64,000 nucleotides of DNA from Candidatus Omnitrophota bacterium (GTDB taxonomy: Bacteria > Omnitrophota > Gorgyraeia > Zapsychrales > JANLHA01), in the NCBI GenBank assembly GCA_040753435.1, contig JBFMEN010000003.1, forward strand, positions 10,916-74,915. The letters are read 5' to 3'. This document shows positions 1 to 64,000 of this stretch, piece after piece (position 1 is the stretch's first letter; each line of letters begins with the position of its first letter). The position numbers were made by a program, and so were the translations under genes. The notes under the pieces are model-generated. The model saw only the letters and a list, made by a program, of their open reading frames with translations. It did no database searches and had not been told where the DNA came from.

Positions 1-719
1 GTCCGCTCGAGCTCTCTGATGATGGAAGAAATATTTCTTGCGTTCGACTTGACTGGCGCGCAACATGTCTCGCAGCCGATACTTCTGTAACGCATACCGT
101 CTTTCGCAAAGTAAAGATCCGTGATCGGGATGTGTTCACGCTTGATATATTTCCAGATATCGATTTCCCTCCAACCTAAAAGCGGGTGGATGCGGATATG
201 ATGGTGTTCTTCCTGAAGGGCTGCCTGGTACAGGTCCCACATTTCAAGAGGCTGGCGCTGATAATCCCATTGAAGATTTTTATTCCGTGGAGAAAAGAAG
301 CGTTCCTTGGCGCGAATGCCATGCTCGTCCCTGCGGATTCCCAGGAATAAGGCCTCGAGCCGGTATTTTACCACGGCATCCTGGAGGGCCTGGGTCTTTA
401 AAAGATGACAACATTGGAATTTTTCCTGATCGGGATTAATACCCTGGCGCAACGCCGCTTCATTCCTGGCCACAATTAAATCAAGAGCCCATTCTTTTGC
501 ATATCTTTCCCTGAATTCATAGATTTCTCTAAATTTATAACCCGTATCGATGTGAAGGACCGGAAAAGGGAGCTTGCCGAAGAACGCCTTGCGGCACAGC
601 CACAACAGCGTCGATGAATCTTTCCCGATAGACCAGAGCAGGGCAGAATTGCGGAAACGGTTATAAGCTTCGCGGATAATATAGATTGAATTGTTTTCCA
701 GGGAATCAAGATGGTTCAT
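1..719 (-). CDS. cysD: Sulfate adenylyltransferase subunit 2 (CysD, PAPS-reductase-like ATP sulfurylase small subunit); C-terminus cut by window start
   Basis: Minus-strand translation from the ATG at 719 gives MNHLDSLENNSIYIIREAYNRF..LWSIGKDSS..LLWLCRKAF..LPFPVLHIDTGYKFREIYEFRERYAKEW. The SIGKDSS and HIDTG..F.E motifs and overall colinearity are typical of CysD. There is no stop before position 1, so the ORF track does not list it. Confidence 0.8.
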   Translation of the reverse strand, partial: MNHLDSLENNSIYIIREAYNRFRNSALLWSIGKDSSTLLWLCRKAFFGKLPFPVLHIDTGYKFREIYEFRERYAKEWALDLIVARNEAALRQGINPDQEKFQCCHLLKTQALQDAVVKYRLEALFLGIRRDEHGIRAKERFFSPRNKNLQWDYQRQPLEMWDLYQAALQEEHHHIRIHPLLGWREIDIWKYIKREHIPITDLYFAKDGMRYRSIGCETCCAPVKSNARNISSIIRELER

Positions 720-1122
720 AAAGTTATCTGAAGAAAGGGGTTTTAATTATCTTAATTATAGAAAAATAATCCGTCATTCCAATAAAAATTATCAGAATGA
801 CCAACGCCGGACTGGAGAGGAGAGAGTGAGGATTTTTTTATTCTAATGAAAAATTCATTTTGGGTGAGGATGAGATCATCTTTCTTGTGGCTTTTAACAG
901 ATCCTCATATTGAAAGGGCTTGGTGATAAATTCCGAAATGATGCAGTCCATGTGCTGATCCGCAAACATTTGTTCAATGAAAGGACTGCCGCTGATCACA
1001 ACGATTTTTGTTAAATATCGTTTATCGCTTTGTCCTGATCAAGAGCAAGAAAAGAAATAAAAAAAGACTGGTTGTTATTTAAAGAGGGCCAGCAGCTGTC
1101 TGCCAGCCCTTTCAAAAAATCC

Positions 1123-1560
1123 TTACTGACTGGTTGCTCCCGATTCAAACATTCCTCTATCAATAACTCCTTCATACTGCTGAAGATCGTTCAGGCTGGA
1201 TTCCGCCTGATCGCGTATGGACGTCCAATCCCCTTCATTGGCATCCTGAACCTGCCCGATTGTTTCTTCCATGGACTGCTGGGCCTGCTGCAGTTCATTG
1301 ACCCTTTGAGAATCATCCTGCTGCTGAGCCTGATCCATTTGCTGACTGATGTTGTCCTGGGTCTGGTTCAGTTTGTCGACTAGTTGATCTTTTTGATCAA
1401 AGCTATACTGATCAAGGGAAATATCCTGATCCGGAGACTGTTGCATTTGCATGTCCGGAGCTGCGGGAGATGCATCCTGCCCCATTCCTTGAGCAAATAC
1501 CGGGACGACCGCCAGACAGAGAACAGACACAGCCAATGTTAACAATTTAATCCACCTCAT
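1123..1560 (-). CDS. Secreted Q/D-rich low-complexity protein (hypothetical)
   Basis: 145 aa ORF with a Sec-type signal peptide (MRWIKLLTLAVSVLCLAVVPVFAQG). An AAGGAG RBS lies 8 nt upstream on the minus strand. The mature part is Gln/Asp-rich and acidic. The overlapping + ORF 1072..1383 lacks these signals. Confidence 0.5.
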   Translation of the reverse strand: MRWIKLLTLAVSVLCLAVVPVFAQGMGQDASPAAPDMQMQQSPDQDISLDQYSFDQKDQLVDKLNQTQDNISQQMDQAQQQDDSQRVNELQQAQQSMEETIGQVQDANEGDWTSIRDQAESSLNDLQQYEGVIDRGMFESGATSQ

Positions 1561-1796
1561 AAAACTCTCCTTTTTTTCATGTTGAACGGATGTATTGCAC
1601 CATGTGATGTTATAAGGCAGACCCCTGTTTTTTAAAATAGGGCAGTTCTGTGTTTTTTAGACTTTATTCCTTAATGTCTTTATTGAAAAAAGTGGAATCA
1701 GGTTTGTTTTTTATGTGTGCAGCAGATAGACCGGGGTCAGCGTTCATTTAAAATATGCCAGGATAAATAGCCGGAAAAACAAAAAGGAGGAGCATA

Positions 1797-1955
1797 ATGT
1801 TAAGAATATTTATGGCAATGATGCTGGTCAGTATGACGTTGGTGTTGTCTGCCTGTGAAACAACGGAAGGGGTTGGTCAGGATATTGAAAACACGGGCGA
1901 AAATATAGGCGAAGGCGTTGAAGAAATGGGGGACGAAGCGGAGGATGAATATTAA
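1797..1955 (+). CDS. Entericidin EcnA/EcnB-family small lipoprotein
   Basis: 52 aa, MLRIFMAMMLVSMTLVLSACETTEGVGQDIENTGENIGEG... It has a lipobox (LSAC) followed by a TTxGVGxDI..G.NI motif, as in EcnB ([24 protein letters not shown]). An AAAGGAGG RBS lies upstream. It is below the ORF-track size cutoff. Confidence 0.6.
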   Translation: MLRIFMAMMLVSMTLVLSACETTEGVGQDIENTGENIGEGVEEMGDEAEDEY

Positions 1956-2030
1956 TTAACGGAAAGACCGGGCGGGGATTTTGAAAGACAATTGTTTTTA
2001 TTGATCGGGCAAGACGTTTAAGGAGGGAAC

Positions 2031-2129
2031 ATGTCTGTTCTAATGATGATCCTCGCCATTTTTTTACCGCCGCTGGCAGCTCTTCTTCATGCTGGAAGGA
2101 ATTCCAGTCGCATCGACGCGTTGTGTTGA
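2031..2129 (+). CDS. Pmp3/YqaE (UPF0057) family proteolipid, apparently truncated at 32 aa
   Basis: MSVLMMILAIFLPPLAALLHAG... matches the conserved ILAIFLPPLGVFL core of Pmp3/YqaE membrane-potential modulators, but terminates after about 32 aa instead of about 52. A GGAGGG RBS lies upstream. It may be a degraded or frameshifted copy. Confidence 0.35.
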   Translation: MSVLMMILAIFLPPLAALLHAGRNSSRIDALC

Positions 2130-2228
2130 GTAATAAAAGAGAATAAGAAAAGGAGCAGTAAATTTTCTGTTTGCCAATCAGATGTTCAAAGATATAATAT
2201 CTGCGTATTTTAAAGTAAATGTTTCTTT

Positions 2229-3965
2229 TTGAAGAAAAGGCTGCCAGTGCAACATTATCTGAATGAACAAAATATTTTTATTTTTCTGGTTCAGGTTTTT
2301 CTTCTTTTAAGTACGGCCAGGATTTTGGGCGAGTTGTTCAGGATGGGGCGGCAACCCTCCCTGACGGCAGAGATTATCGTCGGTATTATCTTTGGTCCCA
2401 CGATTTTTGGACGCTTCTTGCCGGCCGTCCATCAAATGATTTTCCCCCCCGATATTATTCAGCAAAACATGCTTGAGACATTCTCCTGGCTTGGAGTTCT
2501 GTTCCTTCTGCTGGAGACGGGACTCGAAGTAGATTTCACGAATGCCTGGCGTCAGAAGGGGGATGCCCTTAAGATCGCTGTTGCGGATATTTTTATCCCG
2601 ATGGTCATTACGTTCGTCCCTGTCTTGTTTTTGCCGGATCATTTTCTCGTCAGTCCGGAGAAAAAAATTATTTTTTCCATTTTTATGGCAACGGTGATGA
2701 CGATCAGCGCAATGCCTGTTACGGCGAGGGTCCTGCATGATCTCCGGCTGTCCAAAACGGATCTCGGCTATTTGATCATGTCGGCCTTATCGGTTAACGA
2801 TATTATCGGGTGGCTGATTTTCACGATTGTACTAGGCGTTTTTATGCAGGCGAACTTCACATTTTCCGCGGTGTTTATGATCTTTTCGTTGACAATCCTT
2901 TTTACGATTTTCTGTCTGACCTTTGGTAAACGTTTTACGGAATATATCATTACAAATTTTCAGGAAAGGAAATTCCCTGAGCCGGCCTCGTCGTTCACAT
3001 TCATTTGTCTGCTGGGGTTTCTCTGCGGAGCGGTGACCCAGAAAACAGGGATTCATGCCCTGTTCGGTTTTTTTCTGGCAGGGGTAATGGCCGGCGGAGC
3101 GCGGGCGCTTCAGGAGAGGACTCGTCAGATTATTTCCCAGATGGTTTATGCGTTGTTTGTTCCGATCTTCTTCGTTAACATCGGACTGAAGATCGATTTC
3201 TTAGCCAATTTCAATTTGTTCCTGGCCTTGTCTTTGTCCGTTTTGGGGATCGCCGCCAGGTTTTTCGGGGCGTGGATTGGAGTCGGTTTAAGCAGGCAGG
3301 ATCCGGTCAACAGGCTCGCCATTTCTATTGCCCATATTCCCGGCGGTGTCATGGAAATCGTTATCAGTTTGATCGCCCTGGAATATAATTTGATCACGGA
3401 GCAGGTTTTTGTTGCCATTGTTTTTGGTGCCGTTGTTTCTTCAGTTGTTCTGGGACCGTGGTTGGGATACGCCATCAGGCGGCGCAAGAAAGTCAGCATC
3501 TTTGAGTATTTTTCGAAAAGATCGATCATCGCTGACTTGAGGACGCAATGGAGGGATGAGGCCATCAGGAAGCTGTGTCATGTGGTTTTTGAACAGGAAG
3601 ACGTCCCTGACGAGGACGCTATTTTCAATGCTGTGATGCAGCGCGAACAGGAGATGGGCACGGCAATCGAAGAAGGGATTGCAGTCCCGCATGTGAGACT
3701 GCCGTATATTGAAGAACCTGTAATTGCTTTCGGCCGGTCCCTTTCGGGGATCGAATGGAACTCTCCCGACGGGCAGCCCTCACGGTTTGTGTTCCTGATT
3801 TTGACACCAGTGAAGGACGACGTGCAGGTACAGATTTTATCTTTGATCTCGAAGACGTTAAGCAATAAAGGAGTCCGGGATCAGATTCTTCAGGCTCAAG
3901 ACAGCCAGCATATATGGAATGTGCTTGAACCGGCGTTTTCGCAGCAAGATTTGATTAAACGGTAG
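2229..3965 (+). CDS. CPA2-family cation/proton antiporter fused to a C-terminal PTS EIIA type-2 (EIIA-Ntr-like) regulatory domain
   Basis: 578 aa. The N-terminal region is polytopic with a Kef/NapA-like start (ARILGELFRMGRQPSLTAEIIVGIIFGPTIFGR). The C-terminal ~150 aa (AIEEGIAVPHVRLPYIEEPVIAFGRS...FVFLILTP) resembles the PTS_EIIA_2 fold with a conserved His. The ORF-track start is TTG; the true start is uncertain by a few codons. Confidence 0.75.
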   Translation: MKKRLPVQHYLNEQNIFIFLVQVFLLLSTARILGELFRMGRQPSLTAEIIVGIIFGPTIFGRFLPAVHQMIFPPDIIQQNMLETFSWLGVLFLLLETGLEVDFTNAWRQKGDALKIAVADIFIPMVITFVPVLFLPDHFLVSPEKKIIFSIFMATVMTISAMPVTARVLHDLRLSKTDLGYLIMSALSVNDIIGWLIFTIVLGVFMQANFTFSAVFMIFSLTILFTIFCLTFGKRFTEYIITNFQERKFPEPASSFTFICLLGFLCGAVTQKTGIHALFGFFLAGVMAGGARALQERTRQIISQMVYALFVPIFFVNIGLKIDFLANFNLFLALSLSVLGIAARFFGAWIGVGLSRQDPVNRLAISIAHIPGGVMEIVISLIALEYNLITEQVFVAIVFGAVVSSVVLGPWLGYAIRRRKKVSIFEYFSKRSIIADLRTQWRDEAIRKLCHVVFEQEDVPDEDAIFNAVMQREQEMGTAIEEGIAVPHVRLPYIEEPVIAFGRSLSGIEWNSPDGQPSRFVFLILTPVKDDVQVQILSLISKTLSNKGVRDQILQAQDSQHIWNVLEPAFSQQDLIKR

Positions 3966-3983
3966 ACGGAAAGCAAGAAGGCT

Positions 3984-4883
3984 GTGATGATGAAGGTGCG
4001 TCAGGAAGCGATTGAGGATAAAAATAAGCGGTTATTTGCCTTTGAACGGGAGCTGGACCAGATTTCCCTGTCTTTGCTGAATATGTTTGATGATCGCAGA
4101 CTCAAGCTGTTTTCAATCCCGCCACATAAACGAATTTTTCTTTTCTTTCTGACCCGCGCGTTGAAAACCCATCAAGCAATCAAAATTCTGTGCCGTGAAG
4201 GTTTCGGACAAGATGCAGCCGTTTTGTTGAGAAGTCTTCTCGAAAACCTGATCAGCTTTAGATATGTTCTTCATCATTCGGAAGAAGCCGATGCACTTGC
4301 AGCGCGGTTTGTAGCCTACAAATGGGTCATTTTTCATCGTCATTTATGGGAACAGGAACGCGAGGAAAGGGAGAAAGGAGATCGGGAATACCGGTTGTTT
4401 GTTCAACGAAAAGAATTGATCTTAAAGAACTTTGAAGAGTTTAAAACGAAGTATCATATAAATTCAGGGCGCGGTCTCCTGACCTGGTCCGGTCGTACTG
4501 TTAAAGATATGGCCGGTATTGTCAGTAAAGATTTATTGAAAGAATATGAATCAATGTTCAGGACGTGCTCAAAGTTTACCCATCCAAGCATAATCAGTGA
4601 CAAAGAATACATGGTTATCGACGATGAAGAGATCGTTTTTTCAGTATCGCCTTCATTGATCGGTGTTGAAATAATCCTTTCGAAAAATATAAGTTATACT
4701 TTCGATGTCCTGTCGATCTTTGCCGGACTTTTTCAATTGAAGTGCGATGTCGTACTGAATGCATTTGAACGAAAGTTTAAGGCTTATCAGGCATCATTAT
4801 CGACCTCCACTTCAGGTACAGGTGCCGGAGAAACGGCTGCATCGATTAATCGGGAAAGTATTATTGTGTTTGAGAAGAATTAA
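3984..4883 (+). CDS. Hypothetical all-helical cytoplasmic protein (possibly DUF5677-like)
   Basis: 299 aa ORF starting MMMKVRQ, tightly spaced after the antiporter. No catalytic motif was recognised. Confidence 0.45.
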   Translation: MMMKVRQEAIEDKNKRLFAFERELDQISLSLLNMFDDRRLKLFSIPPHKRIFLFFLTRALKTHQAIKILCREGFGQDAAVLLRSLLENLISFRYVLHHSEEADALAARFVAYKWVIFHRHLWEQEREEREKGDREYRLFVQRKELILKNFEEFKTKYHINSGRGLLTWSGRTVKDMAGIVSKDLLKEYESMFRTCSKFTHPSIISDKEYMVIDDEEIVFSVSPSLIGVEIILSKNISYTFDVLSIFAGLFQLKCDVVLNAFERKFKAYQASLSTSTSGTGAGETAASINRESIIVFEKN

Positions 4884-5227
4884 TCAGCCGGAATCCGCAA
4901 GTTTTTAATAAAACAAATAAACATAAAAAGTTTAATCGTTAAAAATATTTCAGAATGAAAAATTGTCATCAGGTTTCTTTAAACATGATGTCATTCCCGC
5001 TTATGTTGTTGTTTCCAATAAACATCCGGCTGAAGTTTTAAATACCGGCGGAGTTTTCGTTTAATATTAGTATTAAATAAAAGAAAGGCGGAAAGAGGAA
5101 ATTTTGATTGGTATGCTTTTTGCTTAATTTCGATTGATAGTGAGGCGGCATTTTCGGTAAGGGGACCTTTTGATCTAAATGGTGTTACAGAGAACATCGG
5201 AATCAGGAAAAGGGAGTGAAGAATTAA

Positions 5228-5261
5228 CCCGGACAGGAGTGCGCCAGTCCGGGTTTTTTTT
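5228..5261 (+). terminator. Rho-independent terminator-like hairpin plus T8 in the long leader upstream of the amyloid-like operon
   Basis: cccggacaggagtgcgccagtccggg followed by tttttttt. The 7-bp GC-rich stem cccggac/gtccggg has a 12-nt loop. It sits 340 nt after the previous stop and 165 nt before the 5426 start. Confidence 0.5.
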
Positions 5262-5425
5262 GAATTGTTTTTACAGCATAAATTGAGGCGATAAACGGAA
5301 GGGGGGTGGTGTCGATTATTGAACGGATGCAGGGAAAGAATCAAACAGTTTCAGGGATGGGTTAATGATGATTTTTTCATCGCCCATATAACAGTATTAA
5401 TGTGTTTTAACGCGAGGGCAAAACA

Positions 5426-8347
5426 ATGAAGAAACTATTAATTTTGATACTTGTGATGATCTTCTCCACACAATATTCTCCCGTGGTATGGGCTGATGTT
5501 GTCGCTTTGACAGATGCCCAGATGGACGAGATTGCTGCGGGGGATTGGGTTATCATCGCCCAGAATGAGGATGTTGTCGATGTATTTGACAACATCAACA
5601 GGCTTGAAGCGGGTGAATCATCACAGCAAGGGCTTAATGGCCTCAGTAACGTGAATGAGGTCAACAGCGCGACTGCCGTTCAGCAGAACGTTTCTGACTC
5701 CAACGAAGGGGTCATGGACATCACAACTCGCAATGAGGCCAGTGTCACGAATTATCAACCAAGAGATGAACTGACCGTGTCGGAGACGCGAACTATTTCA
5801 GCGAGCAGCGAGAATGAAGTCCAGCAAACACAAAGGGCAATTACTTCCGACTCATTGACCGCTTCTGATCGGACAACAGCAACGAATTCGGAAAGCGCCT
5901 CTTTGGAACAGCGGGCTTCAAGCTCATTGAGCACGCTTTCTGACCAGAGCGCGAATGCTTCAGTGAGTTTTGATCAGGACAGCTCTTTAGCGACTTCAAA
6001 CAATGCTTCGAGTGACGCAAGTTTGAGCGCGGTTGATAATTTTCATTTAGAAGATCATGCGGTGAATAATACTTCGGTATCCGCGGAAACCAGCGACGCT
6101 GCATCAAGCAGTGCGTCGTTGGACAGTAACGCTGCTGCGTCTGAAAGGCATACGACTGACCAAAATGCGAATCAGGCAGCTGATGCTTCTCTGGATACAA
6201 GTGCTGCGGCATCTGAAGATCACGCGACAGATCAGGCTGCGAATCAGTCTGCGTCGGCTTCTTTAGATACTAATGCTGCGGCATCTGAAGATCACACGAC
6301 AGATCAGGCTGCGAATCAGTCTGCGTCGGCTTCTTTAGATACGAATGCTGCGGCATCTGAAGATCACACGACAGATCAGGCAGCGAATCAGTCTGCGTCG
6401 GCTTCTTTAGATACGAATGCTGCGGCATCTGAAGATCACACGACAGATCAGGCTGCGAGTCAGTCCGCGTCGGCCTCTTTAGATACGAGTGCTGCGGCAT
6501 CTGAAGATCACACGACAGATCAGGCTGCGAGCCAGTCCGCGTCGGCCTCTTTAGATACGAGTGCTGCGGCATCTGAAGATCACACGACAGATCAGGCTGC
6601 GAATCAGTCTGCGTCGGCTTCTTTAGATACGAATGCTGCGGCATCTGAAGATCACACGACAGATCAGGCTGCCAGCCAGTCAGCTTCGGCAACTCTGGAC
6701 ACCAGTGCGGCTGCTTCGGAAGATCACACCGCGGATCAGACAGCCAGCCAATCGTCATTAACGGCAGTTGATGCCAGCGCTTCGGCTTCTGAAGACCATA
6801 CAACGGATCAGTCTGCTGACCAAAGCTCTGCCTCGACTGTTGATGCGAATCTTGCGGCTTCTGAATCATTTGCTGCCGAAACGGCATCAGATGCTTTTGA
6901 AGGCGATGGAGAAGTGGCATCAACCGCAGATTCGGTTAGTTTTTCTGGAACATATGAAGAGGATAACGGATCGATTGCCCTTGATGGCGATTATGCCGAA
7001 ACACATGCGACAACATCCGATACAAAAACTTATTCAACATCAAGCAGCAGTTCTACTTCTGATACCGCTGCTCTTGATGGTGCCTTGAGTACTGCAAACG
7101 ACAGTTCATCCTCCGCGGATGCATCGACATCGGATGCCGCTCAAGCTCAGGAATCATTAGCGGCTTCACAGGATCAGAATGCTTCGGCTTCGGCATCGAC
7201 AACTGATTCTGCAGCGGCCCAACAATCTCTGACTGCAGCAAGCGATCAGGATGCAGCTGCCCAGGCATCGACAACTGATTCTGCAGCGGCTCAGCAATCC
7301 TTGACTGCGGCAAGCGATCAGGATGCAGCTGCCCAGGCATCAACAACTGATTCTGCAGCGGCTCAGCAATCCTTGACTGCGGCAAGTGATCAGGATGCGG
7401 CGGCCCAGGCATCAACAACTGATTCTGCAGCGGCTCAGCAATCTTTGACTGCGGCAAGCGATCAGGATGCAGCGGCCCAGGCATCGACAACTGATTCGGC
7501 AGCAGCGGAGCAGGCTTTAAGCGCATCAAGCGATCAGGCGGCATCAGCTTCGGCAGCTACAACGGATTCAGCAGCGGCAGAGCAGGGGTTAAGCGCGTCA
7601 AGTGATCAGGCAGCTTCTGCTTCAGCGTCAACGACTGATTCGGCGGCGGCAGAGCAGGGGTTAAGCGCGTCAAGCGATCAGGCAGCTTCTGCTTCAGCGT
7701 CAACGACGGATTCTGCGGCAGCGGAACAGACGTTAAGCGCATCAAGCAGCAATAGCGCATCGGCTTCAGCTTCGACATTAGATGAAGCTGCAGCAAATCA
7801 GTCGCTGTCGACAACGGCTGATACAGCAGAAGATCATACGGCATCCGCCAATCAAGCCGTTGCCCAGAGCAGCGACCTGATCAATGATCATGATCAATCA
7901 GTGGATCAGGCCAGTGCGGATTCAGCCAGCAGTTCATTAGATGAAACGCTAACGGTATCTTTTGATCAGAACGCTTCACAGAATGACGTGGAAACTGTCG
8001 ATGCTGAGGAAGCAACAGAGGTTATTGCAGATTCAAGCAACGATGAGAGCCTTGACACCCAAAGCGATCTGAACACTGTCAGTGAAAGCACTAACGAAGC
8101 TTCTGTAACAACCACGGTAAGTGTCGTCACTTCTGACACGACAAATACAACCATTAATGAAAGCACCGGAAAGAGTGTCAGAAATGTGCTTGTTTTAAGC
8201 GGCGGGGCGCAAAGCGAGATGAACGTGATGAGTAATGTAAACGCCGTCAGTTCAGCCATTGCGGTTCAAACGAATGTTGCGAATGCTAACGGGATTAGCG
8301 GCAGCATCAGTCACACCAATGTGGCAAATGTTGTTAACGGTTTTTAA
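5426..8347 (+). CDS. Secreted repeat protein with Fap-like amyloid motifs at both ends flanking two 24-aa tandem-repeat arrays (FapC-like candidate)
   Basis: 973 aa with signal peptide MKKLLILILVMIFSTQYSPVVWA. It has an N-terminal LTDAQMDEIAAG motif, then LNGLSNVNEVNSATAVQQNVSDSN. Then come about 10 copies of ASASLDTNAAASEDHTTDQAANQS and about 8 copies of ASTTDSAAAQQSLTAASDQDAAAQ. The C-terminus is LSGGAQSEMNVMSNVNAVSSAIAVQTNVANANG..NGF. An RBS lies upstream. Confidence 0.7.
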   Translation: MKKLLILILVMIFSTQYSPVVWADVVALTDAQMDEIAAGDWVIIAQNEDVVDVFDNINRLEAGESSQQGLNGLSNVNEVNSATAVQQNVSDSNEGVMDITTRNEASVTNYQPRDELTVSETRTISASSENEVQQTQRAITSDSLTASDRTTATNSESASLEQRASSSLSTLSDQSANASVSFDQDSSLATSNNASSDASLSAVDNFHLEDHAVNNTSVSAETSDAASSSASLDSNAAASERHTTDQNANQAADASLDTSAAASEDHATDQAANQSASASLDTNAAASEDHTTDQAANQSASASLDTNAAASEDHTTDQAANQSASASLDTNAAASEDHTTDQAASQSASASLDTSAAASEDHTTDQAASQSASASLDTSAAASEDHTTDQAANQSASASLDTNAAASEDHTTDQAASQSASATLDTSAAASEDHTADQTASQSSLTAVDASASASEDHTTDQSADQSSASTVDANLAASESFAAETASDAFEGDGEVASTADSVSFSGTYEEDNGSIALDGDYAETHATTSDTKTYSTSSSSSTSDTAALDGALSTANDSSSSADASTSDAAQAQESLAASQDQNASASASTTDSAAAQQSLTAASDQDAAAQASTTDSAAAQQSLTAASDQDAAAQASTTDSAAAQQSLTAASDQDAAAQASTTDSAAAQQSLTAASDQDAAAQASTTDSAAAEQALSASSDQAASASAATTDSAAAEQGLSASSDQAASASASTTDSAAAEQGLSASSDQAASASASTTDSAAAEQTLSASSSNSASASASTLDEAAANQSLSTTADTAEDHTASANQAVAQSSDLINDHDQSVDQASADSASSSLDETLTVSFDQNASQNDVETVDAEEATEVIADSSNDESLDTQSDLNTVSESTNEASVTTTVSVVTSDTTNTTINESTGKSVRNVLVLSGGAQSEMNVMSNVNAVSSAIAVQTNVANANGISGSISHTNVANVVNGF
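6130..6870 (+). repeat. 72-bp in-frame tandem repeat array, about 10 copies (24-aa unit ASASLDTNAAASEDHTTDQAANQS)
   Basis: Near-identical 72-nt units (gcgaatcagtctgcgtcggcttctttagatacgaatgctgcggcatctgaagatcacacgacagatcaggct) read directly in the sequence. They show occasional synonymous or conservative variants (N/S, N/T). Confidence 0.85.
7170..7740 (+). repeat. Second 72-bp in-frame tandem repeat array, about 8 copies (24-aa unit ASTTDSAAAQQSLTAASDQDAAAQ)
   Basis: Units such as gcatcgacaactgattctgcagcggctcagcaatccttgactgcggcaagcgatcaggatgcagctgcccag are repeated with minor variation. The period is the same as the first array but the unit is unrelated. Confidence 0.85.
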
Positions 8348-8406
8348 CGAGTGTTTTGGGGGAAGGAGACTTCCCCCAAAACTTTTTAAAGAATGTAAGG
8401 TGAGCT

Positions 8407-9690
8407 ATGTATCGGAAAATTATATCTATGATGATTTCAATCTGTCTTTTGTGTTCTCATGGACCGCTTGCATTTGCCAGTTATGCCGTTGTTCTCACCG
8501 ATTATGAATTGGATCAGATTTATGCCCAGGGAGTGGATGTCAGTCCCGGCGATGTTTTAAGTTCAGCGACAGTTGAGACTGCTGCTCTTGAATCAAATCC
8601 TTTTACGGAAAGTGAAAACAATAGCGTAACGTCGGTTCCTGTGACACCGGATAATCCTGTTGGACCGGCAACCCCGGTCCTGCCGGATGGTCCGACCGGC
8701 CCGGTGTTACCTGATGGGCCTTTTCCACCGGAAAGTCCTGTGTTACCAGATGGACCGGTTTTACCGGGTGGCCCTTTTGGTCCGACATCGCCGAATGGTC
8801 CGGTAGTGCCTGACAGTCCGGCGCTTCCGGACGGTCCGTTTGCACCGGGAAGCCCTGTGTTGCCGGACAGTCCTTTTGGTCCGACATCGCCGAATGGTCC
8901 GGTAGTGCCTGACAGTCCGGCGCTTCCGGACAGTCCGTTTGCACCGGGAAGTCCTGTGTTGCCGGACAGTCCTTTTGGTCCGACATCGCCGAATGGTCCG
9001 GTAGTGCCTGACAGTCCGGCGCTTCCGGACAGTCCGTTTGCACCGGGAAGTCCTGTGTTGCCGGACAGTCCTTTTGGTCCGACATCGCCGAATGGTCCGG
9101 TAGTGCCTGGCAGTCCGACGCTTCCGGACGGTCCGTTTGCACCGGGAAGTCCTAACGGGCCGATCAATCCGGTATTACCAACAGGACCTGTTAGTCCCGA
9201 ATTGCCAAATGGACCGTTTGCTCCGAACAGCCCGACTCTGCCAAATGCGCCGGGGAGTGTAACAGCGCCTCAAGCGCCAGCAGCTCCCGGGGAAGTGGCA
9301 TTAGCGGATCCTGTTGCATTAACTCCGGTCGTTCCTTCGGCACCGGGAACGCCGTCTGCTCCAAACGTCCCGGCGGCTCCAAATCCACCTATTCAGCTTG
9401 ATGTTGTCGCGGGGGGAAATGGCGGCGGTTTTCAGGTGGCGTTAAACAACAGCAGCGGTCAGTCTTTGCTGCCGGAATCTTTTACATCAAATGCGCTGGG
9501 AGCGATCAACTCAGTAGATTTGAGCGGGGCGGCCCAGCAGAATCTTTCCGCCATGGTCAATGTGAATGCGGCGGGAAGCGTTGTTCCGGTGATGATCAAT
9601 CTTACGGTATTGATGAATTCCACAGTTGAGAATCTGAGCAATTTCAATGATTTGAATTTGGCAAATTACTCGACCCTGAGAGTCCAGTGA
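8407..9690 (+). CDS. Secreted proline-rich (collagen-like PDSP/PDGP) repeat protein, paralogous at its N- and C-termini to the 5426..8347 product (FapB/C-like candidate)
   Basis: 427 aa with a signal peptide (..CSHGPLAFA). It has an N-terminal VVLTDYELDQIYAQG motif, then four 33-aa repeats (PDSPFGPTSPNGPVVPDSPALPDSPFAPGSPVL). Its C-terminal LSGAAQQNLSAMVNVNAAGSVVPVMINLTV aligns with LSGGAQSEMNVMSNVNAVSSAIAVQTNV of the upstream protein. Confidence 0.7.
   Translation: MYRKIISMMISICLLCSHGPLAFASYAVVLTDYELDQIYAQGVDVSPGDVLSSATVETAALESNPFTESENNSVTSVPVTPDNPVGPATPVLPDGPTGPVLPDGPFPPESPVLPDGPVLPGGPFGPTSPNGPVVPDSPALPDGPFAPGSPVLPDSPFGPTSPNGPVVPDSPALPDSPFAPGSPVLPDSPFGPTSPNGPVVPDSPALPDSPFAPGSPVLPDSPFGPTSPNGPVVPGSPTLPDGPFAPGSPNGPINPVLPTGPVSPELPNGPFAPNSPTLPNAPGSVTAPQAPAAPGEVALADPVALTPVVPSAPGTPSAPNVPAAPNPPIQLDVVAGGNGGGFQVALNNSSGQSLLPESFTSNALGAINSVDLSGAAQQNLSAMVNVNAAGSVVPVMINLTVLMNSTVENLSNFNDLNLANYSTLRVQ
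8750..9150 (+). repeat. 99-bp in-frame tandem repeat, about 4 copies (33-aa Pro-rich unit)
   Basis: The unit ccggacagtccttttggtccgacatcgccgaatggtccggtagtgcctgacagtccggcgcttccggacagtccgtttgcaccgggaagtcctgtgttg is repeated nearly exactly. Confidence 0.85.
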
Positions 9691-9714
9691 TAGTGAAAGG
9701 CCGGTTCGACAGCA

Positions 9715-10431
9715 ATGTCTGAGAAAAGTTGCAGAAAAACAATAAGGATTGACGTTTTAGTTCTTGTGGCCTTGGCGTTGGTCAGCATGTGTTTGTCCGA
9801 TGCCAGGGCCGCAAGTTTTTCGGTCGGCGGCGTCCGTCTTTATAAAAATGTGAAACCTCTGCGGGAAATCAAGCGGAGCAATCTAACTCCTCAGAGTCTG
9901 GATTTCAGCTGCGGGCCTGCCGGTCTTGCGACGCTGTTTCACTATTATTTAAGCGATCCCGTGTCTGAAGCAGAGATTATTACGGCGTTATTACAGACGA
10001 CGTCTTTGGAAAAGGTCAGGGCCCGTGGAGGATTTTCATTATTGGATTTAAAATCGTTTGCCGAACGGCGTGGGTACGTAGCAACAGGTTTTCAAATGGA
10101 TATCAGCGCCCTTCGCCAGTTGGGTAAACCGGTTCTGGTGCCGATTAAGTTTAAAAATTACCGGCACTTTGTCGTTGTTAAAGATGTGGTGAATGACCGT
10201 GTTTTTATTGCCGATCCTGCTTCGGGAAACATGTCATTGAAGACACATCAGTTTGAACGGATATGGTTACATGGAATTGTGCTGTTAATAGAACCATCAG
10301 GAGGCGGGATCCAGAAAAATAACGATTTAGAATTAAAGGAATCCGATCTTATTTTCGCAGATTATTCCCGATGGAGCGCAATCGTAAGGCCAAGTTTAAT
10401 TCGAACCGCAATTTACCCGACGGAGTATTAA
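9715..10431 (+). CDS. Secreted C39-like cysteine peptidase domain protein (FapD-like)
   Basis: 238 aa with a signal peptide (..CLSDARA). QSLDFSCGPAGLATLFHYY matches the Q..x..CG.A.L catalytic-Cys region of peptidase C39 (bacteriocin-processing, double-glycine peptidase) domains. Its size and periplasmic localisation resemble FapD. Confidence 0.7.
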   Translation: MSEKSCRKTIRIDVLVLVALALVSMCLSDARAASFSVGGVRLYKNVKPLREIKRSNLTPQSLDFSCGPAGLATLFHYYLSDPVSEAEIITALLQTTSLEKVRARGGFSLLDLKSFAERRGYVATGFQMDISALRQLGKPVLVPIKFKNYRHFVVVKDVVNDRVFIADPASGNMSLKTHQFERIWLHGIVLLIEPSGGGIQKNNDLELKESDLIFADYSRWSAIVRPSLIRTAIYPTEY

Positions 10432-11699
10432 TGGAATACTTGCAATATGGAAAAAGGGTGGCATGGGGCCTTGCCTTCACCGCCGCCGTTATGCTGGTAC
10501 ATGGAATTTTAAGTGAGGTAAGAAAAAGGAATGTTGAAGAATCAGTTTTGCGTGAAGAAGTCCGCCTTGAGGTGATTTCAGAGTTTGAGCAGAGGATGCA
10601 GGACATGATCCGTCTGCAGGTGGAAGAAAAAGTTGCGGCAATAAAATTGGTGAATGGCGGCAGGCTTCTCTCAGACTATGAGTTGAAAGAAAGCATTGCC
10701 GGAAATCCGGTTGAGTCACCAATAAACGCGGTTGCCCATTCCGGCGATTCCGCCGTTGTCGATCTTGTCATTAAAAGAGACGATGTTTCAGGGACAGATC
10801 AGAATGGTGAGGCGGAAGGTTTGGCAACGGAGCCGGTCACTGATAGCGAAATCGTCGAATCCATCGAGAAAACTTTGGTGCAACGGGGGAGTATCCTGCT
10901 TCCAAAAGGGACTTTACAGATGGAGCCGAGCCTTGTTTATGCCCATTTTTCCTCTAACCGGATCAATATCCAGGGGTTCAGCATTCTTCCAGTTCTCGTC
11001 ATAGGGGATATTTCAACGGAAACCGTGCGCAGGGATCTTTTTATTCAAACGCTTTCATTTAAATACGGGCTGATGCACAATTTTCAGACTGAACTTAAGA
11101 TTCCTGCGCGATATGAATACGATCGGATCACAGACACGGCCAGCGCTGAAAGCACGCGCAGTGACTTCGGGATCGGCGATGTGGAATTTGGTTTCAGCCG
11201 TCAGATCGGCTGGGAAAACGGAACCATTCCGGATCTTGTTTTTGCCATGGCCGTAAAAACTCCATCAGGAGAAGGCCCTTATAATCGTGACATCGGTTTG
11301 GGAACAGGGCACTGGGCTCTTCGCGGCAGCCTCATCGCGGCAAGGGCGAGTGATCCGGCAGTTATCTTCGGCAGCCTGAGTTATACCTGGAACATCGAAA
11401 GGGACATCGACAATTATGGAACAGTGGACCCCGGTGACTCCATCAGTTACAGCGTCGGGACCGCGATTGCGTTAAGTTATCAGACGGCGATCACATTTTC
11501 ATTCGATCAGAGCATCACCCTTCATATGGAAAGGAACGGGAGCAGCGTGTCGAATTCGTTTGTCAATGCCGCGAATTTAAGGACAGGGTTTAACTGGTCT
11601 TTGAGCGAGCGGTCTTCAGTCGATTTCGGAGTCAGTACGGGGGTCACCGAAGACGCTCCAGACGTGACTGTTGAAATACGTTTTCCCTATATTTTTTAA
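10431..11699 (+). CDS. Outer-membrane secretion channel candidate with an N-terminal coiled-coil and a C-terminal beta-barrel ending in Phe (FapF-like, Phenol_MetA_deg-type barrel)
   Basis: Its ATG overlaps the upstream stop (TAATG), indicating translational coupling. It has an N-terminal hydrophobic segment, a heptad-rich stretch (VLREEVRLEVISEFEQRMQDMIRLQVEEKVAAIK) and then alternating-hydrophobic beta strands ending in the C-terminal motif RFPYIF. The ORF-track start at 10371 was trimmed to the coupled ATG. Confidence 0.65.
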   Translation: MEYLQYGKRVAWGLAFTAAVMLVHGILSEVRKRNVEESVLREEVRLEVISEFEQRMQDMIRLQVEEKVAAIKLVNGGRLLSDYELKESIAGNPVESPINAVAHSGDSAVVDLVIKRDDVSGTDQNGEAEGLATEPVTDSEIVESIEKTLVQRGSILLPKGTLQMEPSLVYAHFSSNRINIQGFSILPVLVIGDISTETVRRDLFIQTLSFKYGLMHNFQTELKIPARYEYDRITDTASAESTRSDFGIGDVEFGFSRQIGWENGTIPDLVFAMAVKTPSGEGPYNRDIGLGTGHWALRGSLIAARASDPAVIFGSLSYTWNIERDIDNYGTVDPGDSISYSVGTAIALSYQTAITFSFDQSITLHMERNGSSVSNSFVNAANLRTGFNWSLSERSSVDFGVSTGVTEDAPDVTVEIRFPYIF

Positions 11700-11795
11700 C
11701 AGAATGCTGTCTATTTTTTCGGGAAACAGCCGGTAGCAATGAGCCATTGATAATTTATGATAAAAAAGGATTGGTAAAATTAAAAAAAGGCGGAG

Positions 11796-12095
11796 ATGAT
11801 GAAAAGAAAGATATTGATAACGTTATTATTGTTGATTTTGGGACTGGGGTTGACCTACCTCGTTTCCATGGGAGTCCAGGCGGAAGATGCGTTGGGCCAA
11901 CAGAAGATTGAGGGAGAGATTGTGGAGATGGATGAGGAGGAGGGGGTCGTTGTGATCCAGGATATGCATCCACCCAATGATGAAAAACAATTATATGCGC
12001 ATCCGCAGAAGCTGGAATCGTTCGAGGAGGGAAACAGGGTACGCGCCTATTATCAGCCAAAAGACAGTGTGATCCGGGATATGAATATGTTTTAA
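11796..12095 (+). CDS. Small secreted acidic protein (hypothetical; possible accessory of the amyloid-like locus)
   Basis: 99 aa with a signal peptide (MMKRKILITLLLLILGLGLTYLVSMGVQA) and an upstream GGCGGAG RBS. An intrinsic terminator follows it. Confidence 0.5.
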   Translation: MMKRKILITLLLLILGLGLTYLVSMGVQAEDALGQQKIEGEIVEMDEEEGVVVIQDMHPPNDEKQLYAHPQKLESFEEGNRVRAYYQPKDSVIRDMNMF

Positions 12096-12124
12096 GTTTT
12101 TTTCAAAAATATTTATGAAAATGA

Positions 12125-12150
12125 GACAGGCACAAGCCTGTCTTTTTTTA
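12125..12150 (+). terminator. Rho-independent terminator ending the amyloid-like operon
   Basis: gacaggcacaagcctgtc hairpin followed by ttttttt. Confidence 0.6.
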
Positions 12151-12247
12151 TTATGCGGCAAGAAATTAACTGAGGGTAGAACTCCCATCTTAAACCCCGG
12201 ACATGAATTTATTAAGATAAAAAGCAATAGAGACAATAAAGGAGGTC

Positions 12248-13453
12248 ATGATGAAGGCAGTTGTTTTTGAAGATATCGGAAAAATTTCTTTTAAAGACGT
12301 TCCGGATCCGTCACTTCAGAGTCCGATGGATGCCCTTGTTAACATCACGGCAAGTTCGATTTGCGGCACCGACCTTCATATGGTGAGAGGAACATTGGGG
12401 GAAATGAAACCAGGGACCATCATGGGACATGAAGGCGTGGGGGTCATCGATGCCGTTGGTTCTGCTGTGCGGAATCTAAAAGAAGGAGAGCGGGTTATTA
12501 TCCCTTCCAGCATTGGATGCGGTTACTGCGCCTATTGCCGGGCGGGATATTTTTCTCAATGCGATAACGCAAACCCCAGCGGCAAACAGGCAGGAACGGC
12601 ATTCTTCGGAGGACCGAAAAGCAGCGGTTCTTTCGACGGACTCCAGGCGGAGAAGGTCCGGGTTCCTTTTGCTAATGTCGGGTTGGTCAAGATTCCGGAA
12701 TGGCTGACGGATGATCATGCATTGATGCTTTCGGATATTTTCCCGACTGGATTTTTCGGAGCCGAGATGGCTGAAATTACGGAAGGCGATGTGGTGGCGG
12801 TTTTGGGCTGCGGGCCCGTTGGCTTGTTCGCTATTGCCAGCGCATTTCATTTAGGGGCCGGAAGGGTTTTTGCGGTCGACAGAGTTCCTTACCGGCTTGA
12901 TCATGCGCGGAACATTGGCGCCGAAACGATTAATTTTGAAGAGGAAGATCCTGTCGCCGTAATTATGGGGCTGACCGGGGGCATCGGGGTGGATCGTTTG
13001 ATCGAGGCAGTCGGAATCGATGCGCAACATCCTCATCAAGGGTTTGCCCAGCCGTCGGAAGACGATCTGCATCGATTTGAGAAAGAAGTCGCTGAGGTGA
13101 CCCGGCATTCCAGGTTACCTGAAAAATGGGAAGTCGGAGATGCTCCTTCCCAGGCCCTGGATTGGGCGGTACAAATGCTTGATAAGGCGGGCACGCTTTC
13201 GATTATCGGAGTTTACCCTGAAACGGCCCAGACCTTTCCAATCGGAAAAGCGATGGGCAAGAACCTGACAATTAACATGGGGAATTGCAGTCATCGGAAA
13301 TATATCCCGATGCTGCTCGACCTAGTCGGGGAAAGTTATTTTGATTTCTCGAATATTTTGACAAAAACTGAACCGTTCTCCCGGGCCATGGATGCTTACC
13401 ACGCCTTTGATCACCATCGGGAGGGATGGATAAAAGTCAAACTCGAGACGTGA
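12248..13453 (+). CDS. Zinc-dependent alcohol dehydrogenase (MDR) family, formaldehyde-dehydrogenase-like
   Basis: GHEGVGVI catalytic-zinc motif, structural-zinc Cys cluster (CGYCAYCRAGYFSQC) and GCGPVGL Rossmann motif. 401 aa with a GGAGG RBS. Confidence 0.85.
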   Translation: MMKAVVFEDIGKISFKDVPDPSLQSPMDALVNITASSICGTDLHMVRGTLGEMKPGTIMGHEGVGVIDAVGSAVRNLKEGERVIIPSSIGCGYCAYCRAGYFSQCDNANPSGKQAGTAFFGGPKSSGSFDGLQAEKVRVPFANVGLVKIPEWLTDDHALMLSDIFPTGFFGAEMAEITEGDVVAVLGCGPVGLFAIASAFHLGAGRVFAVDRVPYRLDHARNIGAETINFEEEDPVAVIMGLTGGIGVDRLIEAVGIDAQHPHQGFAQPSEDDLHRFEKEVAEVTRHSRLPEKWEVGDAPSQALDWAVQMLDKAGTLSIIGVYPETAQTFPIGKAMGKNLTINMGNCSHRKYIPMLLDLVGESYFDFSNILTKTEPFSRAMDAYHAFDHHREGWIKVKLET

Positions 13454-13475
13454 CATCGGAACGACCGGAGGAGAA

Positions 13476-13934
13476 ATGATCAAAATATTGATTGTTACAG
13501 TTTCTCTTTTCTCTTTATTGAATTTGTATGTTTTTCCTGATATTAACGACAATCGGGAATGGTTTGAGTGTGACGACCGAACCATTCCCGCCGAGAAGAC
13601 CCGATTTGATTATTATGGAGTCGAGATCTACCGTTCACTATCCGATGATTTCTTATTTATTGTCGATGAGGATGATGGCAAGTCGGCGTGTATTCCAATC
13701 GGGGAAGATCAGGGGGCGCAGCGATGGATTCTGGCTGGATTTAAAAAGATCAAGGCGGGAAAGTTTACTTCCAGGAAGGTGATAGCTTTTGAGATTCAGA
13801 GATCCTGTGTCAGCAGATATTTTAACATTAAAAATGGAAAAGAGATCTTTGTGGATGAAACTGGAGATGGGCAGCTTTATGTTGACTATGAGCAGGAAAT
13901 TGAAGAAGAACCGTTTAAATATCCGTATGATTGA
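13476..13934 (+). CDS. Hypothetical secreted/exported protein
   Basis: 152 aa ORF with a hydrophobic N-terminus and an upstream GGAGG RBS. Confidence 0.45.
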   Translation: MIKILIVTVSLFSLLNLYVFPDINDNREWFECDDRTIPAEKTRFDYYGVEIYRSLSDDFLFIVDEDDGKSACIPIGEDQGAQRWILAGFKKIKAGKFTSRKVIAFEIQRSCVSRYFNIKNGKEIFVDETGDGQLYVDYEQEIEEEPFKYPYD

Positions 13935-14095
13935 GATTGGGGAATTCGAATAAGGAATCAGGCTCAGGTTTTCTTTGCAGTTCTTTTATCAGGCGGCTTT
14001 GCTTTACAAAAAACAAACGGGCCTGTTTTTTCTGATATTTCAACAGACCCGCCATTTTTTGTTTCAATTAAAAGTTCGTTAATTTTCGACTGTCT

Positions 14096-14776
14096 TTATC
14101 GATAGCGGAATACATTAAATACGCGTGACCACAAAGATAGTCCTGTCAGAAACAGGATGGAGCCGATCGCCAGCATCGAAATAAGTTGCAGGACGAGAGG
14201 CGCGATATTAATGACCGACATGATTCCCAGAGCGACAGCGGCAATTCCGATAAATATTTCCGCATCCGCCGAAGCTGTCACCGCCTGTTCAGCCACTCTC
14301 TTGATTTGAGGAGAGTGGACAGGGTTCATTAAATTCAGTGCGTTCAGCCTGAAATCTATCCCGCTTCCGAAAATCAGTCCGGCCCCGTATACAATCGCCG
14401 CAGATCCGATCATCATTTGGGGCGACATTCCTGCCATGGCGAGAATCCCCAGAGCGATGCCGGTAATCCCGGCGATGGTCTCAGAGGTTATCCCGGTATT
14501 GAGCTGGGATAAAGCCTTTTTGCTCATTTCAGGCTCTCCTGCGACCACGGATTCCATTTTCGACGCTACCGACGATCCTTTAATTAATAAGGCGGCCCCA
14601 ATCAAAATTGTAGATATCGACAGCATGATGACCGGATAAATATCCAATAGGCCCAGAATGGAAAGGATGACTGCCCCCATTCCGATTATGCTTTCAATGA
14701 TTGATCCGCTGCCGACTGCGATTAAAGCTCTTTCTTGCTCACTCATATGCACCTCCATGATTGATGATGAAAACAT
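14096..14776 (-). CDS. Gly/Ala/Ile-rich polytopic membrane protein (hypothetical)
   Basis: 226 aa with multiple predicted TM segments rich in small residues. It is convergent with the upstream + gene. The true start is possibly the internal M (MSEQERAL). Confidence 0.45.
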   Translation of the reverse strand: MFSSSIMEVHMSEQERALIAVGSGSIIESIIGMGAVILSILGLLDIYPVIMLSISTILIGAALLIKGSSVASKMESVVAGEPEMSKKALSQLNTGITSETIAGITGIALGILAMAGMSPQMMIGSAAIVYGAGLIFGSGIDFRLNALNLMNPVHSPQIKRVAEQAVTASADAEIFIGIAAVALGIMSVINIAPLVLQLISMLAIGSILFLTGLSLWSRVFNVFRYR

Positions 14777-15322
14777 TCAAGCTCTTCATATAATGTAAAG
14801 GTTTTTAATGGTAAGGCTATTGGAAGTTTCTGCCTTTTTTAGACTATTTTCATCATCGACGTGAAATATTGATGCGGGTAAAGGGAAAAATGTTGATAAA
14901 AAGGGGAAATTGGACCTTGTCTGACTAAGGGCGGAATATAGAATAAAATCAGAAAGCAAAAAAAGATATCCGTTAGACATGGTCGTGTATGAAATTAATC
15001 AACTGGAAGAAAACAACAAAGGAAAAAACCGGTTTGATACGGAAAAGCTTTTTACCGGTTTTTCCGTTATTTAATTTTATCGATATCTTTGAAGGCTTTC
15101 CTGACGATAATTTCGATATGCCCGGTAATGAATTTTTTTATCATAGCGTCAGGTTGACCGGCCTTAGCCGGAGTATCATTCCCATTGTAATCATTTTCAT
15201 CAATCTTGATTTCACCCATTTTAAAAACGAACGTTGTCTTTTTTGTGAAAGATAGCTGGTTGGCGTTCCGGCAGGAAAGAGGGCTGGTGTTTAATAATTT
15301 CGCGAATAAAATCTGGCAGTTC

Positions 15323-17542
15323 ATGATGAAACGGGTTGCACGCGCTCACGGGATTATTGATCCTGTCGCCTTTTCAGCCAAATTGAACAGATTCGGCCAG
15401 CCTTCGGAAGTGATCGTGCCTGTTGAACTGATCCGTATGTCTGCTGTTCTTCACGCAAGGGGGCTTGTGAACAGCAGGGCCATTCAGCACAATCTTGACT
15501 GGGTTTGGCCTTATTGGGTGGTGAAGCAGTTTGACCCTAAAAATATCTCCTTTATACCGAGGGCGTTTTCATTAACCCATATCAATTTAACTGAACGAAA
15601 CTGGACAGCCATAGGCCTTCCCGGTATCGATGAATTTCCCATTGTTGATCCGCGGGGACTTGTCACCCCATTCTTTGATAGTTGGTCGCTGGACGGATGG
15701 ATTGTGGGCGGGGGTCATGAACTTCTTCCATCTCGCTCAATGGATGCTGTCCAGCAGCTTGTAATGGACGGAAACATTTGTCTTAAAACCAAAACAGCGA
15801 ATACCTTTGGTTATCAGCTTGAGGTTGAGGCGCAGGTGATTTCCACGGAAGCAGGACCGGTCTGCCATGTGAGTTATAAAGCCAAAACTCCCCTGGAAGG
15901 AGCGTCTCTTGTCATTTCCGTCAGACCCTATAACCCTGAAGGGGTGAGCTTTATTAATTCAATCTCCATGACCCATGAAGGGAATGGATGGATCATTAAT
16001 AAAAAACATTCCGTCTTGTTCAGCGCCTTTGCCCATCGGCATGTTTTTTCAGATTATCCTTCCGGAGATGTTTACGAGCGTCTCGATAACAAGGAAAATT
16101 TAACGAATATCAAATGTGATGTTGGTATGGCGACGGCGGCGGCGGTATTTCCCCTGGAGCCGGAACAGATCTTCGAAATTTCAGTCGATGTTCCGTTATT
16201 AAAGAGAAAAGATTATCAGGATTCGAGCCGGAGGACGCCAATTCAACATTGGCATGAAAGTCTTAGGGACGCCGCGCGATTATCTTTATCCGACAAGCAT
16301 TTCGAATTTTTGTACAATGCTGCCGTCAGGACGCTGGTTTTAATGACCGGGGAGGATATTTATCCCGGACCATATACGTACAAACATTTCTGGTTTCGTG
16401 ACGCTGCCTTCATGTTATATGCGTTGACCATGATCGGGTTGACGAAACGGGGCCGATCGGCCGTCAATCTTTTTTTTCAACGTCAGAAATTAAACGGTTA
16501 TTTTCTGTCACAGGACGGCGAATGGGATTCCAACGGGCAGGTTTTATGGAGCATCCGGAAATTTTATGAAATGACCGGAGAAAGAGTCCCTGTTGAACGA
16601 CGCGAAAGGATCAAAAGGGGAGTCCGCTGGATCATGCACAAGCGTCTGGGAGAAAACATGACACCGCATTCAGGACTGATGCCGGCAGGTTTCAGTGCGG
16701 AGCACTTCGGACCGAATGATTATTATTACTGGGATGATTTCTGGTCCGTCGAAGGCTTGCGGTCGGGGGCATTTCTTTTAGAGCAGCTTGGTGAACGCTA
16801 TGTTGCCAGAAAATGTCTCAAAGAGGCGGAAGCCCTGTTAAAGGCGATTGAGAGGAGCCTGGAGAAAACTTCGCAGCGGTTAAAAACAAAAGCCATGCCA
16901 TCGTCGCCTTATCGCCGGTTGGACAGCGCCAGCGTTGGTCTTCTCGCGGCCTCATATCCTTTGAAATTATGGAAAGCGGATGATGAGCGCATCGACAAGA
17001 CGACCGAATTTTTGCTGGAGAACTGTTTCCTGAAAAATTCTTTTTTTCACGATATGAGTCATTCGGGAATAAATCCTTATTTGACGCTGCATGTGGCCGA
17101 GGTCCTCTTGCGTAAGGGCGACGGACGTTACTACGACCTTATGAAAGCGGTTGCAGATTCCGCCAGCCCGGCAGGTCAGTGGCCCGAGGCGATCCATCCA
17201 AATACCGGAGGAGGGTGCATGGGTGATGGGCAGCATGCGTGGGCATCGGCAGAATGGATTATGATGCTGCGCAACTGTTTTGTCCAGGAAGGAGCCGGAG
17301 ACATTCTGGTCCTTTGTCCCGGCGTTCATCCCGGCTGGTATTCCGATAACGAAGCTTCGTTCGGATGGTTATTTACCAGCCGCGGAAAGATTTATATCCG
17401 GGTCCGGAAGGACGGCGGAAAAGTGAAAATATCCTGGGAAGGCCGTTGGCATGATGATGTTCCGCCAAATATTATTGTCAAACTTCCGGGGTTGTCTCCT
17501 GTTCAGGTTCCTTATGGGGAAACTTCGGTTGAGGTAAGTTAA
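15323..17542 (+). CDS. (alpha/alpha)6-barrel glycoside hydrolase (amylo-alpha-1,6-glucosidase / GH15-GH63-like family)
   Basis: The HFWFRDAAFMLYAL motif and the acidic/aromatic-rich C-terminal half are typical of glucoamylase and debranching-type barrels. The start was trimmed from the ORF-track 15206 to the internal ATG (MMKRVARAHG). Family assignment is approximate. Confidence 0.55.
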   Translation: MMKRVARAHGIIDPVAFSAKLNRFGQPSEVIVPVELIRMSAVLHARGLVNSRAIQHNLDWVWPYWVVKQFDPKNISFIPRAFSLTHINLTERNWTAIGLPGIDEFPIVDPRGLVTPFFDSWSLDGWIVGGGHELLPSRSMDAVQQLVMDGNICLKTKTANTFGYQLEVEAQVISTEAGPVCHVSYKAKTPLEGASLVISVRPYNPEGVSFINSISMTHEGNGWIINKKHSVLFSAFAHRHVFSDYPSGDVYERLDNKENLTNIKCDVGMATAAAVFPLEPEQIFEISVDVPLLKRKDYQDSSRRTPIQHWHESLRDAARLSLSDKHFEFLYNAAVRTLVLMTGEDIYPGPYTYKHFWFRDAAFMLYALTMIGLTKRGRSAVNLFFQRQKLNGYFLSQDGEWDSNGQVLWSIRKFYEMTGERVPVERRERIKRGVRWIMHKRLGENMTPHSGLMPAGFSAEHFGPNDYYYWDDFWSVEGLRSGAFLLEQLGERYVARKCLKEAEALLKAIERSLEKTSQRLKTKAMPSSPYRRLDSASVGLLAASYPLKLWKADDERIDKTTEFLLENCFLKNSFFHDMSHSGINPYLTLHVAEVLLRKGDGRYYDLMKAVADSASPAGQWPEAIHPNTGGGCMGDGQHAWASAEWIMMLRNCFVQEGAGDILVLCPGVHPGWYSDNEASFGWLFTSRGKIYIRVRKDGGKVKISWEGRWHDDVPPNIIVKLPGLSPVQVPYGETSVEVS

Positions 17543-17553
17543 GGAGTCATCAG

Positions 17554-18870
17554 ATGAACATTCTCATGATGAGCAATACTTATAAGCCGATCGTCGGAGG
17601 TTTGGAAAGATCGATCGAGATCCTCGTGACAGAGTTTCGCCGGCGGGGGCATCAGGTGATGCTCGTTTCGCCGGAGATGAAGGGGGCCCCGGAGGAAGAA
17701 GGGGTTTTCCGGATCCCGGCCATTCAGCATTTTAACGGGACAGATTTTTCAGTCGAGCTCCCTGTCCCCATGGGTTTGTCTGCAGAGCTGAATAAATTCA
17801 ATCCGGATATCGTGCATTCCCATCACCCGTTTTTGATCGGGGATACCGCCTTGCGGGTTGCTTCCAAGTTCAACGTGCCGATCGTTTTTACATATCACAC
17901 CCTGTATGAAGAATATATCCATTATGTTCCCGGCAATAACGCCTTAATCAAAAAGTTTGTCATCGAGTTGGCGAAAGGGTACTGCGAGTTGTGTGATCAT
18001 GTCATCGCGCCAAGTGACAGCGTTGCGGCCCTGCTTAAATCAAGAGGGGTCAAGACTTCCATCAGCGTGATACCTTCCGGGATTTACTTTTATGATTATA
18101 TGTCTCTTGAGCCACGCAGAAGCCCTCTTTTATCCGGTATCCCCGAAAATGCTTTTATCGTCGGAACGGCAGGAAGAATTGCCCCGGAAAAGAATATAGA
18201 TTTTCTGACGGCAACGATGATCGCGTTTCTTAAAAGACAGCCGCAGGCATATTTTATGGTCATTGGTGACGGACCGTTGTTGAAAGAAGTTGAAAAGCGT
18301 TTTATTAATGCCGGGTTATCAAATCGTTTTATTGCGACTGGAACCCTGACCGGCGGTGAACTTGCAAGCGGATACCGATCCCTTGACGCTTTTGTATTCG
18401 CCTCTCATAGCGAAACCCAGGGTCTGGTGGTGGTTGAAGCCATGTCTTCCGGTGTCCCTGTCGTCGCGATTGACGCCTCCGGAGTTCGCGAAGTCGTGAA
18501 GGACAGGAAAAATGGGCGGCTGATTGCCGGAGATGATGAACGGGAATTCGTTGCCGCGCTTGAGTGGGTGATGGGGCTTTCGGAAGATGAAAAAAACAGG
18601 ATCAAGGCCGGCGCAAGGGAAAAAGGGAGGGAGTTTTCAATTGACTTAAGCGTCGAAAAGATTTTAACCCTTTTTTCAGACATCCTTCTTTGTGAAAAAA
18701 AGATTTGTGACTTAAACGATAATCTGTGGAGGAGATCTGCCCGGCTCATTAAAACTGAAAAGAATATCATGGTGAATCTTTCAAGAGCAACAGGAGGCGC
18801 CCTCCATGAATTTCCAAGAAAGTTATTGGAGAGCGTAAGGGAGAAGGCAAAAGAAAAGACTAAAAATTAG
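17554..18870 (+). CDS. Glycosyltransferase family 4 (GT-B, retaining)
   Basis: The N-terminal GT4 half and a C-terminal EX7E-type motif (FVFASHSETQGLVVVEAMSSGVPVVAIDASGVREVV) are present. An RBS lies upstream. Confidence 0.85.
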   Translation: MNILMMSNTYKPIVGGLERSIEILVTEFRRRGHQVMLVSPEMKGAPEEEGVFRIPAIQHFNGTDFSVELPVPMGLSAELNKFNPDIVHSHHPFLIGDTALRVASKFNVPIVFTYHTLYEEYIHYVPGNNALIKKFVIELAKGYCELCDHVIAPSDSVAALLKSRGVKTSISVIPSGIYFYDYMSLEPRRSPLLSGIPENAFIVGTAGRIAPEKNIDFLTATMIAFLKRQPQAYFMVIGDGPLLKEVEKRFINAGLSNRFIATGTLTGGELASGYRSLDAFVFASHSETQGLVVVEAMSSGVPVVAIDASGVREVVKDRKNGRLIAGDDEREFVAALEWVMGLSEDEKNRIKAGAREKGREFSIDLSVEKILTLFSDILLCEKKICDLNDNLWRRSARLIKTEKNIMVNLSRATGGALHEFPRKLLESVREKAKEKTKN

Positions 18871-18882
18871 AGGAATTTATGT

Positions 18883-19347
18883 ATGCAATCGAAAAAGAAA
18901 AATATCCTTATTGTTCTTTTCCTTTCATTTATCCCAGGTCTGCCACAGTTTTATTTGGGTTTATCAAAGAAAGCTGCAAGCCTTTTTATCATTGATGCCG
19001 CTCTGTTCTTGTCATTTTTCCTGACTCATTCATATGTATCCCGTCTATTGGCGGTTGTTATTTATCTGATAACTTTTTTTCCGGCAGCCATTGAAAGTCA
19101 TCAGATTGCCCGGTATGGCGAAAACAGAATTGATACCAGTGCTAAATGGTACGTTATAGCGCTCTTGTTGACGACGGGGTTTTCAGCGCTGCCTCTTTTG
19201 TGGCAAAGCGAACATTTTTCACGGCAGGCGAAAATGATCTGGACCGCTGCGGTGCCGATTTTGGCGGCTATTTTTTTTACAGGTCTCATCAAATACTGGA
19301 GCCATATTGAACGGATAATCCAGTCAGCCTTGACAGGAAGGACTTGA
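18883..19347 (+). CDS. Hypothetical 4-TM membrane protein
   Basis: 154 aa hydrophobic ORF immediately after the GT4 gene. Confidence 0.45.
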   Translation: MQSKKKNILIVLFLSFIPGLPQFYLGLSKKAASLFIIDAALFLSFFLTHSYVSRLLAVVIYLITFFPAAIESHQIARYGENRIDTSAKWYVIALLLTTGFSALPLLWQSEHFSRQAKMIWTAAVPILAAIFFTGLIKYWSHIERIIQSALTGRT

Positions 19348-19350
19348 GGA

Positions 19351-20772
19351 ATGGGGGAAGATCGCTCAAATTCAGATTTCGGCAACATTAAAGAACAGAT
19401 TATTCAATTTGATTCCTGTACTGCTCTGATGAATGCCCTTGCGCGATTTCTTCATGGGCTGGATTTTCCACTCGTCGGGCTTGGTCATAATGTTCCTTCC
19501 TGGCTTGGGTCGCTCGTTGATGCTATTCCCAGAAAAATACGCTTAAAAATTTACGGCTGGAGCGGATGGATTGATGCCTTGCCTTCGGAAAAGCTTCCAG
19601 AACTTCGCTCTGAAAATATTGACCGGTGGGTTGCATCTGTTTACCCCAAGCGGCAGTATCCCGGTATCATGTTCGGCTCGGCCAATGGGGCGGCGATTCA
19701 TATTGCTGCCGCATTGGGGATCCCCTGGCTCCCGCAGACTTTTTTGACTGCGGCCAGACGTTTTTTGCCGCCGGATGAAATCCGGAAGGATATTGAATGG
19801 GGAAAACAGGTCATTCGTCCTTTTCTTCATTTGAATCCGGATCTGCAGACGACGCAGATGCACGACCCGGTCCAGGACAGGCTGATGATCCAGAAAATGG
19901 GATATTTCCGGATTAAAAAAATGCGGCTGGGAAAGATTTATGAAAAATTTATTTTGGAAAATCTGAAGATGCCTGCTGTGTTTATGACCGTGGAATGCCG
20001 TCTTTTATGGCCTGCACTTGAAGTCGGTGAGCGGCATTATTTTCAAGTTGGCGGATTGGGGTCGGTTAAACCGTATGAATATCTGCACGGCAGTAACCGG
20101 GTGAAGTCTTTCCTCAAACAGATGGGTTCGACTTTGGAACGATGGGAGACATTTCAACCGACGGGAGAGTTCGCAGAGGGAGAATGGGGGTTCGTTGAAC
20201 AATGCCTGCCCGACATACAGCGGTTTGTCGGCAAGCACAATATTCCCTGGGTCAGGATTATTTTTGATCATCCGGAAGATCTTGCCCCGTTCACCGCCGC
20301 ACTTTATGAGTGGTGGTATCGGCGGTTGGGACGCGCTTCCAACATTTTGTTGATTGAAAACTTCGGTTTGATGGCGCCTTTCGATACTGTTGAGGGAAAC
20401 GTCATTCCCTTCTGGCTGGCGTTTAATACAGAAGATTCCCTTAACCGGATTAAAAAATATTTGGAGAGGCATCATTCATTCAGTGAGATTTATTTGATGC
20501 TGATGTCAAACGGAGTCCCTGATGAGATCGGGCTGGTAACGATTGACAAATGGAGAAATATTTTGGCAACGGCTAAGGAGAAGGGTGATTTTATCGGGGT
20601 TAATGAGCGCGAATATCCTTTAGACTTCGGGACGTTCATTAAATATAACCAGGAATTAAAGAAGAAAATCAAAAACAGGATGCCGTTGCCGGAGCCGTTG
20701 TCCCTTGAAGATCTGAGGGAATTTGTTGAGACGCATCAAGGGATGTATCATGTCCAGTGGAAGTCCTCCTGA
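19351..20772 (+). CDS. Hypothetical protein (473 aa), no recognised domain
   Basis: Long ORF tightly packed in the same operon; no diagnostic motif was seen. Confidence 0.5.
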   Translation: MGEDRSNSDFGNIKEQIIQFDSCTALMNALARFLHGLDFPLVGLGHNVPSWLGSLVDAIPRKIRLKIYGWSGWIDALPSEKLPELRSENIDRWVASVYPKRQYPGIMFGSANGAAIHIAAALGIPWLPQTFLTAARRFLPPDEIRKDIEWGKQVIRPFLHLNPDLQTTQMHDPVQDRLMIQKMGYFRIKKMRLGKIYEKFILENLKMPAVFMTVECRLLWPALEVGERHYFQVGGLGSVKPYEYLHGSNRVKSFLKQMGSTLERWETFQPTGEFAEGEWGFVEQCLPDIQRFVGKHNIPWVRIIFDHPEDLAPFTAALYEWWYRRLGRASNILLIENFGLMAPFDTVEGNVIPFWLAFNTEDSLNRIKKYLERHHSFSEIYLMLMSNGVPDEIGLVTIDKWRNILATAKEKGDFIGVNEREYPLDFGTFIKYNQELKKKIKNRMPLPEPLSLEDLREFVETHQGMYHVQWKSS

Positions 20773-20785
20773 AAGGAGGAACAAC

Positions 20786-21427
20786 ATGGAAAAAATCGAA
20801 GAAGTGAAAAGTTTTCTTTTATGGGCGTTCCGCCTGCTTTTGGTCGTTACCGGAATAGTAGCACTGTGGATCGGTGATATCGAAAATTTTCTTTTTGTCA
20901 CCTTAACGCTTTTTCTGACGTTCCTGCCGAGTCTTATTGAGCGCCAGTTACGGATTGAGTATCCCGGCGAACTTGAAATCCTTATTTTATTTTTGATCAT
21001 GTCATCTATGTATCTGGGTGAGATGCATGCGTATTATTACAAATTCAGGTGGTGGGATACTCTGCTTCATGGCGTTTCGGCCATTATTGTAGGCGGAATT
21101 GGCTTCTCGCTGGTCTTTATTTTGAATCGTTCTGAAAGAGTTGCACTGAAACTCAGTCCAAAATTCGTAGCTGTTTTCGCCTTTGGTTTTTCGTTATCCG
21201 TCGGGACTCTGTGGGAAATATTTGAATTTGCCATGGATCAGCTTTTTGGCTTCAACATGCAAAAGAGCGGTCTCATCGATACCATGTGGGATCTGATTAC
21301 AAACGCCATCGGCGCATTTCTTTTTTCACTCGTTGGATATTTTCACATCCGGCATGGCATCACCATCTTTAATTATCTTGAAAAAAAATTTTTCAGAATG
21401 AACCCTGATCTGAAAATAAAAAAATAG
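20786..21427 (+). CDS. Hypothetical polytopic membrane protein
   Basis: The ORF-track start at 20723 (TTG) was trimmed to the internal ATG (MEKIEEVK), which is preceded by GGAGG. It has multiple TM helices. Coordinates here carry about 1 nt of uncertainty from my manual counting. Confidence 0.45.
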   Translation: MEKIEEVKSFLLWAFRLLLVVTGIVALWIGDIENFLFVTLTLFLTFLPSLIERQLRIEYPGELEILILFLIMSSMYLGEMHAYYYKFRWWDTLLHGVSAIIVGGIGFSLVFILNRSERVALKLSPKFVAVFAFGFSLSVGTLWEIFEFAMDQLFGFNMQKSGLIDTMWDLITNAIGAFLFSLVGYFHIRHGITIFNYLEKKFFRMNPDLKIKK

Positions 21428-21553
21428 TTTCCATCCCATGACTGTTATTTCTAAAACAGAAAAAAGTCGATAAATAATGGAAGCAGACCATGGCGTGGAC
21501 GGGACTGTCTTTATAAAATAAAGTGCCTATTTCAGGACAGAGAGGAGGAAGGA

Positions 21554-21940
21554 ATGTTTTTCTGGGATATCATTGCGGCCATGGCCACAGCTGTCCTGTT
21601 AACAGCGATTTTTGAGGGAGGCAGCCACCGGGGAGGACTCGGAGACGGCGCATTATTGTTTTTCTTTATTATATTTTTGACAGCATGGGCCGGAGGGTTA
21701 TGGATTACACCTTTTGGGCCTGCTTTTTTTGGAATTTACTGGTTCCCCTTTTTATTTTTTTCATTAGTGACGGCATTGCTGATGGCGGGGTTATTGGAAT
21801 CAAAGGCGTTGAGAACAAATGCTGGGACCGTGGCAAAGGAAGGGACCGGTCTCGAGTCAGTTAAAGTTAATGTTGTCTTTTACTGGACGCTTATCTTTAT
21901 TCTGGTCTTTTGGATAATTTTTGGATATTTATGGCTTTAG
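21554..21940 (+). CDS. Small hydrophobic membrane protein (hypothetical)
   Basis: 128 aa with a GGAGG RBS; Phe/Trp-rich TM helices. Confidence 0.4.
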   Translation: MFFWDIIAAMATAVLLTAIFEGGSHRGGLGDGALLFFFIIFLTAWAGGLWITPFGPAFFGIYWFPFLFFSLVTALLMAGLLESKALRTNAGTVAKEGTGLESVKVNVVFYWTLIFILVFWIIFGYLWL

Positions 21941-21993
21941 GGATCATTGGCTGAACCGGCCTTTTCAGTGAAGAGAATGAACTTTAGGGGGAA

Positions 21994-22332
21994 TTGATGA
22001 CTGAGCCGTGGTATTTAAAGCAATCCGAGCTGGGGAGAGCCTTCCAGCATTTTTATGTAACTTGCAAAGAGAAGACCTTTCTTGATAAAAAGACGGCAGA
22101 ATTGATGAAACTGGCTTTGGCCTGTGTGTTACGCTGCCCTCATTGCACGGAAAATCATATTAAAGCAAGTATGGTTGCTGGAGCGACGAAACAGGAAGTC
22201 GCGGAAGCCTTGTTGATCGCGGCCGTTGAAGGGGCCGGAAGCCAGCTCTACTGGCAGAAGGAAGTGTTTGAAAAATATTTTAACGAAGCGGATCAGGAGG
22301 GAAAGAATGGCCAAGGTTGCCGTGATCATTGA
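21994..22332 (+). CDS. Carboxymuconolactone decarboxylase (AhpD-like) family protein
   Basis: The LALACVLRCPHCTENH motif (CxxC..H) is typical of the AhpD/CMD core. 112 aa. Confidence 0.7.
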   Translation: MMTEPWYLKQSELGRAFQHFYVTCKEKTFLDKKTAELMKLALACVLRCPHCTENHIKASMVAGATKQEVAEALLIAAVEGAGSQLYWQKEVFEKYFNEADQEGKNGQGCRDH

Positions 22333-22831
22333 TGATCTTTTTGAAGATTCGGAGTATACAGAACCCGTGGATGCGTTTGAAGAAGCCGGCCATGATGTGA
22401 TGAATGTGGGGCTTCATCAGGGAGAACATGTCGAGGGAAAGAGCAAAGGGATATCCGTTGAAATCGATGAGGAAGTCAGCGGCGCGTCAGAGGATGAGTT
22501 CGATGCGCTTTTTATTCCCGGAGGATATTCTCCCGATCGTCTCCGTTCGCATCCTGATGCTGTAAATTTTGTCAAAGGCTTTATGCAGAAGGGGAAACCG
22601 GTTTTTGCGATTTGTCACGGCCCTCAATTATTAATTACTGCGGGGCTGTTATCGGGGAAAAAAGTAACGGGGTGGAAATCAATCAAGCAAGACATTAAAA
22701 ATGCCGGCGCCGAGTTTCTGGATCAGCCGGTTGTTGAAGATGGAAATCTTATCACGAGCCGGAGTCCGGCGGACATCCCGCTATTTAACCAGGCTTGTTT
22801 AAAAGAATTAAACCGGTTAGGCCGTGCTTGA
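22307..22831 (+). CDS. DJ-1/PfpI family protein (class I glutamine amidotransferase-like)
   Basis: MAKVAVIIDDLFEDSEYTEPVDAFEEAGHDV and the nucleophile-elbow AICHGPQLL are present. A GGAGGG RBS lies upstream. The ORF-track start at 22226 is an upstream extension overlapping the AhpD-like gene. Confidence 0.8.
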   Translation: MAKVAVIIDDLFEDSEYTEPVDAFEEAGHDVMNVGLHQGEHVEGKSKGISVEIDEEVSGASEDEFDALFIPGGYSPDRLRSHPDAVNFVKGFMQKGKPVFAICHGPQLLITAGLLSGKKVTGWKSIKQDIKNAGAEFLDQPVVEDGNLITSRSPADIPLFNQACLKELNRLGRA

Positions 22832-22919
22832 TTTGCACGGAAGGCGAGGGAACCTTGATAATACAGGCTTCCTGTGTTAGACTCTCAACAGTTCCTTAAA
22901 CCGCTAATGAAAAGAATCG

Positions 22920-24416
22920 ATGGCCTATCAAATTCTTTTAATCGATGACGATGCCTCCTTCCGTCAGGAATTCCGGGAGTATCTTAATGATGTTAAGGTT
23001 GTTGAAGCGTCATCCGGCCAGGAAGCCCAAAATATTTTATCCACGCCAAATGACATTGATCTTGTTATCCTTGATGAGATGTTGAGCCATGAAAGAGGCA
23101 CGGAAATTCTGCCGCGTCTCAGACAAATCGCACCGCATTTACCTGTCATTCTTCTGACCGGGTACAGTTCCAAAGATATCGCCGTTGATGCTCTGCGCGC
23201 CCAGGCCGCGGATTACCTTGAAAAACCTTTAAACCCGAAAAAGTACGGAATTATCCGTTCTTATTTCACGTCCGTTCCGAGAGATACAGACGGGAGCTTT
23301 ACCAACGGTTTTGAAGGGAAGATCGAATGGGTCAAACGTTATCTTTGCAAGAATTACGATAAAAGGGTGAGGCTCAAGGATGTGGCGGAGGGTGTCTGCT
23401 GGAGCACCAAGTATCTCAGCCGTATTTTTAAAGAGCATATGGGTTCAAGTTTCAGCGAATATAAATTGGGCATTAAAATTGAAAAAGCTAAAGAATGGCT
23501 TCAGAGTGACGGACGGACCATCGATCAGATTTCGCTGAAGCTCGGGTATGAGAATACCGATTCTTTCGTCAAGATATTCAAAAAATTTAACGGCTGCACT
23601 CCCTCCGAATATCGCAAAAAGAATTTACAACAACCGGAGGCATCTCGTATTGCAAGAGCAAGGGATTCCGTTGAGGCTGAACCACAAAAATCCATGAAAA
23701 GGATCCGGAAATCGCAGAAGACAGAAATCGATTCCCAAAGGCTTCAATATTTATCTGATATCAGCCGGTTGGCCTCGATGGTTGCGCACGAATTGCGCAA
23801 TCCTATCGGCGTCATCTCCACGGCACTCTGGAATATCCGAAGGAAGAACAAAAATCCGGATTTAGAAACGAATATTCAGAGCATCGAAAAGAAAGTCGAT
23901 GAAAGCATTTCGATCATAAATAATTTATTGAACTATTCCCGTCTGCGGATTCCGCGTTTTAAACCGGTTAAACTGGATGAAATCCTTATCGATTCCGTTC
24001 AATCGGTTTCTAAAAAATTTCGTCATCGCGCCAATCAAGTGCAAATACACCAGGATTTAAAGACATTAGAAACTGCTATTGTTAACGGTGACCCGAGTCA
24101 ATTAAGGCAGGTTTTCAAAAACATTCTCATCAATGCTTATCAAGCGCTGGAGGGAGTCCCTGACCCCAGGATTGAGATATGGGGAGAAGTCAAGGCCGAG
24201 CAAGCCCGAGTCTTTATCCGTGATAACGGCCCAGGAATTAAAAAACAAAATCTTAAAAAGGTTTTCGATCTTTTTTATTCAGAACGATCGCGTGGGGCCG
24301 GACTGGGTCTGTCGATCGCCAAGCAGCTTGTTGAAATGCACAATGGAACGATAAGCATCAAAAGTGAAATGGGACAGGGCACTCTCGTTTCCATTTTCCT
24401 TCCTGTCACAGCTTGA
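22920..24416 (+). CDS. Hybrid regulator: receiver (REC) domain, then AraC-type HTH, then histidine kinase (HisKA plus HATPase_c)
   Basis: ILLIDDD..LVILDEMLSH (phospho-acceptor Asp region), then KDVAEGVCWSTKYLSRIFKEHMG..GYENTDSFVKIFKKFNGCTPSEYR (AraC HTH), then MVAHELRNPIGVI (H-box) and GAGLGLSIAKQLVEMHNGTISI (G2 box). Confidence 0.8.
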   Translation: MAYQILLIDDDASFRQEFREYLNDVKVVEASSGQEAQNILSTPNDIDLVILDEMLSHERGTEILPRLRQIAPHLPVILLTGYSSKDIAVDALRAQAADYLEKPLNPKKYGIIRSYFTSVPRDTDGSFTNGFEGKIEWVKRYLCKNYDKRVRLKDVAEGVCWSTKYLSRIFKEHMGSSFSEYKLGIKIEKAKEWLQSDGRTIDQISLKLGYENTDSFVKIFKKFNGCTPSEYRKKNLQQPEASRIARARDSVEAEPQKSMKRIRKSQKTEIDSQRLQYLSDISRLASMVAHELRNPIGVISTALWNIRRKNKNPDLETNIQSIEKKVDESISIINNLLNYSRLRIPRFKPVKLDEILIDSVQSVSKKFRHRANQVQIHQDLKTLETAIVNGDPSQLRQVFKNILINAYQALEGVPDPRIEIWGEVKAEQARVFIRDNGPGIKKQNLKKVFDLFYSERSRGAGLGLSIAKQLVEMHNGTISIKSEMGQGTLVSIFLPVTA

Positions 24417-24569
24417 ATCCTTTCCGGTTAAATCTTATAAAATCCAGTAGAATCCGGATGTATAAAAGGGGTAACAGGCCATGTTGCCGTTCCGGCCGTT
24501 TATTATAATGCTCTTACGATTTATTCACTTATGAAAAATAATTGTTAATAACGCGCGGGGGGCAGCATT

Positions 24570-24920
24570 ATGAGAGCATATAATCTGGTCAGTGAGCTTG
24601 GGCATGACTTTTTTTTAACGCTTGATGGCATGGTCTCTCCGAAAATGGAAATCGTCGAGAGGCCGAAGTTTGTCAACGGCAACAAATTATTCGTTCAAAT
24701 CTGGTTTGATCCTGAGAGCGCTGATAAATTCAGAGTGCAGGAATGTGCTTCGCTGATTATTATTGATAGAGAAGATAACCGGCTTTATCTCATTGAAGGT
24801 GTCATTGAAAAGCTTGAACGACAGGAAGAGGAAGAGATGCAGGCCATCCAGGAACGTTTTTATCAAAGTCAATCTCTGTGGGGAGTGACTCTGAAAATCA
24901 GGACCGCGAAATCAATATGA
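24570..24920 (+). CDS. Hypothetical small protein
   Basis: 116 aa ORF; no motif recognised. Confidence 0.35.
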   Translation: MRAYNLVSELGHDFFLTLDGMVSPKMEIVERPKFVNGNKLFVQIWFDPESADKFRVQECASLIIIDREDNRLYLIEGVIEKLERQEEEEMQAIQERFYQSQSLWGVTLKIRTAKSI

Positions 24921-25085
24921 TTTGAAGCCTTTGATTTCGCCGGGCAGAGGCTGGTTAAATAATTTTAAAAGCCGCTTTTTATTTTAGTTTATCGTAAAAA
25001 TTAAAAGATGGCTTTTTTTCTATCCTGATTTAAAATAAATTTATATTTATTCAAATATAAAAAACATATCGAAAGGCGCGCAGAG

Positions 25086-25727
25086 ATGTTTGGTTATATC
25101 GTTAAAGAATTAAGCGAACACTCCCCATTTACTTTATTTGGCGCTTTGACAGGAATTCTTTTAATGATGATTTTTAAAAATATGCCCCATGAAATTGCTC
25201 ATGGGATTTTTTATGTATTCCATCCCGCCCATGTATTTTTGAGTGCAATGGTGACAACTGCTTTGTATTGCCAGTACAGGCCGGATTCCCGTTCTCTAAA
25301 AAAAGTATGGAAGGTCATTTTAATCGGTTTTGTGGGTTCAGTCGGGGTTGGAACCCTTAGTGACTCTTTAATTCCTTTATGGGGGGAGCAATTGCTGGAT
25401 ATGGGAAATCCTGAGCCTCATATCGGATTTATTGAGAAATGGTGGATTGTTAACCCGATTGCCGTCGCCGGTATCTTTGTCGCCTATAATTTTCCGTTCA
25501 CAAAATATCCACATGCGCTGCACGTCCTGGTAAGCACATGGGCATCCCTGTTTCATATGATGATGGCTCAAAACCCGGGAGACGCGATTCCGTATTTTGG
25601 AGTTTTTATTTTTCTGTTCCTGGGGGTTTGGTTTCCGTGTTGTTGCAGCGATATTATTTTCCCTCTTCTTTTTGTAAGGAAGCCCGAGGACATTTTAAAA
25701 AAGGAATGCAGTTTCTGCGGCCATTAA
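25086..25727 (+). CDS. Hypothetical His-rich membrane protein
   Basis: 213 aa with several TM segments (..HEIAHGIFYVFHPAHVFL..). Confidence 0.4.
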   Translation: MFGYIVKELSEHSPFTLFGALTGILLMMIFKNMPHEIAHGIFYVFHPAHVFLSAMVTTALYCQYRPDSRSLKKVWKVILIGFVGSVGVGTLSDSLIPLWGEQLLDMGNPEPHIGFIEKWWIVNPIAVAGIFVAYNFPFTKYPHALHVLVSTWASLFHMMMAQNPGDAIPYFGVFIFLFLGVWFPCCCSDIIFPLLFVRKPEDILKKECSFCGH

Positions 25728-25768
25728 CCAAGCTGGAAAGCATTCACTGCATCTTGAAAAGGGGGCAT

Positions 25769-26665
25769 ATGAACAAGTTTGAAAAACGATGGTTCATTAC
25801 AACTCTTTTTATTCTGGCGATTCTTTTTGATGTTCGTTCTTCGTTTGCTTTTGTCAATTTTTTCGACGTGAAATCTTCTGATCCCTGGGAAGCGACCCTT
25901 AAGACGGAGTACACCTTTGAAACCGGTGTCGACTCCCAGGATGGTGATTTTTCGGTAGGACATTCAGAGCTCGGTTTAAAAAAAGAATTTAAGCTCGAAA
26001 ATGGTCTCCCGGTCGATTTTGGGATTGCCATGGATCATTACACGATTCACGATGATACTCCGGTTGATCTTCCTGCCTCCCTTCAAAGCAAGGGGATAAT
26101 TCTCGGGGCTAAAATGCCGATGCCGTTTACGACGAGTGATTATTTGTTCATGGGCGTAAGTATGGGGGCGTACCTTCAAAGCGCGGGAGACCATGCCTTT
26201 CATTCCAGTGCGTTTCGTTTCAAAAACCGCCTTTACGGGATTTATAAAAAGGATGAGCGGTTTATTTTTGTGATGGGCGTTATGGCGAATCCCGATTATG
26301 AAGAGCGGGCGGTGCGGCCTTTTGCCGGTATGCAGTATCTTATAAATGACCGTTGGAGTATTCATTTCCTATCCGATGATCCTTTTGTTGCTTATCGCCT
26401 TAGTGATAGAACCACGTTAAAATGCCAGTTAAGCATTATCAATGATGAGTTTGAGGTTGTCTCAGGTTCCAGGAGAGGGGAGATTGTTAACATTAATGAA
26501 TATCATATCGGTTTGGGGGTTGAACACGAGATCAAAAAGGACATGAATGTCCAGGGTACTGTTGGCTGGGCCACGGGACGCAAGTATGAATATCTTAAGG
26601 ATGGAGGGAAAGTCGTTCCTGAGGACGGGATATTCTTGGGGCTCAGTCTTAACCTTGGATTCTAA
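25769..26665 (+). CDS. Outer-membrane beta-barrel protein (hypothetical)
   Basis: It has a signal peptide (MNKFEKRWFITTLFILAILFDVRSSFA) and alternating-hydrophobic strands, and ends ..GLSLNLGF with a C-terminal Phe. The start was trimmed from 25538 to an internal ATG preceded by AAAGGGGG. Confidence 0.6.
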   Translation: MNKFEKRWFITTLFILAILFDVRSSFAFVNFFDVKSSDPWEATLKTEYTFETGVDSQDGDFSVGHSELGLKKEFKLENGLPVDFGIAMDHYTIHDDTPVDLPASLQSKGIILGAKMPMPFTTSDYLFMGVSMGAYLQSAGDHAFHSSAFRFKNRLYGIYKKDERFIFVMGVMANPDYEERAVRPFAGMQYLINDRWSIHFLSDDPFVAYRLSDRTTLKCQLSIINDEFEVVSGSRRGEIVNINEYHIGLGVEHEIKKDMNVQGTVGWATGRKYEYLKDGGKVVPEDGIFLGLSLNLGF

Positions 26666-26863
26666 CCATATTCCTGCCGCCATCGTGCGGATAATGTTTA
26701 TATCTGTTTTTTAAAATCGAGTTCGGGCTTGAAATCTGCTTTAATGATTATTCAAAAATATCAAGGGACCCTGAAAGTAGTCAGCAAACCGGGTGAAGGC
26801 TCGGTCTTTACGATCGTTCTGCCGTCCATCCAGCATGCTTCCAAGAAATACTTGTCCTTTTAG
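26666..26863 (+). pseudogene. Remnant of a histidine-kinase C-terminus (HATPase_c G2/G3 region), with no start and no upstream domains
   Basis: The in-frame translation ..SGLKSALMIIQKYQGTLKVVSKPGEGSVFTIVLPS.. closely parallels the true HK tail at 24330..24416 (GLGLSIAKQLVEMHNGTISIKSEMGQGTLVSIFLPV). It sits in the same frame directly after the OMP stop. Confidence 0.4.
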
Positions 26864-26936
26864 TTGTTCTTTAGCGAATCCGTTTTTCAAAGAAAACATT
26901 TAATCAGTAATTTCTTCAAGGGACAAAGGAGTAATC

Positions 26937-28841
26937 ATGTTTCGTGTCCTTTCGAATGCTCTATTCTTGCCAATGCTGTTGATAATGCTTTCTGGAACGG
27001 CGCTTCCTCTTCCGGAAGAGGAAAAATTGGTCTATGGCGAAGCCACATTTGACCGTTCGGGAAAGGTTTTTACGGTCAATCAGAACAGCAGCCAGCTGAT
27101 CGTTAATTACAATCGTTTCTGGATCGGCAAGTCGGAGACAGTGAGGTTCAATCAGCCCGGTATTTCCAGTGTTGTTTTAAACAGGGTGACTGGTTCAAGC
27201 CCTTCAAATATTTTCGGAACACTCTCCGCCAATGGTCAGGTCTTTCTTGTCAATCCGAACGGGATTGTGTTTGGAAGAAACGCCACGGTTGACGTCGGAG
27301 GACTTGTCGCCTCGACTTTGAAGATTTCCAACGATGATTTTAAAAACGGCAATTATGTTTTTACTGGCCGCAGCGGAACGATCGGGAATTTCGGAACGAT
27401 TCAATCCCGTGCGGGAGGATATGTGGCCCTTTTATCGCCGCAAATAAAAAACGGAGGTTCTGTGGTCGCGACCCTGGGAAGGGTAGTTCTGGCGTCAGGA
27501 GAGAGGATTACCCTTGGTCTCGATTCCGGGAATTTGATCGGTGTCGCCGTTAACGAAGAAGTCACTAAAAGCCTGGCTGCTGCAGATGCCGCCATTGAAA
27601 ATTTCGGCAGTGTTAAATCTGACGGTGGCAAGGTTATTCTGACCGCCAAGACACTTAACACGGTTTTTGATCATGCCATTAATAATGACGGGATCATTGA
27701 AGCAAACGGTTTTGGGGATCACGACGGGGAAATTCTGCTGCTGGCCGACAATGATATTACAGTTGGGGGACGCCTTGAAGCGGCGGGAGATATCCGGATC
27801 ATTTCCACCGAAGGGAACGTCGTGCATCAATTAAGTTTTATCGAAGGCGATTTAAACGGAGATGTGATCACCGGATCCGGTTTTTATGGGTCTGCTGGTA
27901 ACGATTATGTCCTGAAGAACGGAATCATGATCAGCAGTCCCTACGAGACTTTTGATATTTCGGCCGGGAACAATGTGATCATCGGCTCGGATGGAGAGGA
28001 TGCCATCAGTGTTCTTCAATGGGGATATGGGTCAGGAGACCGCGGGTTTAAATTACGGGAGGTCGGTTATTATACTACAGAGAGCGGCAGAATTTTTTAT
28101 CATCCCCTTATGATCAGCGATGATATCGGAAAAGACGGGGCCCTCATGGGGGGCGCTCGCTCGGTTTATGGCGAACCGGGATTTGAATTTTATGTCACGT
28201 TTCTTGATTATATGGCGAAGCCGCTAACCTTTTTTAGTGAAATGGCATTGAACAAGAAAGGGTTGGATCATGAGAACAGGATTGGAGATCAGTCTATTTG
28301 GGAGGATGGCGGCGACAACGATTTTAATGATGCCCAACTTGTTTTTGTGACAGAAACTTTCAAGGTGTCTGCTTCGCCGCAAATTCCCAAACCGCCAGCC
28401 CCGCCTGATCCTCCTGAACCGCCTGATCCTCCCGAACCGCCTGATCCTCCTGAACCGCCTGATCCTCCCGAACCGCCTGATCCTCCCGAACCGCCTGATC
28501 CTCCTGAACCGCCTGATCCCCCTGAACCGCCTGATCCTCCTGAACCGCCTGATCCTCCTGAGCCTCCGGATATTCCAGAAATTCCTGCCGCCGGTTCCGT
28601 TGACTCTTTGCTTCGAAAAGGGAAAGAATATTCGGATAACTTTTCTGTTTATTATGAAATTCTTTTTCCAAGTCAATTCCTGAGTTTTGAACCGGTTGCT
28701 GCAGTCGGACTTTACGCGTATCATCCATTGACTTTGGTGGATGAGAGCGCCTTTGACAATATTAGACTTGATATCGATGCCTATGAATTCGTTGAAGATC
28801 AAATTAGAAAGAAAAGGTTTTCTCCTTATTTTGGAGAATAA
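26937..28841 (+). CDS. TPS-domain (hemagglutination-activity domain) secreted protein with a (PEPPDP)n spacer: a short TpsA-like exoprotein
   Basis: Signal peptide, then NYNRFWIGKSETVRFNQPG..SVVLNRVTGSSPSNIFGTLSANGQVFLVNPNGIVFG. These are the classic NxxGI..N.F..F / NPNGI motifs of two-partner-secretion TpsA N-termini. A beta-helix-like G/N-rich body follows, then 12 copies of PEPPDP and a C-terminal ~90-aa domain. Confidence 0.75.
   Translation: MFRVLSNALFLPMLLIMLSGTALPLPEEEKLVYGEATFDRSGKVFTVNQNSSQLIVNYNRFWIGKSETVRFNQPGISSVVLNRVTGSSPSNIFGTLSANGQVFLVNPNGIVFGRNATVDVGGLVASTLKISNDDFKNGNYVFTGRSGTIGNFGTIQSRAGGYVALLSPQIKNGGSVVATLGRVVLASGERITLGLDSGNLIGVAVNEEVTKSLAAADAAIENFGSVKSDGGKVILTAKTLNTVFDHAINNDGIIEANGFGDHDGEILLLADNDITVGGRLEAAGDIRIISTEGNVVHQLSFIEGDLNGDVITGSGFYGSAGNDYVLKNGIMISSPYETFDISAGNNVIIGSDGEDAISVLQWGYGSGDRGFKLREVGYYTTESGRIFYHPLMISDDIGKDGALMGGARSVYGEPGFEFYVTFLDYMAKPLTFFSEMALNKKGLDHENRIGDQSIWEDGGDNDFNDAQLVFVTETFKVSASPQIPKPPAPPDPPEPPDPPEPPDPPEPPDPPEPPDPPEPPDPPEPPDPPEPPDPPEPPDPPEPPDIPEIPAAGSVDSLLRKGKEYSDNFSVYYEILFPSQFLSFEPVAAVGLYAYHPLTLVDESAFDNIRLDIDAYEFVEDQIRKKRFSPYFGE
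28390..28570 (+). repeat. 18-bp in-frame tandem repeat (ccgcctgatcctcctgaa), about 10-12 copies encoding (PEPPDP)n
   Basis: Read directly in the sequence; third-position variants (cct/ccc) occur between copies. Confidence 0.85.
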
Positions 28842-28920
28842 ACTTTGTTCGCAGCTTGACACGGGATTCAATCCGAGTAAGATGAACTAGTTTGGCGAAA
28901 TAAAGATAACTGGAAAGATC

Positions 28921-29541
28921 ATGAAAACACGAAAAGTTCTTTTAACCATTTTGATCATCCTTGCCTGTGTGGCGGCCTTTCAATGGGGATGGTTTTTTTA
29001 TCGGTCTTCCAAGGATGATCCGTTTAAAATTAGTTCGAAAAGGGTGAAAGGAACACCCGATGCGGCCGTTAAGATTATTGAATACACGGATTACCGCTGC
29101 AGTTTTTGCTCGGGCGCTTCTAATTGGCTTAACAAGATTATGAGGAAAAACCCCGGATCAATCTATTTAGAAGTTAGGTACTTTCCCTTGCATTTGAATG
29201 ATGGGGCCTTAACGGCTAGGTTCGCCGAGTGCGCGTTACGTCAAAATAAATTCTGGGCTATTCATGACGATTTGATGACTCAGCAATCGAAATGGATAAG
29301 GCTTCCCAATTCAGAATCCTTTTTTCTTGATTTGGCCGTTAAACATCGTTTGGATGTGGGACAGTTGAAAACATGCTGGTCAGATCCGGAGCTTTATGAT
29401 TCCATTATGGATCTTAAGGACCAAGGAAAGGATTTGGGGGTAACGGCAACGCCGACATTTTTTGTGAATGGGAAAATGGCGGTTGGAGTTAATGATTTGA
29501 AGACGGAACTTAACCGTTTATTGGGAACGGAACTTGAATAA
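28921..29541 (+). CDS. DsbA-like thiol:disulfide oxidoreductase (thioredoxin fold), membrane-anchored or secreted
   Basis: An N-terminal TM/signal segment and a CSFC redox motif in the context YTDYRCSFCSGAS. 206 aa. Confidence 0.65.
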   Translation: MKTRKVLLTILIILACVAAFQWGWFFYRSSKDDPFKISSKRVKGTPDAAVKIIEYTDYRCSFCSGASNWLNKIMRKNPGSIYLEVRYFPLHLNDGALTARFAECALRQNKFWAIHDDLMTQQSKWIRLPNSESFFLDLAVKHRLDVGQLKTCWSDPELYDSIMDLKDQGKDLGVTATPTFFVNGKMAVGVNDLKTELNRLLGTELE

Positions 29542-29670
29542 AATCCTTTTTCATTTCAGTCATTGCGGCTGAATTTATTCTCAGAAAATTTCCCGCTAGG
29601 TGTTTCGGCGCCTCCGTTTATTTTTCAGTTCAATTTCCCCTTGTCTGGAGTCCCCATGATGATTTTCCCC

Positions 29671-29699
29671 TTGCCACATTCGGAGTGGATATATATAAT
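29671..29699 (+). promoter_or_regulatory. Sigma-70-like promoter upstream of trxA (TTGCCA-N17-TATAAT)
   Basis: ttgcca at 29671..29676, a 17-nt spacer, then tataat at 29694..29699, about 88 nt upstream of the trxA ATG, with an AAAGAGGAGG RBS. Confidence 0.45.
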
Positions 29700-29786
29700 A
29701 CGTTGATTTATTATATATATTAAGTTTTGAAATAGTACTCTTTGAAAAGTAACAACTTAGATTTTTAATTTAAAGAGGAGGAATTT

Positions 29787-30107
29787 ATGCCTGCTGATCA
29801 TTTAAAACCCAGTAATTTTCAAAGCCAGGTGTTAAGGTCAGATATCCCTGTGTTAGTTGACTTTTACGCTGACTGGTGCGGACCATGCAAAATGCTTTCC
29901 CCCATTGTTGACCAGCTTTCCGATGAACTTGAGGGCAAGGCCAAGGTTTTTAAGCTGAATGTCGATGAAGGCCAGGAGATTGCAGCCCAGTATAATATTA
30001 TGTCGATTCCCAACCTTTTGCTTTTTAAGAATGGAGAAGTCGCAGTTCAGATGGTGGGGGCGATGCCAAAGGATCAATTACTGGCAAAAATGAAACCCCA
30101 CATATAA
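29787..30107 (+). CDS. trxA: Thioredoxin
   Basis: WCGPCK active site; 106 aa; strong RBS. Confidence 0.9.
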   Translation: MPADHLKPSNFQSQVLRSDIPVLVDFYADWCGPCKMLSPIVDQLSDELEGKAKVFKLNVDEGQEIAAQYNIMSIPNLLLFKNGEVAVQMVGAMPKDQLLAKMKPHI

Positions 30108-30144
30108 TTATTAATTTTTTAGAGGGTCCCGGAGGAATATTCAG

Positions 30145-30513
30145 ATGCTGATCCAATTCTGCAAGTCTAAAATCGCTTATGCTACTATTACCAAGGCAGA
30201 ACTGTATTATGAGGGCAGCCTTACTATTGATGCAGAGTTTCTTGATAAAACAGGAATTATGCCTGGAGAAAAAGTCGAGGTATTGAATGTGAACAATGGC
30301 TCCCGTATTGAGACTTATGCTATTGCGGGGGAACCGGGATCAGGTGTTATTTGTTTGAACGGGCCGGCTGCTCACAGCGGGAGAGTCGGAGACCAGGTCA
30401 TCATTTTGAGTTATGCCTTTATGACGCCTGAAGAAGCAGGCAAGTTTAAGACTAAAATAATACATTTGGATAAAAATAATAAGGTTAAAATGCTTCTTGG
30501 TTCTCAAAACTGA
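30145..30513 (+). CDS. panD: Aspartate 1-decarboxylase (pyruvoyl-dependent)
   Basis: MLIQFCKSKIAYATITKAELYYEGSLTID. The G-S self-cleavage site and overall PanD colinearity are present. Confidence 0.9.
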   Translation: MLIQFCKSKIAYATITKAELYYEGSLTIDAEFLDKTGIMPGEKVEVLNVNNGSRIETYAIAGEPGSGVICLNGPAAHSGRVGDQVIILSYAFMTPEEAGKFKTKIIHLDKNNKVKMLLGSQN

Positions 30514-30527
30514 GGACTAAAGGGTTC

Positions 30528-31025
30528 ATGATGAGAAAAGCAATTTTGGCTATCCGGACTTTGGGAGATTCTTGCCTTCGACAACCAGCAATGAAGCTGG
30601 ACCATGTCGGTCCGTCTGAACGTATTTTAATCCAGGCAATGATTAAAACTTTATATGATGCGGATGGGGTAGGGCTGGCGGCGCCACAGATAGGAATCAA
30701 TAAACAGATTGCCGTAATCGATGTCGGTAACGGTCCGATTGTGCTGGTTAATCCGCAAATTATAAAAACCCGGGGGGAAGAGGAATTTGAAGAAGGGTGT
30801 TTAAGCATACCTGGTGTATCTGCAAGGATAAAGAGGGCGAAAAACGTTTTAGTAAGATTTATCGATGAACAGAACAGGCAACAGGAAATGGAATGCGCTG
30901 GCTTGTTGGCCCGCGCTGTTCAGCACGAGTGTGATCATTTGCAAGGGAAGCTGATTATTGATTACATGAGTGACGACGAAAGACAAAAAGTCGTAAAGCT
31001 TTTCCCAGATGCAAAATTAAATTAA
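30528..31025 (+). CDS. def: Peptide deformylase
   Basis: GVGLAAPQIG, EGCLSIPG and HECDHLQG metal-binding motifs. Confidence 0.9.
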   Translation: MMRKAILAIRTLGDSCLRQPAMKLDHVGPSERILIQAMIKTLYDADGVGLAAPQIGINKQIAVIDVGNGPIVLVNPQIIKTRGEEEFEEGCLSIPGVSARIKRAKNVLVRFIDEQNRQQEMECAGLLARAVQHECDHLQGKLIIDYMSDDERQKVVKLFPDAKLN

Positions 31026-31029
31026 TCTC

Positions 31030-31941
31030 ATGGTTAATGCGCTTCCCGAAAAATTAGCCTCGCAATACGCTCTGCCAGCATGGTTCAGGCAGGAAATCCC
31101 CGATATTCCCAAGATTAAAAAGATGCAGATGCTGTTGCGGGACAGGAGACTTTCGACAGTTTGCGAAGAAGCCCGTTGTCCGAACATGGGGCAGTGCTGG
31201 GGACGCGGGGTGGCAACGTTCATGATTCTGGGCGAGGTTTGTACCCGTTCCTGTTCTTTTTGTAATGTGACCACTGGAAAACCCGCCATTCCCGATCCTT
31301 CAGAACCTGAACATGTTGCCGAAATGGTTAAAAATCTGGGATTAAAATATGCGGTGATTACTTCCGTTACGCGGGATGATCTTGAAGATGAGGGCGCTGA
31401 ACAATTTGCGCGGACGGTCCGCAGGATCAAACAAGCTAATCCGGGTGTTGCGGTTGAGCTTTTGATACCTGATTTTTCAGGACGGGAGTCCCTGATTGAA
31501 CGTGTTATTGCGGCTGCTCCTGAAGTCATTGGCCATAATATTGAAATGGCCGAACATTTGTTTCCTTTCATCAGGCCTCAAGCGGATTATCATCGTTCAT
31601 TAAAAGTTCTTAAAATGATTAAAAAGAAAGCGCCCGGGATTATGGTGAAATCGGGTTTCATGGTGGGGCTGGGGGAAACCGATGCCGATGTTGAAAAGAT
31701 GATGGAAGATATTCGTCAGGCCGGATGTGATATTTTGACCATAGGGCAATATTTGTCGCCGTCCCGTGGATTACGCCATGTCCCGGTTCAACGTTTTGTG
31801 CATCCGGAAGTTTTTGATCAATACCGGCAGCATTCCCTTCGAATGGGATTCAGTCATGTCCTGAGCGGGCCACTGGTCCGGAGTTCTTATATTGCGGAAT
31901 CAGGTTATGAGGCGTGCCGTGAACTATTGGAGAGGCCATGA
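31030..31941 (+). CDS. lipA: Lipoyl synthase
   Basis: The two Fe-S Cys clusters CEEARCPNMGQC and CTRSCSFC (radical SAM). Confidence 0.9.
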   Translation: MVNALPEKLASQYALPAWFRQEIPDIPKIKKMQMLLRDRRLSTVCEEARCPNMGQCWGRGVATFMILGEVCTRSCSFCNVTTGKPAIPDPSEPEHVAEMVKNLGLKYAVITSVTRDDLEDEGAEQFARTVRRIKQANPGVAVELLIPDFSGRESLIERVIAAAPEVIGHNIEMAEHLFPFIRPQADYHRSLKVLKMIKKKAPGIMVKSGFMVGLGETDADVEKMMEDIRQAGCDILTIGQYLSPSRGLRHVPVQRFVHPEVFDQYRQHSLRMGFSHVLSGPLVRSSYIAESGYEACRELLERP

Positions 31942-32915
31942 CTGCAAAAATTAAGGCGTTTATTTCCTTTTTTCTCCGTTTTGGTTTAAGCGCGGGTTTA
32001 TTGGGGTTATTATTTTTACAGATGAAAGATAAAGAGCGTCTTGCAGAACTTTTTCTTGCCGCCGATTTTCAATATCTTGTGTATGCTTTTCTTTTATTCG
32101 CATTGATTCATTATCTTTTGTTGATCCGCTGGCGGATTTTTATCAATGCGCTGGATTTAAATATCCCCTGGATGAACATGTCCCGTTATTTTTTCCTGGG
32201 ATTATTCGGGAATCTTTTTTTACCAAGCGCCATCGGGGGAGATATTATCAAGGCTGTCGGATTGTGTGTTAATGCGGAGAAAAAACCACGCATCGTGGCG
32301 TCTGTTTTACTGGATCGTCTGAGCGGATTTGCTTCCATGGTCATTGTTGCATCGTTCGGGCTACTCGTAGGGTTCGACTATCTGGATAATCCTGCTATCT
32401 GGCTGATGGTTTTCTTCATGGCGTTGGGCCTGATTTTCCTGGCCGCCGTGTTGCTGAACCAAAACCTTTACAATATTTTTTGTCAGATTTTTTGCTTTTT
32501 TCCTAAAATCAGGACCGCGGTGATGCAAATGCATTATGACGTTGTGCTGTTGAAAGACAGAAAGGACGCGATTGTCAAGGCGATTGCGTTGGCGTGTGCC
32601 GGCCAGGTTCTGCTGGCATTGGTATTTTTTCTGCTTGCGTTAGGAATGCATCAATCCGTTTCGATTTTCTTTTTCATTATTTTTACGCCGATCACTTGTG
32701 TTGCGGCATCTCTTCCATCCATCGGAGGTCTTGGTTTCCGGGAAGGGATGCTGGAATATTTGTTGGCAGGAGTTGGACTCGTTTCGGGTGTGGGAGTCGG
32801 CATCGGTCTGCTTGATTTTCTTTTTATGGTGATTGTGGGGATATTTGGATGGTTTTTCTTTTTATTAACAAAAGACAGAGAAAGCGTCGAATCCGCGTCC
32901 GCCCCGGCGAGTTAA
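31938..32915 (+). CDS. UPF0104 / lysylphosphatidylglycerol-synthase-TM-like (flippase-like) membrane protein
   Basis: Polytopic, with the characteristic GNLFLPSAIGGDIIKA motif; overlaps the lipA stop by 4 nt. Confidence 0.65.
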   Translation: MTAKIKAFISFFLRFGLSAGLLGLLFLQMKDKERLAELFLAADFQYLVYAFLLFALIHYLLLIRWRIFINALDLNIPWMNMSRYFFLGLFGNLFLPSAIGGDIIKAVGLCVNAEKKPRIVASVLLDRLSGFASMVIVASFGLLVGFDYLDNPAIWLMVFFMALGLIFLAAVLLNQNLYNIFCQIFCFFPKIRTAVMQMHYDVVLLKDRKDAIVKAIALACAGQVLLALVFFLLALGMHQSVSIFFFIIFTPITCVAASLPSIGGLGFREGMLEYLLAGVGLVSGVGVGIGLLDFLFMVIVGIFGWFFFLLTKDRESVESASAPAS

Positions 32916-32930
32916 TGGGGCAAGTCTTTC

Positions 32931-33422
32931 ATGGCTTTACATTATATTCTGGATGGCTACAATATTATTAAGTCGACTGACGGTCTGGCGGATTGCAAGC
33001 TGGAAGAAGGGCGCAAAAATCTGGTTGATATGATCCGGCGGGAGAGGCTTTGTGGAAGTTCCCGTAACAAGGTAACCGTCATATTTGATGGACGTAACGA
33101 TGTTTGGGGTTCTTTGAGGCAGGATGCGGTCAAAACCGTGTTTACGAATGGCGGAAGCGCAGACGACCTGATCAGGAGAATCGTTGAGGATGAACCCAAT
33201 GCCAAAAACCTTGTCATTGTTACTGATGATAAGGAACTGGCAAGTTATATTGGAAAATTAAACGCAAGAGTGATGGGCGTTAACGATTTTTTGTATCCTT
33301 CATTAAGAAGAAATGAGTCCGCAAGGAAAAAAGGACAGGAATCATCAAAAATGATTTCTTATCAAAGCCAGAAAAAAATTACAGAAGAGCTTGAGAAAAT
33401 CTGGCTTAAACGCGAGCCTTAA
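32931..33422 (+). CDS. NYN-domain (YacP/Rae1-like) ribonuclease-fold protein
   Basis: ILDGYNII...VIFDG...IVTDDKEL is the YacP-type PIN-like motif pattern. Confidence 0.7.
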   Translation: MALHYILDGYNIIKSTDGLADCKLEEGRKNLVDMIRRERLCGSSRNKVTVIFDGRNDVWGSLRQDAVKTVFTNGGSADDLIRRIVEDEPNAKNLVIVTDDKELASYIGKLNARVMGVNDFLYPSLRRNESARKKGQESSKMISYQSQKKITEELEKIWLKREP

Positions 33423-33429
33423 CGTCACT

Positions 33430-34194
33430 ATGATCATTCGTACTGTCATTAACTTTTTCTCGGGATTGGGCAATGCTCTTATTTTTTTTAAAGACGTGCT
33501 GGGCTGTATTTTAAGGGGCAGGATCCGATGGGGAGAAATTTTAAAACAGGTTTATGAGCAGGGCATTGAATCAACCATGATTATTGCGATGACGTCCGTT
33601 GCGACAGGAGCGGTTCTGGCCTTACAGGGACATGTCATGCTTTCACGGTTCGGGGCAAAGGAGTTTGTGGCGCATTTGGTAGCCTTGTCGCTTGTCAGGG
33701 AACTGTCTCCGGTTTTTGCCTCGTTTATTTTCTCGGGAAAAGCAGGCGCGCGCATTGCCGCGGAGCTGGGAACGATGAATGTGAATGATCAGATCGTGGC
33801 CACCAGGACTTTAGGTGTCGATCCTATCGAATATCTTGTTGTCCCGCGGATGCTGGCCTGCATACTTGTCCTTCCGGGACTGGTGGTGCTTTCAGAGGTC
33901 TTCGGGATCATCGGCGGTTATGTGATTTCGGTTTTCGATGCCGGTATTCCCGGAGTTGGCTATATTCAACAGACGATGAAAGCCATTAACTTTGTCGATT
34001 TTTTCAGCGGGTTTATTAAAACCATATTCTTCGCAGTTTTTATTTCATGGATTTGTTGTTATCAGGGGTTTGTGACGAGAGGGGGTTCTCTCGGAGTCGG
34101 TCAATTCACAACAAAAGCAGTGGCTTTGTCGTATATCGTCGTCATTATATCAAATACCGTTTTAACCAAGGTTATTCTTAATTTTTGGGGATAG
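33430..34194 (+). CDS. mlaE: ABC transporter permease MlaE (phospholipid transport)
   Basis: Conserved MlaE/Ttg2B core (EQGIESTMIIAMTSVATGAVLALQG..REL.PV..S...GKAGARIAAELGTM). The start was trimmed from the ORF-track 33391 to the internal ATG. Confidence 0.85.
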   Translation: MIIRTVINFFSGLGNALIFFKDVLGCILRGRIRWGEILKQVYEQGIESTMIIAMTSVATGAVLALQGHVMLSRFGAKEFVAHLVALSLVRELSPVFASFIFSGKAGARIAAELGTMNVNDQIVATRTLGVDPIEYLVVPRMLACILVLPGLVVLSEVFGIIGGYVISVFDAGIPGVGYIQQTMKAINFVDFFSGFIKTIFFAVFISWICCYQGFVTRGGSLGVGQFTTKAVALSYIVVIISNTVLTKVILNFWG

Positions 34195-34209
34195 GATAAA
34201 GGGGGGGCC

Positions 34210-34548
34210 ATGAAGAAGTTTCTCTTATTAGCCGTTTGTTTGGTGTTGTCCGGATGTTCCTCGGTTGAAAGAAATCAGGGGACGATGGCCAAGTATTCCG
34301 TCCCCGATGAGGAGGCCCGGTGGATACAGAATGGGAATCCCATAGACTTTGAAGACAGGTTGTGGTATCCGCAGGACCGATTCGATGTTCTTCTTGACTC
34401 TGAAGTTTATTACAAAGGGGAGTATCGGGGAGTTCCTTTTTTCGTTGAAAAGGTTGATATAAAGCCATATAACAAAATTTTTACAAAATTCGGTCGCAAC
34501 AAGTTTCGCGTTTACCGACCCGTTAATAAAAATGATCAAAGTCTCTGA
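34210..34548 (+). CDS. Small lipoprotein (hypothetical) embedded in the mla operon
   Basis: MKKFLLLAVCLVLSGCSS lipobox; 112 aa; lies between mlaE and mlaF and overlaps the mlaF start. Confidence 0.5.
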   Translation: MKKFLLLAVCLVLSGCSSVERNQGTMAKYSVPDEEARWIQNGNPIDFEDRLWYPQDRFDVLLDSEVYYKGEYRGVPFFVEKVDIKPYNKIFTKFGRNKFRVYRPVNKNDQSL

Positions 34549-35260
34549 TTTATACAAAAGTTATGAAGGGCAGACGGTCCTTGAGGGAATCAACCTTGAG
34601 ATCGCCGAAGGAGAGTTTTGCGCGATTCTGGGCGGCAGCGGGTCGGGGAAAAGTGTTTTGCTGCGTCATCTGATCGGCCTTGAGAAGCCCGATCACGGAC
34701 ATGTGTTTATTAACGGCACGGATATCACCCTTTTGTCTGAAGGGGATTTGCTGACCGTGCGTAAAAACATCGGATATTTGTTTCAGGCCGGGGCGCTTTA
34801 TGATTCGTTTACCGTCCGCGAGAATGTAGCCTTTCCGCTTTCTGAACATACGAAGATGAGCTGGGAAGAAATCTGGAGAAAGGTTGATGAACTGCTTGAA
34901 CAAGTTGGGCTTGAGGCGGCGAAAGATAAACTTCCTTCGGAATTAAGCGGGGGGATGAACAAGAGGGCGGCATTGGCGCGGGCGGTTGTGATGGATTCAA
35001 AGATATTGTTATGTGATGAACCGACATCGGGTCTGGATCCGATCCTGAGTAGGGAAATTTCCGACCTGATTAAGAATGTTTCACGTCAGCTTAAGAGTAC
35101 AACGGTTGTCACTTCCCACGATGTCAATAACGCGCTCCGGATAGCGGATCGGATTGTTCTGATTAAAGACAAGCGGATCCTTATGCAAGGAACACCTGCG
35201 GAGTTTCGTCATACGAAGGATTTCTTTATCAGAGATTTTTTGGATGTTTGCAGAGTATAG
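34532..35260 (+). CDS. mlaF: ABC transporter ATP-binding protein MlaF
   Basis: Walker A GGSGSGKS, signature LSGGMNKR and Walker B LLCDEP. Confidence 0.9.
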   Translation: MIKVSDLYKSYEGQTVLEGINLEIAEGEFCAILGGSGSGKSVLLRHLIGLEKPDHGHVFINGTDITLLSEGDLLTVRKNIGYLFQAGALYDSFTVRENVAFPLSEHTKMSWEEIWRKVDELLEQVGLEAAKDKLPSELSGGMNKRAALARAVVMDSKILLCDEPTSGLDPILSREISDLIKNVSRQLKSTTVVTSHDVNNALRIADRIVLIKDKRILMQGTPAEFRHTKDFFIRDFLDVCRV

Positions 35261-35296
35261 GTTTGTTGATAGCCAAACAAGTACCTGGAGGAGGCA

Positions 35297-35890
35297 ATGC
35301 AGCATAAAGATCAGTTTCAAAAAGTTACGGCTGGCGCTTTCCTGTTTTTTTGTATTGTATTGATTGTCATCGTTATTTTTACGATTGGTCTTGGTAAGGG
35401 GTTTACTGAGCCGAAAATAAAAATGACGGTCATTTTCGGAAAAGTGGGCGGTCTTTCCATCGGCGCGCCTGTCCGTCTGTCAGGTGTGACCGTCGGAACA
35501 GTGGCTGAAATCGATTTTTTGGAAACAGAAGTTGACGGCCGCGGGGTCAGGGTTGTCCTGAATGTGTATAAAAAATATATCGGTCAGCTTAGGAAGATCA
35601 GTCAGGTCGCCATTGTGACAGAAGGGGTTTTAGGTGAAAAAATGGTCGAAATTTCCGCGGAACCGTCCATGCATATCGAAGATCTGGATTTGCCGTTGAT
35701 TGGGGAAGATCCGATTGAAGTCAGGGACCTGGCCGAGACATTTGACAGCACTGCCGCCGCCTTGCTGCAAACATCGGAGCGAATTGCGGTCATTCTTGAA
35801 GAGGTGGAAGATTTATCTGGCATCGCCCGCCGGTTGCTTAACCGTATCGAACAAAGGGTTATCGATGGTAATCTGTTTAAGGTCTTTTAA
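35297..35890 (+). CDS. mlaD: MCE-domain periplasmic substrate-binding component MlaD
   Basis: An N-terminal TM anchor, then an MCE fold (GAPVRLSGVTVGTVAEI). Confidence 0.8.
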   Translation: MQHKDQFQKVTAGAFLFFCIVLIVIVIFTIGLGKGFTEPKIKMTVIFGKVGGLSIGAPVRLSGVTVGTVAEIDFLETEVDGRGVRVVLNVYKKYIGQLRKISQVAIVTEGVLGEKMVEISAEPSMHIEDLDLPLIGEDPIEVRDLAETFDSTAAALLQTSERIAVILEEVEDLSGIARRLLNRIEQRVIDGNLFKVF

Positions 35891-35911
35891 TTTGAAAGGA
35901 ATGGAAACGGT

Positions 35912-36982
35912 ATGACAGGTACTGAAATTTTCGGGTTTTCAATGCAGCCCTGGCTCGTTATTCCCATAACCTATTTCTTGTGGGTCAGCGTGTTGCTCAT
36001 GATGAAGCGGGTTATCTTCAAGATCATTCATGGTTTTTCGGTGAAGACGTTGACCAGAATCGATGACATCATCGTCGGGTCTATGGATTTTCCGCTGACA
36101 CTCCTGATCTTTGTTAGCGGCGGCCTTGTGATCGAACGAATGATCCCTTTTGTCAATGGGGACCTTATGAATTATTTCATTATCGCGTTTAAGGTGACGG
36201 CTATCCTTGCCGTTGTCTTGTTTGCCGACCGCCTTTCTAATTCATTATTGAAAGTGTATTCGGATAAGGTTGATTTCCTCAGGGCTTCCGGAGGGATTAC
36301 ACGGGGAATTGTTCGCGCAATCGTTCTTGGTCTCGGATTGCTGATTCTTTTGGACAGTTTCGGAGTTTCGATCACGCCCGTTTTGGCTTCCCTGGGTGTT
36401 GGTTCGCTGGCGATCGCCCTTGCGTTACAGCCAACTTTGGAGAATTTTTTTGCCGGCGTACAGATCGTGATCGATAAACCGATCCAGGTCGGTCAATTCG
36501 TGAAACTCGAATCGGGGGAAGAAGGATATGTTTACAAGATCGGATGGCGTTCCACCTGGATCCGAATGCTTCCTAATAATATGGTGATTATGCCCAATAA
36601 GAATCTGGTGAATTCAAAAATCACCAACTTTTATTACCCTGAAAAAGAGCTTGCCGTTCTTGTGGAAGTCGGCGTTCATTATCAATCCGATCTGGAAAAA
36701 GTCGAAAGGGTCACGGTTGAGGTGGCCAGGCAGACGCTCAGGGAAGTTCCTGGAGGAGTTTCCGGCTTCGATCCGTTTATCCGTTACCATACTTTTGATG
36801 CCTCAAGTATTAATTTTTCCGTTATTCTTCGTGCCAAGGAATTTGTCGACGGCTTTTTGTTGAAGCATGAGTTTATTAAACGGCTGCAGAAACGTTATGC
36901 GCAGGAGGGGATTACCATTCCGTTCCCCATCGTTGCCGTCAATTACTCTCAGGAAAATGCGGAGAACAAAACGGAGATTTAG
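35912..36982 (+). CDS. Mechanosensitive ion channel (MscS family)
   Basis: TM domain plus a conserved beta-domain (PIQVGQFVKLESGEEGYVYKIGWRSTWIRMLPNNMVIMPNKNL). Confidence 0.85.
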   Translation: MTGTEIFGFSMQPWLVIPITYFLWVSVLLMMKRVIFKIIHGFSVKTLTRIDDIIVGSMDFPLTLLIFVSGGLVIERMIPFVNGDLMNYFIIAFKVTAILAVVLFADRLSNSLLKVYSDKVDFLRASGGITRGIVRAIVLGLGLLILLDSFGVSITPVLASLGVGSLAIALALQPTLENFFAGVQIVIDKPIQVGQFVKLESGEEGYVYKIGWRSTWIRMLPNNMVIMPNKNLVNSKITNFYYPEKELAVLVEVGVHYQSDLEKVERVTVEVARQTLREVPGGVSGFDPFIRYHTFDASSINFSVILRAKEFVDGFLLKHEFIKRLQKRYAQEGITIPFPIVAVNYSQENAENKTEI

Positions 36983-37027
36983 GTCAGTGTTAATAGGATG
37001 ATTAAGGTTATGGGGAGGGAATGAGAT

Positions 37028-37324
37028 ATGTTCGTGATTGCAAATTTTTTGGTGGCCCTGGCTCAAATATTAAGCGCCATATTCACCATCTTCTGGTGGC
37101 TTTTATTGATTCGCGTCCTGATTAGTTGGGTTAATCCTGATCCGTTCAATGTTTTTGTGCAGTTCCTGTATCGGATCACTGAGCCGGTTCTGGTTCCAAT
37201 CCGGCGTTTTCTGCCAATGATGGGGCCAGTCGATCTTTCACCGCTGGTTGCGTTCTTTTTGATCATTTTTTTAAGGACGTTTCTTATCCAGACGATTCTT
37301 GATCTCGCGTACAGTCTCCGGTAG
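37028..37324 (+). CDS. yggT: YggT family membrane protein
   Basis: LLLIRVLISWVNPDP...YRITEPVLVPIRRFLP. Confidence 0.8.
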   Translation: MFVIANFLVALAQILSAIFTIFWWLLLIRVLISWVNPDPFNVFVQFLYRITEPVLVPIRRFLPMMGPVDLSPLVAFFLIIFLRTFLIQTILDLAYSLR

Positions 37325-37404
37325 AAAAATAAATCCCTTGCAAAGTATTTATATTTAGTATATATAGTACTAATATTATTATTTTAATTAGAAAGGAAAG
37401 CGGG

Positions 37405-37701
37405 ATGCTTGACAAGATGAAACAATTGATGGAGATGAAGAAGCAGGCTGACAGGATCAAAAAAGAGCTGGATAATGTTATCGTTGATGTGAAAGAAGTA
37501 GAAGGTATTTCCCTTCAGATTACAGGTTCTCAAACGTTTCGTTCTATCGAAATCAGTCAGGATATGCTCGTTCCTGAGAATAAAGCGCGTTTGGAAAAAG
37601 ATTTACTGCGTAGTCTGAATTCAGCCATAAAGAAATCGCAAAAGACAGCTGCCGAAAAAATGGCGGCATCAATGCCGAAGATTCCAGGGTTTAATTTTTA
37701 A
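37405..37701 (+). CDS. ybaB: Nucleoid-associated protein YbaB/EbfC
   Basis: MLDKMKQLMEMKKQADRIKKEL..VEGISLQITG.. pattern; 98 aa. Confidence 0.85.
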   Translation: MLDKMKQLMEMKKQADRIKKELDNVIVDVKEVEGISLQITGSQTFRSIEISQDMLVPENKARLEKDLLRSLNSAIKKSQKTAAEKMAASMPKIPGFNF

Positions 37702-37820
37702 TCCGAAGCTAGGACAGGGGTTTTAGTTTCGTTGGCCGCCGAAGATGTATCGGTGGTTGAGGCTGATAGTGAGATTTAATCATTGTCGGCATGTAACAGA
37801 AAAACATTAAGGAGGACCAG

Positions 37821-38054
37821 ATGCCTTACGATCAATCGTTAGATAAAGAACTTTTCAAGGAATGCAAAGAATTTGACGGGACACGAATCACTGTTGGAGT
37901 TTTCCAATATAATGAAGGCGAGAAAAAGCTTCAGGTGGTCCGTGAAAATCGCACCCAGACTGATGAATGGCGTTTTGCCAAACTCGGCCGTATGACGAAA
38001 GAGGAAGTGGAAACGATTATTCCGGTCATGACCAAGGCCGTGGGATCCATGTAA
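37821..38054 (+). CDS. Hypothetical small protein
   Basis: 77 aa ORF with a GGAGG RBS. Confidence 0.4.
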   Translation: MPYDQSLDKELFKECKEFDGTRITVGVFQYNEGEKKLQVVRENRTQTDEWRFAKLGRMTKEEVETIIPVMTKAVGSM

Positions 38055-38085
38055 TTTTCTGAAGCGTTGAGAGGGAGGGGATTTT

Positions 38086-38559
38086 ATGCCTGAAGTATAC
38101 CTAAGCAGAGAAGGATATGAAAAGCTGCGGGAAGAGCTGGAATATATGAAGAATACAAAACGGCGTGAAATCGCGAAAGCGATCGCCGAAGCCCGGTCTC
38201 AGGGAGATCTTTCCGAAAATGCAGAATATGATGCGGCCAAAGATGCCCAGGCGCATTGTGAGGCGCGGATTGCTGAACTCGAATCCAGGTTGAGCAATGT
38301 TCGCATTATCGAAGATATGAATATCCCTGCCGATAAAGTTTATATCGGCGCCATCGTGACTCTTCTTGATTTTGAAAATGGGGAGGAGATTAAATATTCG
38401 ATGGTTTCACCTGAGGAGGCCGACTATGACCAAAACAAAATTTCTATTCTTTCTCCAATCGGAAAGGGATTGATGGGGAAGGCGCAGAATGAAGAGGTTG
38501 AGGTCAAAGTACCCGCCGGAATATTAAGATACAAGATTATGAAAATCGAACGACCATAA
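38086..38559 (+). CDS. greA: Transcription elongation factor GreA
   Basis: An N-terminal coiled coil with the DLSENAEYDAAKD acidic tip and a C-terminal FKBP-like domain. Confidence 0.9.
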   Translation: MPEVYLSREGYEKLREELEYMKNTKRREIAKAIAEARSQGDLSENAEYDAAKDAQAHCEARIAELESRLSNVRIIEDMNIPADKVYIGAIVTLLDFENGEEIKYSMVSPEEADYDQNKISILSPIGKGLMGKAQNEEVEVKVPAGILRYKIMKIERP

Positions 38560-38693
38560 ATATAATAAAAAATTCTGAACGCCAAAGACAAAATTTTAAT
38601 AATACGAAATACCGGAAGCTTAATTATGGTATTTGAGTCTTTGGTTCCTGAACTTGTTTAGAACTTTCGATTTCAGGACTTAGAATTTAAGTT

Positions 38694-38726
38694 CAGCTCC
38701 AGCCTAAAGGCTGGAGCTTTTTTTTG
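38694..38726. terminator. Bidirectional intrinsic terminator between greA (+) and the convergent membrane-protein gene (-)
   Basis: agctccagcctaaaggctggagct perfect hairpin followed by tttttttt, with an A-rich tract on the other side. Confidence 0.6.
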
Positions 38727-40020
38727 GAATGACGGAGAGGGAAATCCAGAGGATGAGAGCTGGGGCAAGGGCCATCAGGATTCTGTTGAGCGAAACAGCC
38801 AGCCACCATTCAATTTCAAAATAAGTGTTGACCCAATAATAAAAGATAACGATAAGCATATAGGCAATAACGGGTAAAACGAAAACATATTCTTTGAATA
38901 CTTTTTTAAAATTCAGCAGGGCTGCGGCTAACAGCAGAAACCACAGGAATCCCCATTTTAACCGGGTTATTTCAATAATAAAAAAACCCAGAATGATTTT
39001 GAGCCTTAACAGCGTTGATGGGTTCGATGATGAGGCCAGTCCGTTTATGAAGGTTTGGTTGCCCGGCGACAAAAATAACTGGAACAAAATGGATGGAAGA
39101 CCGGCGATCAGGGCGGCCGGCAGGAATAAAAATGCTTTTTCCTTCCAATCTTTATTTTTAAAAATAAAAGTCATGGCGACGGTGAAGGTTAGGCCGGCGA
39201 GGATTGTTCCTTCTGGTTTTATGAAGCTTAATATGCCGGTAAAGATGCCGGAAAAAATCAGAAATACATTTAATGATGTAAACGCCAGATAAAGGCTTCC
39301 CAAAGCAGCGAGCAGATACAGCCCAAGGAAAATATCCGCGTACTGACTGACGGCCAGGGTCATGAAGAAAGGAATGGTAAACAAGAACAGCGCTGGTATC
39401 CAGGAGAGTAAAGCCTGCATTCGCTTTCGTTGAAGAAAACCGAAAATAAAAAGCGATGTCAATGAACAGGAAAGAATGCTGTTCCAAAAAGGAATAAACC
39501 AGGGGGTATCCTTTGAAAAGGACCATGTCCAGACGTTCCACAAAGGAATGGCCAGCGGATAATGGGGACTGGAGCGCCACAGTTCCGGAGCGAAGAGTTC
39601 TTTCCATCGAGAACCTGAGAGCAGCAAAAATTTTGCTTTAAAATTCCATACCTGCCAGGCATCCCAGCCTCCGTCAGGATGATTCTTGGCAAAGATGAAT
39701 GATATAGTCCCTGTAATCAAAAGGATGAGCAGCGCGGGCACTAATTCTGAGAGAAAATAAGTTTTTTCGGGAAGCCCGGAGGTTTTGAGCGTTTTTGGGA
39801 CCAGAAGTCCGATGATCAGACCATGGGACATCAGGGTAAATAAAAGATTAAATGTATTGAAGAAGACAAAGCTGAAAAAACAGATAAAAATACTGATGCT
39901 GATTCCTGAAAGCAGAGAGAGCCCCAGAAAAAGTGAAAATGGTAACGCGGTATCCTTTAAAAATTTTTTAACGATTAGCGTTCCGGCGCAGAGAGATAAG
40001 AGATAAGGGATGATTTGCAT
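38704..40020 (-). CDS. Large polytopic membrane protein (hypothetical; possibly glycosyltransferase-39/DUF2079-like)
   Basis: 438 aa with more than 10 predicted TM helices. Confidence 0.5.
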   Translation of the reverse strand: MQIIPYLLSLCAGTLIVKKFLKDTALPFSLFLGLSLLSGISISIFICFFSFVFFNTFNLLFTLMSHGLIIGLLVPKTLKTSGLPEKTYFLSELVPALLILLITGTISFIFAKNHPDGGWDAWQVWNFKAKFLLLSGSRWKELFAPELWRSSPHYPLAIPLWNVWTWSFSKDTPWFIPFWNSILSCSLTSLFIFGFLQRKRMQALLSWIPALFLFTIPFFMTLAVSQYADIFLGLYLLAALGSLYLAFTSLNVFLIFSGIFTGILSFIKPEGTILAGLTFTVAMTFIFKNKDWKEKAFLFLPAALIAGLPSILFQLFLSPGNQTFINGLASSSNPSTLLRLKIILGFFIIEITRLKWGFLWFLLLAAALLNFKKVFKEYVFVLPVIAYMLIVIFYYWVNTYFEIEWWLAVSLNRILMALAPALILWISLSVIPKKSSSL

Positions 40021-40445
40021 TAGAGCCGATCAGGGTTGCTGGCCAGGACGAACCCGTTTTGGGTAGCGCCTATCATGACCATGCCTTCTTGTTTAATTTC
40101 ATTAAGGGCCTTAAGCGGGGATGAATAATTGTAAATGACAAAAGGCAAGTCTGTTTCATTTAACTCAAGTATTACCGGCGCCAAGGTGTACTGGGCAACA
40201 GCGAATTTGGCCGCAACTGATAGATCGTCCATGGAGCCGTCAGTTACATAACCGACTTTAGAAACATTGCCTAAAATATCGCGAAGAACTATAAAAGGTC
40301 TTCCAATAAAAACGTAAGGCTGGGAAGATATCTTTTTTAGACTCGAAGAAATGGCGGGGACTGTCATTGTCAGGTTGAATATTAAAGCGGCCAGAATGGC
40401 CAAAAGAAGAATATACGGATGCTTTCCCCAGATTTTTTTAAACAT
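40020..40445 (-). CDS. Hypothetical exported protein
   Basis: 141 aa with an N-terminal hydrophobic segment; its stop overlaps the downstream minus-strand gene start. Confidence 0.45.
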   Translation of the reverse strand: MFKKIWGKHPYILLLAILAALIFNLTMTVPAISSSLKKISSQPYVFIGRPFIVLRDILGNVSKVGYVTDGSMDDLSVAAKFAVAQYTLAPVILELNETDLPFVIYNYSSPLKALNEIKQEGMVMIGATQNGFVLASNPDRL

Positions 40446-40616
40446 CCCTGATCCTTAATCTAAATAAATGCACGGAAACGTTTCCATTTTACATAGATTT
40501 ACTTATAAATTCAAATAAAGATATTTTTTTATAAAACAAAAATTAATCTTTCGAAAAGATTAGCTAACAAGTATAATAATTTTTATTCTTATTAATATAA
40601 TAAAGAAAGAGACCAC

Positions 40617-41639
40617 GTGATAAAAGTCGGTATCATCGGATGCGGCCATTGGGGACCCAATCACATTCGTGTTTTTGAACAACTCCCTGATTCCCAGGCC
40701 TTTATTTGTGTGGACACAGATGCGTCCCGTTTGGAAGCCATCCGGCGTTCATTCCCTGATATTATTACCAAAACTGATTATCGGGAGGTTCTGAGTTCCA
40801 AAGAAGTCGATGCCGTTTGTGTTGCTTCGCCAACCAATACCCATTATGAAATCACAAAAGAAGCGTTATTGGCCGGCAAGCATGTATTATGTGAAAAACC
40901 GCTTTCGCTCAATGTGTCTCAATGCAGTGAACTGGCGTTGCTGGCGACGAAAGTCAAAAAAGTTTTGATGGTGGGACATGTTTTTGTTTTTAACGCCGGG
41001 ATTATTAAATTAAAAGAACTGATTGATTCCGGGGAGTTGGGCAAGGTTCAATACGCCCATGCCATTCGAACGAATCTGGGGCCGTTTCGTTATGATGTCA
41101 ATGCCTTGTGGGATCTGGCGCCGCATGATCTTTCCATTTTCAATTATCTTTTTGACAGTTGCCCCGTCAATGTGTCGGCGAGAGGACAACGTTATTTGGG
41201 CGACAAGTTGGAGGACGTGGCGTTCACTACGATGGAATATCCCGGCCGTGTTATCGCCAACGTCCATGTCAGCTGGCTTGATCCGAAAAAAGTCAGGCAG
41301 ATCACCATTGTCGGGGATAAAAAAATGGCGGTCTGGGATGATCTCGACAGCCTGGGCCCTGTTAAAATTTATGACAAGCATGTGGAACGGACTTCACGAT
41401 ATTATGAATCTTACGGAGAGTTTCAGCTTCTTTCCAGGGAAGGGAGCATTACGATTCCGAACATCGGTTTCAGCGAGCCCTTGAAAGTCCAGGATCAATA
41501 TTTTATCGAGTGTTTGACCAGTGGCTGTTCTCCGGTTAAGGCCGACGCACTCAAAGGCCTCGATGTCGTCAAGACACTGGTCGCCATTCAGCAGTCTATG
41601 GATCAAAGCGGTGCATCCGTGGAAATCGGAGGAGATTGA
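40617..41639 (+). CDS. Gfo/Idh/MocA family NAD(P)-dependent oxidoreductase (sugar dehydrogenase)
   Basis: MIKVGIIGCGHWG Rossmann start and EKP motif. Confidence 0.85.
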   Translation: MIKVGIIGCGHWGPNHIRVFEQLPDSQAFICVDTDASRLEAIRRSFPDIITKTDYREVLSSKEVDAVCVASPTNTHYEITKEALLAGKHVLCEKPLSLNVSQCSELALLATKVKKVLMVGHVFVFNAGIIKLKELIDSGELGKVQYAHAIRTNLGPFRYDVNALWDLAPHDLSIFNYLFDSCPVNVSARGQRYLGDKLEDVAFTTMEYPGRVIANVHVSWLDPKKVRQITIVGDKKMAVWDDLDSLGPVKIYDKHVERTSRYYESYGEFQLLSREGSITIPNIGFSEPLKVQDQYFIECLTSGCSPVKADALKGLDVVKTLVAIQQSMDQSGASVEIGGD

Positions 41640-42202
41640 TGGCGGATTATTTTCAGCATGAAAAAGCCCTTGTCAGCCCCGAAGCGAAGATTGGGAAAGG
41701 ATGCCGAATCTGGGCATTCACGAATATTCAGGACGGGGCGGTTGTGGGCGAAGGATGCAATGTCTGCGACGGGTGCTTCATCGAAGGAGGCGCTGTGATC
41801 GGCAATAATGTGACTTTAAAGAATGGCGTTTCGGTCTTTAACGGAATCACCATTGAAGATGACGTTTTTTGCGGCGCAAACGTCGCTTTTATCAATGACC
41901 GGTTTCCCCGAAGTCACAGGTCCATTCCCTGGACTCTCGAAAAGACAGTCGTTAAAAAGGGAGCGACGATAGGCGCGAATGTAACTCTTCTCTGCGGGAT
42001 CATGGTTGGTGAATACGCGTTTATCGGAGCGGGAAGCGTGGTGACAAAAGATGTTGTACCCCATGGTCTTGTTTATGGAAATCCCGCCGCTCTCCACGGC
42101 TATGCCTGTCATTGCGGGAAAAAGCTGGATGATTATTTGACATGTGCTTGCGGAGCTGTTTATGAAAAAGGCCCCGATGGAGTCGTCAGAAAGAAAGGTT
42201 GA
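41636..42202 (+). CDS. Left-handed beta-helix (hexapeptide-repeat) sugar N-acetyltransferase
   Basis: Repeated [LIV]G..[ST]...[LIV] hexapeptides (GKGCRIWAFTNIQDGAVVGEGCNVCDGCFIEGGAVIGNNV). Confidence 0.8.
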   Translation: MMADYFQHEKALVSPEAKIGKGCRIWAFTNIQDGAVVGEGCNVCDGCFIEGGAVIGNNVTLKNGVSVFNGITIEDDVFCGANVAFINDRFPRSHRSIPWTLEKTVVKKGATIGANVTLLCGIMVGEYAFIGAGSVVTKDVVPHGLVYGNPAALHGYACHCGKKLDDYLTCACGAVYEKGPDGVVRKKG

Positions 42203-42936
42203 TATTGGCTAGAGTCCTGGTTTGCCCGATTGCTTATAACGAGAATGTTAAACTTGAAAGTGCCATCAAGCGCTTTTCAACATGTTCATTAAGCCGTTCC
42301 GTCGATTATGTAGTTATGGATGACGGCTCAAATGATGGCACGACTGAGATGATCCGTTCTTTCACAGACAAGGGAGTCCGCACGATCAAACATCCTGAAT
42401 CACGCGGGGTAGGCGCCGCTATTCGTACGGCGATTGGTTATGCCAGGGAAAATGGTTATGAGATCATTGTGATCATGGCCGGCAATGATAAGGATGATCC
42501 AGAACAGATCGACCGGTTACTGCGGCCAATCATTAACGACGGATACGATTTGGTCCAGGGTTCGCGTTATCTTGAAGGAGGAGGCATTGGAGGTGATATG
42601 CCTTTGTATCGGAAGGTGGCGACCAGGATTCATCCGATGCTGATGTCATTCTTTTTAAAAAAGAAAGTGACCGACAGCACCAACGGTTTCAGGGCGATCC
42701 GGCTCGATATATTTAATGACAGCCGGATTAATTTAGACCAGGATTGGCTCAACCGGTATGAGCTTGAACCATACATACTTTTTCAGGCGATTCGCTGCGG
42801 CTATCGTTTTTGTGAGGTCCCTGTCACGAAAATCTATCCTCTAAAAAAACTTGGCTATACAAAAATGAAACCGGTCATCGGATGGTGGAGTATTTTGCGC
42901 CCGGTTTTTTTATTAGGGTTAGGAATGCGAAAATAG
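42199..42936 (+). CDS. Glycosyltransferase family 2
   Basis: VVMDDGSNDGT motif and DxD region; 245 aa. Confidence 0.85.
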   Translation: MILARVLVCPIAYNENVKLESAIKRFSTCSLSRSVDYVVMDDGSNDGTTEMIRSFTDKGVRTIKHPESRGVGAAIRTAIGYARENGYEIIVIMAGNDKDDPEQIDRLLRPIINDGYDLVQGSRYLEGGGIGGDMPLYRKVATRIHPMLMSFFLKKKVTDSTNGFRAIRLDIFNDSRINLDQDWLNRYELEPYILFQAIRCGYRFCEVPVTKIYPLKKLGYTKMKPVIGWWSILRPVFLLGLGMRK

Positions 42937-43682
42937 GAGAAGATGTGAAAGAATGCCCCCGCTGTCAAATCACTTTTCACATGGATGATCGCGAACGATG
43001 TCTTTACTGCAACACCATTCTGCAATCGTCCGATGAAGATAAAACTGATTTGACAAAACCCGTGAATTCGGGATTTCTGGGTATAGCCGCGGCTCAATCC
43101 GTTATTCAGAAGGTTGTTGATGATCATGGCATCAAGAATCTTACCCGGCTTCAATTCATCGTTTCCAGTTATTTCAGGACCCGGACCCTTCATTTTACCT
43201 ACGCGTTTTGCAGGAATGATTTTTTGATGGGGCCAGTGTTCAGACGCCGGATGATTCAACCTTTTAATATTACCTCGGCCTTGATGTTGCCATGGGTAGT
43301 ATTTAATCTTTTTGATTCCGTCTTCTGCCGGTTCCTTTATACAAGATATTGTCATAAATGCGGATGGAAATTCTATAAGGTTCAGAATAACAATGAACAT
43401 CATCATGAAGAATGCGAGTATAATCGGGAATACAAGAACTTGATCGAGGCGATCTTGAGGGGCAGTATTATGTGGGAAGAGGCGACATTCAAGCGCCTGG
43501 GTTTGATGAAAAAAAATGCGGGGCGCAGGAGCGCTTATTGGGAGCTTTGTGAAAAAAAAGTTTTTTTCTCGGGAGCTCTGGATATCGCGTGTATCTGGTT
43601 TTCGATTTGCCTCTGGACACTGCTGATTATTGGAATCTCGTTCCCGTATATTATTAAAGCCGTTTATATGCTGGAAGTTTAG
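42882..43682 (+). CDS. Hypothetical protein with an N-terminal C4 zinc ribbon and hydrophobic segments
   Basis: CPRCQ...CLYCNT near the N-terminus. The real start is probably downstream of the ORF-track start (GTG around 42945). Confidence 0.4.
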   Translation: MVEYFAPGFFIRVRNAKIGEDVKECPRCQITFHMDDRERCLYCNTILQSSDEDKTDLTKPVNSGFLGIAAAQSVIQKVVDDHGIKNLTRLQFIVSSYFRTRTLHFTYAFCRNDFLMGPVFRRRMIQPFNITSALMLPWVVFNLFDSVFCRFLYTRYCHKCGWKFYKVQNNNEHHHEECEYNREYKNLIEAILRGSIMWEEATFKRLGLMKKNAGRRSAYWELCEKKVFFSGALDIACIWFSICLWTLLIIGISFPYIIKAVYMLEV

Positions 43683-43702
43683 CATTTATTTAAAAAAGAA
43701 AA

Positions 43703-43990
43703 TTGATGATAAAGGGGAGGGGTATGAAAAAGCTGCTGATTTTGTTAATATTATCAGGACTTTTGGGATGCAGTTATGGCAAAGAGCATGTCGAGCTGAT
43801 ATTTGATAATCCGGGAGTCCTGGAAGATTCCCTCTACGCCGGTTATCAAAAGAAACTTGATGAAATCGAGAGACAATATCTCCGCAAAGAGATTTCCTAC
43901 GCGGACTATATAAGGCTTAAACAGGAGCTGGATGATCAGTATTCGGCTGAACAAGAAAAAAGAACCAGAATTATCGAAGGGAATAATTAA
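43703..43990 (+). CDS. Small lipoprotein (hypothetical)
   Basis: MKKLLILLILSGLLGCSYG lipobox. Confidence 0.45.
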   Translation: MMIKGRGMKKLLILLILSGLLGCSYGKEHVELIFDNPGVLEDSLYAGYQKKLDEIERQYLRKEISYADYIRLKQELDDQYSAEQEKRTRIIEGNN

Positions 43991-43998
43991 CGAATCCT

Positions 43999-44718
43999 AT
44001 GCGTATTTACGGTAAAAATCCGGTCCTGGAACGTCTGAAGAGCGAACCTAAAAGCATTCTGAAACTGTATTTGGAAACAGGACATGCTGAGTCGGGCTAT
44101 ATTAATAAGAAAGCCAGGAAATGGGGTATTCCTGTTCAGACAGTCACCAGGCAAAAGATGGACAAGATTGGACGGAATGTCAATACCCAGGGGATCATGG
44201 CCGAGATCGGGGAATTTGCTTATGTGGAGTTCGACGATTTGCTCACGAAGGCGGCGGAAAAAAAATTATGTTTGGTGTTTCTCGACGGCTTGACAGACCC
44301 GCAGAATCTGGGTGTCATTATCAGGAGCCTGGGGTGTTTGGGCGGGTTTGCGATTATACTTCCTGTCCATGATTCAGTATCGGTGACTGAAACGACATTG
44401 CGTATTTCCTGTGGCGGCGAAAATTATGTGTCGATTTCCCGTGTCGCCAATTTATCCAAAGCTATCCGTGAGGCGAAAGACAGGGATTTCTTGATTATGG
44501 GAGCAGTTGTTGACGAAGGCGAAGATATCAGGAAGGCGGATTTCCAATTTCCCGTCGCACTGGTGATCGGTTCGGAACAGAAAGGGATACGGCCGGTCAT
44601 TAGGAGCCTGCTGGACCGCAAAATTACCTTGCCCATGTCTCAAAACCGTTTGTCCCTGAATGCGGCCCAGGCAACGACTCTTTTTTGCTATGAGATCAGC
44701 CGGCGGCGCATTTCGTAA
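43999..44718 (+). CDS. SpoU/TrmH-family RNA 2'-O-methyltransferase (RlmB-like)
   Basis: N-terminal substrate-binding domain and SPOUT motifs (LVFLDGLTDPQNLG, VALVIGSEQKGI). Confidence 0.85.
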   Translation: MRIYGKNPVLERLKSEPKSILKLYLETGHAESGYINKKARKWGIPVQTVTRQKMDKIGRNVNTQGIMAEIGEFAYVEFDDLLTKAAEKKLCLVFLDGLTDPQNLGVIIRSLGCLGGFAIILPVHDSVSVTETTLRISCGGENYVSISRVANLSKAIREAKDRDFLIMGAVVDEGEDIRKADFQFPVALVIGSEQKGIRPVIRSLLDRKITLPMSQNRLSLNAAQATTLFCYEISRRRIS

Positions 44719-44734
44719 TGATGAAGGGAAGGGC

Positions 44735-45337
44735 ATGACGAAAAAGAAAAAGAAAACAAATAGTTCATATCAGGTTGCCCTGGATTTTTTTGCTGAAGCG
44801 GGCCTTTTGAAAAGGGTGCGACGAAGCGGATGGTGGGTTGCCGGTATAGACGATCCCGAGACCGTAGCGGATCATTCTTTTCGAACCGCTGTTATCGGTT
44901 TTTACATGGCTCATCTTGAGAAGGCAGATCCGTATAAAGTTGTTTCGATGTGTTTGTTTAATGACATTCATGAAGCCAGGATCAATGATCTCCACAAAAT
45001 GGGCCATTCCTATATTGATTTTAAAGATGCCGAAAAACGGGTGTTTGTTGACCAGGTGAAGAGACTCGACCAGGAGGTGCGTGAGCCGTTGTCCGCGTTA
45101 AGAAATGAATATGATGGGCAGTCGACCAGGGAGAGCCAAATTGCCCGTGATGCGGATATTCTTGAATGCTTGATCCAGGCCAAAGAGTATCTGGACAGCG
45201 GTTACCTGGAGGCGGAACATTTTTTCGGGTGCGCGCCGATGCATCTTAAATGCCAAACAGCCCAAAAAATATGGCTTAAAATTGCGGATTGGGATAGCAG
45301 CGACTGGTGGCAAAATGTGGTAAAATTTGAACGTTAA
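44735..45337 (+). CDS. HD-domain phosphohydrolase (YfbR-like 5'-nucleotidase family)
   Basis: ETVADHSFR..HD motif. The start was trimmed from 44660 to the ATG (MTKKKKK). Confidence 0.7.
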   Translation: MTKKKKKTNSSYQVALDFFAEAGLLKRVRRSGWWVAGIDDPETVADHSFRTAVIGFYMAHLEKADPYKVVSMCLFNDIHEARINDLHKMGHSYIDFKDAEKRVFVDQVKRLDQEVREPLSALRNEYDGQSTRESQIARDADILECLIQAKEYLDSGYLEAEHFFGCAPMHLKCQTAQKIWLKIADWDSSDWWQNVVKFER

Positions 45338-45427
45338 CTTAATAACAGGTGACGAACAAAGAGTGGTGAGATGTCATGGTTCAGGTTGTTTGTAAACCGT
45401 CGCCTGTTATTTTAAAAAGGAAAAAAG

Positions 45428-45727
45428 ATGAATCGAATCGGGATTGCGGCGAGCAAGATTGCCAAGGGAAATATTTTTGTTTTTAACGTCTGCGTCGTCT
45501 TCTTCGTATTTTTATTGTCATTTCTCGTTTTCATTGTTGCCGGACTCGTCATTATGCTGGCGTTGATCGTTTTAGGGTATGTCGTGAATGGTTTTCTACC
45601 CCAGGATCTTTTGACAGAATGGAAAAGTATTGTTGCCGTATGCATGGCGACCCTGACCGCGGTTGTCTGTTTTTTTGCTATTGTCGCCTTGATTCAAAAC
45701 ATCAAATTCAAATTGCCAGGGGAATAA
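45428..45727 (+). CDS. Small 2-3 TM membrane protein (hypothetical)
   Basis: 99 aa hydrophobic ORF upstream of the sensor kinase. Confidence 0.4.
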   Translation: MNRIGIAASKIAKGNIFVFNVCVVFFVFLLSFLVFIVAGLVIMLALIVLGYVVNGFLPQDLLTEWKSIVAVCMATLTAVVCFFAIVALIQNIKFKLPGE

Positions 45728-45734
45728 TCAATAT

Positions 45735-47726
45735 ATGCCAAAAAAAACTGCACCTTTCTATTCCGATCTTTTAGTAAACGATCTCGACTGCGGATTTTTT
45801 CGTCATAATTTGGATGAAAAAAGGCTTCTCAATTTCGCGAATCAATCATTTTGTGAATTGCTGGGATATTCGCCCAAAGAGATGTCCCAGGTCTCGTTTT
45901 CCAATATTTTTAAAAACAAACGCATCTGTGAGAAACTCATCAATCAGGTGATTGGCGGCGAAAGCGTGAGACGAAAGAAAGTTGTTTTTAAGGCCAAGAA
46001 CGGGAATGAAATTCCCGCTGAATGCTGTCTGGCTGCGGTTTATGGGCGTGACGGCAACCCCAGATATATCGAAGGGTTGGCCAAGCCGATTATGCCATCC
46101 AGTATTCAAAAAGACCTTGCAGATTCAAAAGAACTCTTTAAAACTGTTTTTCACAACTCACCCGTCGCCATTATTGTTGCGGACAAAGACGAGCGGATTA
46201 TTGCATGGAACCCTTTTACCGAAAAGCTTTTGGGGTTTGGCAGGGGAGATCTTTTTAACCGTCCTGTCAGCGAGCTTTATCCGAAGAAGGAGTGGAAACG
46301 TATCCGGACCCTCAATATCCGCAAGCACAAATTGGTTTCCGATCTGGAAACCAGGATCACCAAAAAAGATCAAAGTGCCCTTGATATCCGGCTTTCACTT
46401 TCGGTTGTTCGTGATCAAAACGGAGAGGTGCTCGGCTCAATCGGTATCATGCACGATACTTCGATCCAGAAACGGACTGAGAAAATGTTGATGGAAGCCA
46501 AAAAGGCGGCGGAATCCGCGAGTGAGGCCAAGACCATGTTTTTGGCCAACATGTCGCACGAGGTCCGCACTCCGATGAATACAATCATGGGCATGGTCGA
46601 CTTGACCCTGGATACCGAGTTGACGCCGGAACAGCGCGACTATCTTCAGACCGTAAAAAATGCCGCTGATATTTTGCTGAGTTTGCTGAATGATATCCTG
46701 GATCTATCGCGGGTCGAGGCCGGGAAGATCCAGCTTGAAGATATTGAAATTAGTATCGACCGGACTATCCGCAGTGTTTGTAAAACAATGGATATTCTCG
46801 CAAAAAATAAAGGATTGTCGCTCCAGTGGTTGACTGATGAGAAGGTCCCCGACCTCGTTAAAGGCGATCCTGTGCGTCTGCGCCAGGTCCTGGTGAACCT
46901 GATCAATAATGCGATCAAATTTACTTCGAAGGGGAAAATAGAGGTTGAGGTTAAAGTGACCTCTATATCTGAAGAGAAGTGCCTCCTTTTATTTTCAGTG
47001 AAAGATGAAGGGATCGGGATCGAGAAAGATAAACAGGAAAAGATCTTTGAGGTCTTTACACAGGAAGATGTGTCGACGACAAGGCAGTTCGGTGGAACAG
47101 GGCTCGGTCTGGCTATTTGCAAGAAGCTGTTGGAGTTGATGGGAGGCAGCATATGGGTTGAGAGCGAGAAAGGCAGGGGGAGCAAGTTTTATTTTAATAT
47201 CCCGTTTCAGATCGTCCGGAAAGATGAAGTTCCCGAGGCGCTGCAGGAGGATAGTATTGAGTTGCAGTTGATGGAACAGATTTCCATAAAGAAGAGCCAC
47301 GAAGCTGTAGTTAAAAAAGAGAACATCCATATTTTGCTTGCAGAAGATAATATGGTTAACCAGCGGATGACACAGCGCATGCTTGAGAAGAAGGGCTGGC
47401 AGGTTACGGTTGCCAATCAGGGGCAGGAAGTTTTGGACCTGCTAATGAAGCAGTCGTTTGATTTGATTTTGATGGACGCGCAAATGCCGGTGATAGACGG
47501 GTGGGAAGCAACAAAACAAATTCGGGAAAGTGAAAAGACAACAGGGGGACATATACCGATTATTGCTTTGACGGCAAGAGTTATGGCTGGGGATCGCAAG
47601 AAATGTCTTGACGCGGGTATGGATGGGTATGTGTCGAAACCAATCGATCGTTCTCAATTATTTGAGGTGGTCGAATCGTTTTTCTTCATTGAGAAAGGTG
47701 GATCGGATGGACATGAAAGTCATTGA
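45735..47726 (+). CDS. PAS-PAS hybrid sensor histidine kinase with a C-terminal receiver domain
   Basis: Two PAS regions, HisKA (SHEVRTPMNTIMGM), HATPase_c (GTGLGLAICKKL) and REC (ILLAEDN..DLILMDAQMP). Confidence 0.85.
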   Translation: MPKKTAPFYSDLLVNDLDCGFFRHNLDEKRLLNFANQSFCELLGYSPKEMSQVSFSNIFKNKRICEKLINQVIGGESVRRKKVVFKAKNGNEIPAECCLAAVYGRDGNPRYIEGLAKPIMPSSIQKDLADSKELFKTVFHNSPVAIIVADKDERIIAWNPFTEKLLGFGRGDLFNRPVSELYPKKEWKRIRTLNIRKHKLVSDLETRITKKDQSALDIRLSLSVVRDQNGEVLGSIGIMHDTSIQKRTEKMLMEAKKAAESASEAKTMFLANMSHEVRTPMNTIMGMVDLTLDTELTPEQRDYLQTVKNAADILLSLLNDILDLSRVEAGKIQLEDIEISIDRTIRSVCKTMDILAKNKGLSLQWLTDEKVPDLVKGDPVRLRQVLVNLINNAIKFTSKGKIEVEVKVTSISEEKCLLLFSVKDEGIGIEKDKQEKIFEVFTQEDVSTTRQFGGTGLGLAICKKLLELMGGSIWVESEKGRGSKFYFNIPFQIVRKDEVPEALQEDSIELQLMEQISIKKSHEAVVKKENIHILLAEDNMVNQRMTQRMLEKKGWQVTVANQGQEVLDLLMKQSFDLILMDAQMPVIDGWEATKQIRESEKTTGGHIPIIALTARVMAGDRKKCLDAGMDGYVSKPIDRSQLFEVVESFFFIEKGGSDGHESH

Positions 47727-48063
47727 TATGAAAGAAGCTCTGGACAGGGTGCAGGATGACCGCGAATTGTTATTTGAACTGTTTGATATTTTTCAGGACG
47801 ATTTTAAGGTAAAGCGTAAGGAGATCCAAAAGGCGCTGGATCAAGGGGATTGCGAAACGGTTCGCAATCTTGCCCATTCCTTAAAGGGCGCCGCAGGGAA
47901 TATTTCCGCCAAAAGACTCCAGGCACTTTTTCTGTTTGTTGAAGAAAAGTCTGCCGCAGGCACTCTTTCCGAGATAGGAGGAAGGTTGACAGAGTTAGAC
48001 AGGGAATTTGAAGAATATAAAGTAGAGGCCCAAAAGCTGAGAAGTGAACGGGGTCTTCTGTAA
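47707..48063 (+). CDS. Hpt (histidine phosphotransfer) domain protein
   Basis: AHSLKGAAGNISA phospho-His motif. It overlaps the HK stop. The start was trimmed from 47608. Confidence 0.7.
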   Translation: MDMKVIDMKEALDRVQDDRELLFELFDIFQDDFKVKRKEIQKALDQGDCETVRNLAHSLKGAAGNISAKRLQALFLFVEEKSAAGTLSEIGGRLTELDREFEEYKVEAQKLRSERGLL

Positions 48064-48078
48064 ACGGATTCGCAAAGA

Positions 48079-49101
48079 ATGAGAAACTTTGTTTTCACAA
48101 TTGTGGTAATTTCCGGCTTGCTTCTTGGAATAGTGCTCGTATTGTTGAATACGACGATTCTAGTCAACGCTTTGCTGCCTGAAATTATTAATGAGCACGT
48201 GAAAGCATTTTCCATTGAGGAGTTCAGGTGCGGGAGCCAGACCAGCCGCTTGCCGGATTTGTTGTTCCTGTACAATGTGAAGTTCAAAGTCAGGAAAGGC
48301 GACCGGCTTGTCGACGTCAGTGTGAAGGAAATCGCTATCCACGAGTTCATGGATTTCGTTAAGCATTTTGAAACGCTGGGGATGTCCGCCAAGGGAATTA
48401 ACGTTGAGACAAAAGGATTTTCAGCGAAAAACGGTCAGTTGCAGGTCGTCATCGGATTGAAAGACCGTGTGGCCAGATATGCGGAAGGAGCAGGTTATAT
48501 CAAGAATTTCGAGGCCGGCGCATATTCATTTAATAAAGTGGTAGGGCATTTCAAGATTAATCCTGTTAAAGTTGAAGTCTTTAACGTTGAAGGCAAGATG
48601 TATGATGGCGATTTTACAGGACAGTTAACGCTTGATTATAAACCGCATTTCAATTTCGCTCTCTGGTCGGAGTTTAAAGGGATCCAGACGGCTTCAGTCC
48701 AAAAGATACATCCCGGGTTTTTTAAAACCATCAGGGGTTCCCTTGACGGATCCCTTCGTGTGGTTGGAGGGGAAGAGGTCGATATTTTTACCGTTATCTT
48801 TTTGGCCAGGAAAGGCTTGGCGATTACGCCGCATGTTTTTCTTTCGATGCGGGGCGCTTTTGATGAAGAGGAGGAGGCTGAACTCAAACGTCTCGCCGAG
48901 AATAATGCTGCCCTGACCGTCGAAAAGGGGGTTCTTCATATTCAGAACAGCCGCGATGAGAACGTGATGATGATTTTCGACATCGAGGAGGAAATCAATC
49001 ATTTTCTGCTAAAAGGGCGCTTCCCTTTGAAATGGGAAAAAGGGTTTAAGGAATTTTTGTTTCCCGTCATCGAAGACCAGGAGCCTGCCGGTGCCAGTTA
49101 A
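48079..49101 (+). CDS. Hypothetical N-terminally membrane-anchored beta-rich protein (AsmA-like?)
   Basis: 340 aa with an N-terminal TM segment and no catalytic motif. Confidence 0.45.
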   Translation: MRNFVFTIVVISGLLLGIVLVLLNTTILVNALLPEIINEHVKAFSIEEFRCGSQTSRLPDLLFLYNVKFKVRKGDRLVDVSVKEIAIHEFMDFVKHFETLGMSAKGINVETKGFSAKNGQLQVVIGLKDRVARYAEGAGYIKNFEAGAYSFNKVVGHFKINPVKVEVFNVEGKMYDGDFTGQLTLDYKPHFNFALWSEFKGIQTASVQKIHPGFFKTIRGSLDGSLRVVGGEEVDIFTVIFLARKGLAITPHVFLSMRGAFDEEEEAELKRLAENNAALTVEKGVLHIQNSRDENVMMIFDIEEEINHFLLKGRFPLKWEKGFKEFLFPVIEDQEPAGAS

Positions 49102-49777
49102 TATTGAGTTATGGATCGTTGTTGGTTTTCTTTTCGGTTTATTTGTTCTCGGGCTGGTTTTTTTAATGTCTCTGGAGCGAAAAAAGGCCCGTTCTCCGCG
49201 CCGAGTCAAACCATTGAAGGAAAAAGAACAGAAAGACTGGAGGGATGCGGCGCTGCGTTTGGAAAAACATGTTATTGAACTTCGCAAAGAAAGTGCCGAT
49301 TGGCATAAACAGGTCAAAGGCCTGCAGAAGGATTTGGAGATTTACCAGAAAAAATATGAAGATCTCTCAATCAAGCTCGATCGGGAAAAGACCTGGGAAC
49401 AGAAAGAATCCGCAGAACGGGAGAAAAAGAACCTGAGGATAAGAGAGCTGGAAAACGAAGTCAAGCGCGCGGAATCCCAGCTGGAAAAAGAGCATATGGA
49501 GTTCGTCTTGATCAGGCGGCAGAATGACGATTTCAGACAGGAGACCGAGAGGCAGACGGAGATGATCCGGCAGTTGAACGGTGATCTGGAGAAGGCCAAG
49601 GCCCAGACGGATGTTTACCGGAAAGAGATCCTGGAACTGCGGGCGGAAAATAAAAAGTTGTCCAAGCGCCACGATGACGTTCAGTGGATCGCTAAAAGCG
49701 TCCATATGCAAGTGAAAGATGAGCTCCGGCGGAAAACAGAGGAGCTTGAAAAGCTCCGGTCAAATAACAGCAACTAA
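49091..49777 (+). CDS. Membrane-anchored coiled-coil protein (hypothetical)
   Basis: N-terminal TM segment followed by about 190 aa of K/E-rich heptad repeats. Confidence 0.5.
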   Translation: MPVNIELWIVVGFLFGLFVLGLVFLMSLERKKARSPRRVKPLKEKEQKDWRDAALRLEKHVIELRKESADWHKQVKGLQKDLEIYQKKYEDLSIKLDREKTWEQKESAEREKKNLRIRELENEVKRAESQLEKEHMEFVLIRRQNDDFRQETERQTEMIRQLNGDLEKAKAQTDVYRKEILELRAENKKLSKRHDDVQWIAKSVHMQVKDELRRKTEELEKLRSNNSN

Positions 49778-49812
49778 ATTCGAAATACGAATATCGAAAT
49801 CCGAAGGAAGGA

Positions 49813-51021
49813 TTGCGTGCTTGGCATTTCGGACTTTTAATCCATGCAATGATTCATTTTTCCAAACGTACTGACTGGGATCTCAGTCAGAATGAATTAA
49901 CAAATATTCAGAACGCTCATAAATCCTCCGGAAGGAGGATTTATGATCTTACGGTTTCCAATCCGACCGTTTGCGGAATCGATTTTCCTCAGGCAAAAAT
50001 CGATCAGGCATTTCATCATCAGGAAAATTCAGTCTATCATCCTCATCCCCGGGGGCTTGCAGTTGCCCGGGATGCCGTTCGGGAATATTACGCTCAAAAG
50101 GGAGTCAAACTTTCTGCCGATCAGATCTTTTTGACCTCCAGCACGTCGGAAGCCTATAGTTTTCTGTTCCGTCTTCTTGCAGATCCTTACGATGGTGTTA
50201 TTTTTCCGAAACCCAGTTATCCTTTGTTTGAATTTCTTTCTGATCTCCATGATTTGAACTGGGCGACGTATCAACTTGTTTATGAAAACGGCTGGCGTCT
50301 TGACGAGGTTCTTTTCAGATCGGCGATGGAAAACAATCCGAAGGCGATTGTCCTGGTCAATCCCAATAATCCAACCGGTTCCTGCCTGAATAAGGGCGAG
50401 CTGGATCTGATTTATTCCGCGGCTGCTCTAAGCGACGCGCCGATCATTTGCGATGAAGTGTTTTTGGACTACAGTTTTGATGAAACCAAGGAAATCCGGA
50501 CATTGGCCGGGCGGAAAGATCACCTGACTTTTGTTCTGGGAGGCGTTTCGAAAGCCCTCGCCTTACCCCAGATGAAGTGTTCATGGATCGCTGTGTCAGG
50601 TCCGCAGAAGGATGTCAGCGATGCGCTTTCCCGTTTAGAAGTGATTGCCGATACGTATCTTTCCGTTAACACACCGGTCCAGAATGCCTTACCGGTGCTC
50701 ATGAATCTTCAGCCAGAAATCCGGTCAAAAATCATGGAACGGGTATCTTTGAACAGAAATTTTCTGTCTGAAGCCGTGAAGAGTTTTAAAGGAGATTCTG
50801 AGTTGCTGAGGGCCGATGGTGGATGGACCGCAGTCTTGCGCTCTTCAGGAGCCGATGAAGAGCAGCTTGTGGTGCGTTTGTTAAGAGAGAAGGACGTTCT
50901 TGTTCACCCGGGATACTTTTTTAATTTTCAGGAAAGCGGGTTCTTTGTGATCAGTCTCCTTCTTCAGGAAGAAATTTTTCAGGAAGGGATCCGGCGGCTT
51001 TTAACCATGCTTCGCAGATGA
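49813..51021 (+). CDS. PLP-dependent aminotransferase class I/II
   Basis: YDLTVSNPT substrate loop and SKALALPQMKCSW (Lys-PLP region). The start is uncertain: the ORF-track start is TTG, and an internal ATG lies at about 49849. Confidence 0.75.
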   Translation: MRAWHFGLLIHAMIHFSKRTDWDLSQNELTNIQNAHKSSGRRIYDLTVSNPTVCGIDFPQAKIDQAFHHQENSVYHPHPRGLAVARDAVREYYAQKGVKLSADQIFLTSSTSEAYSFLFRLLADPYDGVIFPKPSYPLFEFLSDLHDLNWATYQLVYENGWRLDEVLFRSAMENNPKAIVLVNPNNPTGSCLNKGELDLIYSAAALSDAPIICDEVFLDYSFDETKEIRTLAGRKDHLTFVLGGVSKALALPQMKCSWIAVSGPQKDVSDALSRLEVIADTYLSVNTPVQNALPVLMNLQPEIRSKIMERVSLNRNFLSEAVKSFKGDSELLRADGGWTAVLRSSGADEEQLVVRLLREKDVLVHPGYFFNFQESGFFVISLLLQEEIFQEGIRRLLTMLRR

Positions 51022-52925
51022 ATACCACTGATCTGAAAAAATTGTTGGACAATGTCTGGGTCAGGGGAGCTTTCCTTGCGCTCGTCGTGCTCTTGTGTTA
51101 TTCCCAGGCAATGAAGGCGGGTTACATCTGGGACGATGATTACCTGGTGACCCGGAATCCGTATTTAAAGAGCGCGAACGGTTTAAAAGAGCTATGGTTT
51201 AACTTCCGGTCGCGCTCCCAGTATTATCCTGTGGTGTTCAGCGTCTTCTGGGTTTTTTATCACTTGTGGGAACTGGATCCGTTCGGATATCATTTAGCGA
51301 ATATCATTCTCCACATCGGGAACGCCCTTCTCATTTGGGCGATTTTCAAGAAACTGGATATCCCCTGGGCATACTGGATTGGCTTTGTTTTTGCCGTCCA
51401 TCCCGTTCACGTCGAATCCGTCGCGTGGGTCTCGGAGTTGAAAAATACCCTTTCAGCATTTTTCTTCTTGCTGACGGTCCTTGTTTACCTTGGGATTTAT
51501 CTCCCCGACTGGAAGAGATGCTCTCGTCCGTTTATTTATGCTTCTGCCCTTGGCCTGCATTTACTGGCCTTATTCAGTAAAACCGTCACGTGCGTTTTCC
51601 CCGTCATTATGCTCATCGTTTTATGGTGGAAGAAAAAAAGCCTTCAATGGAAAGATGTGTTAATGCTGGTCCCGTTCTTTCTGCTGGGGTTAATGATGGG
51701 CCTCGTGACCGTTTGGATGGAGGTTCATCAGGTAGGAGCCGATGGAGCGGAATGGCAGCAAACGCCGGTAGAGAGGTTTTTGATTGCGGGGCGGGCGCTT
51801 TGGTTTTATCTGGCAAAACTTGCTCTTCCAGCGAATCTGATCTTTACATATACCCGCTGGCGGATTGATGCCGGCGCATTTTGGCAATATTTATATCCTG
51901 TTTCGTTCGGCCTGTTGATGCTGACACTCTTTATTAAATCTTCCAAATGGGGAAGAGGCTGGCTTGCGGGATTGTTATATTTCACGATGGCGCTGTTTCC
52001 GGCGTTAGGGTTCTTTGATTTATTTCCGATGCGTTTTTCCTATGTCGCCGATCATTTTCAATACCTGGCCAGCATCGGGCCAATCGCGCTCGCGATCTTT
52101 TTATGTTATTTGCTTTGGCGGAAAAATTTTTATGAAACCCGTCTTGCCCTGGGCGTTGTTTTTTCTGCCGTCGTTATTCTTTTCGGCTGGCTGACATTCA
52201 AACAGACGTTTATTTATAAAGACAAACTGACCCTGTTTAATGACGTCATTGAAAAAAATCCGGACAGCTGGATGGCGTACAATAACCGCGGAGACATTTA
52301 TTTTTCTCAGGGGCGGCTGGATCTGGCGGAAAATGACTTTGCCAAAGCCTTATCGCTATTTCCCAATAATTCCGATGCCTTGAATAACAACGCGCTGATT
52401 TTTTATTTTAAAGGCGAGTTTGAAAAGGCGTTCCATTTTTTCAGCCTGGCGATCAAGGCGCGTCCGGAATTTTATGAGGCGTACGGGAACAGGGGTATGG
52501 TGTATCGCCAGAATGGGGAATTCGAAAAGGCGCTGGACGATTTTAACCGGGCCCTGAAGATCAACCCGTATTATCAGGAGGGATATAACCGTCGCGCGAT
52601 CCTGTTTTCCATGATGGGCAATCACGACGCCGCTCTGAAAGATCTGAGCGCTGTTATAAAAATCGATCCGGCTTTTGTCGGCGCTTACGCGAACCGTGGT
52701 GTTATCTATTTAAAAAAAGAAGATTACCCGCGCGCATTGGAGGAGTTCAATCTTGCCCTGCGGGTTGACCCTTCGCTGGGGACGGCCTATCTGAATCGGG
52801 CCGCGGTTTGGAAACATTTGGGGCGGGTGGATTTGGCTCTGGCGGACCTTTTGAAGGCCCGGACGATGGGTCTCAATGTAGATCCACAGGAAATCAAAGA
52901 TCTTCAGGAAAAGGCACGACGGTAA
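51018..52925 (+). CDS. Membrane glycosyltransferase-like (DUF1736/PMT-type) N-terminal domain fused to TPR repeats
   Basis: A polytopic N-terminal half, then 6-7 TPR units (AYNNRGDIYFSQGRLDLAENDFAKAL...). Confidence 0.8.
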   Translation: MNTTDLKKLLDNVWVRGAFLALVVLLCYSQAMKAGYIWDDDYLVTRNPYLKSANGLKELWFNFRSRSQYYPVVFSVFWVFYHLWELDPFGYHLANIILHIGNALLIWAIFKKLDIPWAYWIGFVFAVHPVHVESVAWVSELKNTLSAFFFLLTVLVYLGIYLPDWKRCSRPFIYASALGLHLLALFSKTVTCVFPVIMLIVLWWKKKSLQWKDVLMLVPFFLLGLMMGLVTVWMEVHQVGADGAEWQQTPVERFLIAGRALWFYLAKLALPANLIFTYTRWRIDAGAFWQYLYPVSFGLLMLTLFIKSSKWGRGWLAGLLYFTMALFPALGFFDLFPMRFSYVADHFQYLASIGPIALAIFLCYLLWRKNFYETRLALGVVFSAVVILFGWLTFKQTFIYKDKLTLFNDVIEKNPDSWMAYNNRGDIYFSQGRLDLAENDFAKALSLFPNNSDALNNNALIFYFKGEFEKAFHFFSLAIKARPEFYEAYGNRGMVYRQNGEFEKALDDFNRALKINPYYQEGYNRRAILFSMMGNHDAALKDLSAVIKIDPAFVGAYANRGVIYLKKEDYPRALEEFNLALRVDPSLGTAYLNRAAVWKHLGRVDLALADLLKARTMGLNVDPQEIKDLQEKARR

Positions 52926-52930
52926 ACTCC

Positions 52931-53650
52931 ATGAACCTTGTTTTATTTGAGAAAAAGGATTTTGTTGATGATCGGCACGTGTTGCTTAAAGGACGCCAGT
53001 TTCTTCATGCCAGAGATATTCTTCATATCAAAACAAATGACGTGATCCGGGTCGGCGCGCTGGGAGGTCTTCTGGGCAAAGGCGCGGTTGTTGAATTGGG
53101 AAAGGATTCCCTGAAACTGAGAGTCAGTCTCGATGAGGAGCCCCCGCAAAAGTTGGGAATAATTCTGATCCTTTCTCTGCCGCGTCCGCTTGTTTTCCGA
53201 AGACTTTTATCCGCTGTCGCTGCCATGGGTGTCAGGCAAATTGTTTTTATCCAGAGCGTTCGTGTTGAAAAAAGTTACTGGAACAGCCCAGCCTTAAATG
53301 AAGAAAATGTCCGGCAGGCGTTGATTTCGGGATTGGAGCAAAGCAGGGACACGCTTTTACCCGATGTCAGTTTTGAAAAAAGATTTAAGCCCTTCATGGA
53401 TAAGCGTTTGCCTTTGCTTCGCGAGGGGAAGAAATGTTTCCTGGCTCATCCGGAGAAGGCGAAACCATGCCCATCGAATGTGAAGGGACAGATGGTTCTT
53501 GCGGTTGGTCCGGAAGGCGGATTTGTCCCATCTGAAGTTGAGGCCTTCGAGAAGGCCGCTTTTTTGTCTGTTCATCTCGGTCCGCGTATTCTGCGGGTTG
53601 AAACTGCCGTCCAGGCGCTGCTCGGCCGCACAATGTCTTTGACCCGGTAA
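52931..53650 (+). CDS. rsmE: 16S rRNA (uracil1498-N3)-methyltransferase RsmE
   Basis: PUA-like N-terminus, then the SPOUT C-terminus (VAVGPEGGFVPSEVEAF...LGPRILRVETA). The start was trimmed from 52808. Confidence 0.85.
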   Translation: MNLVLFEKKDFVDDRHVLLKGRQFLHARDILHIKTNDVIRVGALGGLLGKGAVVELGKDSLKLRVSLDEEPPQKLGIILILSLPRPLVFRRLLSAVAAMGVRQIVFIQSVRVEKSYWNSPALNEENVRQALISGLEQSRDTLLPDVSFEKRFKPFMDKRLPLLREGKKCFLAHPEKAKPCPSNVKGQMVLAVGPEGGFVPSEVEAFEKAAFLSVHLGPRILRVETAVQALLGRTMSLTR

Positions 53651-53680
53651 CATAATTTTCTGCTTTCGACCTCCCCAACC

Positions 53681-53710
53681 TTGATATTTTACTAATTTAT
53701 ATATTATATT
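53681..53710 (+). promoter_or_regulatory. Candidate sigma-70-like promoter in the AT-rich region upstream of the giant gene (TTGATA-N17/18-TATATT)
   Basis: ttgata at 53681, then a 17-18 nt spacer and ttatat/tatatt, in a 155-bp region of about 80% AT. Confidence 0.3.
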
Positions 53711-53805
53711 TGGTTATAAATTATAAAAGCCGAAAAGATTGAGATCAGGGCGAAAAATATATATAACTATTTTATTTATAACAAGATAAGTCGTTTTTCA
53801 TAAAA

Positions 53806-56800
53806 TTGAGAAAAATTAACTGTTTAAAATTTCATGCTGCGGGAAAGGCCCTGACCTGTTTTTTGGCTTTTTCCTTTGTGTTTAATCCTGTTATTGGGTA
53901 TGCCCAGATTGGATTAAACCCGTCATCTTCCCCAGTTCTTCCTGTTCCAGGAGCCATGGTTCCTTTGAGCGGCGCTTTTGACCCGGCCATCATCAATGGG
54001 ATAAAGATATTTCCCGATAATCCTTTTCGATTAGAGTTTCTTATTGGTTCAGGACAATCGGAATTGGAAGGGGATGACTTCAGGGAAGAGTCTAAAAAGC
54101 TTGTTCGGTATTTTTTGGCTTCATTGACTGTTCCCGACAAGGAACTCTGGGTCAACTTATCGCCCTATGAAAGAGATCGTATTATACCCGAAGCCTTTGG
54201 TATTACTGAAATGGGCCGGGATTTGCTGGCCCAGGATTATTTATTGAAACAGGTAACGGCTTCGCTGATGTATCCGGACGGGTCTCCAGGCAAAGAATTC
54301 TGGCTCCGGGTTTCCGCGAAGGCTTATGAACAATATGGGGTCACCGATGTTCCCGTTGACCTGTTTAACAGAGTATGGGTCTTGCCCGACAGGGCGGTTG
54401 TTTATGAGCAGGGAGATACTGCTTTTGTGATTGAGAGCCGTTTAAAGGTGATGCTGGATTCGGATTACGAAGCCATGCAGGGTTCCCAAGAGCCCAAGAG
54501 CCCAAGTTCCAAAGAAAAAGATTTTACATGGGCACATGGGCACATGGGCACATGGGAACTTGACTCCGGAGAGCTTTCGAAACAAATCGTTCGCGAGGTC
54601 ATCCTTCCCGAAATCGAACGAGAAGTCAACGAAGGAAAAAATTTCGCCCCGTTGCGCCAGATTTACAATTCAATGATACTCGCCACATGGTTTAAACGAA
54701 GTCTGCGGGAAGGTTTGTTGAACAAAATTTATGTCGGAAAGAACAAGATTGAAGGGGTTGATATTAGTGACAAACAGGCCAAAGAGAAGATCTACCAGCG
54801 GTACCTGGAGGCATTCCAGGAAGGGGTTTATAACCTGGTTAAAGAAGAGTATGATCCTGTTCTAAAAGAGATTGTTCCAAAGAGATACACATCCGGAGGA
54901 ATGGAATTCGGGTTGCGGCTGGATCAAACGGTCAAGAATGTCACCAGTCTGTCTTCAGCGCAGTCCAAAGATTTCGCAATGCTGGTTAAAGACAAGGGGA
55001 TCAGGAAGGTTTCCGTTGATCTGGAAAGGTCCGCAAAGACAATCCCTGCTCTAAGTTATGCTATTTATCAAGATGCGGAATATATCAACGGAAGGATTGA
55101 GGGGGGAAGATTATTTCGTCCGGGAGGGGCAAAAGATATTTTTGAATTACGCGTGCACTTGGACGAAACGCCTTTGGATTTCTCTGGGGTTGTTAAAATG
55201 ATCCTTCCGAAAGACGGAACGTTAACTATGTTCGGAAAGGGATATTGGCAGGGTTGGGAGGAATACCGCGGCGAGCCGGTAATTATTGTTATAAACAACA
55301 GAAACGTGGTTGAAGTTTATAATTCACAAAATCAAAAGATTTTCCCATTCGGAAAAAATATTATTTATCCCGGAGGAACGTACCGGAATGGAAAAGTCAA
55401 TGGAACTCCGTTTAACCCGCATGGAGCAAGGACAAAAGTTACGATTAAAGACTATATCGGTGAAAACCCGGAATTCACCGGTGTTATCCACAGAGTTCAG
55501 CTCAATAATCATGGCGGGTTGCCTTCCATGGAATATCTGGGGGTCAAATGGGCTAATATGAGCGGCTATGAAAACGCCTTTGTTACGATCGTAGTCGAAA
55601 AAGGCCGGGCTACGGCGATCTATGATGCGAGCGGGAAACAGATCTTCCCTTTCCCCCATAATTATGTCCATTTTGGGGCTCAATACAAAGACGGAAAAAT
55701 TACCGGCGGCGTTTTGGCAACCCCGCACGGGATTTCCAGCCGTTACGAATTGAACAAGTTGTTATCAGCCGCGAGAAAAAAAGATCCCGGCATGTCCTGT
55801 GTCGTCGAAAAGGTGCCGCTGAATGATAAAGGAGGGCTGACGTATTTCCTGGGGGTCGGCAAGTATTGGGCAGATAAGGCGGGATACGAAAAGGCCCTTG
55901 TTACGATTGTCGTTACTAACGGAGATGAGATTACGGTTTATGATGAGAGAGGAAAGAAGATTTTCGAAAGACTGCGGAAGGAAGAAAATTTCGTTTACTT
56001 AAATGCTCGATATGAGGAGGGGAAAATCGTCGGAGGCACGCTTCTCAATGAACGGGGAACTTTTGACCGGCGGGAGTTAAATAAAATCGTGGCGCCGCAT
56101 CCCGGGTTTACCGGGGTCATTGACAAGGTCCGCTTGTCGTTTAATGGCGGGTTGGTGAAATTTCTTGGAAAAAATGTTTGGATGGGGATGACGGAATATG
56201 CCTATCAGATGGTCACAGTTGTTATGGCCGATGGGGAAGTGACGGAAGTTTATGACAGGAGCAACGAGCCAATATATCCGTTTAAAGAGAATTTTATATA
56301 CAAAGGCGCCCGTTTGGAGAAAGGGAAAATTATCGGGGGAGAACTTGTCAATCCCCAGGGGTTTCTGGACAAAACGTTTATTGGGAAGTATCTGAATGAA
56401 CCGGAAAATGAGGATTTTACGGGAGTTATTGAGACAAGGCTGCTGTTTGATGGAGGACTTCCCGTGGGTTTAGAGGAACCCGGATGGTCGTTACAGACGG
56501 AATATAAGCATAAATTTGTTTTTATAGTGAAAGAAAAAGGGAAGACAGTCGGAATTTATGATGAGGAAGGAACTAGATTATTTCCTTATGACGCAAATTT
56601 TGTTTATTGGAACGCTGATTTTATTGATCGGGAGATTAAGGGAGGAAAGCTCCTGACCCCGGCAGGGGTGAGAACCCGTAAGAATTTAAATGAACTGCTT
56701 GCTGAATATCCGGATTTTACAGGGATTATTACGAAGCTGCCGTTTCACGATTCAGGACGGCTCGGTCAAGTGAAAGATGGAATCTATCTTGACTATGTTT

Positions 56801-59800
56801 CGGCTATTCGTGGGAAGAAAGTGACGGTTAAGCTTGTCAAGGGAGCGGTTGTCGCGATTTACGATGAACGCGGATTTATGGTGTGGTCGGAAAACCGGGA
56901 GAGCGTCGGATTTGATATTTTGAATAGTCTATGGAAGTCGGGGGACCTTCAAAAGTTACTGGAACTTTTCGGTGAAGAGGGAACAAATCGTCTCTTGTTC
57001 TCTTTTTTTGATGATTTGACGCCGAAAAGTTTGATAGACTTTTTTCGGGATTACAGGAGTTTTGGGGTCCGGAAGAAGTTTCGGAAAAAGAAGTATGAAG
57101 AAACATTGAAGCCTTCGGAAATTGTTAAAAAGCTGGGCGCGATCGGCCTGCTTCAGAAACAATCCTCAAAGGCCGACTTTCAGGAAGTTTTACGGCAGCA
57201 GTTATTTTCGCTTGTCTATAGTTCTATTGTACGGGACTATAAATTCATCGATGCGATCGAAAAGGAGGTTAAGAGGAATTCGTTTGATCCGGTTATTAAA
57301 AATGCTTTTGAAGAGGTTATCCGCACTTACAGAGATCTGGGAAATTTTCATGTTGAAGGGATTCGATCCCCTACTCAATTAAGATTTTATCAAAAGCGCG
57401 GAGTCAAGTTTATTCTGGACGCTAAACGAGTTCTCCTGTCTGATCAATCGGGGTTGGGAAAAACTTTACAGGCCTTGACGGCGGCGGTTAATGCTTATGA
57501 TGGAAAAGGCGGGAAAAAGATTCTTATTATCTGTCCGGACGTATCCATCCGTAATACGTGGATTAAGGATATTCAACGTCATTTAAAAGGTGAACAGAAA
57601 ATTTATGTTGTCGGCAGCAAAGCAGACTTTAATTCGATTAAAAAACGGAACGATGCCAGGGACGCAAGGTTTATTATTGCCAATTATGAGGTTTTAAGAG
57701 GGGAAGATGCCGCCGGTCTCAGGCAGAATATAAAGGATTTGGGGATTGATTTTATTATTGCTGATGAGGGGCACAGGATTAAGAACAATTCCCAGCTGAC
57801 TGAGGCGGTCCAGGAGTTCCACGCTCCGTACCAGGTCCTGATCAGCGCTTCCGCCCAGCAGGGAAGGACGATTGCCAAAATTTTTAACCTGCTGAATTGG
57901 CTTTATCCGGAAAGGTATCCGGACAGAAAGGAATTCTTGCGGAAGTACGGTAATGCTGAGGGATACTGGCAGTTGAAGTCTGAAATGAGAGGCTTTATGC
58001 TGCGGAGACATAAATCAGACGTCCTGGCGGACATGCCGGAAATTAACGTGGAGTTTCTTCCCGTGCAGCTTAAAGGCGAACAACTGCGTTTATATCAAGA
58101 GATTGAGAAGGAGTTTGATGAGATTACTGAATCGGGTGATTATCTGCGAATGGGGGGAGTGATCCTGAATTTGATTCGAGTGGCGCTGGATACAGCCTTG
58201 ATCAGAGATATCTTTTTAAAAGATTTAGACGCTCAGGAAATTATTCCGGTTAAAGTGGGAGGGTATTACGGAAGAGTCGGAGACGTGGAATACAGGTTCT
58301 CCTTTTCATTTAAAGATCCGGTTTTTTCTTATACTGATTCATCAGGGAAGAAATATTCTATGAAGGTGAGGGATGGGGACATTGTTCAGATGGGTGGACG
58401 AACGTATGAAATAGGAATTAAGGAAAGAAAATCGGTTTCAGCGAAGTATGAGGCCCTTGACCGTATGGTCGATGACATTGTCGGTGAAAAAAAAGAAAGC
58501 ATGGTGGTTTTTACCGGCGCGCGAAAGGCTGTTTCTTATTTAAAGCAACGATATGAAAAAGAAGGATACGAAGTGGTCGGCATTGATGGAGATGTCAGCG
58601 CGAAAGCAAGGGAAGATATTCTGAAAAAGTTTAATACGGCCGGGAGACCGATTATCCTTGTTTGTACCTATCAAACATTGGGTGAATCCATTGATATTAC
58701 CGGAGCGCATTACGGGGTCTTGCTGGACAGCCCATGGCTTGACCGCGAACAGATCATGGACCGGCTGCATCGATTGGGGCAGCTGCATGATGTCTTGTTT
58801 ACGATTATTGTTGCAAAAGACACCGTCGATGAACATGTAGAGCAGGTCAATATGGAAAGCGATATGATCAAGAGCATTGTTCTTGATAACCTTAATGTTT
58901 ATAACAGGCAAAAGGAATTGAGCAAAAGATTAATTTTGGAGAAAGTCAGAAATAAAGAACTTTATTCCCAACTTAGAAGATTTCAAGAGAAGGTCCGGTT
59001 AATTGGAAGCGACGTGGAGAAAAAGGCCCGATCGGCAAGACTTTTGACTGAATATAAAAAAGGCAATCTGAGCGTTCTTTACGGAAACCATCGTTTCGCT
59101 GCAGAACTTGAAAATATAAACGGGGAGACCGTTTATCTTGACGGCCTTTTGGAGCTTGTGAATATGGTGAAGGATCTAAGTGCCGATTCAAAGAATGCGT
59201 TAAAAGAATTTTTCATTCAACGTTTTAAAGACGAGAGGCAGAAAGATGTCAGGGTTAAAGATATGATCCTGTGGGATATTTGCAATCAAATTATCCCCGG
59301 TTTTATTAATATCGATTATGACGGAAAATTGGAGTTTATGATTGAATGGGGAACTTATATATTAAGAAGGCTGATCGTTAACCCTGACCTCAGTAAGGAA
59401 GAGTTGATGACAGGATTGGGGGATGAAGCCGGAGACCTTTTTAATGACACCATGCATCTTCTCGACACATCGAATATCCTGAAGTTATTTTCTCTGATGA
59501 CGGTCATCCCTCAATCCTATTATTATGAGGGAGAGCTTCTCAGGTATGAACCGGCGATCTCTGTTTATTACGCGAATGGAAGAATCAGGTACTGGGATCA
59601 ACAGATCGTCGATAACATTGCGCCGGGATGGCAGATCAGCGACGGTGAGATTTATTCGGGAATAGAGGGGATTGAGCGGGAAGGCCGGCGGGTCCGGGCT
59701 CTGGAAGAATCAGAGGAGAAGCGTCTGGCCAATCAGATACGGCTGGGGAACAAGGCGGCGGAAAATCTTCTGGTGCGGGCGTATTTCCGAAATTTGAAAC

Positions 59801-60558
59801 CGATCGCGAAACGGGTCATCGAGAGCGGAAAGCTGGAGAAGGCATTCGGTTTAAAAGTCGCCGGTGTTGTGGATTTGGAAAGCCTGGTTTCCGCCGGGGA
59901 AGAGGCATTGGTAGATTTGATTAATGTCTACTCAGAGCACGAGATCTATTACAATACGCCGCTTAAAGATTTTCTCCGGAAACGGTTGAATCCGAGAATG
60001 TATTCGCTCGGGTTTCAGATAGCGGAAGAGATGTCCAGGTCGGTCGACCCTGAAGAATATTATCGAAGCGAATTGCTGAGCGAAGATCCTGTCGACCCAG
60101 GTAATTTGGAAGTGGGTGAACAAAAGAAAATTTTTGCCGGTCTGCTTGAACGGGAAGGTTTTAGCGATATAGAAGCTGAGATGATCATGCTTTTTGTTTT
60201 TGAAGGTTATTCGGAGAAGGAGTTGCTGGAAGAATACTTTCAAAACGGTTTAAGGGATCCGAGCGAACAGGACATACGGTATGTGGAGAATCTTATTGCC
60301 AGCTTTCAACATAAAATGAATGTTTTGGGCAAGGAAAACCTCCTTAATATTCTTGATGAAGGGCTTCCTGTTGATGAGGATGTGGGAGGTATCAATCTTG
60401 ATCCGGCGATCTTGAATATCGAGACCCGTGGCAGCGGTTTGGAGAAAGGCTTTTCCGATATTGATATGACACTGTTTGACGACTCTTCTTTCGCGGGATT
60501 TATTCCTGTGATTATCGACATTGCTCCTGCGAATTTATCAGGGTTTATAGCAAATTAG
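53806..60558 (+). CDS. Giant (2250 aa) multi-domain protein. It has a signal peptide, a conserved about 370-aa N-terminal domain shared with the downstream paralog, 6-7 novel ~90-aa tandem repeats, an SNF2-family helicase (DEXH ATPase plus helicase-C) and a C-terminal sigma-70/ECF-like region 2 plus region 4 module
   Basis: TTG start. Signal-like ..CFLAFSFVFNPVIGYA. N-terminal domain LVRYFLASLTVPDKELWVNLSPYERDRIIP...TWELDSGELSKQIVREVILPEIEREVNEGKNFAPLRQIYNSMILATWFK. Repeats carry V.V.D..G..I(F/Y)PF..N.VY..A.Y..GKI.GG.L..P.G...R.ELNK.....P.FTGVI.K. SNF2 motifs SDQSGLGKTLQAL (motif I), IIADEGHRIKN (motif II), LLDSPW..EQIMDRLHRLGQ (motif VI). C-terminal LGNKAAENLLVRAYFRNLKPIAKRV (sigma region 2.1-2.2-like) and AEMIMLFVFEGYSEKELLEEYF (region 4-like). 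Confidence 0.85.
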   Translation: MRKINCLKFHAAGKALTCFLAFSFVFNPVIGYAQIGLNPSSSPVLPVPGAMVPLSGAFDPAIINGIKIFPDNPFRLEFLIGSGQSELEGDDFREESKKLVRYFLASLTVPDKELWVNLSPYERDRIIPEAFGITEMGRDLLAQDYLLKQVTASLMYPDGSPGKEFWLRVSAKAYEQYGVTDVPVDLFNRVWVLPDRAVVYEQGDTAFVIESRLKVMLDSDYEAMQGSQEPKSPSSKEKDFTWAHGHMGTWELDSGELSKQIVREVILPEIEREVNEGKNFAPLRQIYNSMILATWFKRSLREGLLNKIYVGKNKIEGVDISDKQAKEKIYQRYLEAFQEGVYNLVKEEYDPVLKEIVPKRYTSGGMEFGLRLDQTVKNVTSLSSAQSKDFAMLVKDKGIRKVSVDLERSAKTIPALSYAIYQDAEYINGRIEGGRLFRPGGAKDIFELRVHLDETPLDFSGVVKMILPKDGTLTMFGKGYWQGWEEYRGEPVIIVINNRNVVEVYNSQNQKIFPFGKNIIYPGGTYRNGKVNGTPFNPHGARTKVTIKDYIGENPEFTGVIHRVQLNNHGGLPSMEYLGVKWANMSGYENAFVTIVVEKGRATAIYDASGKQIFPFPHNYVHFGAQYKDGKITGGVLATPHGISSRYELNKLLSAARKKDPGMSCVVEKVPLNDKGGLTYFLGVGKYWADKAGYEKALVTIVVTNGDEITVYDERGKKIFERLRKEENFVYLNARYEEGKIVGGTLLNERGTFDRRELNKIVAPHPGFTGVIDKVRLSFNGGLVKFLGKNVWMGMTEYAYQMVTVVMADGEVTEVYDRSNEPIYPFKENFIYKGARLEKGKIIGGELVNPQGFLDKTFIGKYLNEPENEDFTGVIETRLLFDGGLPVGLEEPGWSLQTEYKHKFVFIVKEKGKTVGIYDEEGTRLFPYDANFVYWNADFIDREIKGGKLLTPAGVRTRKNLNELLAEYPDFTGIITKLPFHDSGRLGQVKDGIYLDYVSAIRGKKVTVKLVKGAVVAIYDERGFMVWSENRESVGFDILNSLWKSGDLQKLLELFGEEGTNRLLFSFFDDLTPKSLIDFFRDYRSFGVRKKFRKKKYEETLKPSEIVKKLGAIGLLQKQSSKADFQEVLRQQLFSLVYSSIVRDYKFIDAIEKEVKRNSFDPVIKNAFEEVIRTYRDLGNFHVEGIRSPTQLRFYQKRGVKFILDAKRVLLSDQSGLGKTLQALTAAVNAYDGKGGKKILIICPDVSIRNTWIKDIQRHLKGEQKIYVVGSKADFNSIKKRNDARDARFIIANYEVLRGEDAAGLRQNIKDLGIDFIIADEGHRIKNNSQLTEAVQEFHAPYQVLISASAQQGRTIAKIFNLLNWLYPERYPDRKEFLRKYGNAEGYWQLKSEMRGFMLRRHKSDVLADMPEINVEFLPVQLKGEQLRLYQEIEKEFDEITESGDYLRMGGVILNLIRVALDTALIRDIFLKDLDAQEIIPVKVGGYYGRVGDVEYRFSFSFKDPVFSYTDSSGKKYSMKVRDGDIVQMGGRTYEIGIKERKSVSAKYEALDRMVDDIVGEKKESMVVFTGARKAVSYLKQRYEKEGYEVVGIDGDVSAKAREDILKKFNTAGRPIILVCTYQTLGESIDITGAHYGVLLDSPWLDREQIMDRLHRLGQLHDVLFTIIVAKDTVDEHVEQVNMESDMIKSIVLDNLNVYNRQKELSKRLILEKVRNKELYSQLRRFQEKVRLIGSDVEKKARSARLLTEYKKGNLSVLYGNHRFAAELENINGETVYLDGLLELVNMVKDLSADSKNALKEFFIQRFKDERQKDVRVKDMILWDICNQIIPGFINIDYDGKLEFMIEWGTYILRRLIVNPDLSKEELMTGLGDEAGDLFNDTMHLLDTSNILKLFSLMTVIPQSYYYEGELLRYEPAISVYYANGRIRYWDQQIVDNIAPGWQISDGEIYSGIEGIEREGRRVRALEESEEKRLANQIRLGNKAAENLLVRAYFRNLKPIAKRVIESGKLEKAFGLKVAGVVDLESLVSAGEEALVDLINVYSEHEIYYNTPLKDFLRKRLNPRMYSLGFQIAEEMSRSVDPEEYYRSELLSEDPVDPGNLEVGEQKKIFAGLLEREGFSDIEAEMIMLFVFEGYSEKELLEEYFQNGLRDPSEQDIRYVENLIASFQHKMNVLGKENLLNILDEGLPVDEDVGGINLDPAILNIETRGSGLEKGFSDIDMTLFDDSSFAGFIPVIIDIAPANLSGFIAN
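55270..56900 (+). repeat. Six to seven diverged tandem repeats of about 270 bp (~90 aa each) inside the giant gene
   Basis: The recurrent protein pattern (..T.VYD..G..IFPF..NFVY..A.Y..GKI.GG.L..P.G...R.ELNK.....P.FTGVI.KV.L...GGL..) was read from the translation. DNA identity between units is low, so the repeats are ancient. Confidence 0.6.
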
Positions 60559-60639
60559 CATTTTGGATGATTGTTTTGGTAACTGTGATTTATTAAAACA
60601 TATAAAATAAAGAAATTAATATTAAAAAAGAGGGCCAGC

Positions 60640-63600
60640 ATGAACCAAACGATTACAAAGAACCATTTCAGTACCTGCATCCGTGTCATTTCCAGCTTTC
60701 TTGTTGTCACATTTCTCACAACGACAGTCTTGCCTCCGGGATACGCCCAGACCATCGGCTTGAGTCTTCCGGTTCCCGGCGCCATGGTCGGTCAGAGCCA
60801 GGCGTTTGTTCCGGCGCTTTTAAAAGGCATGACCGTTTATCCCGATAATCCTTTGCAGTTTGATTTCATTATTGATTCAGGACACGAAAAGCTTAAAGAG
60901 CCGGAGCTTAAAAAAGAATCCGGGCGGCTGGTGAAATATTTTCTGGCTTCGATGACAGTTCCGCAAAATGACCTGTGGGTCAATTTATCGCCGAATGAAA
61001 AAGACCGGATTATTCCGGATGAACTGGGCAAAACCGAACTCGGGCGTGATTTGCTGGCGCAGGATTATATTTTGAAGCAATTGACCGCGACCATGATGTA
61101 TCCGGAGGAAGAGCTGGGCAAAAAATTCTGGGAGCGCGTGCGAAAAATCGCGAAGGAGAAATACGGCATTACTGAAATCCCGACGGATACGTTTAACAAG
61201 GTCTGGATCCTTCCCGAAACAGCCATGGTTTATGAATATGAGAATACAGTTTACATTACTGATGCGCATTTGAAGGTGATGCTCGATAGCGATTACGAAG
61301 CGATGCAGCAGAAGGGTGCCCAGGAGCCCAAGAGCCCAGGTTCCCAAGTAAAAGATTTTACTTGGGCACATGGGAACGTGGGCACATGGGAACTTGATTC
61401 CGGTGAACTTTCGAAACAAGTTATTCGAGAAGTCATCCTTCCCCAAATCGAAAAAGAAGTCAATGAAGGAAAGAACTTCGCCACTCTGCGCCAGATCTAC
61501 CATTCGCTCATTCTCGCCAAGTGGTACAAACAAACCGTAAAGAACAGCATCATGTCGCAGGTCTACATCGATCAGAACAAGACCGCCGGCATCGAGATCA
61601 ATGATCCTGCGATGAAGGAGACGATTTACGACCGCTACATGCAGGCCTACAAAAAAGGTGTGTTCAACTATATCAAGGAAGACTACGACGAGCTGAGCCA
61701 GACGGTTATTCCGCGTCAGTATTTTTCGGGTGGTTTCAAAGACTCGGCCATGGTCGTTGAAAAGTCCGACAACACCTTTAAGGTTGCGAAGAGTGAAGTG
61801 GGGGCGGAATACCGCTCTCGCGTCATTGTCAGGCCGACAGCGGCAGCAATTGTTTTCGATGATGATAAATTTTTTCCTGCTCTTTCCAGGCGTTTTGTTC
61901 ATCTGGTTCTGGCGCCCGTTTCTTTGGCAATTTTAGGGGCGGTTCTTTTTATTGCCGTCCCGGGAGAGAACCTGTCGTTTGCCCAACCCGCATCAAGCCC
62001 GACGGTGGAAGCTGTTTCAGAGATTTCAAAATCACTGGATACAGTTCGCCAGGCGAAGATCGACGTCGCGCAGGATGATTATGGATATGAATATTTAATC
62101 ATTAACTTGTCATTTGCGGCTCCGGAAATAGGCGTTAGAAGGCCGGGCTGGAACGTCATCCCGCTGCAAGACAATAAAGTTTTTAAGACTGATCAGGCGG
62201 TGGATCAGTTGTTGCTCCACAAGAACGATCCCCGGGCCGCGTCAGGAATTCTTGAAGCGGCCGGGTTTAACACCCATGCCATGATGGCAGCGGCAAAACT
62301 TGACGAAAAAGACAGGGCCGGCCTTATTCCGATTCTTCATCAAAATTTAAAAAACAGCAGCGATATTATCGTTGAAGGCGCGCTTAAGGCATTGTCTGAA
62401 TTCGATAGCGCGAGTTTGCGATCAGTGGTGCCGGAGTTGCTTAACTTGCTGAACCGGCATAATCCCGGAATAAGGTTAGAAGTCATGAGTTTGATTTTTT
62501 CCAAGGATCTTCAAACATCCGATCCTGATAAATTTGCTTTGGAACTGGCCAAACTGATGAATACGGAACAAGATCATACTGTTTTAGCGGCCGATTGGCT
62601 CGGAGTCGAAAATTATTCCCGGGCCGAACGTCAGGGGAAAATTCCCCAGGTCATGGAGATTGTCGATTCGCTGGAAAGAGAGACGCGCATCATTGCCGCT
62701 TATATCGCCGGAAAGTTGGGGACGAAAGCAAATGGATCTGTTGACGGCTTGATCAGGAATCTTTCGAGTAAAGATGCCGGTCTTCAGCTGATCTCTGCTC
62801 AAAGTCTCGGGAAAATCGGCCCACTTGCCGAGAAGGCCCTTCCCAAACTTGAGGAGATCATGAATACGGCGGGTTATGAAGCGGAACCAAAAAGGGCGGC
62901 CGGGACGGCTTATAAAAGAATTAAGAATATCCCGCTTGATCCGGGAGAGGATAAGGAGACTTCGCCCAGGACGCTTTCCTTTTTCAAAGAAGACGATCAG
63001 GCGATGCTGGCTGCCGATACGGTTGATCTTAAAGAAGTGCTGGCAATGCTTCCCCGGGAACTCAGGGTTGGCAGAAATTCCCGGCGATCAATAGATTTGC
63101 GTTTAATAAGTCCGGATGAGTGGAATGATTTATATCCGCAAGCGACAAACGGTATTTTGTTTCAGGATTTTCAGTCTTCTAGAGGCGGACAGCCGCAGGG
63201 CGACGGGGTTATGAAAATTTCTATCCGGGACGATGTTACCGCGAAGGCCTTTCTTCAGGAGTTTGCCGGACAGGGGCTGCACCGGCGTCTGGGTCTTGAG
63301 GATGAGGGGCTCTTGAAATTAATTGATGAGGTCAGGACCGAGCCGGATCATATCGCGGATACGTTATTTGTTCTCGATGAGGAAATTCAGGGCGTACGCG
63401 CGGAATTAAAAGGCCATGACCGAAAAAAGAGAGAGACGTACTTGCAGTCCCTGCTTCAACGAAGAGAAGATTTGCGTTTGTCTTTGAAGCGGGCCGTTGA
63501 GAAAGCAACGACCGATCCTCAGATTGTCGTGGCGGTGGATGGATCGGGTTTTGACGATGATCATGACAAAAATGGAGGGGCTGAAAGAATTTATGGAATC

Positions 63601-64000
63601 GGGGGAATGATGAAAATTTTTTCCGCCGCGGCGGCTTCGGCCCTGGCGTCTTTTTTCTTTTCTTTTGAGACCGGGGTTATTACCGGGGTTGTCTCCCCGG
63701 GGGCGGGTATTCAATCAATCGCAAAAGGAATGGGGCCAGCTGTTGTAAGTGTTACATATAACGATATTATCAATCAGACACCGGAAGCTGTCGCAGTTTT
63801 TCATGAGCTTGCCGGGAAAGGGGAAATATCAGGACTGGGGCTGATGCTTCAGGACGGATTTGATGTTAATGCGACGAACGATGACGGAGAAACAGCGCTG
63901 ATAACGGCCATTAACCGGCGGCAGGTTGAAACCGTAAAATTTCTTCTTGAGCAAGGCGGTAGTCCTGAGCCCGCCGCGATTAAGTTGGCGGTCGCAAATA
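60640..64000 (+). CDS. Second giant-gene paralog, with more than 1120 aa inside the window and its 3' end beyond it. It has a signal peptide, the same conserved N-terminal domain, a transmembrane helix, HEAT/ARM-like repeats and a C-terminal ankyrin repeat
   Basis: ATG at 60640 with an AAAAGAGGG RBS. The N-terminal about 370 aa are roughly 60-65% identical to the 53806 product (..KYFLASMTVPQNDLWVNLSPNEKDRIIPDELG.. / ..TWELDSGELSKQVIREVILPQIEKEVNEGKNFATLRQIY..). The TM helix is FVHLVLAPVSLAILGAVLFIAVPG (61885..61965). HEAT-like units read LIPILHQNLKNSSDIIVEGALKAL, VPELLNLLNRHNPGIRLEVMSL, GLIRNLSSKDAGLQLISAQSLGKIG. The ankyrin unit is DGETALITAINRRQVETVKFLLEQGG. There is no in-frame stop to the window end. 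Confidence 0.8.
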   Translation, partial: MNQTITKNHFSTCIRVISSFLVVTFLTTTVLPPGYAQTIGLSLPVPGAMVGQSQAFVPALLKGMTVYPDNPLQFDFIIDSGHEKLKEPELKKESGRLVKYFLASMTVPQNDLWVNLSPNEKDRIIPDELGKTELGRDLLAQDYILKQLTATMMYPEEELGKKFWERVRKIAKEKYGITEIPTDTFNKVWILPETAMVYEYENTVYITDAHLKVMLDSDYEAMQQKGAQEPKSPGSQVKDFTWAHGNVGTWELDSGELSKQVIREVILPQIEKEVNEGKNFATLRQIYHSLILAKWYKQTVKNSIMSQVYIDQNKTAGIEINDPAMKETIYDRYMQAYKKGVFNYIKEDYDELSQTVIPRQYFSGGFKDSAMVVEKSDNTFKVAKSEVGAEYRSRVIVRPTAAAIVFDDDKFFPALSRRFVHLVLAPVSLAILGAVLFIAVPGENLSFAQPASSPTVEAVSEISKSLDTVRQAKIDVAQDDYGYEYLIINLSFAAPEIGVRRPGWNVIPLQDNKVFKTDQAVDQLLLHKNDPRAASGILEAAGFNTHAMMAAAKLDEKDRAGLIPILHQNLKNSSDIIVEGALKALSEFDSASLRSVVPELLNLLNRHNPGIRLEVMSLIFSKDLQTSDPDKFALELAKLMNTEQDHTVLAADWLGVENYSRAERQGKIPQVMEIVDSLERETRIIAAYIAGKLGTKANGSVDGLIRNLSSKDAGLQLISAQSLGKIGPLAEKALPKLEEIMNTAGYEAEPKRAAGTAYKRIKNIPLDPGEDKETSPRTLSFFKEDDQAMLAADTVDLKEVLAMLPRELRVGRNSRRSIDLRLISPDEWNDLYPQATNGILFQDFQSSRGGQPQGDGVMKISIRDDVTAKAFLQEFAGQGLHRRLGLEDEGLLKLIDEVRTEPDHIADTLFVLDEEIQGVRAELKGHDRKKRETYLQSLLQRREDLRLSLKRAVEKATTDPQIVVAVDGSGFDDDHDKNGGAERIYGIGGMMKIFSAAAASALASFFFSFETGVITGVVSPGAGIQSIAKGMGPAVVSVTYNDIINQTPEAVAVFHELAGKGEISGLGLMLQDGFDVNATNDDGETALITAINRRQVETVKFLLEQGGSPEPAAIKLAVAN

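What the first reader, a model, noticed from the sequence alone, without database searches (positions are those of the whole stretch)
5426..12150. Fap-like functional-amyloid secretion locus with hugely expanded repeat linkers
Four co-directional, tightly spaced genes reproduce the core logic of the Pseudomonas fapABCDEF functional-amyloid system.
- Two paralogous secreted proteins share conserved termini. The N-terminal motif is LTDxx[ML]D[EQ]IxAxG. The Asn/Val/Ala-rich terminal segments (LNGLSNVNEVNSATAVQQNV; LSGGAQSEMNVMSNVNAVSSAIAVQTNV / LSGAAQQNLSAMVNVNAAGSVVPVMINLTV) resemble FapB/FapC amyloid repeats (GVNVAAG..NQQ.N type).
- A periplasmic C39-like peptidase follows, like FapD.
- Then comes an outer-membrane protein with an N-terminal coiled coil and a C-terminal beta-barrel ending in an aromatic residue, like the FapF secretion channel. 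It is translationally coupled by a TAATG overlap.
- A small secreted protein and an intrinsic terminator close the unit.
- Unlike known Fap subunits (about 170-340 aa), the putative subunits here are 973 and 427 aa. Their amyloid-like motifs sit at the extreme termini, separated by acidic Ser/Thr/Ala/Asp-rich or collagen-like Pro-rich tandem-repeat linkers.
- FapA and FapE homologs were not recognised.
This may be a new divergent branch of Fap-type amyloid systems in an uncultured lineage, or an unrelated secreted-fibre system built on the same parts.
Basis: partly seen in the sequence, partly recalled or inferred. Interest (0 to 1): 0.85.

Follow-up and report, generated by a model that had tools for sequence, protein, structure and literature searches.

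The report
Fap-type secretion pair, novel hairpin cargo
An uncultured Omnitrophota bacterium carries the peptidase and outer-membrane channel of the Pseudomonas amyloid (Fap) secretion system, but they sit next to two unrelated, previously undescribed secreted proteins that all carry a bacteriocin-style "double-glycine" tag, which suggests what this peptidase family recognises.

Summary
The two machinery genes are true homologues of FapD and FapF. The C39 peptidase keeps Gln/Cys/His/Asp in 60 of 60 relatives. The outer-membrane protein matches the solved FapF barrel at E 1.6e-30.

The two large proteins are not detectably FapB/FapC. NCBIfam Fap models, profile-profile comparison and a PDB search that includes FapC all gave nothing. 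They form two new families (here A and B), seen almost only in Omnitrophota. The cassette DUF5677 – A – B – C39 – FapF-like is conserved there.

- **Tag.** Right after the Sec signal peptide, A and B carry L[ST]DxELDx[IV]xAG. This is the double-glycine leader consensus, in register. The same tag sits in the channel's periplasmic linker and in classical FapE. Every FapD/FapF-type locus with enough flanking sequence has a tagged neighbour.
- **Hairpin.** The "linkers" of A look like two arms of a long antiparallel hairpin. They hold mirror-placed repeat arrays of equal period and copy number, and one hydrophobic register centred on the midpoint.

Amyloid character is untested. Verdict: a new variant of a Fap-type secretion system with novel cargo.

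The parts
3984..4883 (+). DUF5677 gene. It is a conserved upstream neighbour of the cassette. It has no signal peptide and its role is unknown.
   Evidence: Pfam DUF5677 at 1.4e-21. It lies directly upstream of the cassette in 15 related loci.
5426..8347 (+). Type A cargo gene (973 aa, net charge -136). It is probably the major secreted subunit.
   Evidence: ORF. It has no Pfam or NCBIfam hit. The family has 56 word-indexed hits, all hypothetical or Omnitrophota. Only 96 representatives were found among 1.84e9.
5426..5494 (+). Sec-type signal peptide of A (MKKLLILILVMIFSTQYSPVVWA).
   Evidence: Read from the sequence and aligned across the family. No signal-peptide predictor was run.
5507..5542 (+). 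Double-glycine-type tag of A, LTDAQMDEIAAG (positions -12 to -1), followed by DW.
   Evidence: Motif found. Position frequencies over 50 distinct substrates match LSxxELxxIxGG in register. The consensus is documented in PMC1538908.
5588..5761 (+). N-terminal module of A (about aa 55-112; core SQ..L.GLSNVNEVNSATAVQQNV).
   Evidence: hhalign against the C-module gives 98.6%, E 1e-15. The same unit is tandemly arrayed 12-18 times in P0177 and P0183.
6185..6729 (+). Arm-1 tandem array, 24 aa x 7.6 (ASLDTNAAASEDHTTDQAANQSAS).
   Evidence: TRF.
6956..6970 (+). Inferred hairpin tip (aa 511-515, EEDNG), at the centre of the best antiparallel register (i+j=1026).
   Evidence: Register scan.
7172..7747 (+). 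Arm-2 tandem array, 24 aa x about 8 (ASTTDSAAAQQSLTAASDQDAAAQ). It is mirror-placed to arm 1.
   Evidence: TRF. The Leu residues of the two arrays pair exactly in register 1026.
8168..8344 (+). C-terminal module of A (SGGAQSEMNVMSNVNAVSSAIAVQTNV...NGF).
   Evidence: hhalign and alignments.
8353..8387 (+). 13-bp GC-rich hairpin plus T-run between A and B. It is a candidate attenuator or 3' stabiliser that would give A excess expression.
   Evidence: Scan. A comparable hairpin follows the last type A gene in 13 of 16 related loci.
8407..9690 (+). Type B cargo gene (427 aa). It is a candidate minor, adaptor or nucleator subunit.
   Evidence: ORF. The family is conserved next to the C39 gene. In L001 it is only 151 aa with no spacer.
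8494..8532 (+). Tag of B, LTDYELDQIYAQG.
8632..9306 (+). (X-X-Pro)75 spacer of B, which includes the 99-bp x 3.8 array at 8773-9153.
   Evidence: Pro occupies one triplet phase in 72 of 75 triplets. TRF. NCBIfam shows a sub-threshold match to the Pro-rich region of IgA-binding protein BAC.
9505..9687 (+). C-terminal module of B (LSGAAQQNLSAMVNVNAAGSVVPVMINLTV...).
   Evidence: hhalign against the A modules gives 76-92%.
9715..10431 (+). Secreted stand-alone C39 cysteine peptidase (FapD/FilB-like). Catalytic residues are Q60, C66, H151 and D167.
   Evidence: Pfam C39 at 5e-20. NCBIfam FilB 2.6e-36 and FapD 9.6e-35. PDB C39 domains match. The four residues are invariant in 60 of 60 homologues.
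10431..11699 (+). FapF-like outer-membrane channel. It has a signal peptide, a charged helical N-region, a linker, a plug region and a barrel (aa 138-422).
   Evidence: NCBIfam FapF 4.5e-41. PDB 5o65 FapF at 1.6e-30 over aa 138-422. Homologues named by their sources are Candidatus Omnitrophota.
10668..10703 (+). Internal copy of the tag in the channel's periplasmic linker (LSDYELKESIAG).
   Evidence: Recognisable in most of the 29 aligned homologues, e.g. LSDEELDRFVAG and LSDQELDQYVASG. A strict regex found it in 56 of 144 sequences.
11796..12095 (+). Small 99-aa ORF with a hydrophobic N-terminus. It is not a conserved member of the cassette.
   Evidence: No family hit. It is conserved only in L134.
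12123..12144 (+). Terminator-like hairpin plus T-run that closes the unit.

Best explanation
This is a two-step (Sec, then outer-membrane) secretion cassette of the FapD/FapF type. It exports cargo that is unrelated in sequence to the Pseudomonas amyloid subunits.

Shown:
- All four products begin with a signal-peptide-like N-terminus.
- The peptidase has an intact C39 active site.
- The last gene encodes a FapF-homologous barrel.
- A, B and the channel's own periplasmic linker each carry a 12-residue match to the double-glycine leader consensus. In A and B it lies directly after the signal peptide.

Inferred:
- After Sec export, the periplasmic peptidase binds this tag. It probably cleaves after AG (AG|DW in A). 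This couples unfolded cargo to the FapF-like pore.
- The copy of the tag in the channel either recruits the peptidase or is cut to gate the channel.
- Outside the cell, A folds back on itself as a long antiparallel two-armed stalk. Each arm is about 65 residues in minimal homologues and about 400 here. This brings its two homologous terminal modules together.
- The same module occurs once in B and 12-18 times in tandem in some relatives. The modules are therefore the likely self-association or stacking surface of a surface fibre or coat.
- A would be the abundant subunit, given the hairpin attenuator after its gene. B, with its rigid (X-X-Pro)75 spacer, would be a minor adaptor or anchor.

Whether the assembly is amyloid is unknown.
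For: Machinery:
- The catalytic residues are invariant in 60 of 60 homologues.

Conserved cassette:
- The order DUF5677 – A (1-2 copies) – B – C39 – FapF-like recurs in about 20 Omnitrophota-type loci with 40-68% identical channels.

Tag:
- The motif regex hits 67 of 688 ORFs lying just upstream of the channel on the same strand, against 1 of 3633 other ORFs.
- Residue frequencies over 50 distinct instances: L-12 47, S/T-11 47, E/Q-8 43, L/M-7 50, V/I-4 47, A/G-2 49, G-1 39. Compare the LSxxELxxIxGG consensus.
- Some relatives carry a true GG, for example LTDAQLDAVTGG.
- 23 of 24 non-classical loci (24 of 24 by eye) have 1-3 tagged ORFs upstream of the peptidase.
- 33 of 34 classical Fap loci have a tagged FapE just downstream of FapD. 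None has a tagged FapB or FapC.
- Rouse 2017 found that FapD activity is required, that its target is unknown, and that FapE alone lacks its N-terminal peptides.
- The tag lies in the channel linker in most of 29 homologues.

Hairpin:
- AF2 with a 45-sequence alignment gives one long beta-hairpin (E116-180 / E185-249, pLDDT 81-88) in a minimal type A.
- Five long type A proteins each have two different arrays of equal period and copy number, mirror-placed: 24x7.6/24x8, 22x3.9/22x4.0, 54x2.2/54x2.1, 44x1.8/44x2.4, 48x2.4/48x2.4.
- A single best antiparallel hydrophobic register lies within 1-5 residues of the geometric midpoint in six proteins. Pair counts are 14-27, against a shuffle maximum of 10-16.
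- These counts beat the best parallel offset every time: 23v17, 15v9, 21v9, 14v10, 20v13, 27v15. Hydrophobic counts are nearly equal in the two arms.

Modules:
- Modules are homologous to each other and tandemly arrayed in P0177 and P0183.

Expression:
- A hairpin follows the last type A gene in 13 of 16 loci.
Against: - No cleavage, secretion or fibre has been observed. Every step after 'the genes encode these proteins' is inference.
- In type B the residue at -1 in the canonical register is variable (Q, G, E, R, A). In FapE it is R or K. Cleavage at the canonical position is therefore doubtful for these, and the tag might only be bound.
- Position -2 is Ala, not Gly, in most instances.
- AF2 on the window's own 973-aa protein was uninformative (pLDDT 48). 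It drew part of arm 2 as a helix, so the secondary structure of the long arms is not settled.
- The module regions of the minimal model reach only pLDDT 55-72.
- A residue-identity mirror test was not specific.
- The signal peptides were judged by eye only.
Confidence: 0.6

Rival explanations
1. It is a true but highly diverged Fap amyloid system. A and B would descend from FapC/FapB, their Asn/Val/Ala-rich modules would be diverged Fap repeats, and the product would be a cross-beta amyloid fibre.
For: - The D/F machinery is homologous to Fap.
- The cargo genes lie upstream of the peptidase, as fapB and fapC do.
- The modules are imperfect repeats rich in N, Q, A, V, S and G, and they can be tandemly arrayed.
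- By eye, N-x6-N-x-Q-x-N spacing can be matched between SNANAVDSAVNVQTN and GVNVAAGQGNQQKN (my own reading).
- FapC linkers also vary in length.
Against: - The NCBIfam FapB/C/E models give no hit at E<=1, while Pseudomonas controls score 1e-82 to 1e-105.
- hhalign of modules against the FapB/FapC families gives at most 0.2%. The unit-level comparison gives 1.5%.
- A type-A profile does not find FapC chains in the PDB.
- FapB and FapC lack the tag that A and B carry.
Confidence: 0.12
2. The tag is a targeting or docking signal that is not cleaved. The C39 domain would act as a receptor or chaperone that hands tagged proteins to the channel. The channel's own tag would tether the peptidase as a pseudo-substrate.
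For: - The residue at -1 is not conserved in type B or FapE.
- C39-like domains that bind but do not cut are known in type 1 secretion (cited).
- A tag inside the channel itself makes sense as a tether.
Against: - Q, C, H and D are invariant in 60 of 60 homologues. This argues for catalysis.
- FapD C38A abolishes secretion in Pseudomonas.
- Type A and the channel linker keep AG at -2/-1 in the canonical register.
Confidence: 0.2
3. The central regions of A are simply disordered, fast-evolving low-complexity spacers. The apparent mirror symmetry would be a by-product of repeat composition.
For: - The composition is extreme: A 25%, S 22%, T 12%, D 11%.
- AF2 on the full window protein gives pLDDT around 30 over most of arm 1.
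- Residue-identity mirror scores are no better than direct arm-to-arm scores.
Against: - Equal period and equal copy number of two different arrays recur in five independent proteins with periods of 22, 24, 44, 48 and 54 aa.
- The best antiparallel register coincides with the geometric midpoint in six of six proteins. It exceeds both the shuffles and the parallel control.
- 14 of the window's 22 paired hydrophobic residues lie outside the arrays.
- AF2 gives a hairpin at pLDDT 81-88 in the minimal homologue.
Confidence: 0.15
4. The cargo does not form a fibre. It would be a monomeric, very acidic surface 'hair', or a cation- or mineral-binding coat, or an adhesin. The terminal modules would serve only to anchor it.
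For: - A has a net charge of -136 and a stalk rich in Ser, Thr and Asp.
- The hairpin model gives a self-contained molecule.
- There is no evidence of polymerisation.
Against: - The module is shared between A and B.
- It occurs as 12-18 tandem copies in relatives. This suggests module-to-module stacking.
- The attenuator pattern is typical of a bulk structural subunit.
Confidence: 0.25

Closest known systems
Pseudomonas Fap functional-amyloid system (fapABCDEF)
   Same: - Both have a periplasmic stand-alone C39 peptidase (FapD) and a FapF-type outer-membrane barrel encoded side by side, with the cargo genes upstream.
- Both use the Sec-then-outer-membrane route.
- The channel has an N-terminal helical region, a linker and a plug ahead of the barrel.
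- FapE carries a related tag ([LMV]x[DE]xELxE[ILM]RG[RK][FY]) directly after its signal peptide.
   Different: - There is no detectable FapA, FapB, FapC or FapE homologue.
- There is no gene between the peptidase and the channel.
- All cargo proteins, and the channel itself, carry the tag. In Fap only FapE does.
- The cargo is built as a mirror-armed hairpin, or as an (X-X-Pro)n spacer, with terminal modules.
- The scores against the FapD and FapF models are far below the NCBIfam equivalog cut-offs: 120 bits against 330, and 141 against 700.
Acinetobacter Fil 'putative pilus system' (NCBIfam FilB C39 peptidase, FilC)
   Same: The peptidase scores marginally best against FilB (2.6e-36). The channel also matches FilC (1.3e-15).
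   Different: Both scores are far below the cut-offs (125 against 475, and 58 against 630). No other Fil component matched A or B. The channel is closer to FapF than to FilC. No Fil sequence could be fetched, so Fil cargo was not checked for the tag.
Double-glycine leader / peptidase-containing ABC transporter (PCAT) export of bacteriocins
   Same: The leader consensus LSxxELxxIxGG is matched position by position. The C39 fold and catalytic residues align to LahT, PCAT1 and ComA peptidase domains.
   Different: - The peptidase is not fused to an ABC transporter and has its own signal peptide.
- The leader follows a Sec signal peptide instead of starting the protein.
- The cargo is 150-1300 aa, not a peptide.
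- Position -2 is usually Ala.
Curli (CsgA/CsgB with the CsgG channel)
   Same: It is also a Sec-dependent export of unfolded, imperfect-repeat, N/Q-rich subunits through a dedicated outer-membrane channel. It also has a major and a minor subunit.
   Different: The channel is unrelated. There is no peptidase and no tag. No sequence comparison with curli proteins was run here; this is an analogy from general knowledge.

Membership tests
Fap system (fapABCDEF) | FapF-type outer-membrane secretion barrel. | tested here: met
   PDB FapF 5o65 matches at E 1.6e-30 over aa 138-422, including the terminal FPYxF. NCBIfam FapF scores 4.5e-41, but at 141 bits against an equivalog cut-off of 700. It is a homologue, not an equivalog.
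Fap system (fapABCDEF) | Periplasmic stand-alone C39 peptidase (FapD) with the catalytic Cys and His. | tested here: met
   NCBIfam FapD scores 9.6e-35 (120 bits against a cut-off of 330). Q60, C66, H151 and D167 are invariant in 60 of 60 homologues. The N-terminus resembles a signal peptide (by eye).
Fap system (fapABCDEF) | FapC/FapB subunits with GN-x-G-x-N-x-AAG-xx-NQQ-x-N repeats. | tested here: not met
   NCBIfam FapB and FapC give no hit at E<=1, with positive controls at 1e-82. hhalign gives at most 1.5%. A PDB search with the profile finds no FapC chain.
Fap system (fapABCDEF) | FapE encoded between fapD and fapF. | tested here: not met
   The C39 and channel genes overlap by 1 nt. 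phmmer finds no FapE. Only the N-terminal tag is shared; hhalign of the A N-region against FapE gives 49%, covering the signal peptide and tag only.
Fap system (fapABCDEF) | The FapA accessory protein. | tested here: not met
   phmmer with FapA hits only the three Pseudomonas loci. FapA is also the component most often missing in known Fap loci.
Fap system (fapABCDEF) | The product is an amyloid fibre (cross-beta, dye-binding, detergent-resistant). | not testable with these tools
   Only AF2 was available. The minimal type A is predicted all-beta at mean pLDDT 68.
Fap system (fapABCDEF) | Trimeric channel with an N-terminal coiled coil. | not tested
   A charged helical-looking segment (aa about 30-75) precedes the linker (by eye). 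No coiled-coil predictor or multimer model was run.
Acinetobacter Fil system | FilB and FilC equivalogs, plus FilA/D/E/F. | tested here: not met
   FilB scores 125 bits against a cut-off of 475, and FilC 58 against 630. No other NCBIfam family hit A, B or the small ORF.
Double-glycine leader / PCAT export | Leader consensus LSxxELxxIxGG on the cargo. | tested here: met
   The register and residues match at -12, -11, -8, -7, -4 and -1. Position -2 is Ala in 41 of 50 instances and Gly in 8 of 50.
Double-glycine leader / PCAT export | C39 domain fused to an ABC transporter, with the leader at the extreme N-terminus of a cytoplasmic precursor. | tested here: not met
   The peptidase is a 238-aa stand-alone protein with its own hydrophobic N-terminus. 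The leader follows a signal peptide.

The most novel reading that the evidence does not exclude
FapD/FapF-type pairs may form a general, multi-phylum outer-membrane secretion pathway. Its sorting signal would be a double-glycine-type tag exposed once the Sec signal peptide is removed. Classical Fap would be the special case in which only FapE keeps the tag. That would identify the long-sought FapD substrate and recognition site. In Omnitrophota the pathway would export a new kind of protein: a mirror-armed hairpin whose length changes through matched tandem duplications in both arms.
Probability: 0.45. Interest if true: 0.85.

Novelty: new variant of a known kind. Interest (0 to 1): 0.7.

Why it matters
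- **FapD's target.** The target of FapD has been an open question since 2017. A conserved double-glycine-type tag lies on every neighbouring cargo protein, on FapE and on the channel linker. This gives a specific, cheaply testable answer.
- **A modular pathway.** The result recasts Fap as one branch of a modular secretion pathway that carries very different cargo.
- **An unusual evolutionary pattern.** The matched repeat expansions in the two arms of type A would be a protein-level analogue of compensatory change in an RNA stem.
- **Omnitrophota surfaces.** The locus points to an abundant surface structure in Omnitrophota, a phylum of mostly uncultured bacteria about whose surfaces little is known.

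Tried and rejected
- **Fap homology of the cargo.** I tested this five ways: NCBIfam, pairwise phmmer, family hhalign, repeat-unit hhalign, and a PDB profile search with FapC present. All were negative.
- **Type B as a relocated FapE.** hhalign of the B N- and C-regions against FapE gives 3.5% and 0%. Only the tag is shared, so I dropped this.
- **Residue-level palindrome between the two arms of A.** Mirror identity was no better than direct identity, and it peaked half a period off. Dropped.
- **AF2 of the full 973-aa window protein.** Mean pLDDT was 48 with mixed helix and coil, so it was not usable.
- **Foldseek of the minimal type A model against the PDB.** It found only the long beta-hairpin stems of pore-forming toxins and phage tails (E>=1.9e-3, TM<0.2). 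This is a similarity in shape, not a relationship.
- **Collagen reading of type B.** Rejected, because Pro and not Gly is the invariant triplet residue. The Gly-X-Y ORF on the minus strand (8520..9167) is its mirror artefact.
- **Exact-match look-up of the window's peptidase in public assemblies.** Nothing is on record.
- **Literature.** I found no paper on Omnitrophota Fap-like loci or on a periplasmic C39 peptidase reading a post-signal-peptide double-glycine tag.
- **Pfam scan of cargo from the intermediate loci.** Nothing significant.

Full report
**1.

The ORF listing gives five co-directional ORFs:
- A: 5426..8347 (973 aa)
- B: 8407..9690 (427 aa)
- a C39 peptidase: 9715..10431 (238 aa)
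- an outer-membrane protein: 10431..11699 (422 aa from the ATG that overlaps the peptidase stop in TAATG)
- a 99-aa ORF: 11796..12095

A terminator-like hairpin follows at 12123..12144.

**2. The machinery is Fap-type**

*Peptidase.*
- It matches Pfam Peptidase_C39 (5e-20).
- In NCBIfam it matches FilB (2.6e-36) and FapD (9.6e-35). Both scores are far below the equivalog cut-offs.
- It aligns to solved double-glycine peptidase domains (LahT 6mpz, PCAT1, ComA), with the Cys and His in place.
- Across 60 distinct homologues from all loci gathered here, Q60, C66, H151 and D167 are invariant.

*Outer-membrane protein.*
- It matches NCBIfam FapF (4.5e-41) and FilC (1.3e-15).
- It matches the crystal-structure sequence of the Pseudomonas FapF barrel (5o65) at 1.6e-30 over residues 138-422. 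The match includes the plug region and the terminal FPYxF.

**3. Origin and conservation**

The 120 listed homologues of the channel are 40-68% identical. Every one that a source names is Candidatus Omnitrophota. The exact peptidase sequence is not in the public collection.

Gene neighbourhoods show the same cassette in about 20 loci: DUF5677, sometimes an AraC/PocR regulator, one or two type A genes, one type B gene, the C39 peptidase and the FapF-like channel (metagenome scan, tabulated). The small 99-aa ORF recurs only in the closest relative (L134), so it is not part of the conserved unit.

**4. The cargo is not FapB/FapC**

I fetched real fap operons from Pseudomonas and used them as queries and positive controls.
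- Pairwise phmmer finds FapB, FapC and FapE only in classical loci, never in the Omnitrophota-type ones.
- The NCBIfam FapB, FapC and FapE models score the Pseudomonas proteins at 1e-82 to 1e-105. They give nothing at E<=1 for A, B, a minimal type A, or an 18-module relative.
- Profile-profile comparison of the terminal modules with the FapB and FapC families gives at most 0.2% probability.
- A repeat-unit profile (72 module copies) against 60 Fap repeat units gives 1.5%.
- A type A profile finds no FapC chain in the PDB at E<=10, although FapC is deposited as 9u4u and 9nqd.

**5. What the cargo is**

A and B define two families with no Pfam or NCBIfam model. They share a module of about 58 residues, roughly NxLxL..xSQxxLxAVSNLNAV.SAxAVQTNI...NxAxVxN.
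- In A it occurs at both ends (N- against C-module: 98.6%, E 1e-15).
- In B it occurs once, at the C-terminus (87-92% to A's C-module).

A full HMMER search of 1.84 billion cluster representatives with a 45-sequence type A profile found only 96 relatives at E<=1e-3. The family is therefore rare and narrow. Two of those relatives (P0177, 1283 aa; P0183, 1000 aa) are tandem arrays of 12-18 such modules. This shows the module is a self-standing structural repeat.

The region between the conserved ends is extremely variable:
- Type A ranges from about 305 to more than 1050 aa.
- Type B ranges from 151 aa (no spacer at all, L001) to 609 aa.

In the window's B the spacer is (X-X-Pro)75. Pro holds one triplet phase in 72 of 75 triplets and Gly never does. 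It is therefore polyproline-like, not collagen. The Gly-X-Y ORF on the minus strand (8520..9167) is its mirror artefact.

**6. The 'linkers' of A look like two arms of a hairpin**

Four lines of evidence agree.
- **AF2 on a minimal homologue.** AF2 on P0123 with a 45-sequence alignment gives an all-beta model of mean pLDDT 68. Its best part (pLDDT 81-88) is one long hairpin, strands 116-180 and 185-249, between the two modules.
- **Mirror-placed arrays.** Each of five long type A proteins contains two different tandem arrays with the same period and nearly the same copy number. They are placed symmetrically about the midpoint:
  - window: 24 aa x 7.6 and 24 aa x about 8
  - L001: 22 x 3.9 and 22 x 4.0
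  - L004: 54 x 2.2 and 54 x 2.1
  - L089: 44 x 1.8 and 44 x 2.4
  - L097: 48 x 2.4 and 48 x 2.4
- **One best register.** I scanned all antiparallel registers for hydrophobic-hydrophobic pairs. This gives one clear optimum per protein, within 1-5 residues of the geometric midpoint between the modules.
  - In the window it is i+j=1026, with the tip at EEDNG (511-515) and 23 pairs. Shuffles average a maximum of 8.4 and never exceed 12.
  - In the first count (22 pairs), 14 pairs lie outside the arrays, from 132/894 to 476/550.
- **Parallel control.** The optimum beats the best parallel arm-to-arm offset in all six proteins: 23v17, 15v9, 21v9, 14v10, 20v13, 27v15. The two arms also hold nearly equal numbers of hydrophobic residues.

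All five periods are even numbers, which is what a beta-strand would prefer. This is only a weak hint. The tip often carries CxxC.

Caveats:
- AF2 on the full window protein failed (pLDDT 48) and drew part of arm 2 as a helix.
- A residue-identity mirror test was not specific.
- Foldseek hits to toxin stems only reflect a similar shape.

I take the antiparallel pairing as likely (about 0.7). Its beta character is less certain.

**7. The tag**

Immediately after the signal peptide, A reads LTDAQMDEIAAG|DW and B reads LTDYELDQIYAQG. Over 50 distinct neighbouring ORFs, the residue frequencies are as follows.

| Position | Residue(s) | Count of 50 |
|---|---|---|
| -12 | L | 47 |
| -11 | S/T | 47 |
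| -10 | D | 47 |
| -8 | E/Q | 43 |
| -7 | L/M | 50 |
| -6 | D | 43 |
| -4 | V/I | 47 |
| -2 | A/G | 49 |
| -1 | G | 39 |

This is the double-glycine leader consensus LSxxELxxIxGG, in register. Those leaders are the substrates of C39 peptidases. The counts are conditional on the motif regex used to collect the instances.

- **Specificity.** The motif regex hits 67 of 688 same-strand ORFs just upstream of the channel gene, against 1 of 3633 other ORFs in the same loci.
- **Other lineages.** More distant FapD/FapF-like loci have 2-4 small secreted ORFs with the tag. Some carry a true GG, such as LTDAQLDAVTGGEA and LSDAELDNICVGG.
- **Census.** 23 of 24 non-classical loci with enough upstream sequence have 1-3 tagged ORFs upstream of the peptidase. 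By eye it is 24 of 24. No classical Fap locus has a tagged ORF upstream, but 33 of 34 have one immediately downstream of FapD. That ORF is FapE, for example IEMNDAELAELRGRF, FTEVSEQQLSEIRGKF and LKEIPDPELNLMRGRY.
- **The channel itself.** The FapF-like channel carries the tag in its periplasmic linker (window LSDYELKESIAG, residues 80-91). It is recognisable in most of 29 aligned homologues, for example LSDEELDRFVAG and LSDQELDQYVASG.

*Fit with experiment.* Rouse et al. 2017 showed three things:
- FapD is periplasmic and its catalytic Cys is needed for secretion.
- Its target is unknown, because Fap proteins lack canonical C39 sites.
- FapE is the only Fap protein whose N-terminal region is missing in mass spectrometry.

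They also speculated that FapD might cut the FapF linker. The 2018 review noted fapD-fapF pairs in five more phyla, without cargo. I found no later paper that resolves this.

**8. Mechanism proposed**

*Shown:*
- The gene content and the homology of the machinery.
- The intact active site of the peptidase.
- The tag, its distribution and the module relationships.
- The mirror arrays.

*Inferred:*
- Sec export comes first. The periplasmic peptidase then recognises the newly exposed tag and probably cleaves it.
- Unfolded cargo is handed to the FapF-like pore. The channel's own tag acts as a tether or a gate.
- On the surface, A folds into a hairpin stalk with its two modules together. Modules of A and B stack into a fibre or coat.

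A GC-rich hairpin follows the last type A gene in 13 of 16 loci (window 8353..8382, with a T-run). This would fit A being made in excess as the major subunit.

Weak points:
- Position -1 is not conserved in B or FapE, so those may be bound rather than cut.
- Nothing here tests for amyloid.

**9. Comparison and verdict**

The system works like Fap in its export route and machinery. It fails the membership test on the subunits, which are the part that makes Fap an amyloid system. It borrows the recognition logic of double-glycine bacteriocin export, but in the periplasm and without an ABC transporter.

I file it as a new variant of a known kind. The locus itself is a moderately interesting new cargo class. 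The tag rule and the mirror-armed hairpin are the parts a specialist would find surprising, and both can be tested directly.

Noticed in passing
window 8520..9167 (- strand): A 215-aa ORF reads as perfect Gly-X-Y 'collagen'. It is the antisense mirror of the (X-X-Pro)75 spacer of type B and is almost certainly not a gene. Other long minus-strand ORFs inside the repeats of A (6270..6923, 7053..7544) are likewise artefacts.
   Followed up: partly
window 8353..8387; intergenic regions in L001, L002, L004, L087, L090-L095, L097, L108, L123: A 10-14 bp GC-rich perfect hairpin follows the last type A gene in 13 of 16 related loci. Its position is conserved but its sequence is not. It may be an attenuator or an mRNA-stabilising element that sets the A:B ratio.
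   Followed up: partly
window 3984..4883 and the equivalent gene in 15 loci: A DUF5677 gene (no signal peptide) is conserved directly upstream of the cassette across Omnitrophota. An AraC/PocR-type regulator is often adjacent in relatives but not in this window. Any functional link is unknown.
   Followed up: no
P0123 and 4 other type A proteins, residues about 6-77: Pfam DUF6160 is the only recurring weak hit of type A N-termini (5 of 45 members, best E 0.03, below threshold). It might be a family of tagged cargo in other lineages. This is unverified.
   Followed up: partly
L101-L104; P0095-P0119: A sister group of FapF-like channels has a PF16656 (purple-acid-phosphatase N-terminal, FN3-like) domain in place of the helical N-region. 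Their loci still encode tagged cargo upstream, such as LSDAELDNICVGGFDFNL.
   Followed up: partly
L110, L114, L115 (high-GC metagenome contigs): These loci have four small tagged ORFs in a row upstream of the peptidase. Two of them have canonical GG (LTDAQLDAVTGG, LNDVALDAVYGG). A sigma-54-type two-component pair lies upstream.
   Followed up: no
P0229 (649 aa): This protein has nine tandem copies of a variant module (SQNxxxAxSxANIADSGANIGQNIAKV). Its GxNxGQN core looks, by eye, intermediate between the Omnitrophota module and Fap repeats. This was not tested.
   Followed up: no
window 26937..28841: An ORF carries a TPS (two-partner secretion) domain (Pfam 1.5e-37). This is another secreted-protein system in the same window.
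   Followed up: no
window 53806..60558: A 2250-aa ORF has a central SNF2/helicase core (Pfam SNF2-rel_dom 3.4e-35) and about 1200 unannotated N-terminal residues.
   Followed up: no
type A hairpin tips (L001, L089, L093, L002 and minimal homologues): A CxxC motif sits at the inferred hairpin tip in many type A proteins (DTCADCD, ECKDCE), but not in the window's copy (EEDNG). FapC also has a conserved CxxC of unknown role.
   Followed up: no

What the first reader, a model, noticed from the sequence alone, without database searches (positions are those of the whole stretch)
5495..5545. Double-glycine-type motif retained downstream of a Sec signal peptide in both putative amyloid subunits, next to a C39 peptidase
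Both repeat proteins carry, just after a predicted signal-peptidase site, a segment matching the spacing of double-glycine leader peptides (hydrophobic at -12, -7 and -4; small residue pair at -2/-1). These are VALTDAQMDEIAAG|D (5495..5545) and VVLTDYELDQIYAQG|V (about 8482..8529). C39 peptidases cleave after exactly such motifs, and a standalone secreted C39-like peptidase is encoded two genes downstream. This suggests a two-step maturation: Sec export, then periplasmic C39 cleavage, which could license amyloid assembly or secretion through the FapF-like channel. A Sec signal peptide combined with a GG-type processing site in one precursor is unusual.
Basis: inference. Interest (0 to 1): 0.6.

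Follow-up and report, generated by a model that had tools for sequence, protein, structure and literature searches.

The report
Double-glycine-type leader behind signal peptide
In this Omnitrophota operon, both secreted repeat proteins and the outer-membrane channel carry a bacteriocin-style "cut here" leader motif next to a periplasmic C39 protease, a pairing repeated in dozens of related loci that points to the long-sought recognition site of FapD-type proteases.

Summary
ORF A (5426..8347) and ORF B (8407..9690) each have a Sec-type signal peptide followed directly by L-[ST]-D-x-[EQ]-[LM]-D-x-I-x-A-x. This matches the Leu-12/Glu-8/Leu-7/Val-4 plus small-pair determinants of double-glycine leaders.

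The next genes are a secreted standalone C39 peptidase with an intact Gln/Cys/His/Asp set (9715..10431) and a true FapF homologue (10431..11699).

In 93 related loci, a 12-column matrix finds 152 leaders on the peptidase strand and 1 on the opposite strand. Of these, 142 lie 0-21 residues after a signal-peptide core. All 130 hits in loci where the catalytic site could be located lie within -5 to +3 kb of the catalytic Cys codon. 56 of 60 loci with enough upstream sequence have at least one.

New here: the FapF-like channel carries the same motif between its coiled coil and its plug linker.

Caveats:
- No cleavage is shown.
- The pair is Ala-Gly, not Gly-Gly.
- ORF B has Gln at -1 in the canonical register.
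- The "amyloid" label has no homology support.

Best reading: Sec export followed by C39 recognition and cleavage, coupled to FapF-type export. This is a new variant of the Fap/Fil kind.

The parts
5426..8347 (+). ORF A, 973-aa secreted repeat protein (large cargo)
   Evidence: ORF list. GAGGG ribosome-binding site upstream. No Pfam or NCBIfam family. Orthologues in L004-L007, L016, L018-L024.
5426..5494 (+). ORF A Sec-type signal peptide (aa 1-23, MKK + hydrophobic core + VWA)
   Evidence: Read from the sequence. No SignalP tool was available, so the call rests on the n/h/c-region pattern.
5495..5542 (+). ORF A leader DVVALTDAQMDEIAAG. The matrix core is 5507..5542. The predicted scissile bond is G39|D40 (5542/5543).
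   Evidence: 34.5-bit matrix score. xAG|[DE]W is invariant in 16 orthologues. Matches the Leu-12/Glu-8/Leu-7/Val-4 rule.
5618..5695 (+). ORF A N-terminal copy of the conserved SQQ.L..LSN.N.V.SA.AVQ.N motif
   Evidence: Most conserved 12-mer of the family, 0.85.
6185..6729 (+). 72-nt (24-aa) tandem repeats, 7.6 copies, Ser/Ala/Asp/Thr-rich
   Evidence: Tandem Repeats Finder.
7172..7747 (+). Second 72-nt tandem repeat block
   Evidence: Tandem Repeats Finder.
8198..8290 (+). ORF A C-terminal copy of the conserved motif (GAQSEMNVMSNVNAVSSAIAVQTNV)
   Evidence: Conservation 0.82. Shared by all large and small cargo proteins.
8353..8382 (+). Terminator-like hairpin (13-bp stem, then T5) between ORF A and ORF B
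   Evidence: Consensus scan. The number of such sites in the region equals the shuffle expectation, so this is only a lead.
8407..9690 (+). ORF B, 427-aa secreted protein. It is the orthologue of the ~135-150-aa 'small cargo' encoded directly upstream of the peptidase in other loci, here carrying a Pro-rich insert.
8407..8478 (+). ORF B signal peptide (aa 1-24, ends AFA)
   Evidence: Read from the sequence.
8479..8532 (+). ORF B leader SYAVVLTDYELDQIYAQ(G). The matrix core is 8494..8529. The register is ambiguous: the cut could fall after Q41 or after G42.
   Evidence: 24.7 bits. Subfamily table: P1 variable, next residue Gly in 18 of 21.
8773..9153 (+). 99-nt (33-aa) Pro-rich tandem repeats, 3.8 copies
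   Evidence: Absent from orthologues such as L004-L006.
9508..9624 (+). ORF B C-terminal conserved domain (AAQQNLSAMVNVNAAGSVVPVMINLTVLMNS)
9715..10431 (+). Standalone secreted C39 peptidase of FapD/FilB type, 238 aa. Signal peptide aa 1-32. Q60 at 9892-9894, C66 at 9910-9912, H151 at 10165-10167, D167 at 10213-10215.
   Evidence: Pfam PF03412 5e-20. NCBIfam FilB 2.6e-36 and FapD 9.6e-35, both below cut-off. Aligns to LahT150 6mpz and PCAT1 4ry2 across Cys, His and Asp. The four residues are invariant in 15 relatives.
10431..11699 (+). FapF-type outer-membrane channel, 422 aa. The ATG overlaps the peptidase stop (TAATG) and a GGAG site lies upstream.
   Evidence: E 2e-30 to FapF 5o65. AlphaFold pLDDT 85.5. 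Foldseek top hits are FapF, TM 0.82-0.86 normalised to the target. Start codon.
10668..10703 (+). Third copy of the motif, LSDYELKESIAG (aa 80-91), inside the FapF-like protein. It sits at the end of the coiled-coil helix and before the disordered linker.
   Evidence: 11.2 bits here; 17.6-24.6 bits in six orthologous loci, 12.4 in L006. Among 120 homologues, 43 score >=14 bits and 62 score >=8 bits at the same position. Short helix 83-89, then pLDDT <50 for residues 90-137.
10854..10883 (+). Predicted plug helix (aa 142-151)
   Evidence: AlphaFold model. Aligns with the N-terminus of the FapF-beta crystal construct.
10914..11693 (+). Beta-barrel (aa 162-421)

Best explanation
The four genes 5426..11699 form one operon for a two-step export route related to Fap and Fil.

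Proposed sequence of events:
1. ORF A and ORF B cross the inner membrane through Sec and lose their signal peptides.
2. Each is left with a 16-18-residue N-terminal propeptide that is, in effect, a double-glycine-type leader: L-12, [ST]-11, D-10, E/Q-8, L/M-7, D-6, I/V-4, A-2, G-1.
3. The secreted C39 peptidase binds this leader as its cytoplasmic relatives do. A short helix places the -4, -7 and -12 side chains in a groove and the small pair lies in the active site.
4. The peptidase cuts after Ala-Gly, giving DWVIIAQ... as the mature N-terminus of ORF A.
5. Recognition and cleavage are coupled to hand-over to the FapF-type channel. The channel carries the same motif where its periplasmic coiled coil meets the flexible linker to the plug helix. 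The peptidase is therefore either docked there or cuts the channel as well.

Shown here: the motif, its conservation, its strict neighbourhood with the peptidase, the intact catalytic residues, the FapF homology and the position of the third motif.

Inferred: binding, cleavage, the exact scissile bond, and the coupling to export.
For: 1. [quoted passage not shown] The family consensus from 87 unique leaders is L [STN] D x [EAQ] [LM] D x [VI] [TAY] A G.

2. Specificity: 152 hits at >=14 bits on the peptidase strand against 1 on the other strand of 93 loci. 142 of the 152 lie 0-21 residues after a signal-peptide hydrophobic core. All 130 hits in loci with a located catalytic site lie -5 to +3 kb from the catalytic Cys codon, and 47 lie within 500 nt upstream. 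56 of 60 loci with >=1.5 kb upstream have one.

3. The peptidase is built to cut. Q60, C66, H151 and D167 are invariant and align with the catalytic residues of LahT150 and PCAT1. It has its own signal peptide.

4. No ABC transporter lies between window positions 2229 and 24416, about 3 kb upstream and 13 kb downstream of the operon, so the canonical cytoplasmic route is not available.

5. Isolated 36-residue leaders weakly hit 11 NCBIfam models. Ten of these are leader-bearing bacteriocin, lanthipeptide or pheromone precursor families: lacticin 481, NHLP, CTB bacteriocin (E 0.0014), bacteriocin_sig (E 0.01), VP1, BlpC, mersacidin and others.

6. The same motif sits in three otherwise unrelated protein types: large cargo, small cargo and the channel.

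7. In Pseudomonas, the catalytic Cys of FapD is required for secretion. Processing of FapE and of the FapF linker was proposed but never mapped (PMC5557850; PMC12822426). FapE-like proteins next to FapD in Aeromonas, Desulfopila, Cupriavidus and Croceicoccus share an invariant L-x3-R-G at the equivalent place, and 3 of 4 have GG.
Against: - No experimental or proteomic evidence of cleavage exists for any member.
- P2 is Ala in almost all members, whereas characterised leaders have Gly at -2.
- In ORF B of this window P1 is Gln, and 9 of 21 members of its subfamily have E/Q/H/R there. A canonical C39 site would probably not accept these, so ORF B may be cut one residue later, slowly, or not at all.
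- In true Fap operons the main secreted subunits FapB and FapC lack the motif yet need FapD. The essential act of the peptidase therefore need not be cargo cleavage.
- The motif in the window's own FapF-like protein is weak: 11.2 bits, with Ser at -4.
- Peptide docking could not be modelled with the tools offered.
Confidence: 0.62

Rival explanations
1. The leader is a binding or targeting tag that is not cut in the cargo. The C39 protein or the FapF coiled coil holds the unfolded cargo by this helix and delivers it to the pore, as C39-like domains of RTX transporters do. The peptidase's only real substrate is the channel or another component.
For: Non-catalytic C39-like chaperone domains exist (discussed in PMC5557850). 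ORF B-type leaders tolerate E/Q/H/R at P1. FapB and FapC need FapD without carrying the motif. The channel carries the motif at a plausible regulatory position.
Against: The catalytic Gln/Cys/His/Asp are invariant in all 15 aligned relatives. P2 Ala and P1 Gly/Ala/Ser are held almost invariant in four of five motif classes, which a pure helix-binding tag would not require.
Confidence: 0.17
2. The cut is a release or regulatory switch rather than a maturation step. The leader keeps the cargo, or the channel's coiled coil, tethered in the periplasm, and cleavage by the C39 enzyme frees the fibre or closes or opens the pore. This would be functionally like LapG cutting the N-terminal retention module of LapA at a TAAG site (from my own knowledge of the Lap system, not tested here).
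For: The consensus ..VTA(G/A)G resembles the LapG site in form only. The motif sits at the coiled-coil/linker junction of the channel. Rouse et al. proposed FapD cleavage of the FapF linker as a way to reach the closed state.
Against: After signal-peptidase cleavage the leader is only ~16 residues and has no obvious anchor. The peptidase is C39, not a LapG-type enzyme. No c-di-GMP receptor of LapD type was seen in the genes examined.
Confidence: 0.12
3. The motif is a structural element of the mature proteins or a chance resemblance, unrelated to the peptidase.
For: None beyond the short length of the motif (12 residues).
Against: 152 hits against 1 in the strand control, and 117 against 30 +/- 6 in the shuffle control. 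Fixed position after signal peptides. Strict neighbourhood with the peptidase. Presence in three unrelated protein types.
Confidence: 0.03

Closest known systems
Fap system of Pseudomonas/Aeromonas (FapA-F: FapD periplasmic C39 peptidase and FapF trimeric outer-membrane channel)
   Same: - A secreted standalone C39 peptidase sits next to a FapF-type barrel with an N-terminal coiled coil, a disordered linker and a plug helix.
- Cargo is Sec-dependent and repeat-rich.
- The Fap peptidase's catalytic Cys is needed for secretion and its substrate is unmapped.
- FapE-like neighbours of FapD carry a related L-x3-R-G-G motif.
   Different: - Both proteins score far below the FapD and FapF equivalog cut-offs: 120 against 330 bits, and 141 against 700 bits.
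- No FapA, FapB, FapC or FapE homologue was found.
- Here every cargo protein carries a full leader directly after its signal peptide, and so does the channel. FapB and FapC carry none.
- Rouse et al. state that Fap proteins lack canonical C39 sequences.
Acinetobacter Fil locus (FilA putative pilus subunit, FilB C39 peptidase, FilC FapF-like protein)
   Same: The same peptidase-plus-barrel module. FilB is the best NCBIfam hit of the window peptidase, at 2.6e-36. FilA has a signal peptide followed by MDDAALSAATGQ|DG, which resembles the leader by eye.
   Different: Scores are below the cut-offs: FilB 125 against 475 bits, FilC 57 against 630 bits. The FilA stretch scores below 3 bits with the matrix built here, so that resemblance is not established. 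No paper on FilB as a C39 enzyme was found in the library.
Double-glycine leader peptides cut by C39 domains of ABC exporters (AMS/PCAT; ComA, LahT, PCAT1). Substrates are class II bacteriocins, lanthipeptides and NHLP/Nif11 peptides.
   Same: The same leader determinants at the same spacing (-12, -8, -7, -4 and a small pair) and the same peptidase family with the same catalytic residues. Leaders weakly hit those precursor families.
   Different: - The leader lies behind a Sec signal peptide rather than at the extreme N-terminus.
- The peptidase is a separate secreted protein, not a cytoplasmic domain of an ABC transporter, and no ABC transporter is nearby.
- Cargo is 130-1400-residue repeat protein, not a small peptide.
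- The pair is Ala-Gly.

Membership tests
Peptidase C39 (Pfam PF03412) | Domain match above the curated cut-off | tested here: met
   72.1 bits against a cut-off of 22, E 5e-20.
Peptidase C39 (Pfam PF03412) | Catalytic Cys and His, with Asp and the oxyanion Gln | tested here: met
   Q60, C66, H151 and D167 are invariant in 15 relatives. Cys, His and Asp align with LahT150 and PCAT1.
Fap system (sensu stricto) | FapD equivalog | tested here: not met
   NF058616 gives 119.9 bits against a cut-off of 330.
Fap system (sensu stricto) | FapF equivalog | tested here: not met
   NF058560 gives 140.8 bits against a cut-off of 700. It is nonetheless a clear homologue: E 2e-30 to 5o65 and TM 0.82-0.86.
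Fap system (sensu stricto) | FapB/FapC amyloid subunits with GN.G.N..AG..NQQ.N repeats | tested here: not met
   No family hit for ORF A or ORF B. A profile of the cargo C-terminal domain finds no FapC or CsgA in the PDB, best E 2.5.
Fap system (sensu stricto) | FapE-like protein next to FapD | tested here: not met
   No gene lies between or after the peptidase and the channel in this window. hhalign of the small-cargo family against FapE-like proteins gives probability 2%.
FapD/FapF-type module (broad sense: periplasmic C39 plus FapF-fold barrel, co-localised) | Adjacent genes, both with signal peptides; barrel with coiled coil, linker and plug | tested here: met
   Overlapping TAATG junction. 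AlphaFold: helix 2-74, disordered 90-137, plug helix 142-151, barrel 162-421.
Acinetobacter Fil system | FilA, FilB and FilC above NCBIfam cut-offs | tested here: not met
   FilB 125.4 against 475 bits, FilC 57.5 against 630 bits, no FilA hit.
Double-glycine leader peptide / PCAT substrate | Leu-12, Glu-8, Leu-7, hydrophobic -4, small pair at -2/-1 | tested here: met
   ORF A has L, Q, M, I, A-G. Family consensus. ORF B meets the spacing but has Gln at -1.
Double-glycine leader peptide / PCAT substrate | Leader at the extreme N-terminus with no Sec signal; processed in the cytoplasm by a C39 domain fused to an ABC exporter | tested here: not met
   A signal peptide precedes the leader. The peptidase is standalone and secreted. 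No ABC transporter between window positions 2229 and 24416.
Double-glycine leader peptide / PCAT substrate | Cleavage after the small pair | not testable with these tools
   Needs N-terminal sequencing, mass spectrometry or an in vitro assay.
Functional amyloid subunit | Cross-beta fibril formation | not testable with these tools
   The AlphaFold model of a small-cargo orthologue is of low confidence, pLDDT 51. No homology to solved amyloid subunits.

The most novel reading that the evidence does not exclude
The Ala-Gly/Gly-Gly leader behind the signal peptide is the outer-membrane translocation signal of a widespread, unnamed two-step secretion route found in Omnitrophota, Acidobacteriota and several Proteobacteria.

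In this route one periplasmic C39 protease both matures every cargo protein and cuts, or docks on, the same motif in its FapF-type channel to gate the pore.

The same logic would explain the unmapped FapD substrates in Pseudomonas: FapE at its L-x3-R-G-G site, and the FapF linker.
Probability: 0.3. Interest if true: 0.8.

Novelty: new variant of a known kind. Interest (0 to 1): 0.66.

Why it matters
FapD-type periplasmic C39 peptidases are essential for secretion of Pseudomonas biofilm amyloid. Their substrate and recognition sequence have remained open since 2017. A December 2025 review still says only that FapD is 'thought to process' FapE and FapF.

This locus and about 80 relatives show an explicit, canonical and strongly conserved leader in the proteins encoded next to the peptidase, and in the channel. 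That gives a concrete, mutable cleavage site and short peptide substrates for in vitro work.

The finding also shows three further things:
- A leader type known from cytoplasmic bacteriocin export has been re-used in the periplasm behind a Sec signal. This tandem signal arrangement was not described in the literature I could search.
- The cargo family is large and unannotated: at least 715 clusters at 90% identity, all 'hypothetical' and without Pfam domains.
- The family of mostly standalone peptidases is also sizeable: about 976 clusters at 50% identity with E <= 1e-10.

If the leader is sufficient for FapF-type export, it could serve as a portable secretion tag.

Tried and rejected
- Pfam and NCBIfam scans of ORF A, ORF B and cargo from other loci found no family. 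The only hit was a spurious Pro-rich match to an IgA-binding protein.
- A profile of the cargo C-terminal domain against PDB sequences gave only chance hits (QacR, E 2.5) and no FapC or CsgA. The 'amyloid' label is therefore unsupported.
- AlphaFold of a small-cargo orthologue with a 40-sequence alignment gave pLDDT 51. It was unusable and no fold search was run.
- hhalign of the small-cargo family against FapE-like proteins gave probability 2%, so no homology is claimed.
- The matrix built on the Omnitrophota/Acidobacteriota leaders does not pick up the Fap- or Fil-type motifs: below 3 bits for FilA and 8.3 bits for two Desulfopila proteins. Those links rest on alignment by eye of four FapE-like sequences and are marked tentative.
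- Literature searches for FilB/C39 and FilA/FilF in Acinetobacter found nothing. 'C39 + Omnitrophota' returned only papers on C39 domains inside giant proteins, which are unrelated. A 'FapD + FapE' search by word start was swamped by funding-agency acronyms.
- The promoter and terminator scan found no more sites than in shuffles, so the hairpin after ORF A is only a lead.
- Docking of the leader on the peptidase could not be attempted.


Full report
**What is at the coordinates**

5495..5545 encodes DVVALTDAQMDEIAAGD, residues 24-40 of a 973-aa ORF (5426..8347). This ORF begins with a textbook Sec-type signal peptide, MKKLLILILVMIFSTQYSPVVWA. Counting back from Gly39 gives L-12, T-11, D-10, Q-8, M-7, I-4, A-2, G-1.

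The next gene (8407..9690, 427 aa) begins MYRKIISMMISICLLCSHGPLAFA|SYAVVLTDYELDQIYAQGV.

It is followed after 25 nt by a 238-aa protein with its own signal peptide and a Pfam Peptidase_C39 domain, E 5e-20. The best NCBIfam matches of this peptidase are FilB (2.6e-36) and FapD (9.6e-35), both far below the curated cut-offs.

Its stop codon overlaps (TAATG, with a GGAG site upstream) the start of a 422-aa outer-membrane protein, 10431..11699. That protein aligns to the FapF crystal construct 5o65 at E 2e-30. Its AlphaFold model (pLDDT 85.5) has FapF as the top structural match, with TM 0.82-0.86.

The window comes from a Candidatus Omnitrophota genome. No ABC transporter lies between window positions 2229 and 24416.

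**Is the motif more than chance?**

I fetched 9 related loci from genomes, 80 from metagenomes and 3 from annotated replicons. Each was oriented so that the peptidase is on the + strand.

- A loose regular expression for the leader gives 117 hits on the + strand, against 30 +/- 6 in composition-preserving shuffles. The - strand gives 21 against 20 +/- 4.
- A 12-column log-odds matrix built from 87 unique leaders gives, at >=14 bits, 152 hits on the + strand and 1 on the - strand.
- 142 of the 152 lie 0-21 residues downstream of a signal-peptide hydrophobic core.
- All 130 hits in loci where the catalytic Cys could be located lie between -5 kb and +3 kb of it, and 47 lie within 500 nt upstream.
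- 56 of the 60 loci with at least 1.5 kb of upstream sequence have a hit. The 4 without are the Fap- or Fil-type loci discussed below.
- ORF A scores 34.5 bits and ORF B 24.7 bits.

The family consensus is L [STN] D [ASE] [EAQ] [LM] D x [VI] [TAY] A G, followed by G/E/T/D.

**Conservation in orthologues**

The Omnitrophota-type clade has two cargo subfamilies.

- ORF A type (16 sequences): signal peptide, then L[ST][DEN]x[EQA]M[DE]x[IV]xAG|[DE]W[VI]. A-2, G-1 and W+2 are invariant.
- ORF B type (21 sequences): signal peptide, then L[STQ]DxELDx[IV][YH]A-x-G[FLI].

In the register fixed by the hydrophobic spacing, position -1 of the ORF B type is G in 10 of 21 but E/Q/H/R in 9. The following Gly is present in 18 of 21. 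The window's ORF B has Gln there. The canonical register keeps the spacing but puts Gln at P1. This cannot be settled by sequence alone.

In ORF A the leader is the third most conserved 12-mer (0.74). It ranks after two copies of a Q/N-rich motif, N.VN.SA.AVQ.N, at the two ends of the protein (0.85 and 0.82). In ORF B it is second (0.72), after the C-terminal LSAMVNVNAAGS (0.74). In both proteins it is the most conserved element of the first ~75 residues.

**The operon type**

Across the metagenomic loci the same order recurs:

1. One to three large repeat proteins, each with a signal peptide, the leader, a variable low-complexity middle and a C-terminal ..AQ.N..A.N.VNAAGS.VAN..N.. domain.
2. 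A ~135-aa protein with a signal peptide, the leader and a C-terminal AQQNL..LVN.NAVNS.V.VLLNLNVNINS domain.
3. The C39 peptidase.
4. The FapF-like channel.

ORF B is the orthologue of the small protein, with a 33-aa x 3.8 Pro-rich insert.

No cargo protein hits any Pfam or NCBIfam model. A profile search with the small protein finds at least 715 clusters, all 'hypothetical'. The only organism names attached are Edaphobacter (Acidobacteriota); several unnamed hits lie on the same Omnitrophota contigs as loci L004 and L006.

The peptidase has 976 relatives (50%-identity clusters) at E <= 1e-10. Most of the best 150 are standalone proteins of 200-280 aa.

**Is the peptidase competent, and does the motif fit it?**

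Gln60, Cys66, His151 and Asp167 are invariant in 15 relatives spanning 30-55% identity. Cys, His and Asp align with the catalytic residues of LahT150 (6mpz) and PCAT1 (4ry2).

The LahT150 study defines what such enzymes read (PMC6363468):
- Leu-12-x3-Glu-8-Leu-7 upstream of GG, GA or GS.
- Residues -4 to -11 form a two-turn helix.

The leaders here carry each of these determinants at the same spacing. The difference is Ala at -2, which is nearly invariant in all classes.

Scanned alone, forty 36-residue leader segments gave weak hits to only 11 of 18,950 NCBIfam models. Ten of those are leader-bearing bacteriocin, lanthipeptide or pheromone precursor families: lacticin 481, NHLP, CTB bacteriocin (E 0.0014), bacteriocin_sig (E 0.01), VP1, BlpC, mersacidin and others. 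None is significant alone, but the enrichment is telling.

**A third copy, in the channel**

The same motif occurs inside the FapF-like protein, at LSDYELKESIAG|N (10668..10703, aa 80-91). In this window it is weak (11.2 bits, Ser at -4). Six orthologous loci score 17.6-24.6 bits, and L006 scores 12.4.

Among 120 Omnitrophota homologues the best matrix hit falls at the equivalent place (about residues 95-140) in most of them. 43 score >=14 bits and 62 score >=8 bits. The consensus is [LIV]SDEELDx[YIVF][VI]A[GSA]|[GR]GIEP. The motif is absent from the channels of the soil (Acidobacteriota-type) clade.

The AlphaFold model shows the following layout:
- Residues 2-74: one long helix, comprising the signal peptide and the coiled coil.
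- Residues 83-89: a short helix, which is the motif.
- Residues 90-137: pLDDT below 50.
- Residues 142-151: a plug helix.
- Residues 162-421: the barrel.

The motif therefore sits exactly where the coiled coil meets the flexible linker. This is the region where Rouse et al. speculated that FapD might cut FapF.

**Relation to Fap and Fil**

In Pseudomonas, FapD is periplasmic and its catalytic Cys is required for FapC secretion. [quoted passage not shown] FapE and the FapF linker were proposed as targets (PMC5557850; PMC6173800). A December 2025 review still says only 'thought to process'.

I recovered a true fap operon from Aeromonas caviae, whose FapF is 42% identical to the UK4 protein. FapB and FapC there have no leader. 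FapE reads signal peptide ...LADGELAHLRGR|YVSSHGISYFGIEF.

The proteins encoded next to FapD-like genes in three other genomes align with it through an invariant L-x3-R-G:
- Desulfopila: VVIEQELDSMRGG|FTSADGLEISFGIE
- Cupriavidus: VAQARLEESRGG|FDAGGLQVGFGID
- Croceicoccus: LSEEVLARQRGG|I

This suggests that the GG site noticed in FapE is a degenerate member of the same leader class. It rests on four sequences aligned by eye.

Acinetobacter FilA (NF050077, 332 bits) has a signal peptide followed by MDDAALSAATGQ|DG. That stretch scores below 3 bits with my matrix, so I treat it as a lead only.

The small cargo family shows no profile similarity to FapE-like proteins, at 2%. The cargo C-terminal domain shows none to FapC or CsgA. 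'Amyloid' therefore remains an analogy.

**Most likely mechanism**

- Shown: the motif, its position, its conservation, its exclusive neighbourhood with a catalytically intact secreted C39 enzyme, and the FapF homology.
- Inferred: after Sec export and signal-peptidase cleavage, a ~16-residue propeptide remains that is a double-glycine-type leader. The C39 enzyme binds its helix and cuts after Ala-Gly. This event is coupled to entry into the FapF-type pore. The copy in the channel either docks the enzyme at the pore or is itself cut to change the gate.

I put about 0.6 on recognition and cleavage of the cargo.

The main rivals:
- Binding without cleavage, with the channel or another protein as the true substrate (0.17).
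- A release or gating switch analogous to LapG/LapA (0.12).
- Chance or a purely structural role, which the controls exclude (0.03).

**Novelty**

The D/F module and its spread to other phyla were known. The idea that FapD cuts at GG or GA in FapE or FapF was floated.

I did not find the following in the searchable literature:
- A full, canonical leader placed directly behind a Sec signal on every cargo protein of a large unannotated family.
- The same leader inside the channel.

I therefore rate this a new variant of a known kind. It has direct experimental value for the open FapD-substrate question.

Noticed in passing
window 8353..8382: A strong terminator-like hairpin (13-bp stem, 7 G-C pairs, then TTTTT) lies in the 60-nt gap between ORF A and ORF B. 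It could attenuate read-through so that the large subunit is made in excess over the downstream genes. The scan as a whole found no more sites than in shuffles.
   Followed up: no
window 5618..5695, 8198..8290 and 9508..9624: ORF A carries the same ~25-residue Q/N-rich motif ([SA]Q..L..xSN.N.V.S..AVQ.N) at both ends of the mature protein, and ORF B has a related copy at its C-terminus. All cargo proteins in about 80 loci share it. It may be the assembly or channel-recognition element. No similarity to FapC or CsgA was found.
   Followed up: partly
window 10390..10428 (peptidase C-terminus): Omnitrophota-clade peptidases end in a conserved tail [RLQ]-[TP]-[TAV]-[IV]-[FYH]-[PT]-x-E-[FWY]-COOH, about 40 residues beyond the C39 domain. 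A terminal aromatic tail of this kind might dock on the channel.
   Followed up: no
window 3984..4883: A DUF5677 protein (Pfam 1.4e-21) is encoded just upstream of the operon. Similar proteins (..KLF.LP.HKRIFLF..TRA.K..) sit upstream of the orthologous operons in L004-L007. This suggests a conserved neighbour of unknown role.
   Followed up: no
L008 3738..7250 (Desulfopila MAG): This locus has a sigma-54 activator and three small secreted proteins with internal GG-type sites: LSSEELDQIIGK|G, LSSNTLDSLSGG|E and IEQELDSMRGG|F. It also has an Asp/Ser/Thr/Asn-repeat protein whose middle is masked (a run of X), and a FapF-like gene on the opposite strand (7299..8630). One leader hits the lacticin 481 leader model at E 0.0058.
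   Followed up: partly
window 53806..60558 and 61255..64000: There is a 2250-aa ORF, followed by another long ORF that runs off the end of the window. Very long proteins are reported as typical of Omnitrophota. These were not examined.
   Followed up: no
window 11796..12095 and 12123..12144: A 99-aa protein with a signal peptide is encoded right after the channel gene, followed by a terminator-like hairpin. It has no family hit, and whether it belongs to the operon is unknown.
   Followed up: no
L099 (NZ_AP026896.1) and L097 (CP035931.1): Two 'plasmid' records of the PLSDB collection are 4.9 Mb (Aeromonas caviae) and 1.0 Mb (Acinetobacter baumannii) and carry housekeeping genes such as hisD. 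They look like chromosomes or chromosome fragments filed as plasmids.
   Followed up: no

Follow-up and report, generated by a model that had tools for sequence, protein, structure and literature searches.

The fibre gene cassette

The window, a stretch of 64,000 nucleotides from a Candidatus Omnitrophota bacterium (GenBank GCA_040753435.1, contig JBFMEN010000003.1, positions 10,916 to 74,915), carries a four-gene cassette on its + strand in the order fibre A, fibre B, C39 peptidase and FapF-like channel. The fibre A gene (5426..8347) encodes a protein of 973 aa with a Sec signal, an N-domain, two proposed arms separated by a tip, and a C-domain. Its stop codon is directly followed by a putative intrinsic-terminator-like hairpin (8353..8392, + strand; 13-bp stem with 7 G-C pairs, then TTTTT). 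Fibre B (8407..9690, 427 aa) has a leader-like motif, VLTDYELDQIYAQG, a conserved C-terminus, NVNAAGSVVPVMINLTV, and a Pro-rich array of 3.8 copies of a 99-nt unit at 8773-9153, the copies of which are 98-100% identical.

The third gene (9715..10431) encodes a C39 cysteine peptidase that carries a signal peptide of its own, is predicted to be periplasmic and has both the Cys (FSCGPAG) and the His (YRHFVVV) motif. It passes the Pfam Peptidase_C39 threshold (PF03412, E = 5e-20), and its best NCBIfam match is FilB (2.6e-36, 125.4 bits against a cut-off of 475), followed by FapD (9.6e-35, 119.9 bits against a cut-off of 330). The fourth gene (10371..11699) encodes a FapF-like outer-membrane beta-barrel transporter that passes the cut-off of Pfam PF13557 (E = 7e-11) and matches NCBIfam FapF (5e-41, 140.8 bits against a cut-off of 700) and FilC (1.5e-15, 57.5 bits against a cut-off of 630). 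On these scores it is a FapF relative and no equivalog. It has 142 homologues at E <= 1e-30, and of those with a named source nearly all bear an Omnitrophota/Omnitrophica label.

The cassette recurs in Candidatus Omnitrophota, and its homologues carry Omnitrophota names. It was found in the window and in 16 fetched loci, with four more loci alike by their gene tables. Every locus examined has fibre A in one or two copies, fibre B, the C39 peptidase and the channel, and these loci have no further conserved secreted genes among the cassette genes or downstream of them. A DUF5677 gene (3984..4883, + strand) is located directly upstream, and occupies the same position in relatives (L016, L017, L019, L025, L027, L028 and L029).

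Domains of fibre A

The fibre proteins have no Pfam or NCBIfam family match; window fibre A, its N- or C-domain alone, and the homologues P0003, P0004, P0012 and P0014 found none even at E <= 10. Fibre A belongs to a family of 81 cluster representatives; its N- and C-domains are conserved, and its dN/dS lies well below 1. The predicted Sec signal peptide, MKKLLILILVMIFSTQYSPVVWA (5426..5494, + strand), was read from the sequence, is conserved in homologues and would be cleaved off. Double-glycine leaders have the consensus L-S-x-x-E-L-x-x-I-x-G-G, in which positions -4, -7, -12 and -15 are hydrophobic. In fibre A, the motif DVVALTDAQMDEIAAG (5495..5542, + strand) fits L-[ST]-x-x-[EQ]-[LM]-x-x-I-x-A-G and follows this consensus as V-V-A-L-T-D-A-Q-M-D-E-I-A-A-G|D, with I(-4), M(-7), L(-12) and V(-15), but has A-G where the consensus has G-G. 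The string 'LSDxxMDEIAAG[DE]W' is nearly invariant throughout the family, and the motif would be a cleavage site. The canonical C39 site, and with it the leader consensus, is described in PMC5557850. The position of a leader of this kind after a Sec signal peptide is unusual.

The N-domain contains a Q/N-rich motif, R1 (SSQQGLNGLSNVNEVNSATAVQQNVSDSN, 5597..5710, + strand), homologous to motif R2 of the C-domain (NVLVLSGGAQSEMNVMSNVNAVSSAIAVQTNVANANGISGSISHTNVANVVNGF, 8183..8344, + strand; C-domain HMM E = 7e-15), and the N and C profile HMMs cross-match both protein ends. Other members have more copies of the motif (18 in P0003 and 12 in P0014). The linker between the two domains spans 806 residues in the window protein, with 132 acidic and 8 basic residues and a low-complexity composition (79% A, S, D, T and Q), and ranges over the family from near zero to roughly 950 aa. 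The original prediction of a secreted fibre-type protein thus agrees with Q/N-rich motifs flanking a low-complexity middle and with a C39 peptidase resembling FapD and a channel resembling FapF encoded downstream.

Anatomy of the repeat arrays

Within the linker are two indel-free tandem arrays with an exact 72-nt period, in frame with the + strand ORF 5426..8347. Tandem Repeats Finder reported array 1 at 6185-6729 (period 72, 7.6 copies, 92% matches, 0% indels) and array 2 at 7192-7682/7747 (period 72, 6.8 copies, 86%), the latter resolving into sub-arrays at 7192-7503 (94%) and 7493-7747 (85%). By unit boundaries, array 1 (6113..6904, + strand) has 10-11 units of 72 nt (24 aa, ASLDTNAAASEDHTTDQAANQSAS), with a core of seven at 6185-6688 and degenerate units starting at 6113, 6689, 6761 and 6833. 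Array 2 (7121..7840, + strand) has 10 units, four of ASTTDSAAAQQSLTAASDQDAAAQ in sub-array 2a (7193-7480), four of ASTTDSAAAEQGLSASSDQAASAS in sub-array 2b (7481-7768) and degenerate units starting at 7121 and 7769.

This anatomy confirms the two arrays of exact period in one gene and the consensus units originally given. The antisense ORFs opposite them (6270..6923, - strand, 217 aa, at array 1; 7053..7544, - strand, 163 aa, at array 2) were correctly dismissed as repeat artefacts, their translations being merely periodic and opposite a conserved gene. The very high copy identity that had been claimed applies to the core copies, seven in array 1 (86-97% nucleotide identity) and four in array 2 (88-96%); it does not extend to the remaining copies, at 54-82%. 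The flanking units of array 1 are 54-69% identical to its core, and the second half of array 2 is a distinct sub-family whose copies are 68-89% identical to each other and 57-74% identical to the first half.

The two units had also been called unrelated. Their best circular nucleotide identity, 47%, lies between the shuffle mean of 38% and the shuffle maximum of 49%, and at the protein level p ranges from 0.01 to 0.3 with the method used. A relationship between the units is therefore not demonstrable, although they may be related.

The copy number of the window arrays is that of the assembly sequence. Mis-assembly, by collapse or expansion of the repetitive region, could in principle have produced the arrays or their copy numbers; contigs of three relatives (L016-L018) end in the linker, and a fourth (L019) has a 130-N scaffold gap within an array, although this array is resolved in L024. 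No two window copies, however, carry the same combination of substitutions, the frame stays open across 2.9 kb, the array lengths match the mirror register of the non-repetitive flanks, and the two-array design is repeated in independent assemblies of homologues. We regard an assembly artefact as extremely improbable.

Age of the copies and stability of array length

Core copies differ by a dS of 0.23-0.34 between units, and the other, older copies by about 1.1. The dN/dS between units is 0-0.11, with differences mostly at synonymous sites. Such values mark the copies as old and as subject to purifying selection, contrary to the recent or ongoing expansion that had been proposed. Contingency loci are marked by near-perfect DNA identity between units, where the core here has 86-97%, and by unit lengths that shift the frame or alter a promoter, where these units of 72 nt lie inside coding sequence. 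As the period is a multiple of three, frame switching is absent, and the suggestion of phase variation finds no support. Length variation between cells had been suggested too. In the sole comparison of relatives available for array length, between two loci of other species than that of the window (L020 and L024, 82% nucleotide identity), both proteins have 822 aa and align without gaps across both arrays. No sequence, strain or read data from the window species were present in the collections searched.

These observations bear on the view that the linker is a disordered, hypervariable spacer, an acidic 'fuzzy coat' like that of FapC, shaped by recent slippage or unequal recombination and free to vary in copy number. 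Its low-complexity composition, the AlphaFold prediction for array 1 (coil, pLDDT about 30-35) and the range of linker length in the family are what such a spacer would show. FapC linkers are flexible and highly variable in length (PMC3792158; PMC12459412). Assemblies of relatives break within the linker or the arrays, and core units still share identical runs of at least 35 nt. Against it stand the dS of 0.23-1.1 with dN/dS about 0.1 and the gapless 822-aa orthologues, together with features of the whole linker described below: the mirror symmetry of array placement, array length and hydrophobic positions, and a period-2 phase held over about 400 aa. A freely drifting spacer would be expected to show none of these. 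Taken together, this makes a free spacer distinctly unlikely.

Mirror symmetry of the window protein

The hydrophobic residues of the linker alternate in two segments of opposite phase. In arm 1 (residues 114-512; 5765..6961, + strand) they fall 30 to 7 on the two parities and in arm 2 (residues 514-919; 6965..8182, + strand) 9 to 29, and this period-2 phase is held along both arms, each of roughly 400 aa. Between the arrays, and spanning the junction of the arms, lies a tip region of exactly 3 x 24 aa (residues 494-565; 6905..7120, + strand), which holds six of the nine linker Gly and four of the nine linker aromatic residues; six of these nine aromatics fall at 482-536. Its motif SGTYEEDNGSIAL contains a DNG turn centred on D513 (nt 6962-6964).

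When residues are paired as i and S-i, 23 mirrored hydrophobic pairs are found at S = 1026, where the median is 4 and shuffling yields no more than 11, and the mirror centre, S/2 = 513, coincides with the turn. Ten of the 23 pairs lie outside the arrays (e.g. 116/910, 132/894 and 180/846). The arrays have one hydrophobic residue per 24-aa unit, and the resulting Leu ladder lies on the same S as the non-array pairs.

AlphaFold models of the window protein are uninformative for the arrays; array 2a is predicted as one helix of 111 residues (pLDDT 67-81), and only the base strands at 115-134 (pLDDT 72-84) and 894-913 (pLDDT 75-88) fit a hairpin. The symmetry establishes matched arms, whose pairing would probably be intramolecular and of beta type but, as far as the symmetry goes, could also be between molecules or of another extended form. 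On its own, an acidic two-stranded ribbon of 400 residues with a single hydrophobic residue in every 24 would need counter-ions or stacking in a fibre to be stable.

Symmetry across homologues

Two arrays with the same period (22/44, 24, 36 or 48 aa) and similar copy number were found in 8 of 11 long homologues. Periods in nt from Tandem Repeats Finder are 72/72 in the window, 108/108 in L004 (3.9/4.0 copies), 144/144 in L006 (2.4/2.4 copies), L008 (3.2/3.3 copies), L014 and L023, 132/132 in L020 and L024, and 66/66 in L029. The distance from the N-domain to array 1 (x) is close to that from array 2 to the C-domain (y), at 117/115, 192/196, 113/114, 143/137, 138/134, 139/131, 125/125 and 251/243 aa (Pearson r = 0.996), and the lengths of arrays 1 and 2 also correlate (r = 0.97). 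Over six lineages the Fisher p is 3e-6, a value that overstates independence as the lineages are related.

Each long protein gives a single sharp peak in its count of hydrophobic/hydrophobic pairs, with 19 mirrored pairs in L004 (shuffled maximum 9), 27 in L006 (16), 21 in L008 (9), 28 in L023 (15) and 21 in L012 (14). Hydrophobic parity along the whole arms of L004 is 30/4 and 4/32, and all periods and indels are even numbers. A 'DGTY...' motif related to the window tip lies precisely halfway along the linker of L012, L023, L024 and L029. Against the two-array pattern, the long arms of L012 and L027 have no tandem arrays, and L007 has one clear array only.

Arm lengths also covary exactly in short, non-repetitive homologues (48/53 in 20 cases, 54/59 in eight, and 58/63 and 60/65), by exactly paired indels of 6, 10 and 12 residues with insertions at mirrored positions, 21 aa beyond the N anchor and 29 aa short of the C anchor. 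In 53 of 56 cases their Cys residues keep to a single parity. From a 33-sequence alignment, AlphaFold predicts the strands E115-158, E161-177, E182-198 and E201-244 at a best pLDDT of 80-88, so that the short homologues are modelled as a long beta-hairpin. The only solved structures matching this model are long beta-hairpin stems. The elements of the symmetric-indel hairpin rule were thus found: matched insertions at mirror positions in the short forms, mirrored array offsets and hydrophobic residues in the long forms, and a conserved tip motif halfway along the linker.

Could both arrays simply descend from one ancestral array or unit, by internal duplication or ectopic conversion, with pairing unneeded? 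The array units are alike in L008 (z = 4.1), L004 (z = 3.05, p = 0.005) and L023 (p = 0.03), with p = 0.08-0.11 in other homologues, and the 'AS' unit starts of the two window arrays are separated by exactly 14 x 72 nt. The window units, however, have no significant similarity (p = 0.25-0.31 in gapped comparison, nucleotide identity at shuffle level), and duplication gives translational rather than mirror symmetry. The gap between the arrays differs from x + y, and a simple tandem segment duplication therefore fails to explain the layout. Descent alone also leaves unexplained the equal distances to the terminal domains in lineages with different periods, the mirrored hydrophobic residues beyond the arrays, and the exactly paired indels of the short forms. 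As the sole explanation we consider it unlikely, although common descent may hold in addition to pairing.

Paired arms could instead form an antiparallel alpha-helical hairpin, a coiled-coil-like stalk comparable to chemoreceptor or SMC arms. The predicted helix over array 2a points that way, as do units rich in Ala, Gln and Glu and the 22 and 44 aa periods of L020, L024 and L029, which are multiples of 11. But the hydrophobic pattern along the whole arms has a strict period of 2, not 3.5-3.67, the arrays offer a single hydrophobic residue per 24 aa, AlphaFold gives its top confidence in the short forms to long strands, and Cys keeps to one parity, all of which make helical arms very unlikely.

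Comparison with known systems

Matched-arm evolution about a conserved tip has precedents. Symmetric indels in the arms of the chemoreceptor hairpin (heptad classes 24H-64H) were reportedly described by Alexander and Zhulin in 2007, and the antiparallel coiled-coil arms of SMC/Rad50 likewise change length in matched fashion. The cytoplasmic hairpin of chemoreceptors evolves in length only by symmetric insertions and deletions in both arms (PMC5907407). Fibre A resembles these proteins in the rule but has no sequence relationship to them; they are cytoplasmic alpha-helical coiled coils with single-heptad indels, whereas fibre A is secreted with a beta-type period of 2, and what is inserted in matched fashion is entire tandem arrays with units of 22-48 aa. 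The stems of pore-forming toxins and phage tail tubes (anthrax protective antigen, lysenin, aerolysin, phi29/Andhra tail) share with the short-form model an extended hairpin of two antiparallel strands in which residues alternate. The short-form model scores TM <= 0.18 against solved hairpin stems, so hairpin geometry alone matches, and there is no sign of barrel formation or membrane insertion by the hairpin arms.

In-frame tandem repeats of tens of residues at which assemblies break are also found in cell-surface proteins of the streptococcal alpha C/Rib and staphylococcal Sdr/Bap type. Units in those proteins are nearly identical in DNA and their copy number is strain-dependent, unlike fibre A, with its dS of 0.23-1.1 and a length unchanged in the one cross-species comparison. 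A better fit to this length-variable class than the fibre A arrays is the array of fibre B, with its copy identity of 98-100%.

As in the Pseudomonas Fap system (FapB/FapC, FapD and FapF), a C39 peptidase gene adjoins one for a FapF-type barrel with an N-terminal helical region, and the Sec-exported subunits have conserved, imperfect Q/N-rich repeats and linkers that vary greatly in length (PMC3792158). Many-repeat variants occur in both, with 4-16 repeats in Acidithiobacillus and Vibrio Fap and 18 and 12 in P0003 and P0014. In contrast to Fap, the window subunits do not match the FapB/C, FapE or FapA models, the peptidase and channel score under the FapD and FapF cut-offs, and the cassette has four genes, without the fapA or fapE of the six-gene fapABCDEF. 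Fap proteins lack a canonical double-glycine-type leader (PMC5557850), whereas the fibre subunits here bear a canonical-looking one. Fap has been reported only in Proteobacteria (PMC3792158), and the host phylum here is Omnitrophota. Unlike FapC linkers, which are described as flexible, the fibre A linker is length-matched in mirror halves and under purifying selection. The putative Fil pilus system of Acinetobacter offers a further comparison. The peptidase has FilB as its best NCBIfam match and the channel also matches FilC, although both fall far short of equivalog status (125 against 475 bits and 57 against 630 bits).

A probable fold-back hairpin in fibre A

The explanation that we consider probable is that the two arrays are compensatory expansions in the paired arms of a fold-back hairpin, in subunit A of a Fap/Fil-like fibre. 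Fibre A would be the major subunit of such an extracellular fibre system in this Omnitrophota bacterium. It would cross the inner membrane via Sec, undergo periplasmic processing at the double-glycine-like leader (…MDEIAAG|D) by the C39 peptidase encoded nearby, pass unfolded through the FapF-like outer-membrane channel, and assemble outside the cell via R1 and R2 of its N- and C-domains. Array anatomy, selection, synteny and the mirrored lengths and hydrophobic positions are observed, whereas the secretion and assembly route, the cleavage site and the physical pairing of the arms with its beta conformation we infer from sequence comparison.

Rather than forming a free spacer, the 806-residue linker would fold back at the turn centred on residue 513, with arm 1 antiparallel to arm 2 and both most likely in extended beta-strands. 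The arrays would then lie at mirror-image positions, with the single Leu of each array 1 unit facing the Leu of an array 2 unit. Since the arms must keep register, a length change in one would have to be matched by an equal change in the other, and the same period and nearly equal copy number of the two arrays would follow from this. An even-residue period preserves the in/out alternation of a strand. The earlier idea that the 24-residue period reflects a structural constraint is thus retained, with paired hairpin arms apparently taking the place of the beta-solenoid turn then suggested. Judged from their sequence, the arrays appear to be old and selectively maintained, and no locus for phase or length switching, and the fibre A linker is probably a very long hairpin with matched arms rather than a spacer of randomly varying length.

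Tandem arrays in fibre A

The gene at 5426..8347 on the + strand (fibre A, 973 aa) encodes a protein of four parts: a signal peptide, a conserved N-domain to about residue 113, an 806-residue middle and an equally conserved C-domain (920-973). The middle is 79% A/S/D/T/Q, with 132 acidic and 8 basic residues, and the same Q/N-rich motif (SQ..L..LSN.N.V.SA.AVQ.NV) is present in both the N-domain and the C-domain. Both of the 72-nt-period arrays reported in the original prediction are real and lie in frame within this gene. Tandem Repeats Finder (TRF) placed array 1 at 6185-6729 (+; period 72, 7.6 copies, 92% matches, 0 indels) and array 2 at 7192-7682/7747 (+; period 72, 6.8 copies at 86%), the latter with sub-arrays at 7192-7503 (94%) and 7493-7747 (85%), also on the + strand. 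In a 24-residue register array 1 extends over 6113-6904 (+), with a core of seven units (6185-6688, mutual identity 86-97%) and degenerate units, one upstream and three downstream, that are 40-69% identical to the core. Array 2 in this register occupies 7121-7840 (+) and comprises four units of ASTTDSAAAQQSLTAASDQDAAAQ (88-96% identical), four of ASTTDSAAAEQGLSASSDQAASAS (68-89% identical) and one degenerate unit at either end. The very high copy identity originally described holds for 11 of the ~21 units and fails for the remainder.

The units of the two arrays have a best circular nucleotide identity of 47% (shuffle maximum 49%). At the protein level, gapped alignment is not significant (p = 0.25-0.31) and ungapped rotation is borderline (p = 0.01-0.09). 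Their likeness is within what composition allows at the nucleotide level, and the protein tests range over p = 0.01-0.3. The antisense ORFs 6270..6923 and 7053..7544 are artefacts of the repeats, as had been proposed, because their translations are purely periodic and they lie opposite a conserved gene. Array 1 also carries one His per unit in an acidic context (SEDHTTD), ten in all and evenly spaced across 6113-6832 (residues 242-458); this regularity, with a linker net charge of about -124, suggests a candidate role in cation or metal binding.

Age and length stability of the arrays

Nei-Gojobori counting between units gave a dS of 0.23 and a dN/dS of 0.11 for the array 1 core, and a dS of 1.13 and a dN/dS of 0.09 for array 2b. 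All 30 changes counted among the four units of array 2a are synonymous (dS 0.34). Purifying selection acts on the amino-acid sequence of these old copies, and the values (dS 0.23-1.13, dN/dS at most 0.11) lend no support to the recent or ongoing expansion first suggested. A period divisible by 3 excludes phase switching, and rapid length variation of the fibre A arrays is not supported by what can be read from the sequences.

No same-species sequence was found, the closest N-domain being 47% and the closest C-domain 56% identical. The exact fibre A and channel proteins have no record in the collections searched, and an exact array-1 35-mer is absent from the metagenome collection. The nearest usable relatives for a length comparison were two related loci, L020 and L024 (82% nucleotide identity), both of which encode 822 aa and align without gaps through both arrays, with 711 of 822 residues identical. 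Compared with L024 (11622-11812), the related locus L019 has a 130-N scaffold gap (9796-9925) within an array, with flanks 100% identical, and contigs L016-L018 terminate within the linker; the repeats therefore break assemblies and limit what public data show. Many database entries for the family are N- or C-terminal fragments, which leaves its abundance and lengths under-reported.

Matched periods and mirror placement

The presence of two arrays with one period is a family rule in the long homologues analysed by TRF. The paired arrays are 108/108 nt in L004 (3.9/4.0 copies), 144/144 nt in L006 (2.4/2.4 copies), L008 (3.2/3.3 copies), L014 and L023, 132/132 nt in L020 and L024, and 66/66 nt in L029. 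The periods (22/44, 24, 36 and 48 aa) are all even, and vary between genes while remaining constant within a gene.

Placement is matched as well. The distance from N-domain to array 1 and that from array 2 to C-domain are, respectively, 117 and 115 aa in the window (141 and 146 from raw TRF limits), 192 and 196 aa in L004, 113 and 114 aa in L006, 143 and 137 aa in L008, 138 and 134 aa in L020, 139 and 131 aa in L024, 125 and 125 aa in L029, and 251 and 243 aa in L023. Across these eight genes the flank distances correlate at r = 0.996 and the array lengths at r = 0.97, with a Fisher p of 3e-6 over six lineages. Tandem duplication of an "array plus flank" segment is ruled out as the source of this layout, as in no case is the inter-array gap as long as both flanks added together. 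Shared ancestry of array 1 and array 2 is probably a contributing factor in some lineages, since their units are significantly similar in L008, L004 and L023, but by itself it cannot yield a mirror layout. Long arms occur without tandem arrays in L012 and L027, and thus repeats are one way to build arms and are not required.

Residue-level symmetry

Hydrophobic residues of fibre A arm 1 (114-512) divide 30 to 7 by parity relative to the N-domain, and those of arm 2 (514-919) divide 9 to 29, the opposite parity, relative to the C-domain. Hydrophobic-moment spectra were set aside, since they were dominated by repeat-period harmonics that inflated their shuffle p-values, and parity was counted outside the arrays instead; the non-repetitive flanks of the arms gave 14/4 and 5/16. 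Of eight further long proteins examined, all but L012 also have a parity bias. A period-2 phase maintained over ~400 residues indicates extended strands and no odd-length indels.

When hydrophobic/hydrophobic pairs (i, S-i) are counted for each mirror register S, every protein gives a single sharp peak. The window has 23 pairs at S = 1026; the median is 4, and shuffling of arm 2 gives 11 at most. Peak counts elsewhere (shuffled maximum in brackets) are 19 (9) in L004, 27 (16) in L006, 21 (9) in L008, 28 (15) in L023, 21 (14) in L012 and 9 (5) in L007. Ten of the window pairs lie outside the arrays (116/910, 132/894, 144/882, 160/866, 168/858, 180/846, 182/844, 188/838, 200/826 and 208/818). 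The same register sets the array-1 Leu residues (256 + 24k) opposite those of array 2 (770 - 24k), and the side peaks at S = 1026 +/- 24k are no higher than 13-15 pairs.

The symmetry centre is residue 513, within SGTYEEDNGSIAL, and the surrounding residues 482-552 hold six of the nine linker Gly and six of the nine linker aromatic residues. A tip motif related to that of the window (DGTY..DTCxDC..FEGTA) occurs at the exact linker midpoint of L023, L024 and L029; the form found at the midpoint of L012 (STY...DCPGC) has diverged further. The structural origin originally suspected for the shared period is borne out by the single period per gene, the mirror placement (r = 0.996) and the 23 mirrored pairs. 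As read from the residues, the symmetry is one of matched arms and would be compatible with either intra- or intermolecular pairing.

The fibre A family and its short forms

Neither fibre A nor its homologues matched a Pfam or NCBIfam family. A full 973-aa query found nothing because low-complexity words swamped the candidate list, and the family was recovered with a concatenated N + C query; the profile search over 1.84 billion representatives returned only 81 members. Genome and metagenome scans located the family in Candidatus Omnitrophota MAGs, using genome-scan patterns that do not match the window's own sequence, so that close relatives may have escaped. Eleven homologues are long like fibre A: L004 (992 aa), L006 (751), L007 (854), L008 (915), L012 (831), L020 and L024 (822 each), L023 (~1130), L027 (829), L029 (778) and L014 (at least 568). 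Most members are short forms of 300-340 aa, in which two Ser-rich stretches, one on either side of a central element (ETLD...VDYDK), lie between the N-domain and the C-domain. Derivation of the repeat units from this central element was rejected, its profile giving only insignificant matches in the window and the long forms. The middle region is almost absent from P0040 (108 aa), one of the cluster representatives. Two others, P0003 (1283 aa) and P0014 (1000 aa), carry the Q/N-rich motif 12-18 times at a spacing of ~55-75 aa without a long hairpin, an architecture that looks solenoid-type and has its parallel in Acidithiobacillus and Vibrio, whose FapC proteins are multi-repeat as well. Two tandem paralogous short-form fibre A genes are found in L005, L009, L025/L026 and L028, and in L028 both copies are ~225 aa with much shorter arms.

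In the short forms the two Ser-rich stretches change length in exact step (48/53, n = 20; 54/59, n = 8; 58/63, n = 1; 60/65, n = 1; r = 0.96), and the 6-residue insertions are located 21 residues past the N anchor and 29 short of the C anchor. Arm Cys residues share one parity in 53 of 56 cases, and CxxxC pairs recur at the tip. Mirrored disulfide partners in these arms are not consistent, a 43/47 pair being present in two sequences only.

An AlphaFold2 model of a short form (33-sequence alignment) had a mean pLDDT of 65, and its "linker" was the best predicted part (pLDDT 80-88), with long strands E115-158, E161-177, E182-198 and E201-244. The outer strand ends sum to 359 (115 + 244), in agreement with the best mirror register of P0004 (S = 357), another cluster representative. 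Foldseek matched this model only to long beta-hairpin stems (phage tails, anthrax protective antigen, lysenin, aerolysin) at TM-scores of 0.18 or less; these matches support hairpin geometry only, and at such scores a pore function drawn from the toxin matches was rejected. Prediction of full fibre A gave a mean pLDDT of 45.7 and was uninformative for the arrays, array 1 appearing as coil of low confidence and array 2a as a single long helix; it agrees with a hairpin only at the arm base (E115-134 and E894-913, pLDDT 72-88). The arms are extremely acidic with nearly no hydrophobic residues. In isolation a two-stranded ribbon would probably be unstable, and we speculate that the arms may need fibre stacking (beta-arch or cross-beta) or bound cations.

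Secretion cassette

Fibre A is followed on the + strand by fibre B (8407..9690), a second secreted repeat protein, by a C39 peptidase that likewise carries a signal peptide (9715..10431; Pfam 5e-20) and by a FapF-like outer-membrane barrel (10371..11699; NCBIfam FapF 5e-41, under the cut-off). The peptidase matches the NCBIfam models FilB (2.6e-36) and FapD (9.6e-35), both under the family cut-offs. The FapF-like protein has 142 homologues at E <= 1e-30, all at 68% identity or less, and those with source names are almost always from Omnitrophota or Omnitrophica. The first 61 nt of its listed ORF (10371-10431) are shared with the end of the C39 gene, and the true start may lie further downstream; a listed start too far upstream could explain why the exact channel protein is not on record. 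The four-gene cassette is kept in 16 fetched loci (profile search) and four more (gene tables).

Homologues of fibre B range from 151 to 778 aa, L019 and L029 being shortest and L015 longest. Its Pro-rich array (8773-9153) has 3.8 copies of 99 nt (33 aa) at 98-100% nucleotide identity, copies 2 and 3 being identical. This array is far younger than those of fibre A, and therefore the stronger candidate for genuine variation in copy number. Past the fibre A stop codon, and ahead of fibre B, there is a strong terminator-like hairpin (8353-8392; 13-bp stem with 7 G-C pairs, then TTTTT), a candidate attenuator that may yield a surplus of the major subunit, by analogy with pilus operons. A DUF5677 gene (3984-4883) is situated just upstream of the cassette, as in most related loci (L016, L017, L019, L025 and L027-L029), and in several relatives it is followed by an AraC-type regulator that is absent from the window. 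Elsewhere in the window, 53806-60558 holds a very large ORF of 2250 aa.

Directly after the Sec signal peptide, both fibre A (5495-5542, LTDAQMDEIAAG) and fibre B (8482-8523, LTDYELDQIYAQG) carry a motif resembling a double-glycine leader. That of fibre A fits the consensus at -1, -4, -7, -12 and -15 and is nearly invariant across the family. The Pseudomonas enzyme FapD, a C39 peptidase of the periplasm, is needed for amyloid subunits to be secreted through FapF, and Fap proteins are reported to be without a double-glycine leader site (PMC5557850). No substrate is known for FapD; the fibre leaders are a candidate substrate site for this class of peptidase, and the family may thus reveal where periplasmic C39 peptidases act. 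FapC has conserved repeats separated by highly variable linkers (PMC3792158). The window cassette would work in the manner of Fap/Fil secretion but falls outside both systems: the subunit models fail and the C39 and channel proteins score under the family thresholds. Our literature search found no paper linking Omnitrophota with Fap-type systems.

Proposed assembly and biological meaning

The signal peptide of fibre A would direct Sec export, after which the C39 peptidase may cut between VVALTDAQMDEIAAG and the following D. By analogy with the Pseudomonas system (PMC5557850), the protein would then pass unfolded through the FapF-like channel. Outside the cell it would assemble by the Q/N-rich motifs R1 and R2 of its N- and C-domains. 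The middle, symmetric about residue 513, would fold back there to bring two matched arms into contact. The matched arrays, the residue mirror and the short forms suggest that the arrays extend both arms in step. We propose, with confidence and doubt in about equal measure, that Omnitrophota have undescribed, phylum-wide FapF/C39-secreted fibre subunits whose whole middle is a giant two-armed beta-hairpin (up to ~480 residues per arm), lengthened by compensatory mirror-symmetric repeat expansions in both arms. If so, the window's two "unrelated" arrays would form a matched pair, selected jointly to have the same period and copy number, and would illustrate from nature how distant tandem arrays of one protein can co-evolve in length.

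The closest known evolutionary rule is that of the symmetric indels in chemoreceptor hairpins and, likewise, in the arms of SMC/Rad50. Those are cytoplasmic helical coiled coils with single-heptad changes, whereas fibre A would have secreted beta-type arms with matched tandem arrays. In chemoreceptor hairpins the symmetric indels are of heptads (PMC5907407). Same period, same copy number, mirror placement and mirrored hydrophobic residues together make a searchable, sequence-only signature of long fold-back structures. If the count of repeat units determines hairpin length, the hairpin would amount to a naturally occurring ruler or ribbon of protein that can be tuned, a property of interest for materials based on amyloids.

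Where surface proteins have tandem repeats, these are commonly taken as free-running length or antigenic variation. Fibre A suggests another rule, in which distant arrays are coupled by a folding constraint and only matched changes survive. Omnitrophota are mostly uncultured and often have very small cells; the fibre A family would be an uncharacterised secreted fibre family, with a four-gene secretion cassette common in these bacteria.
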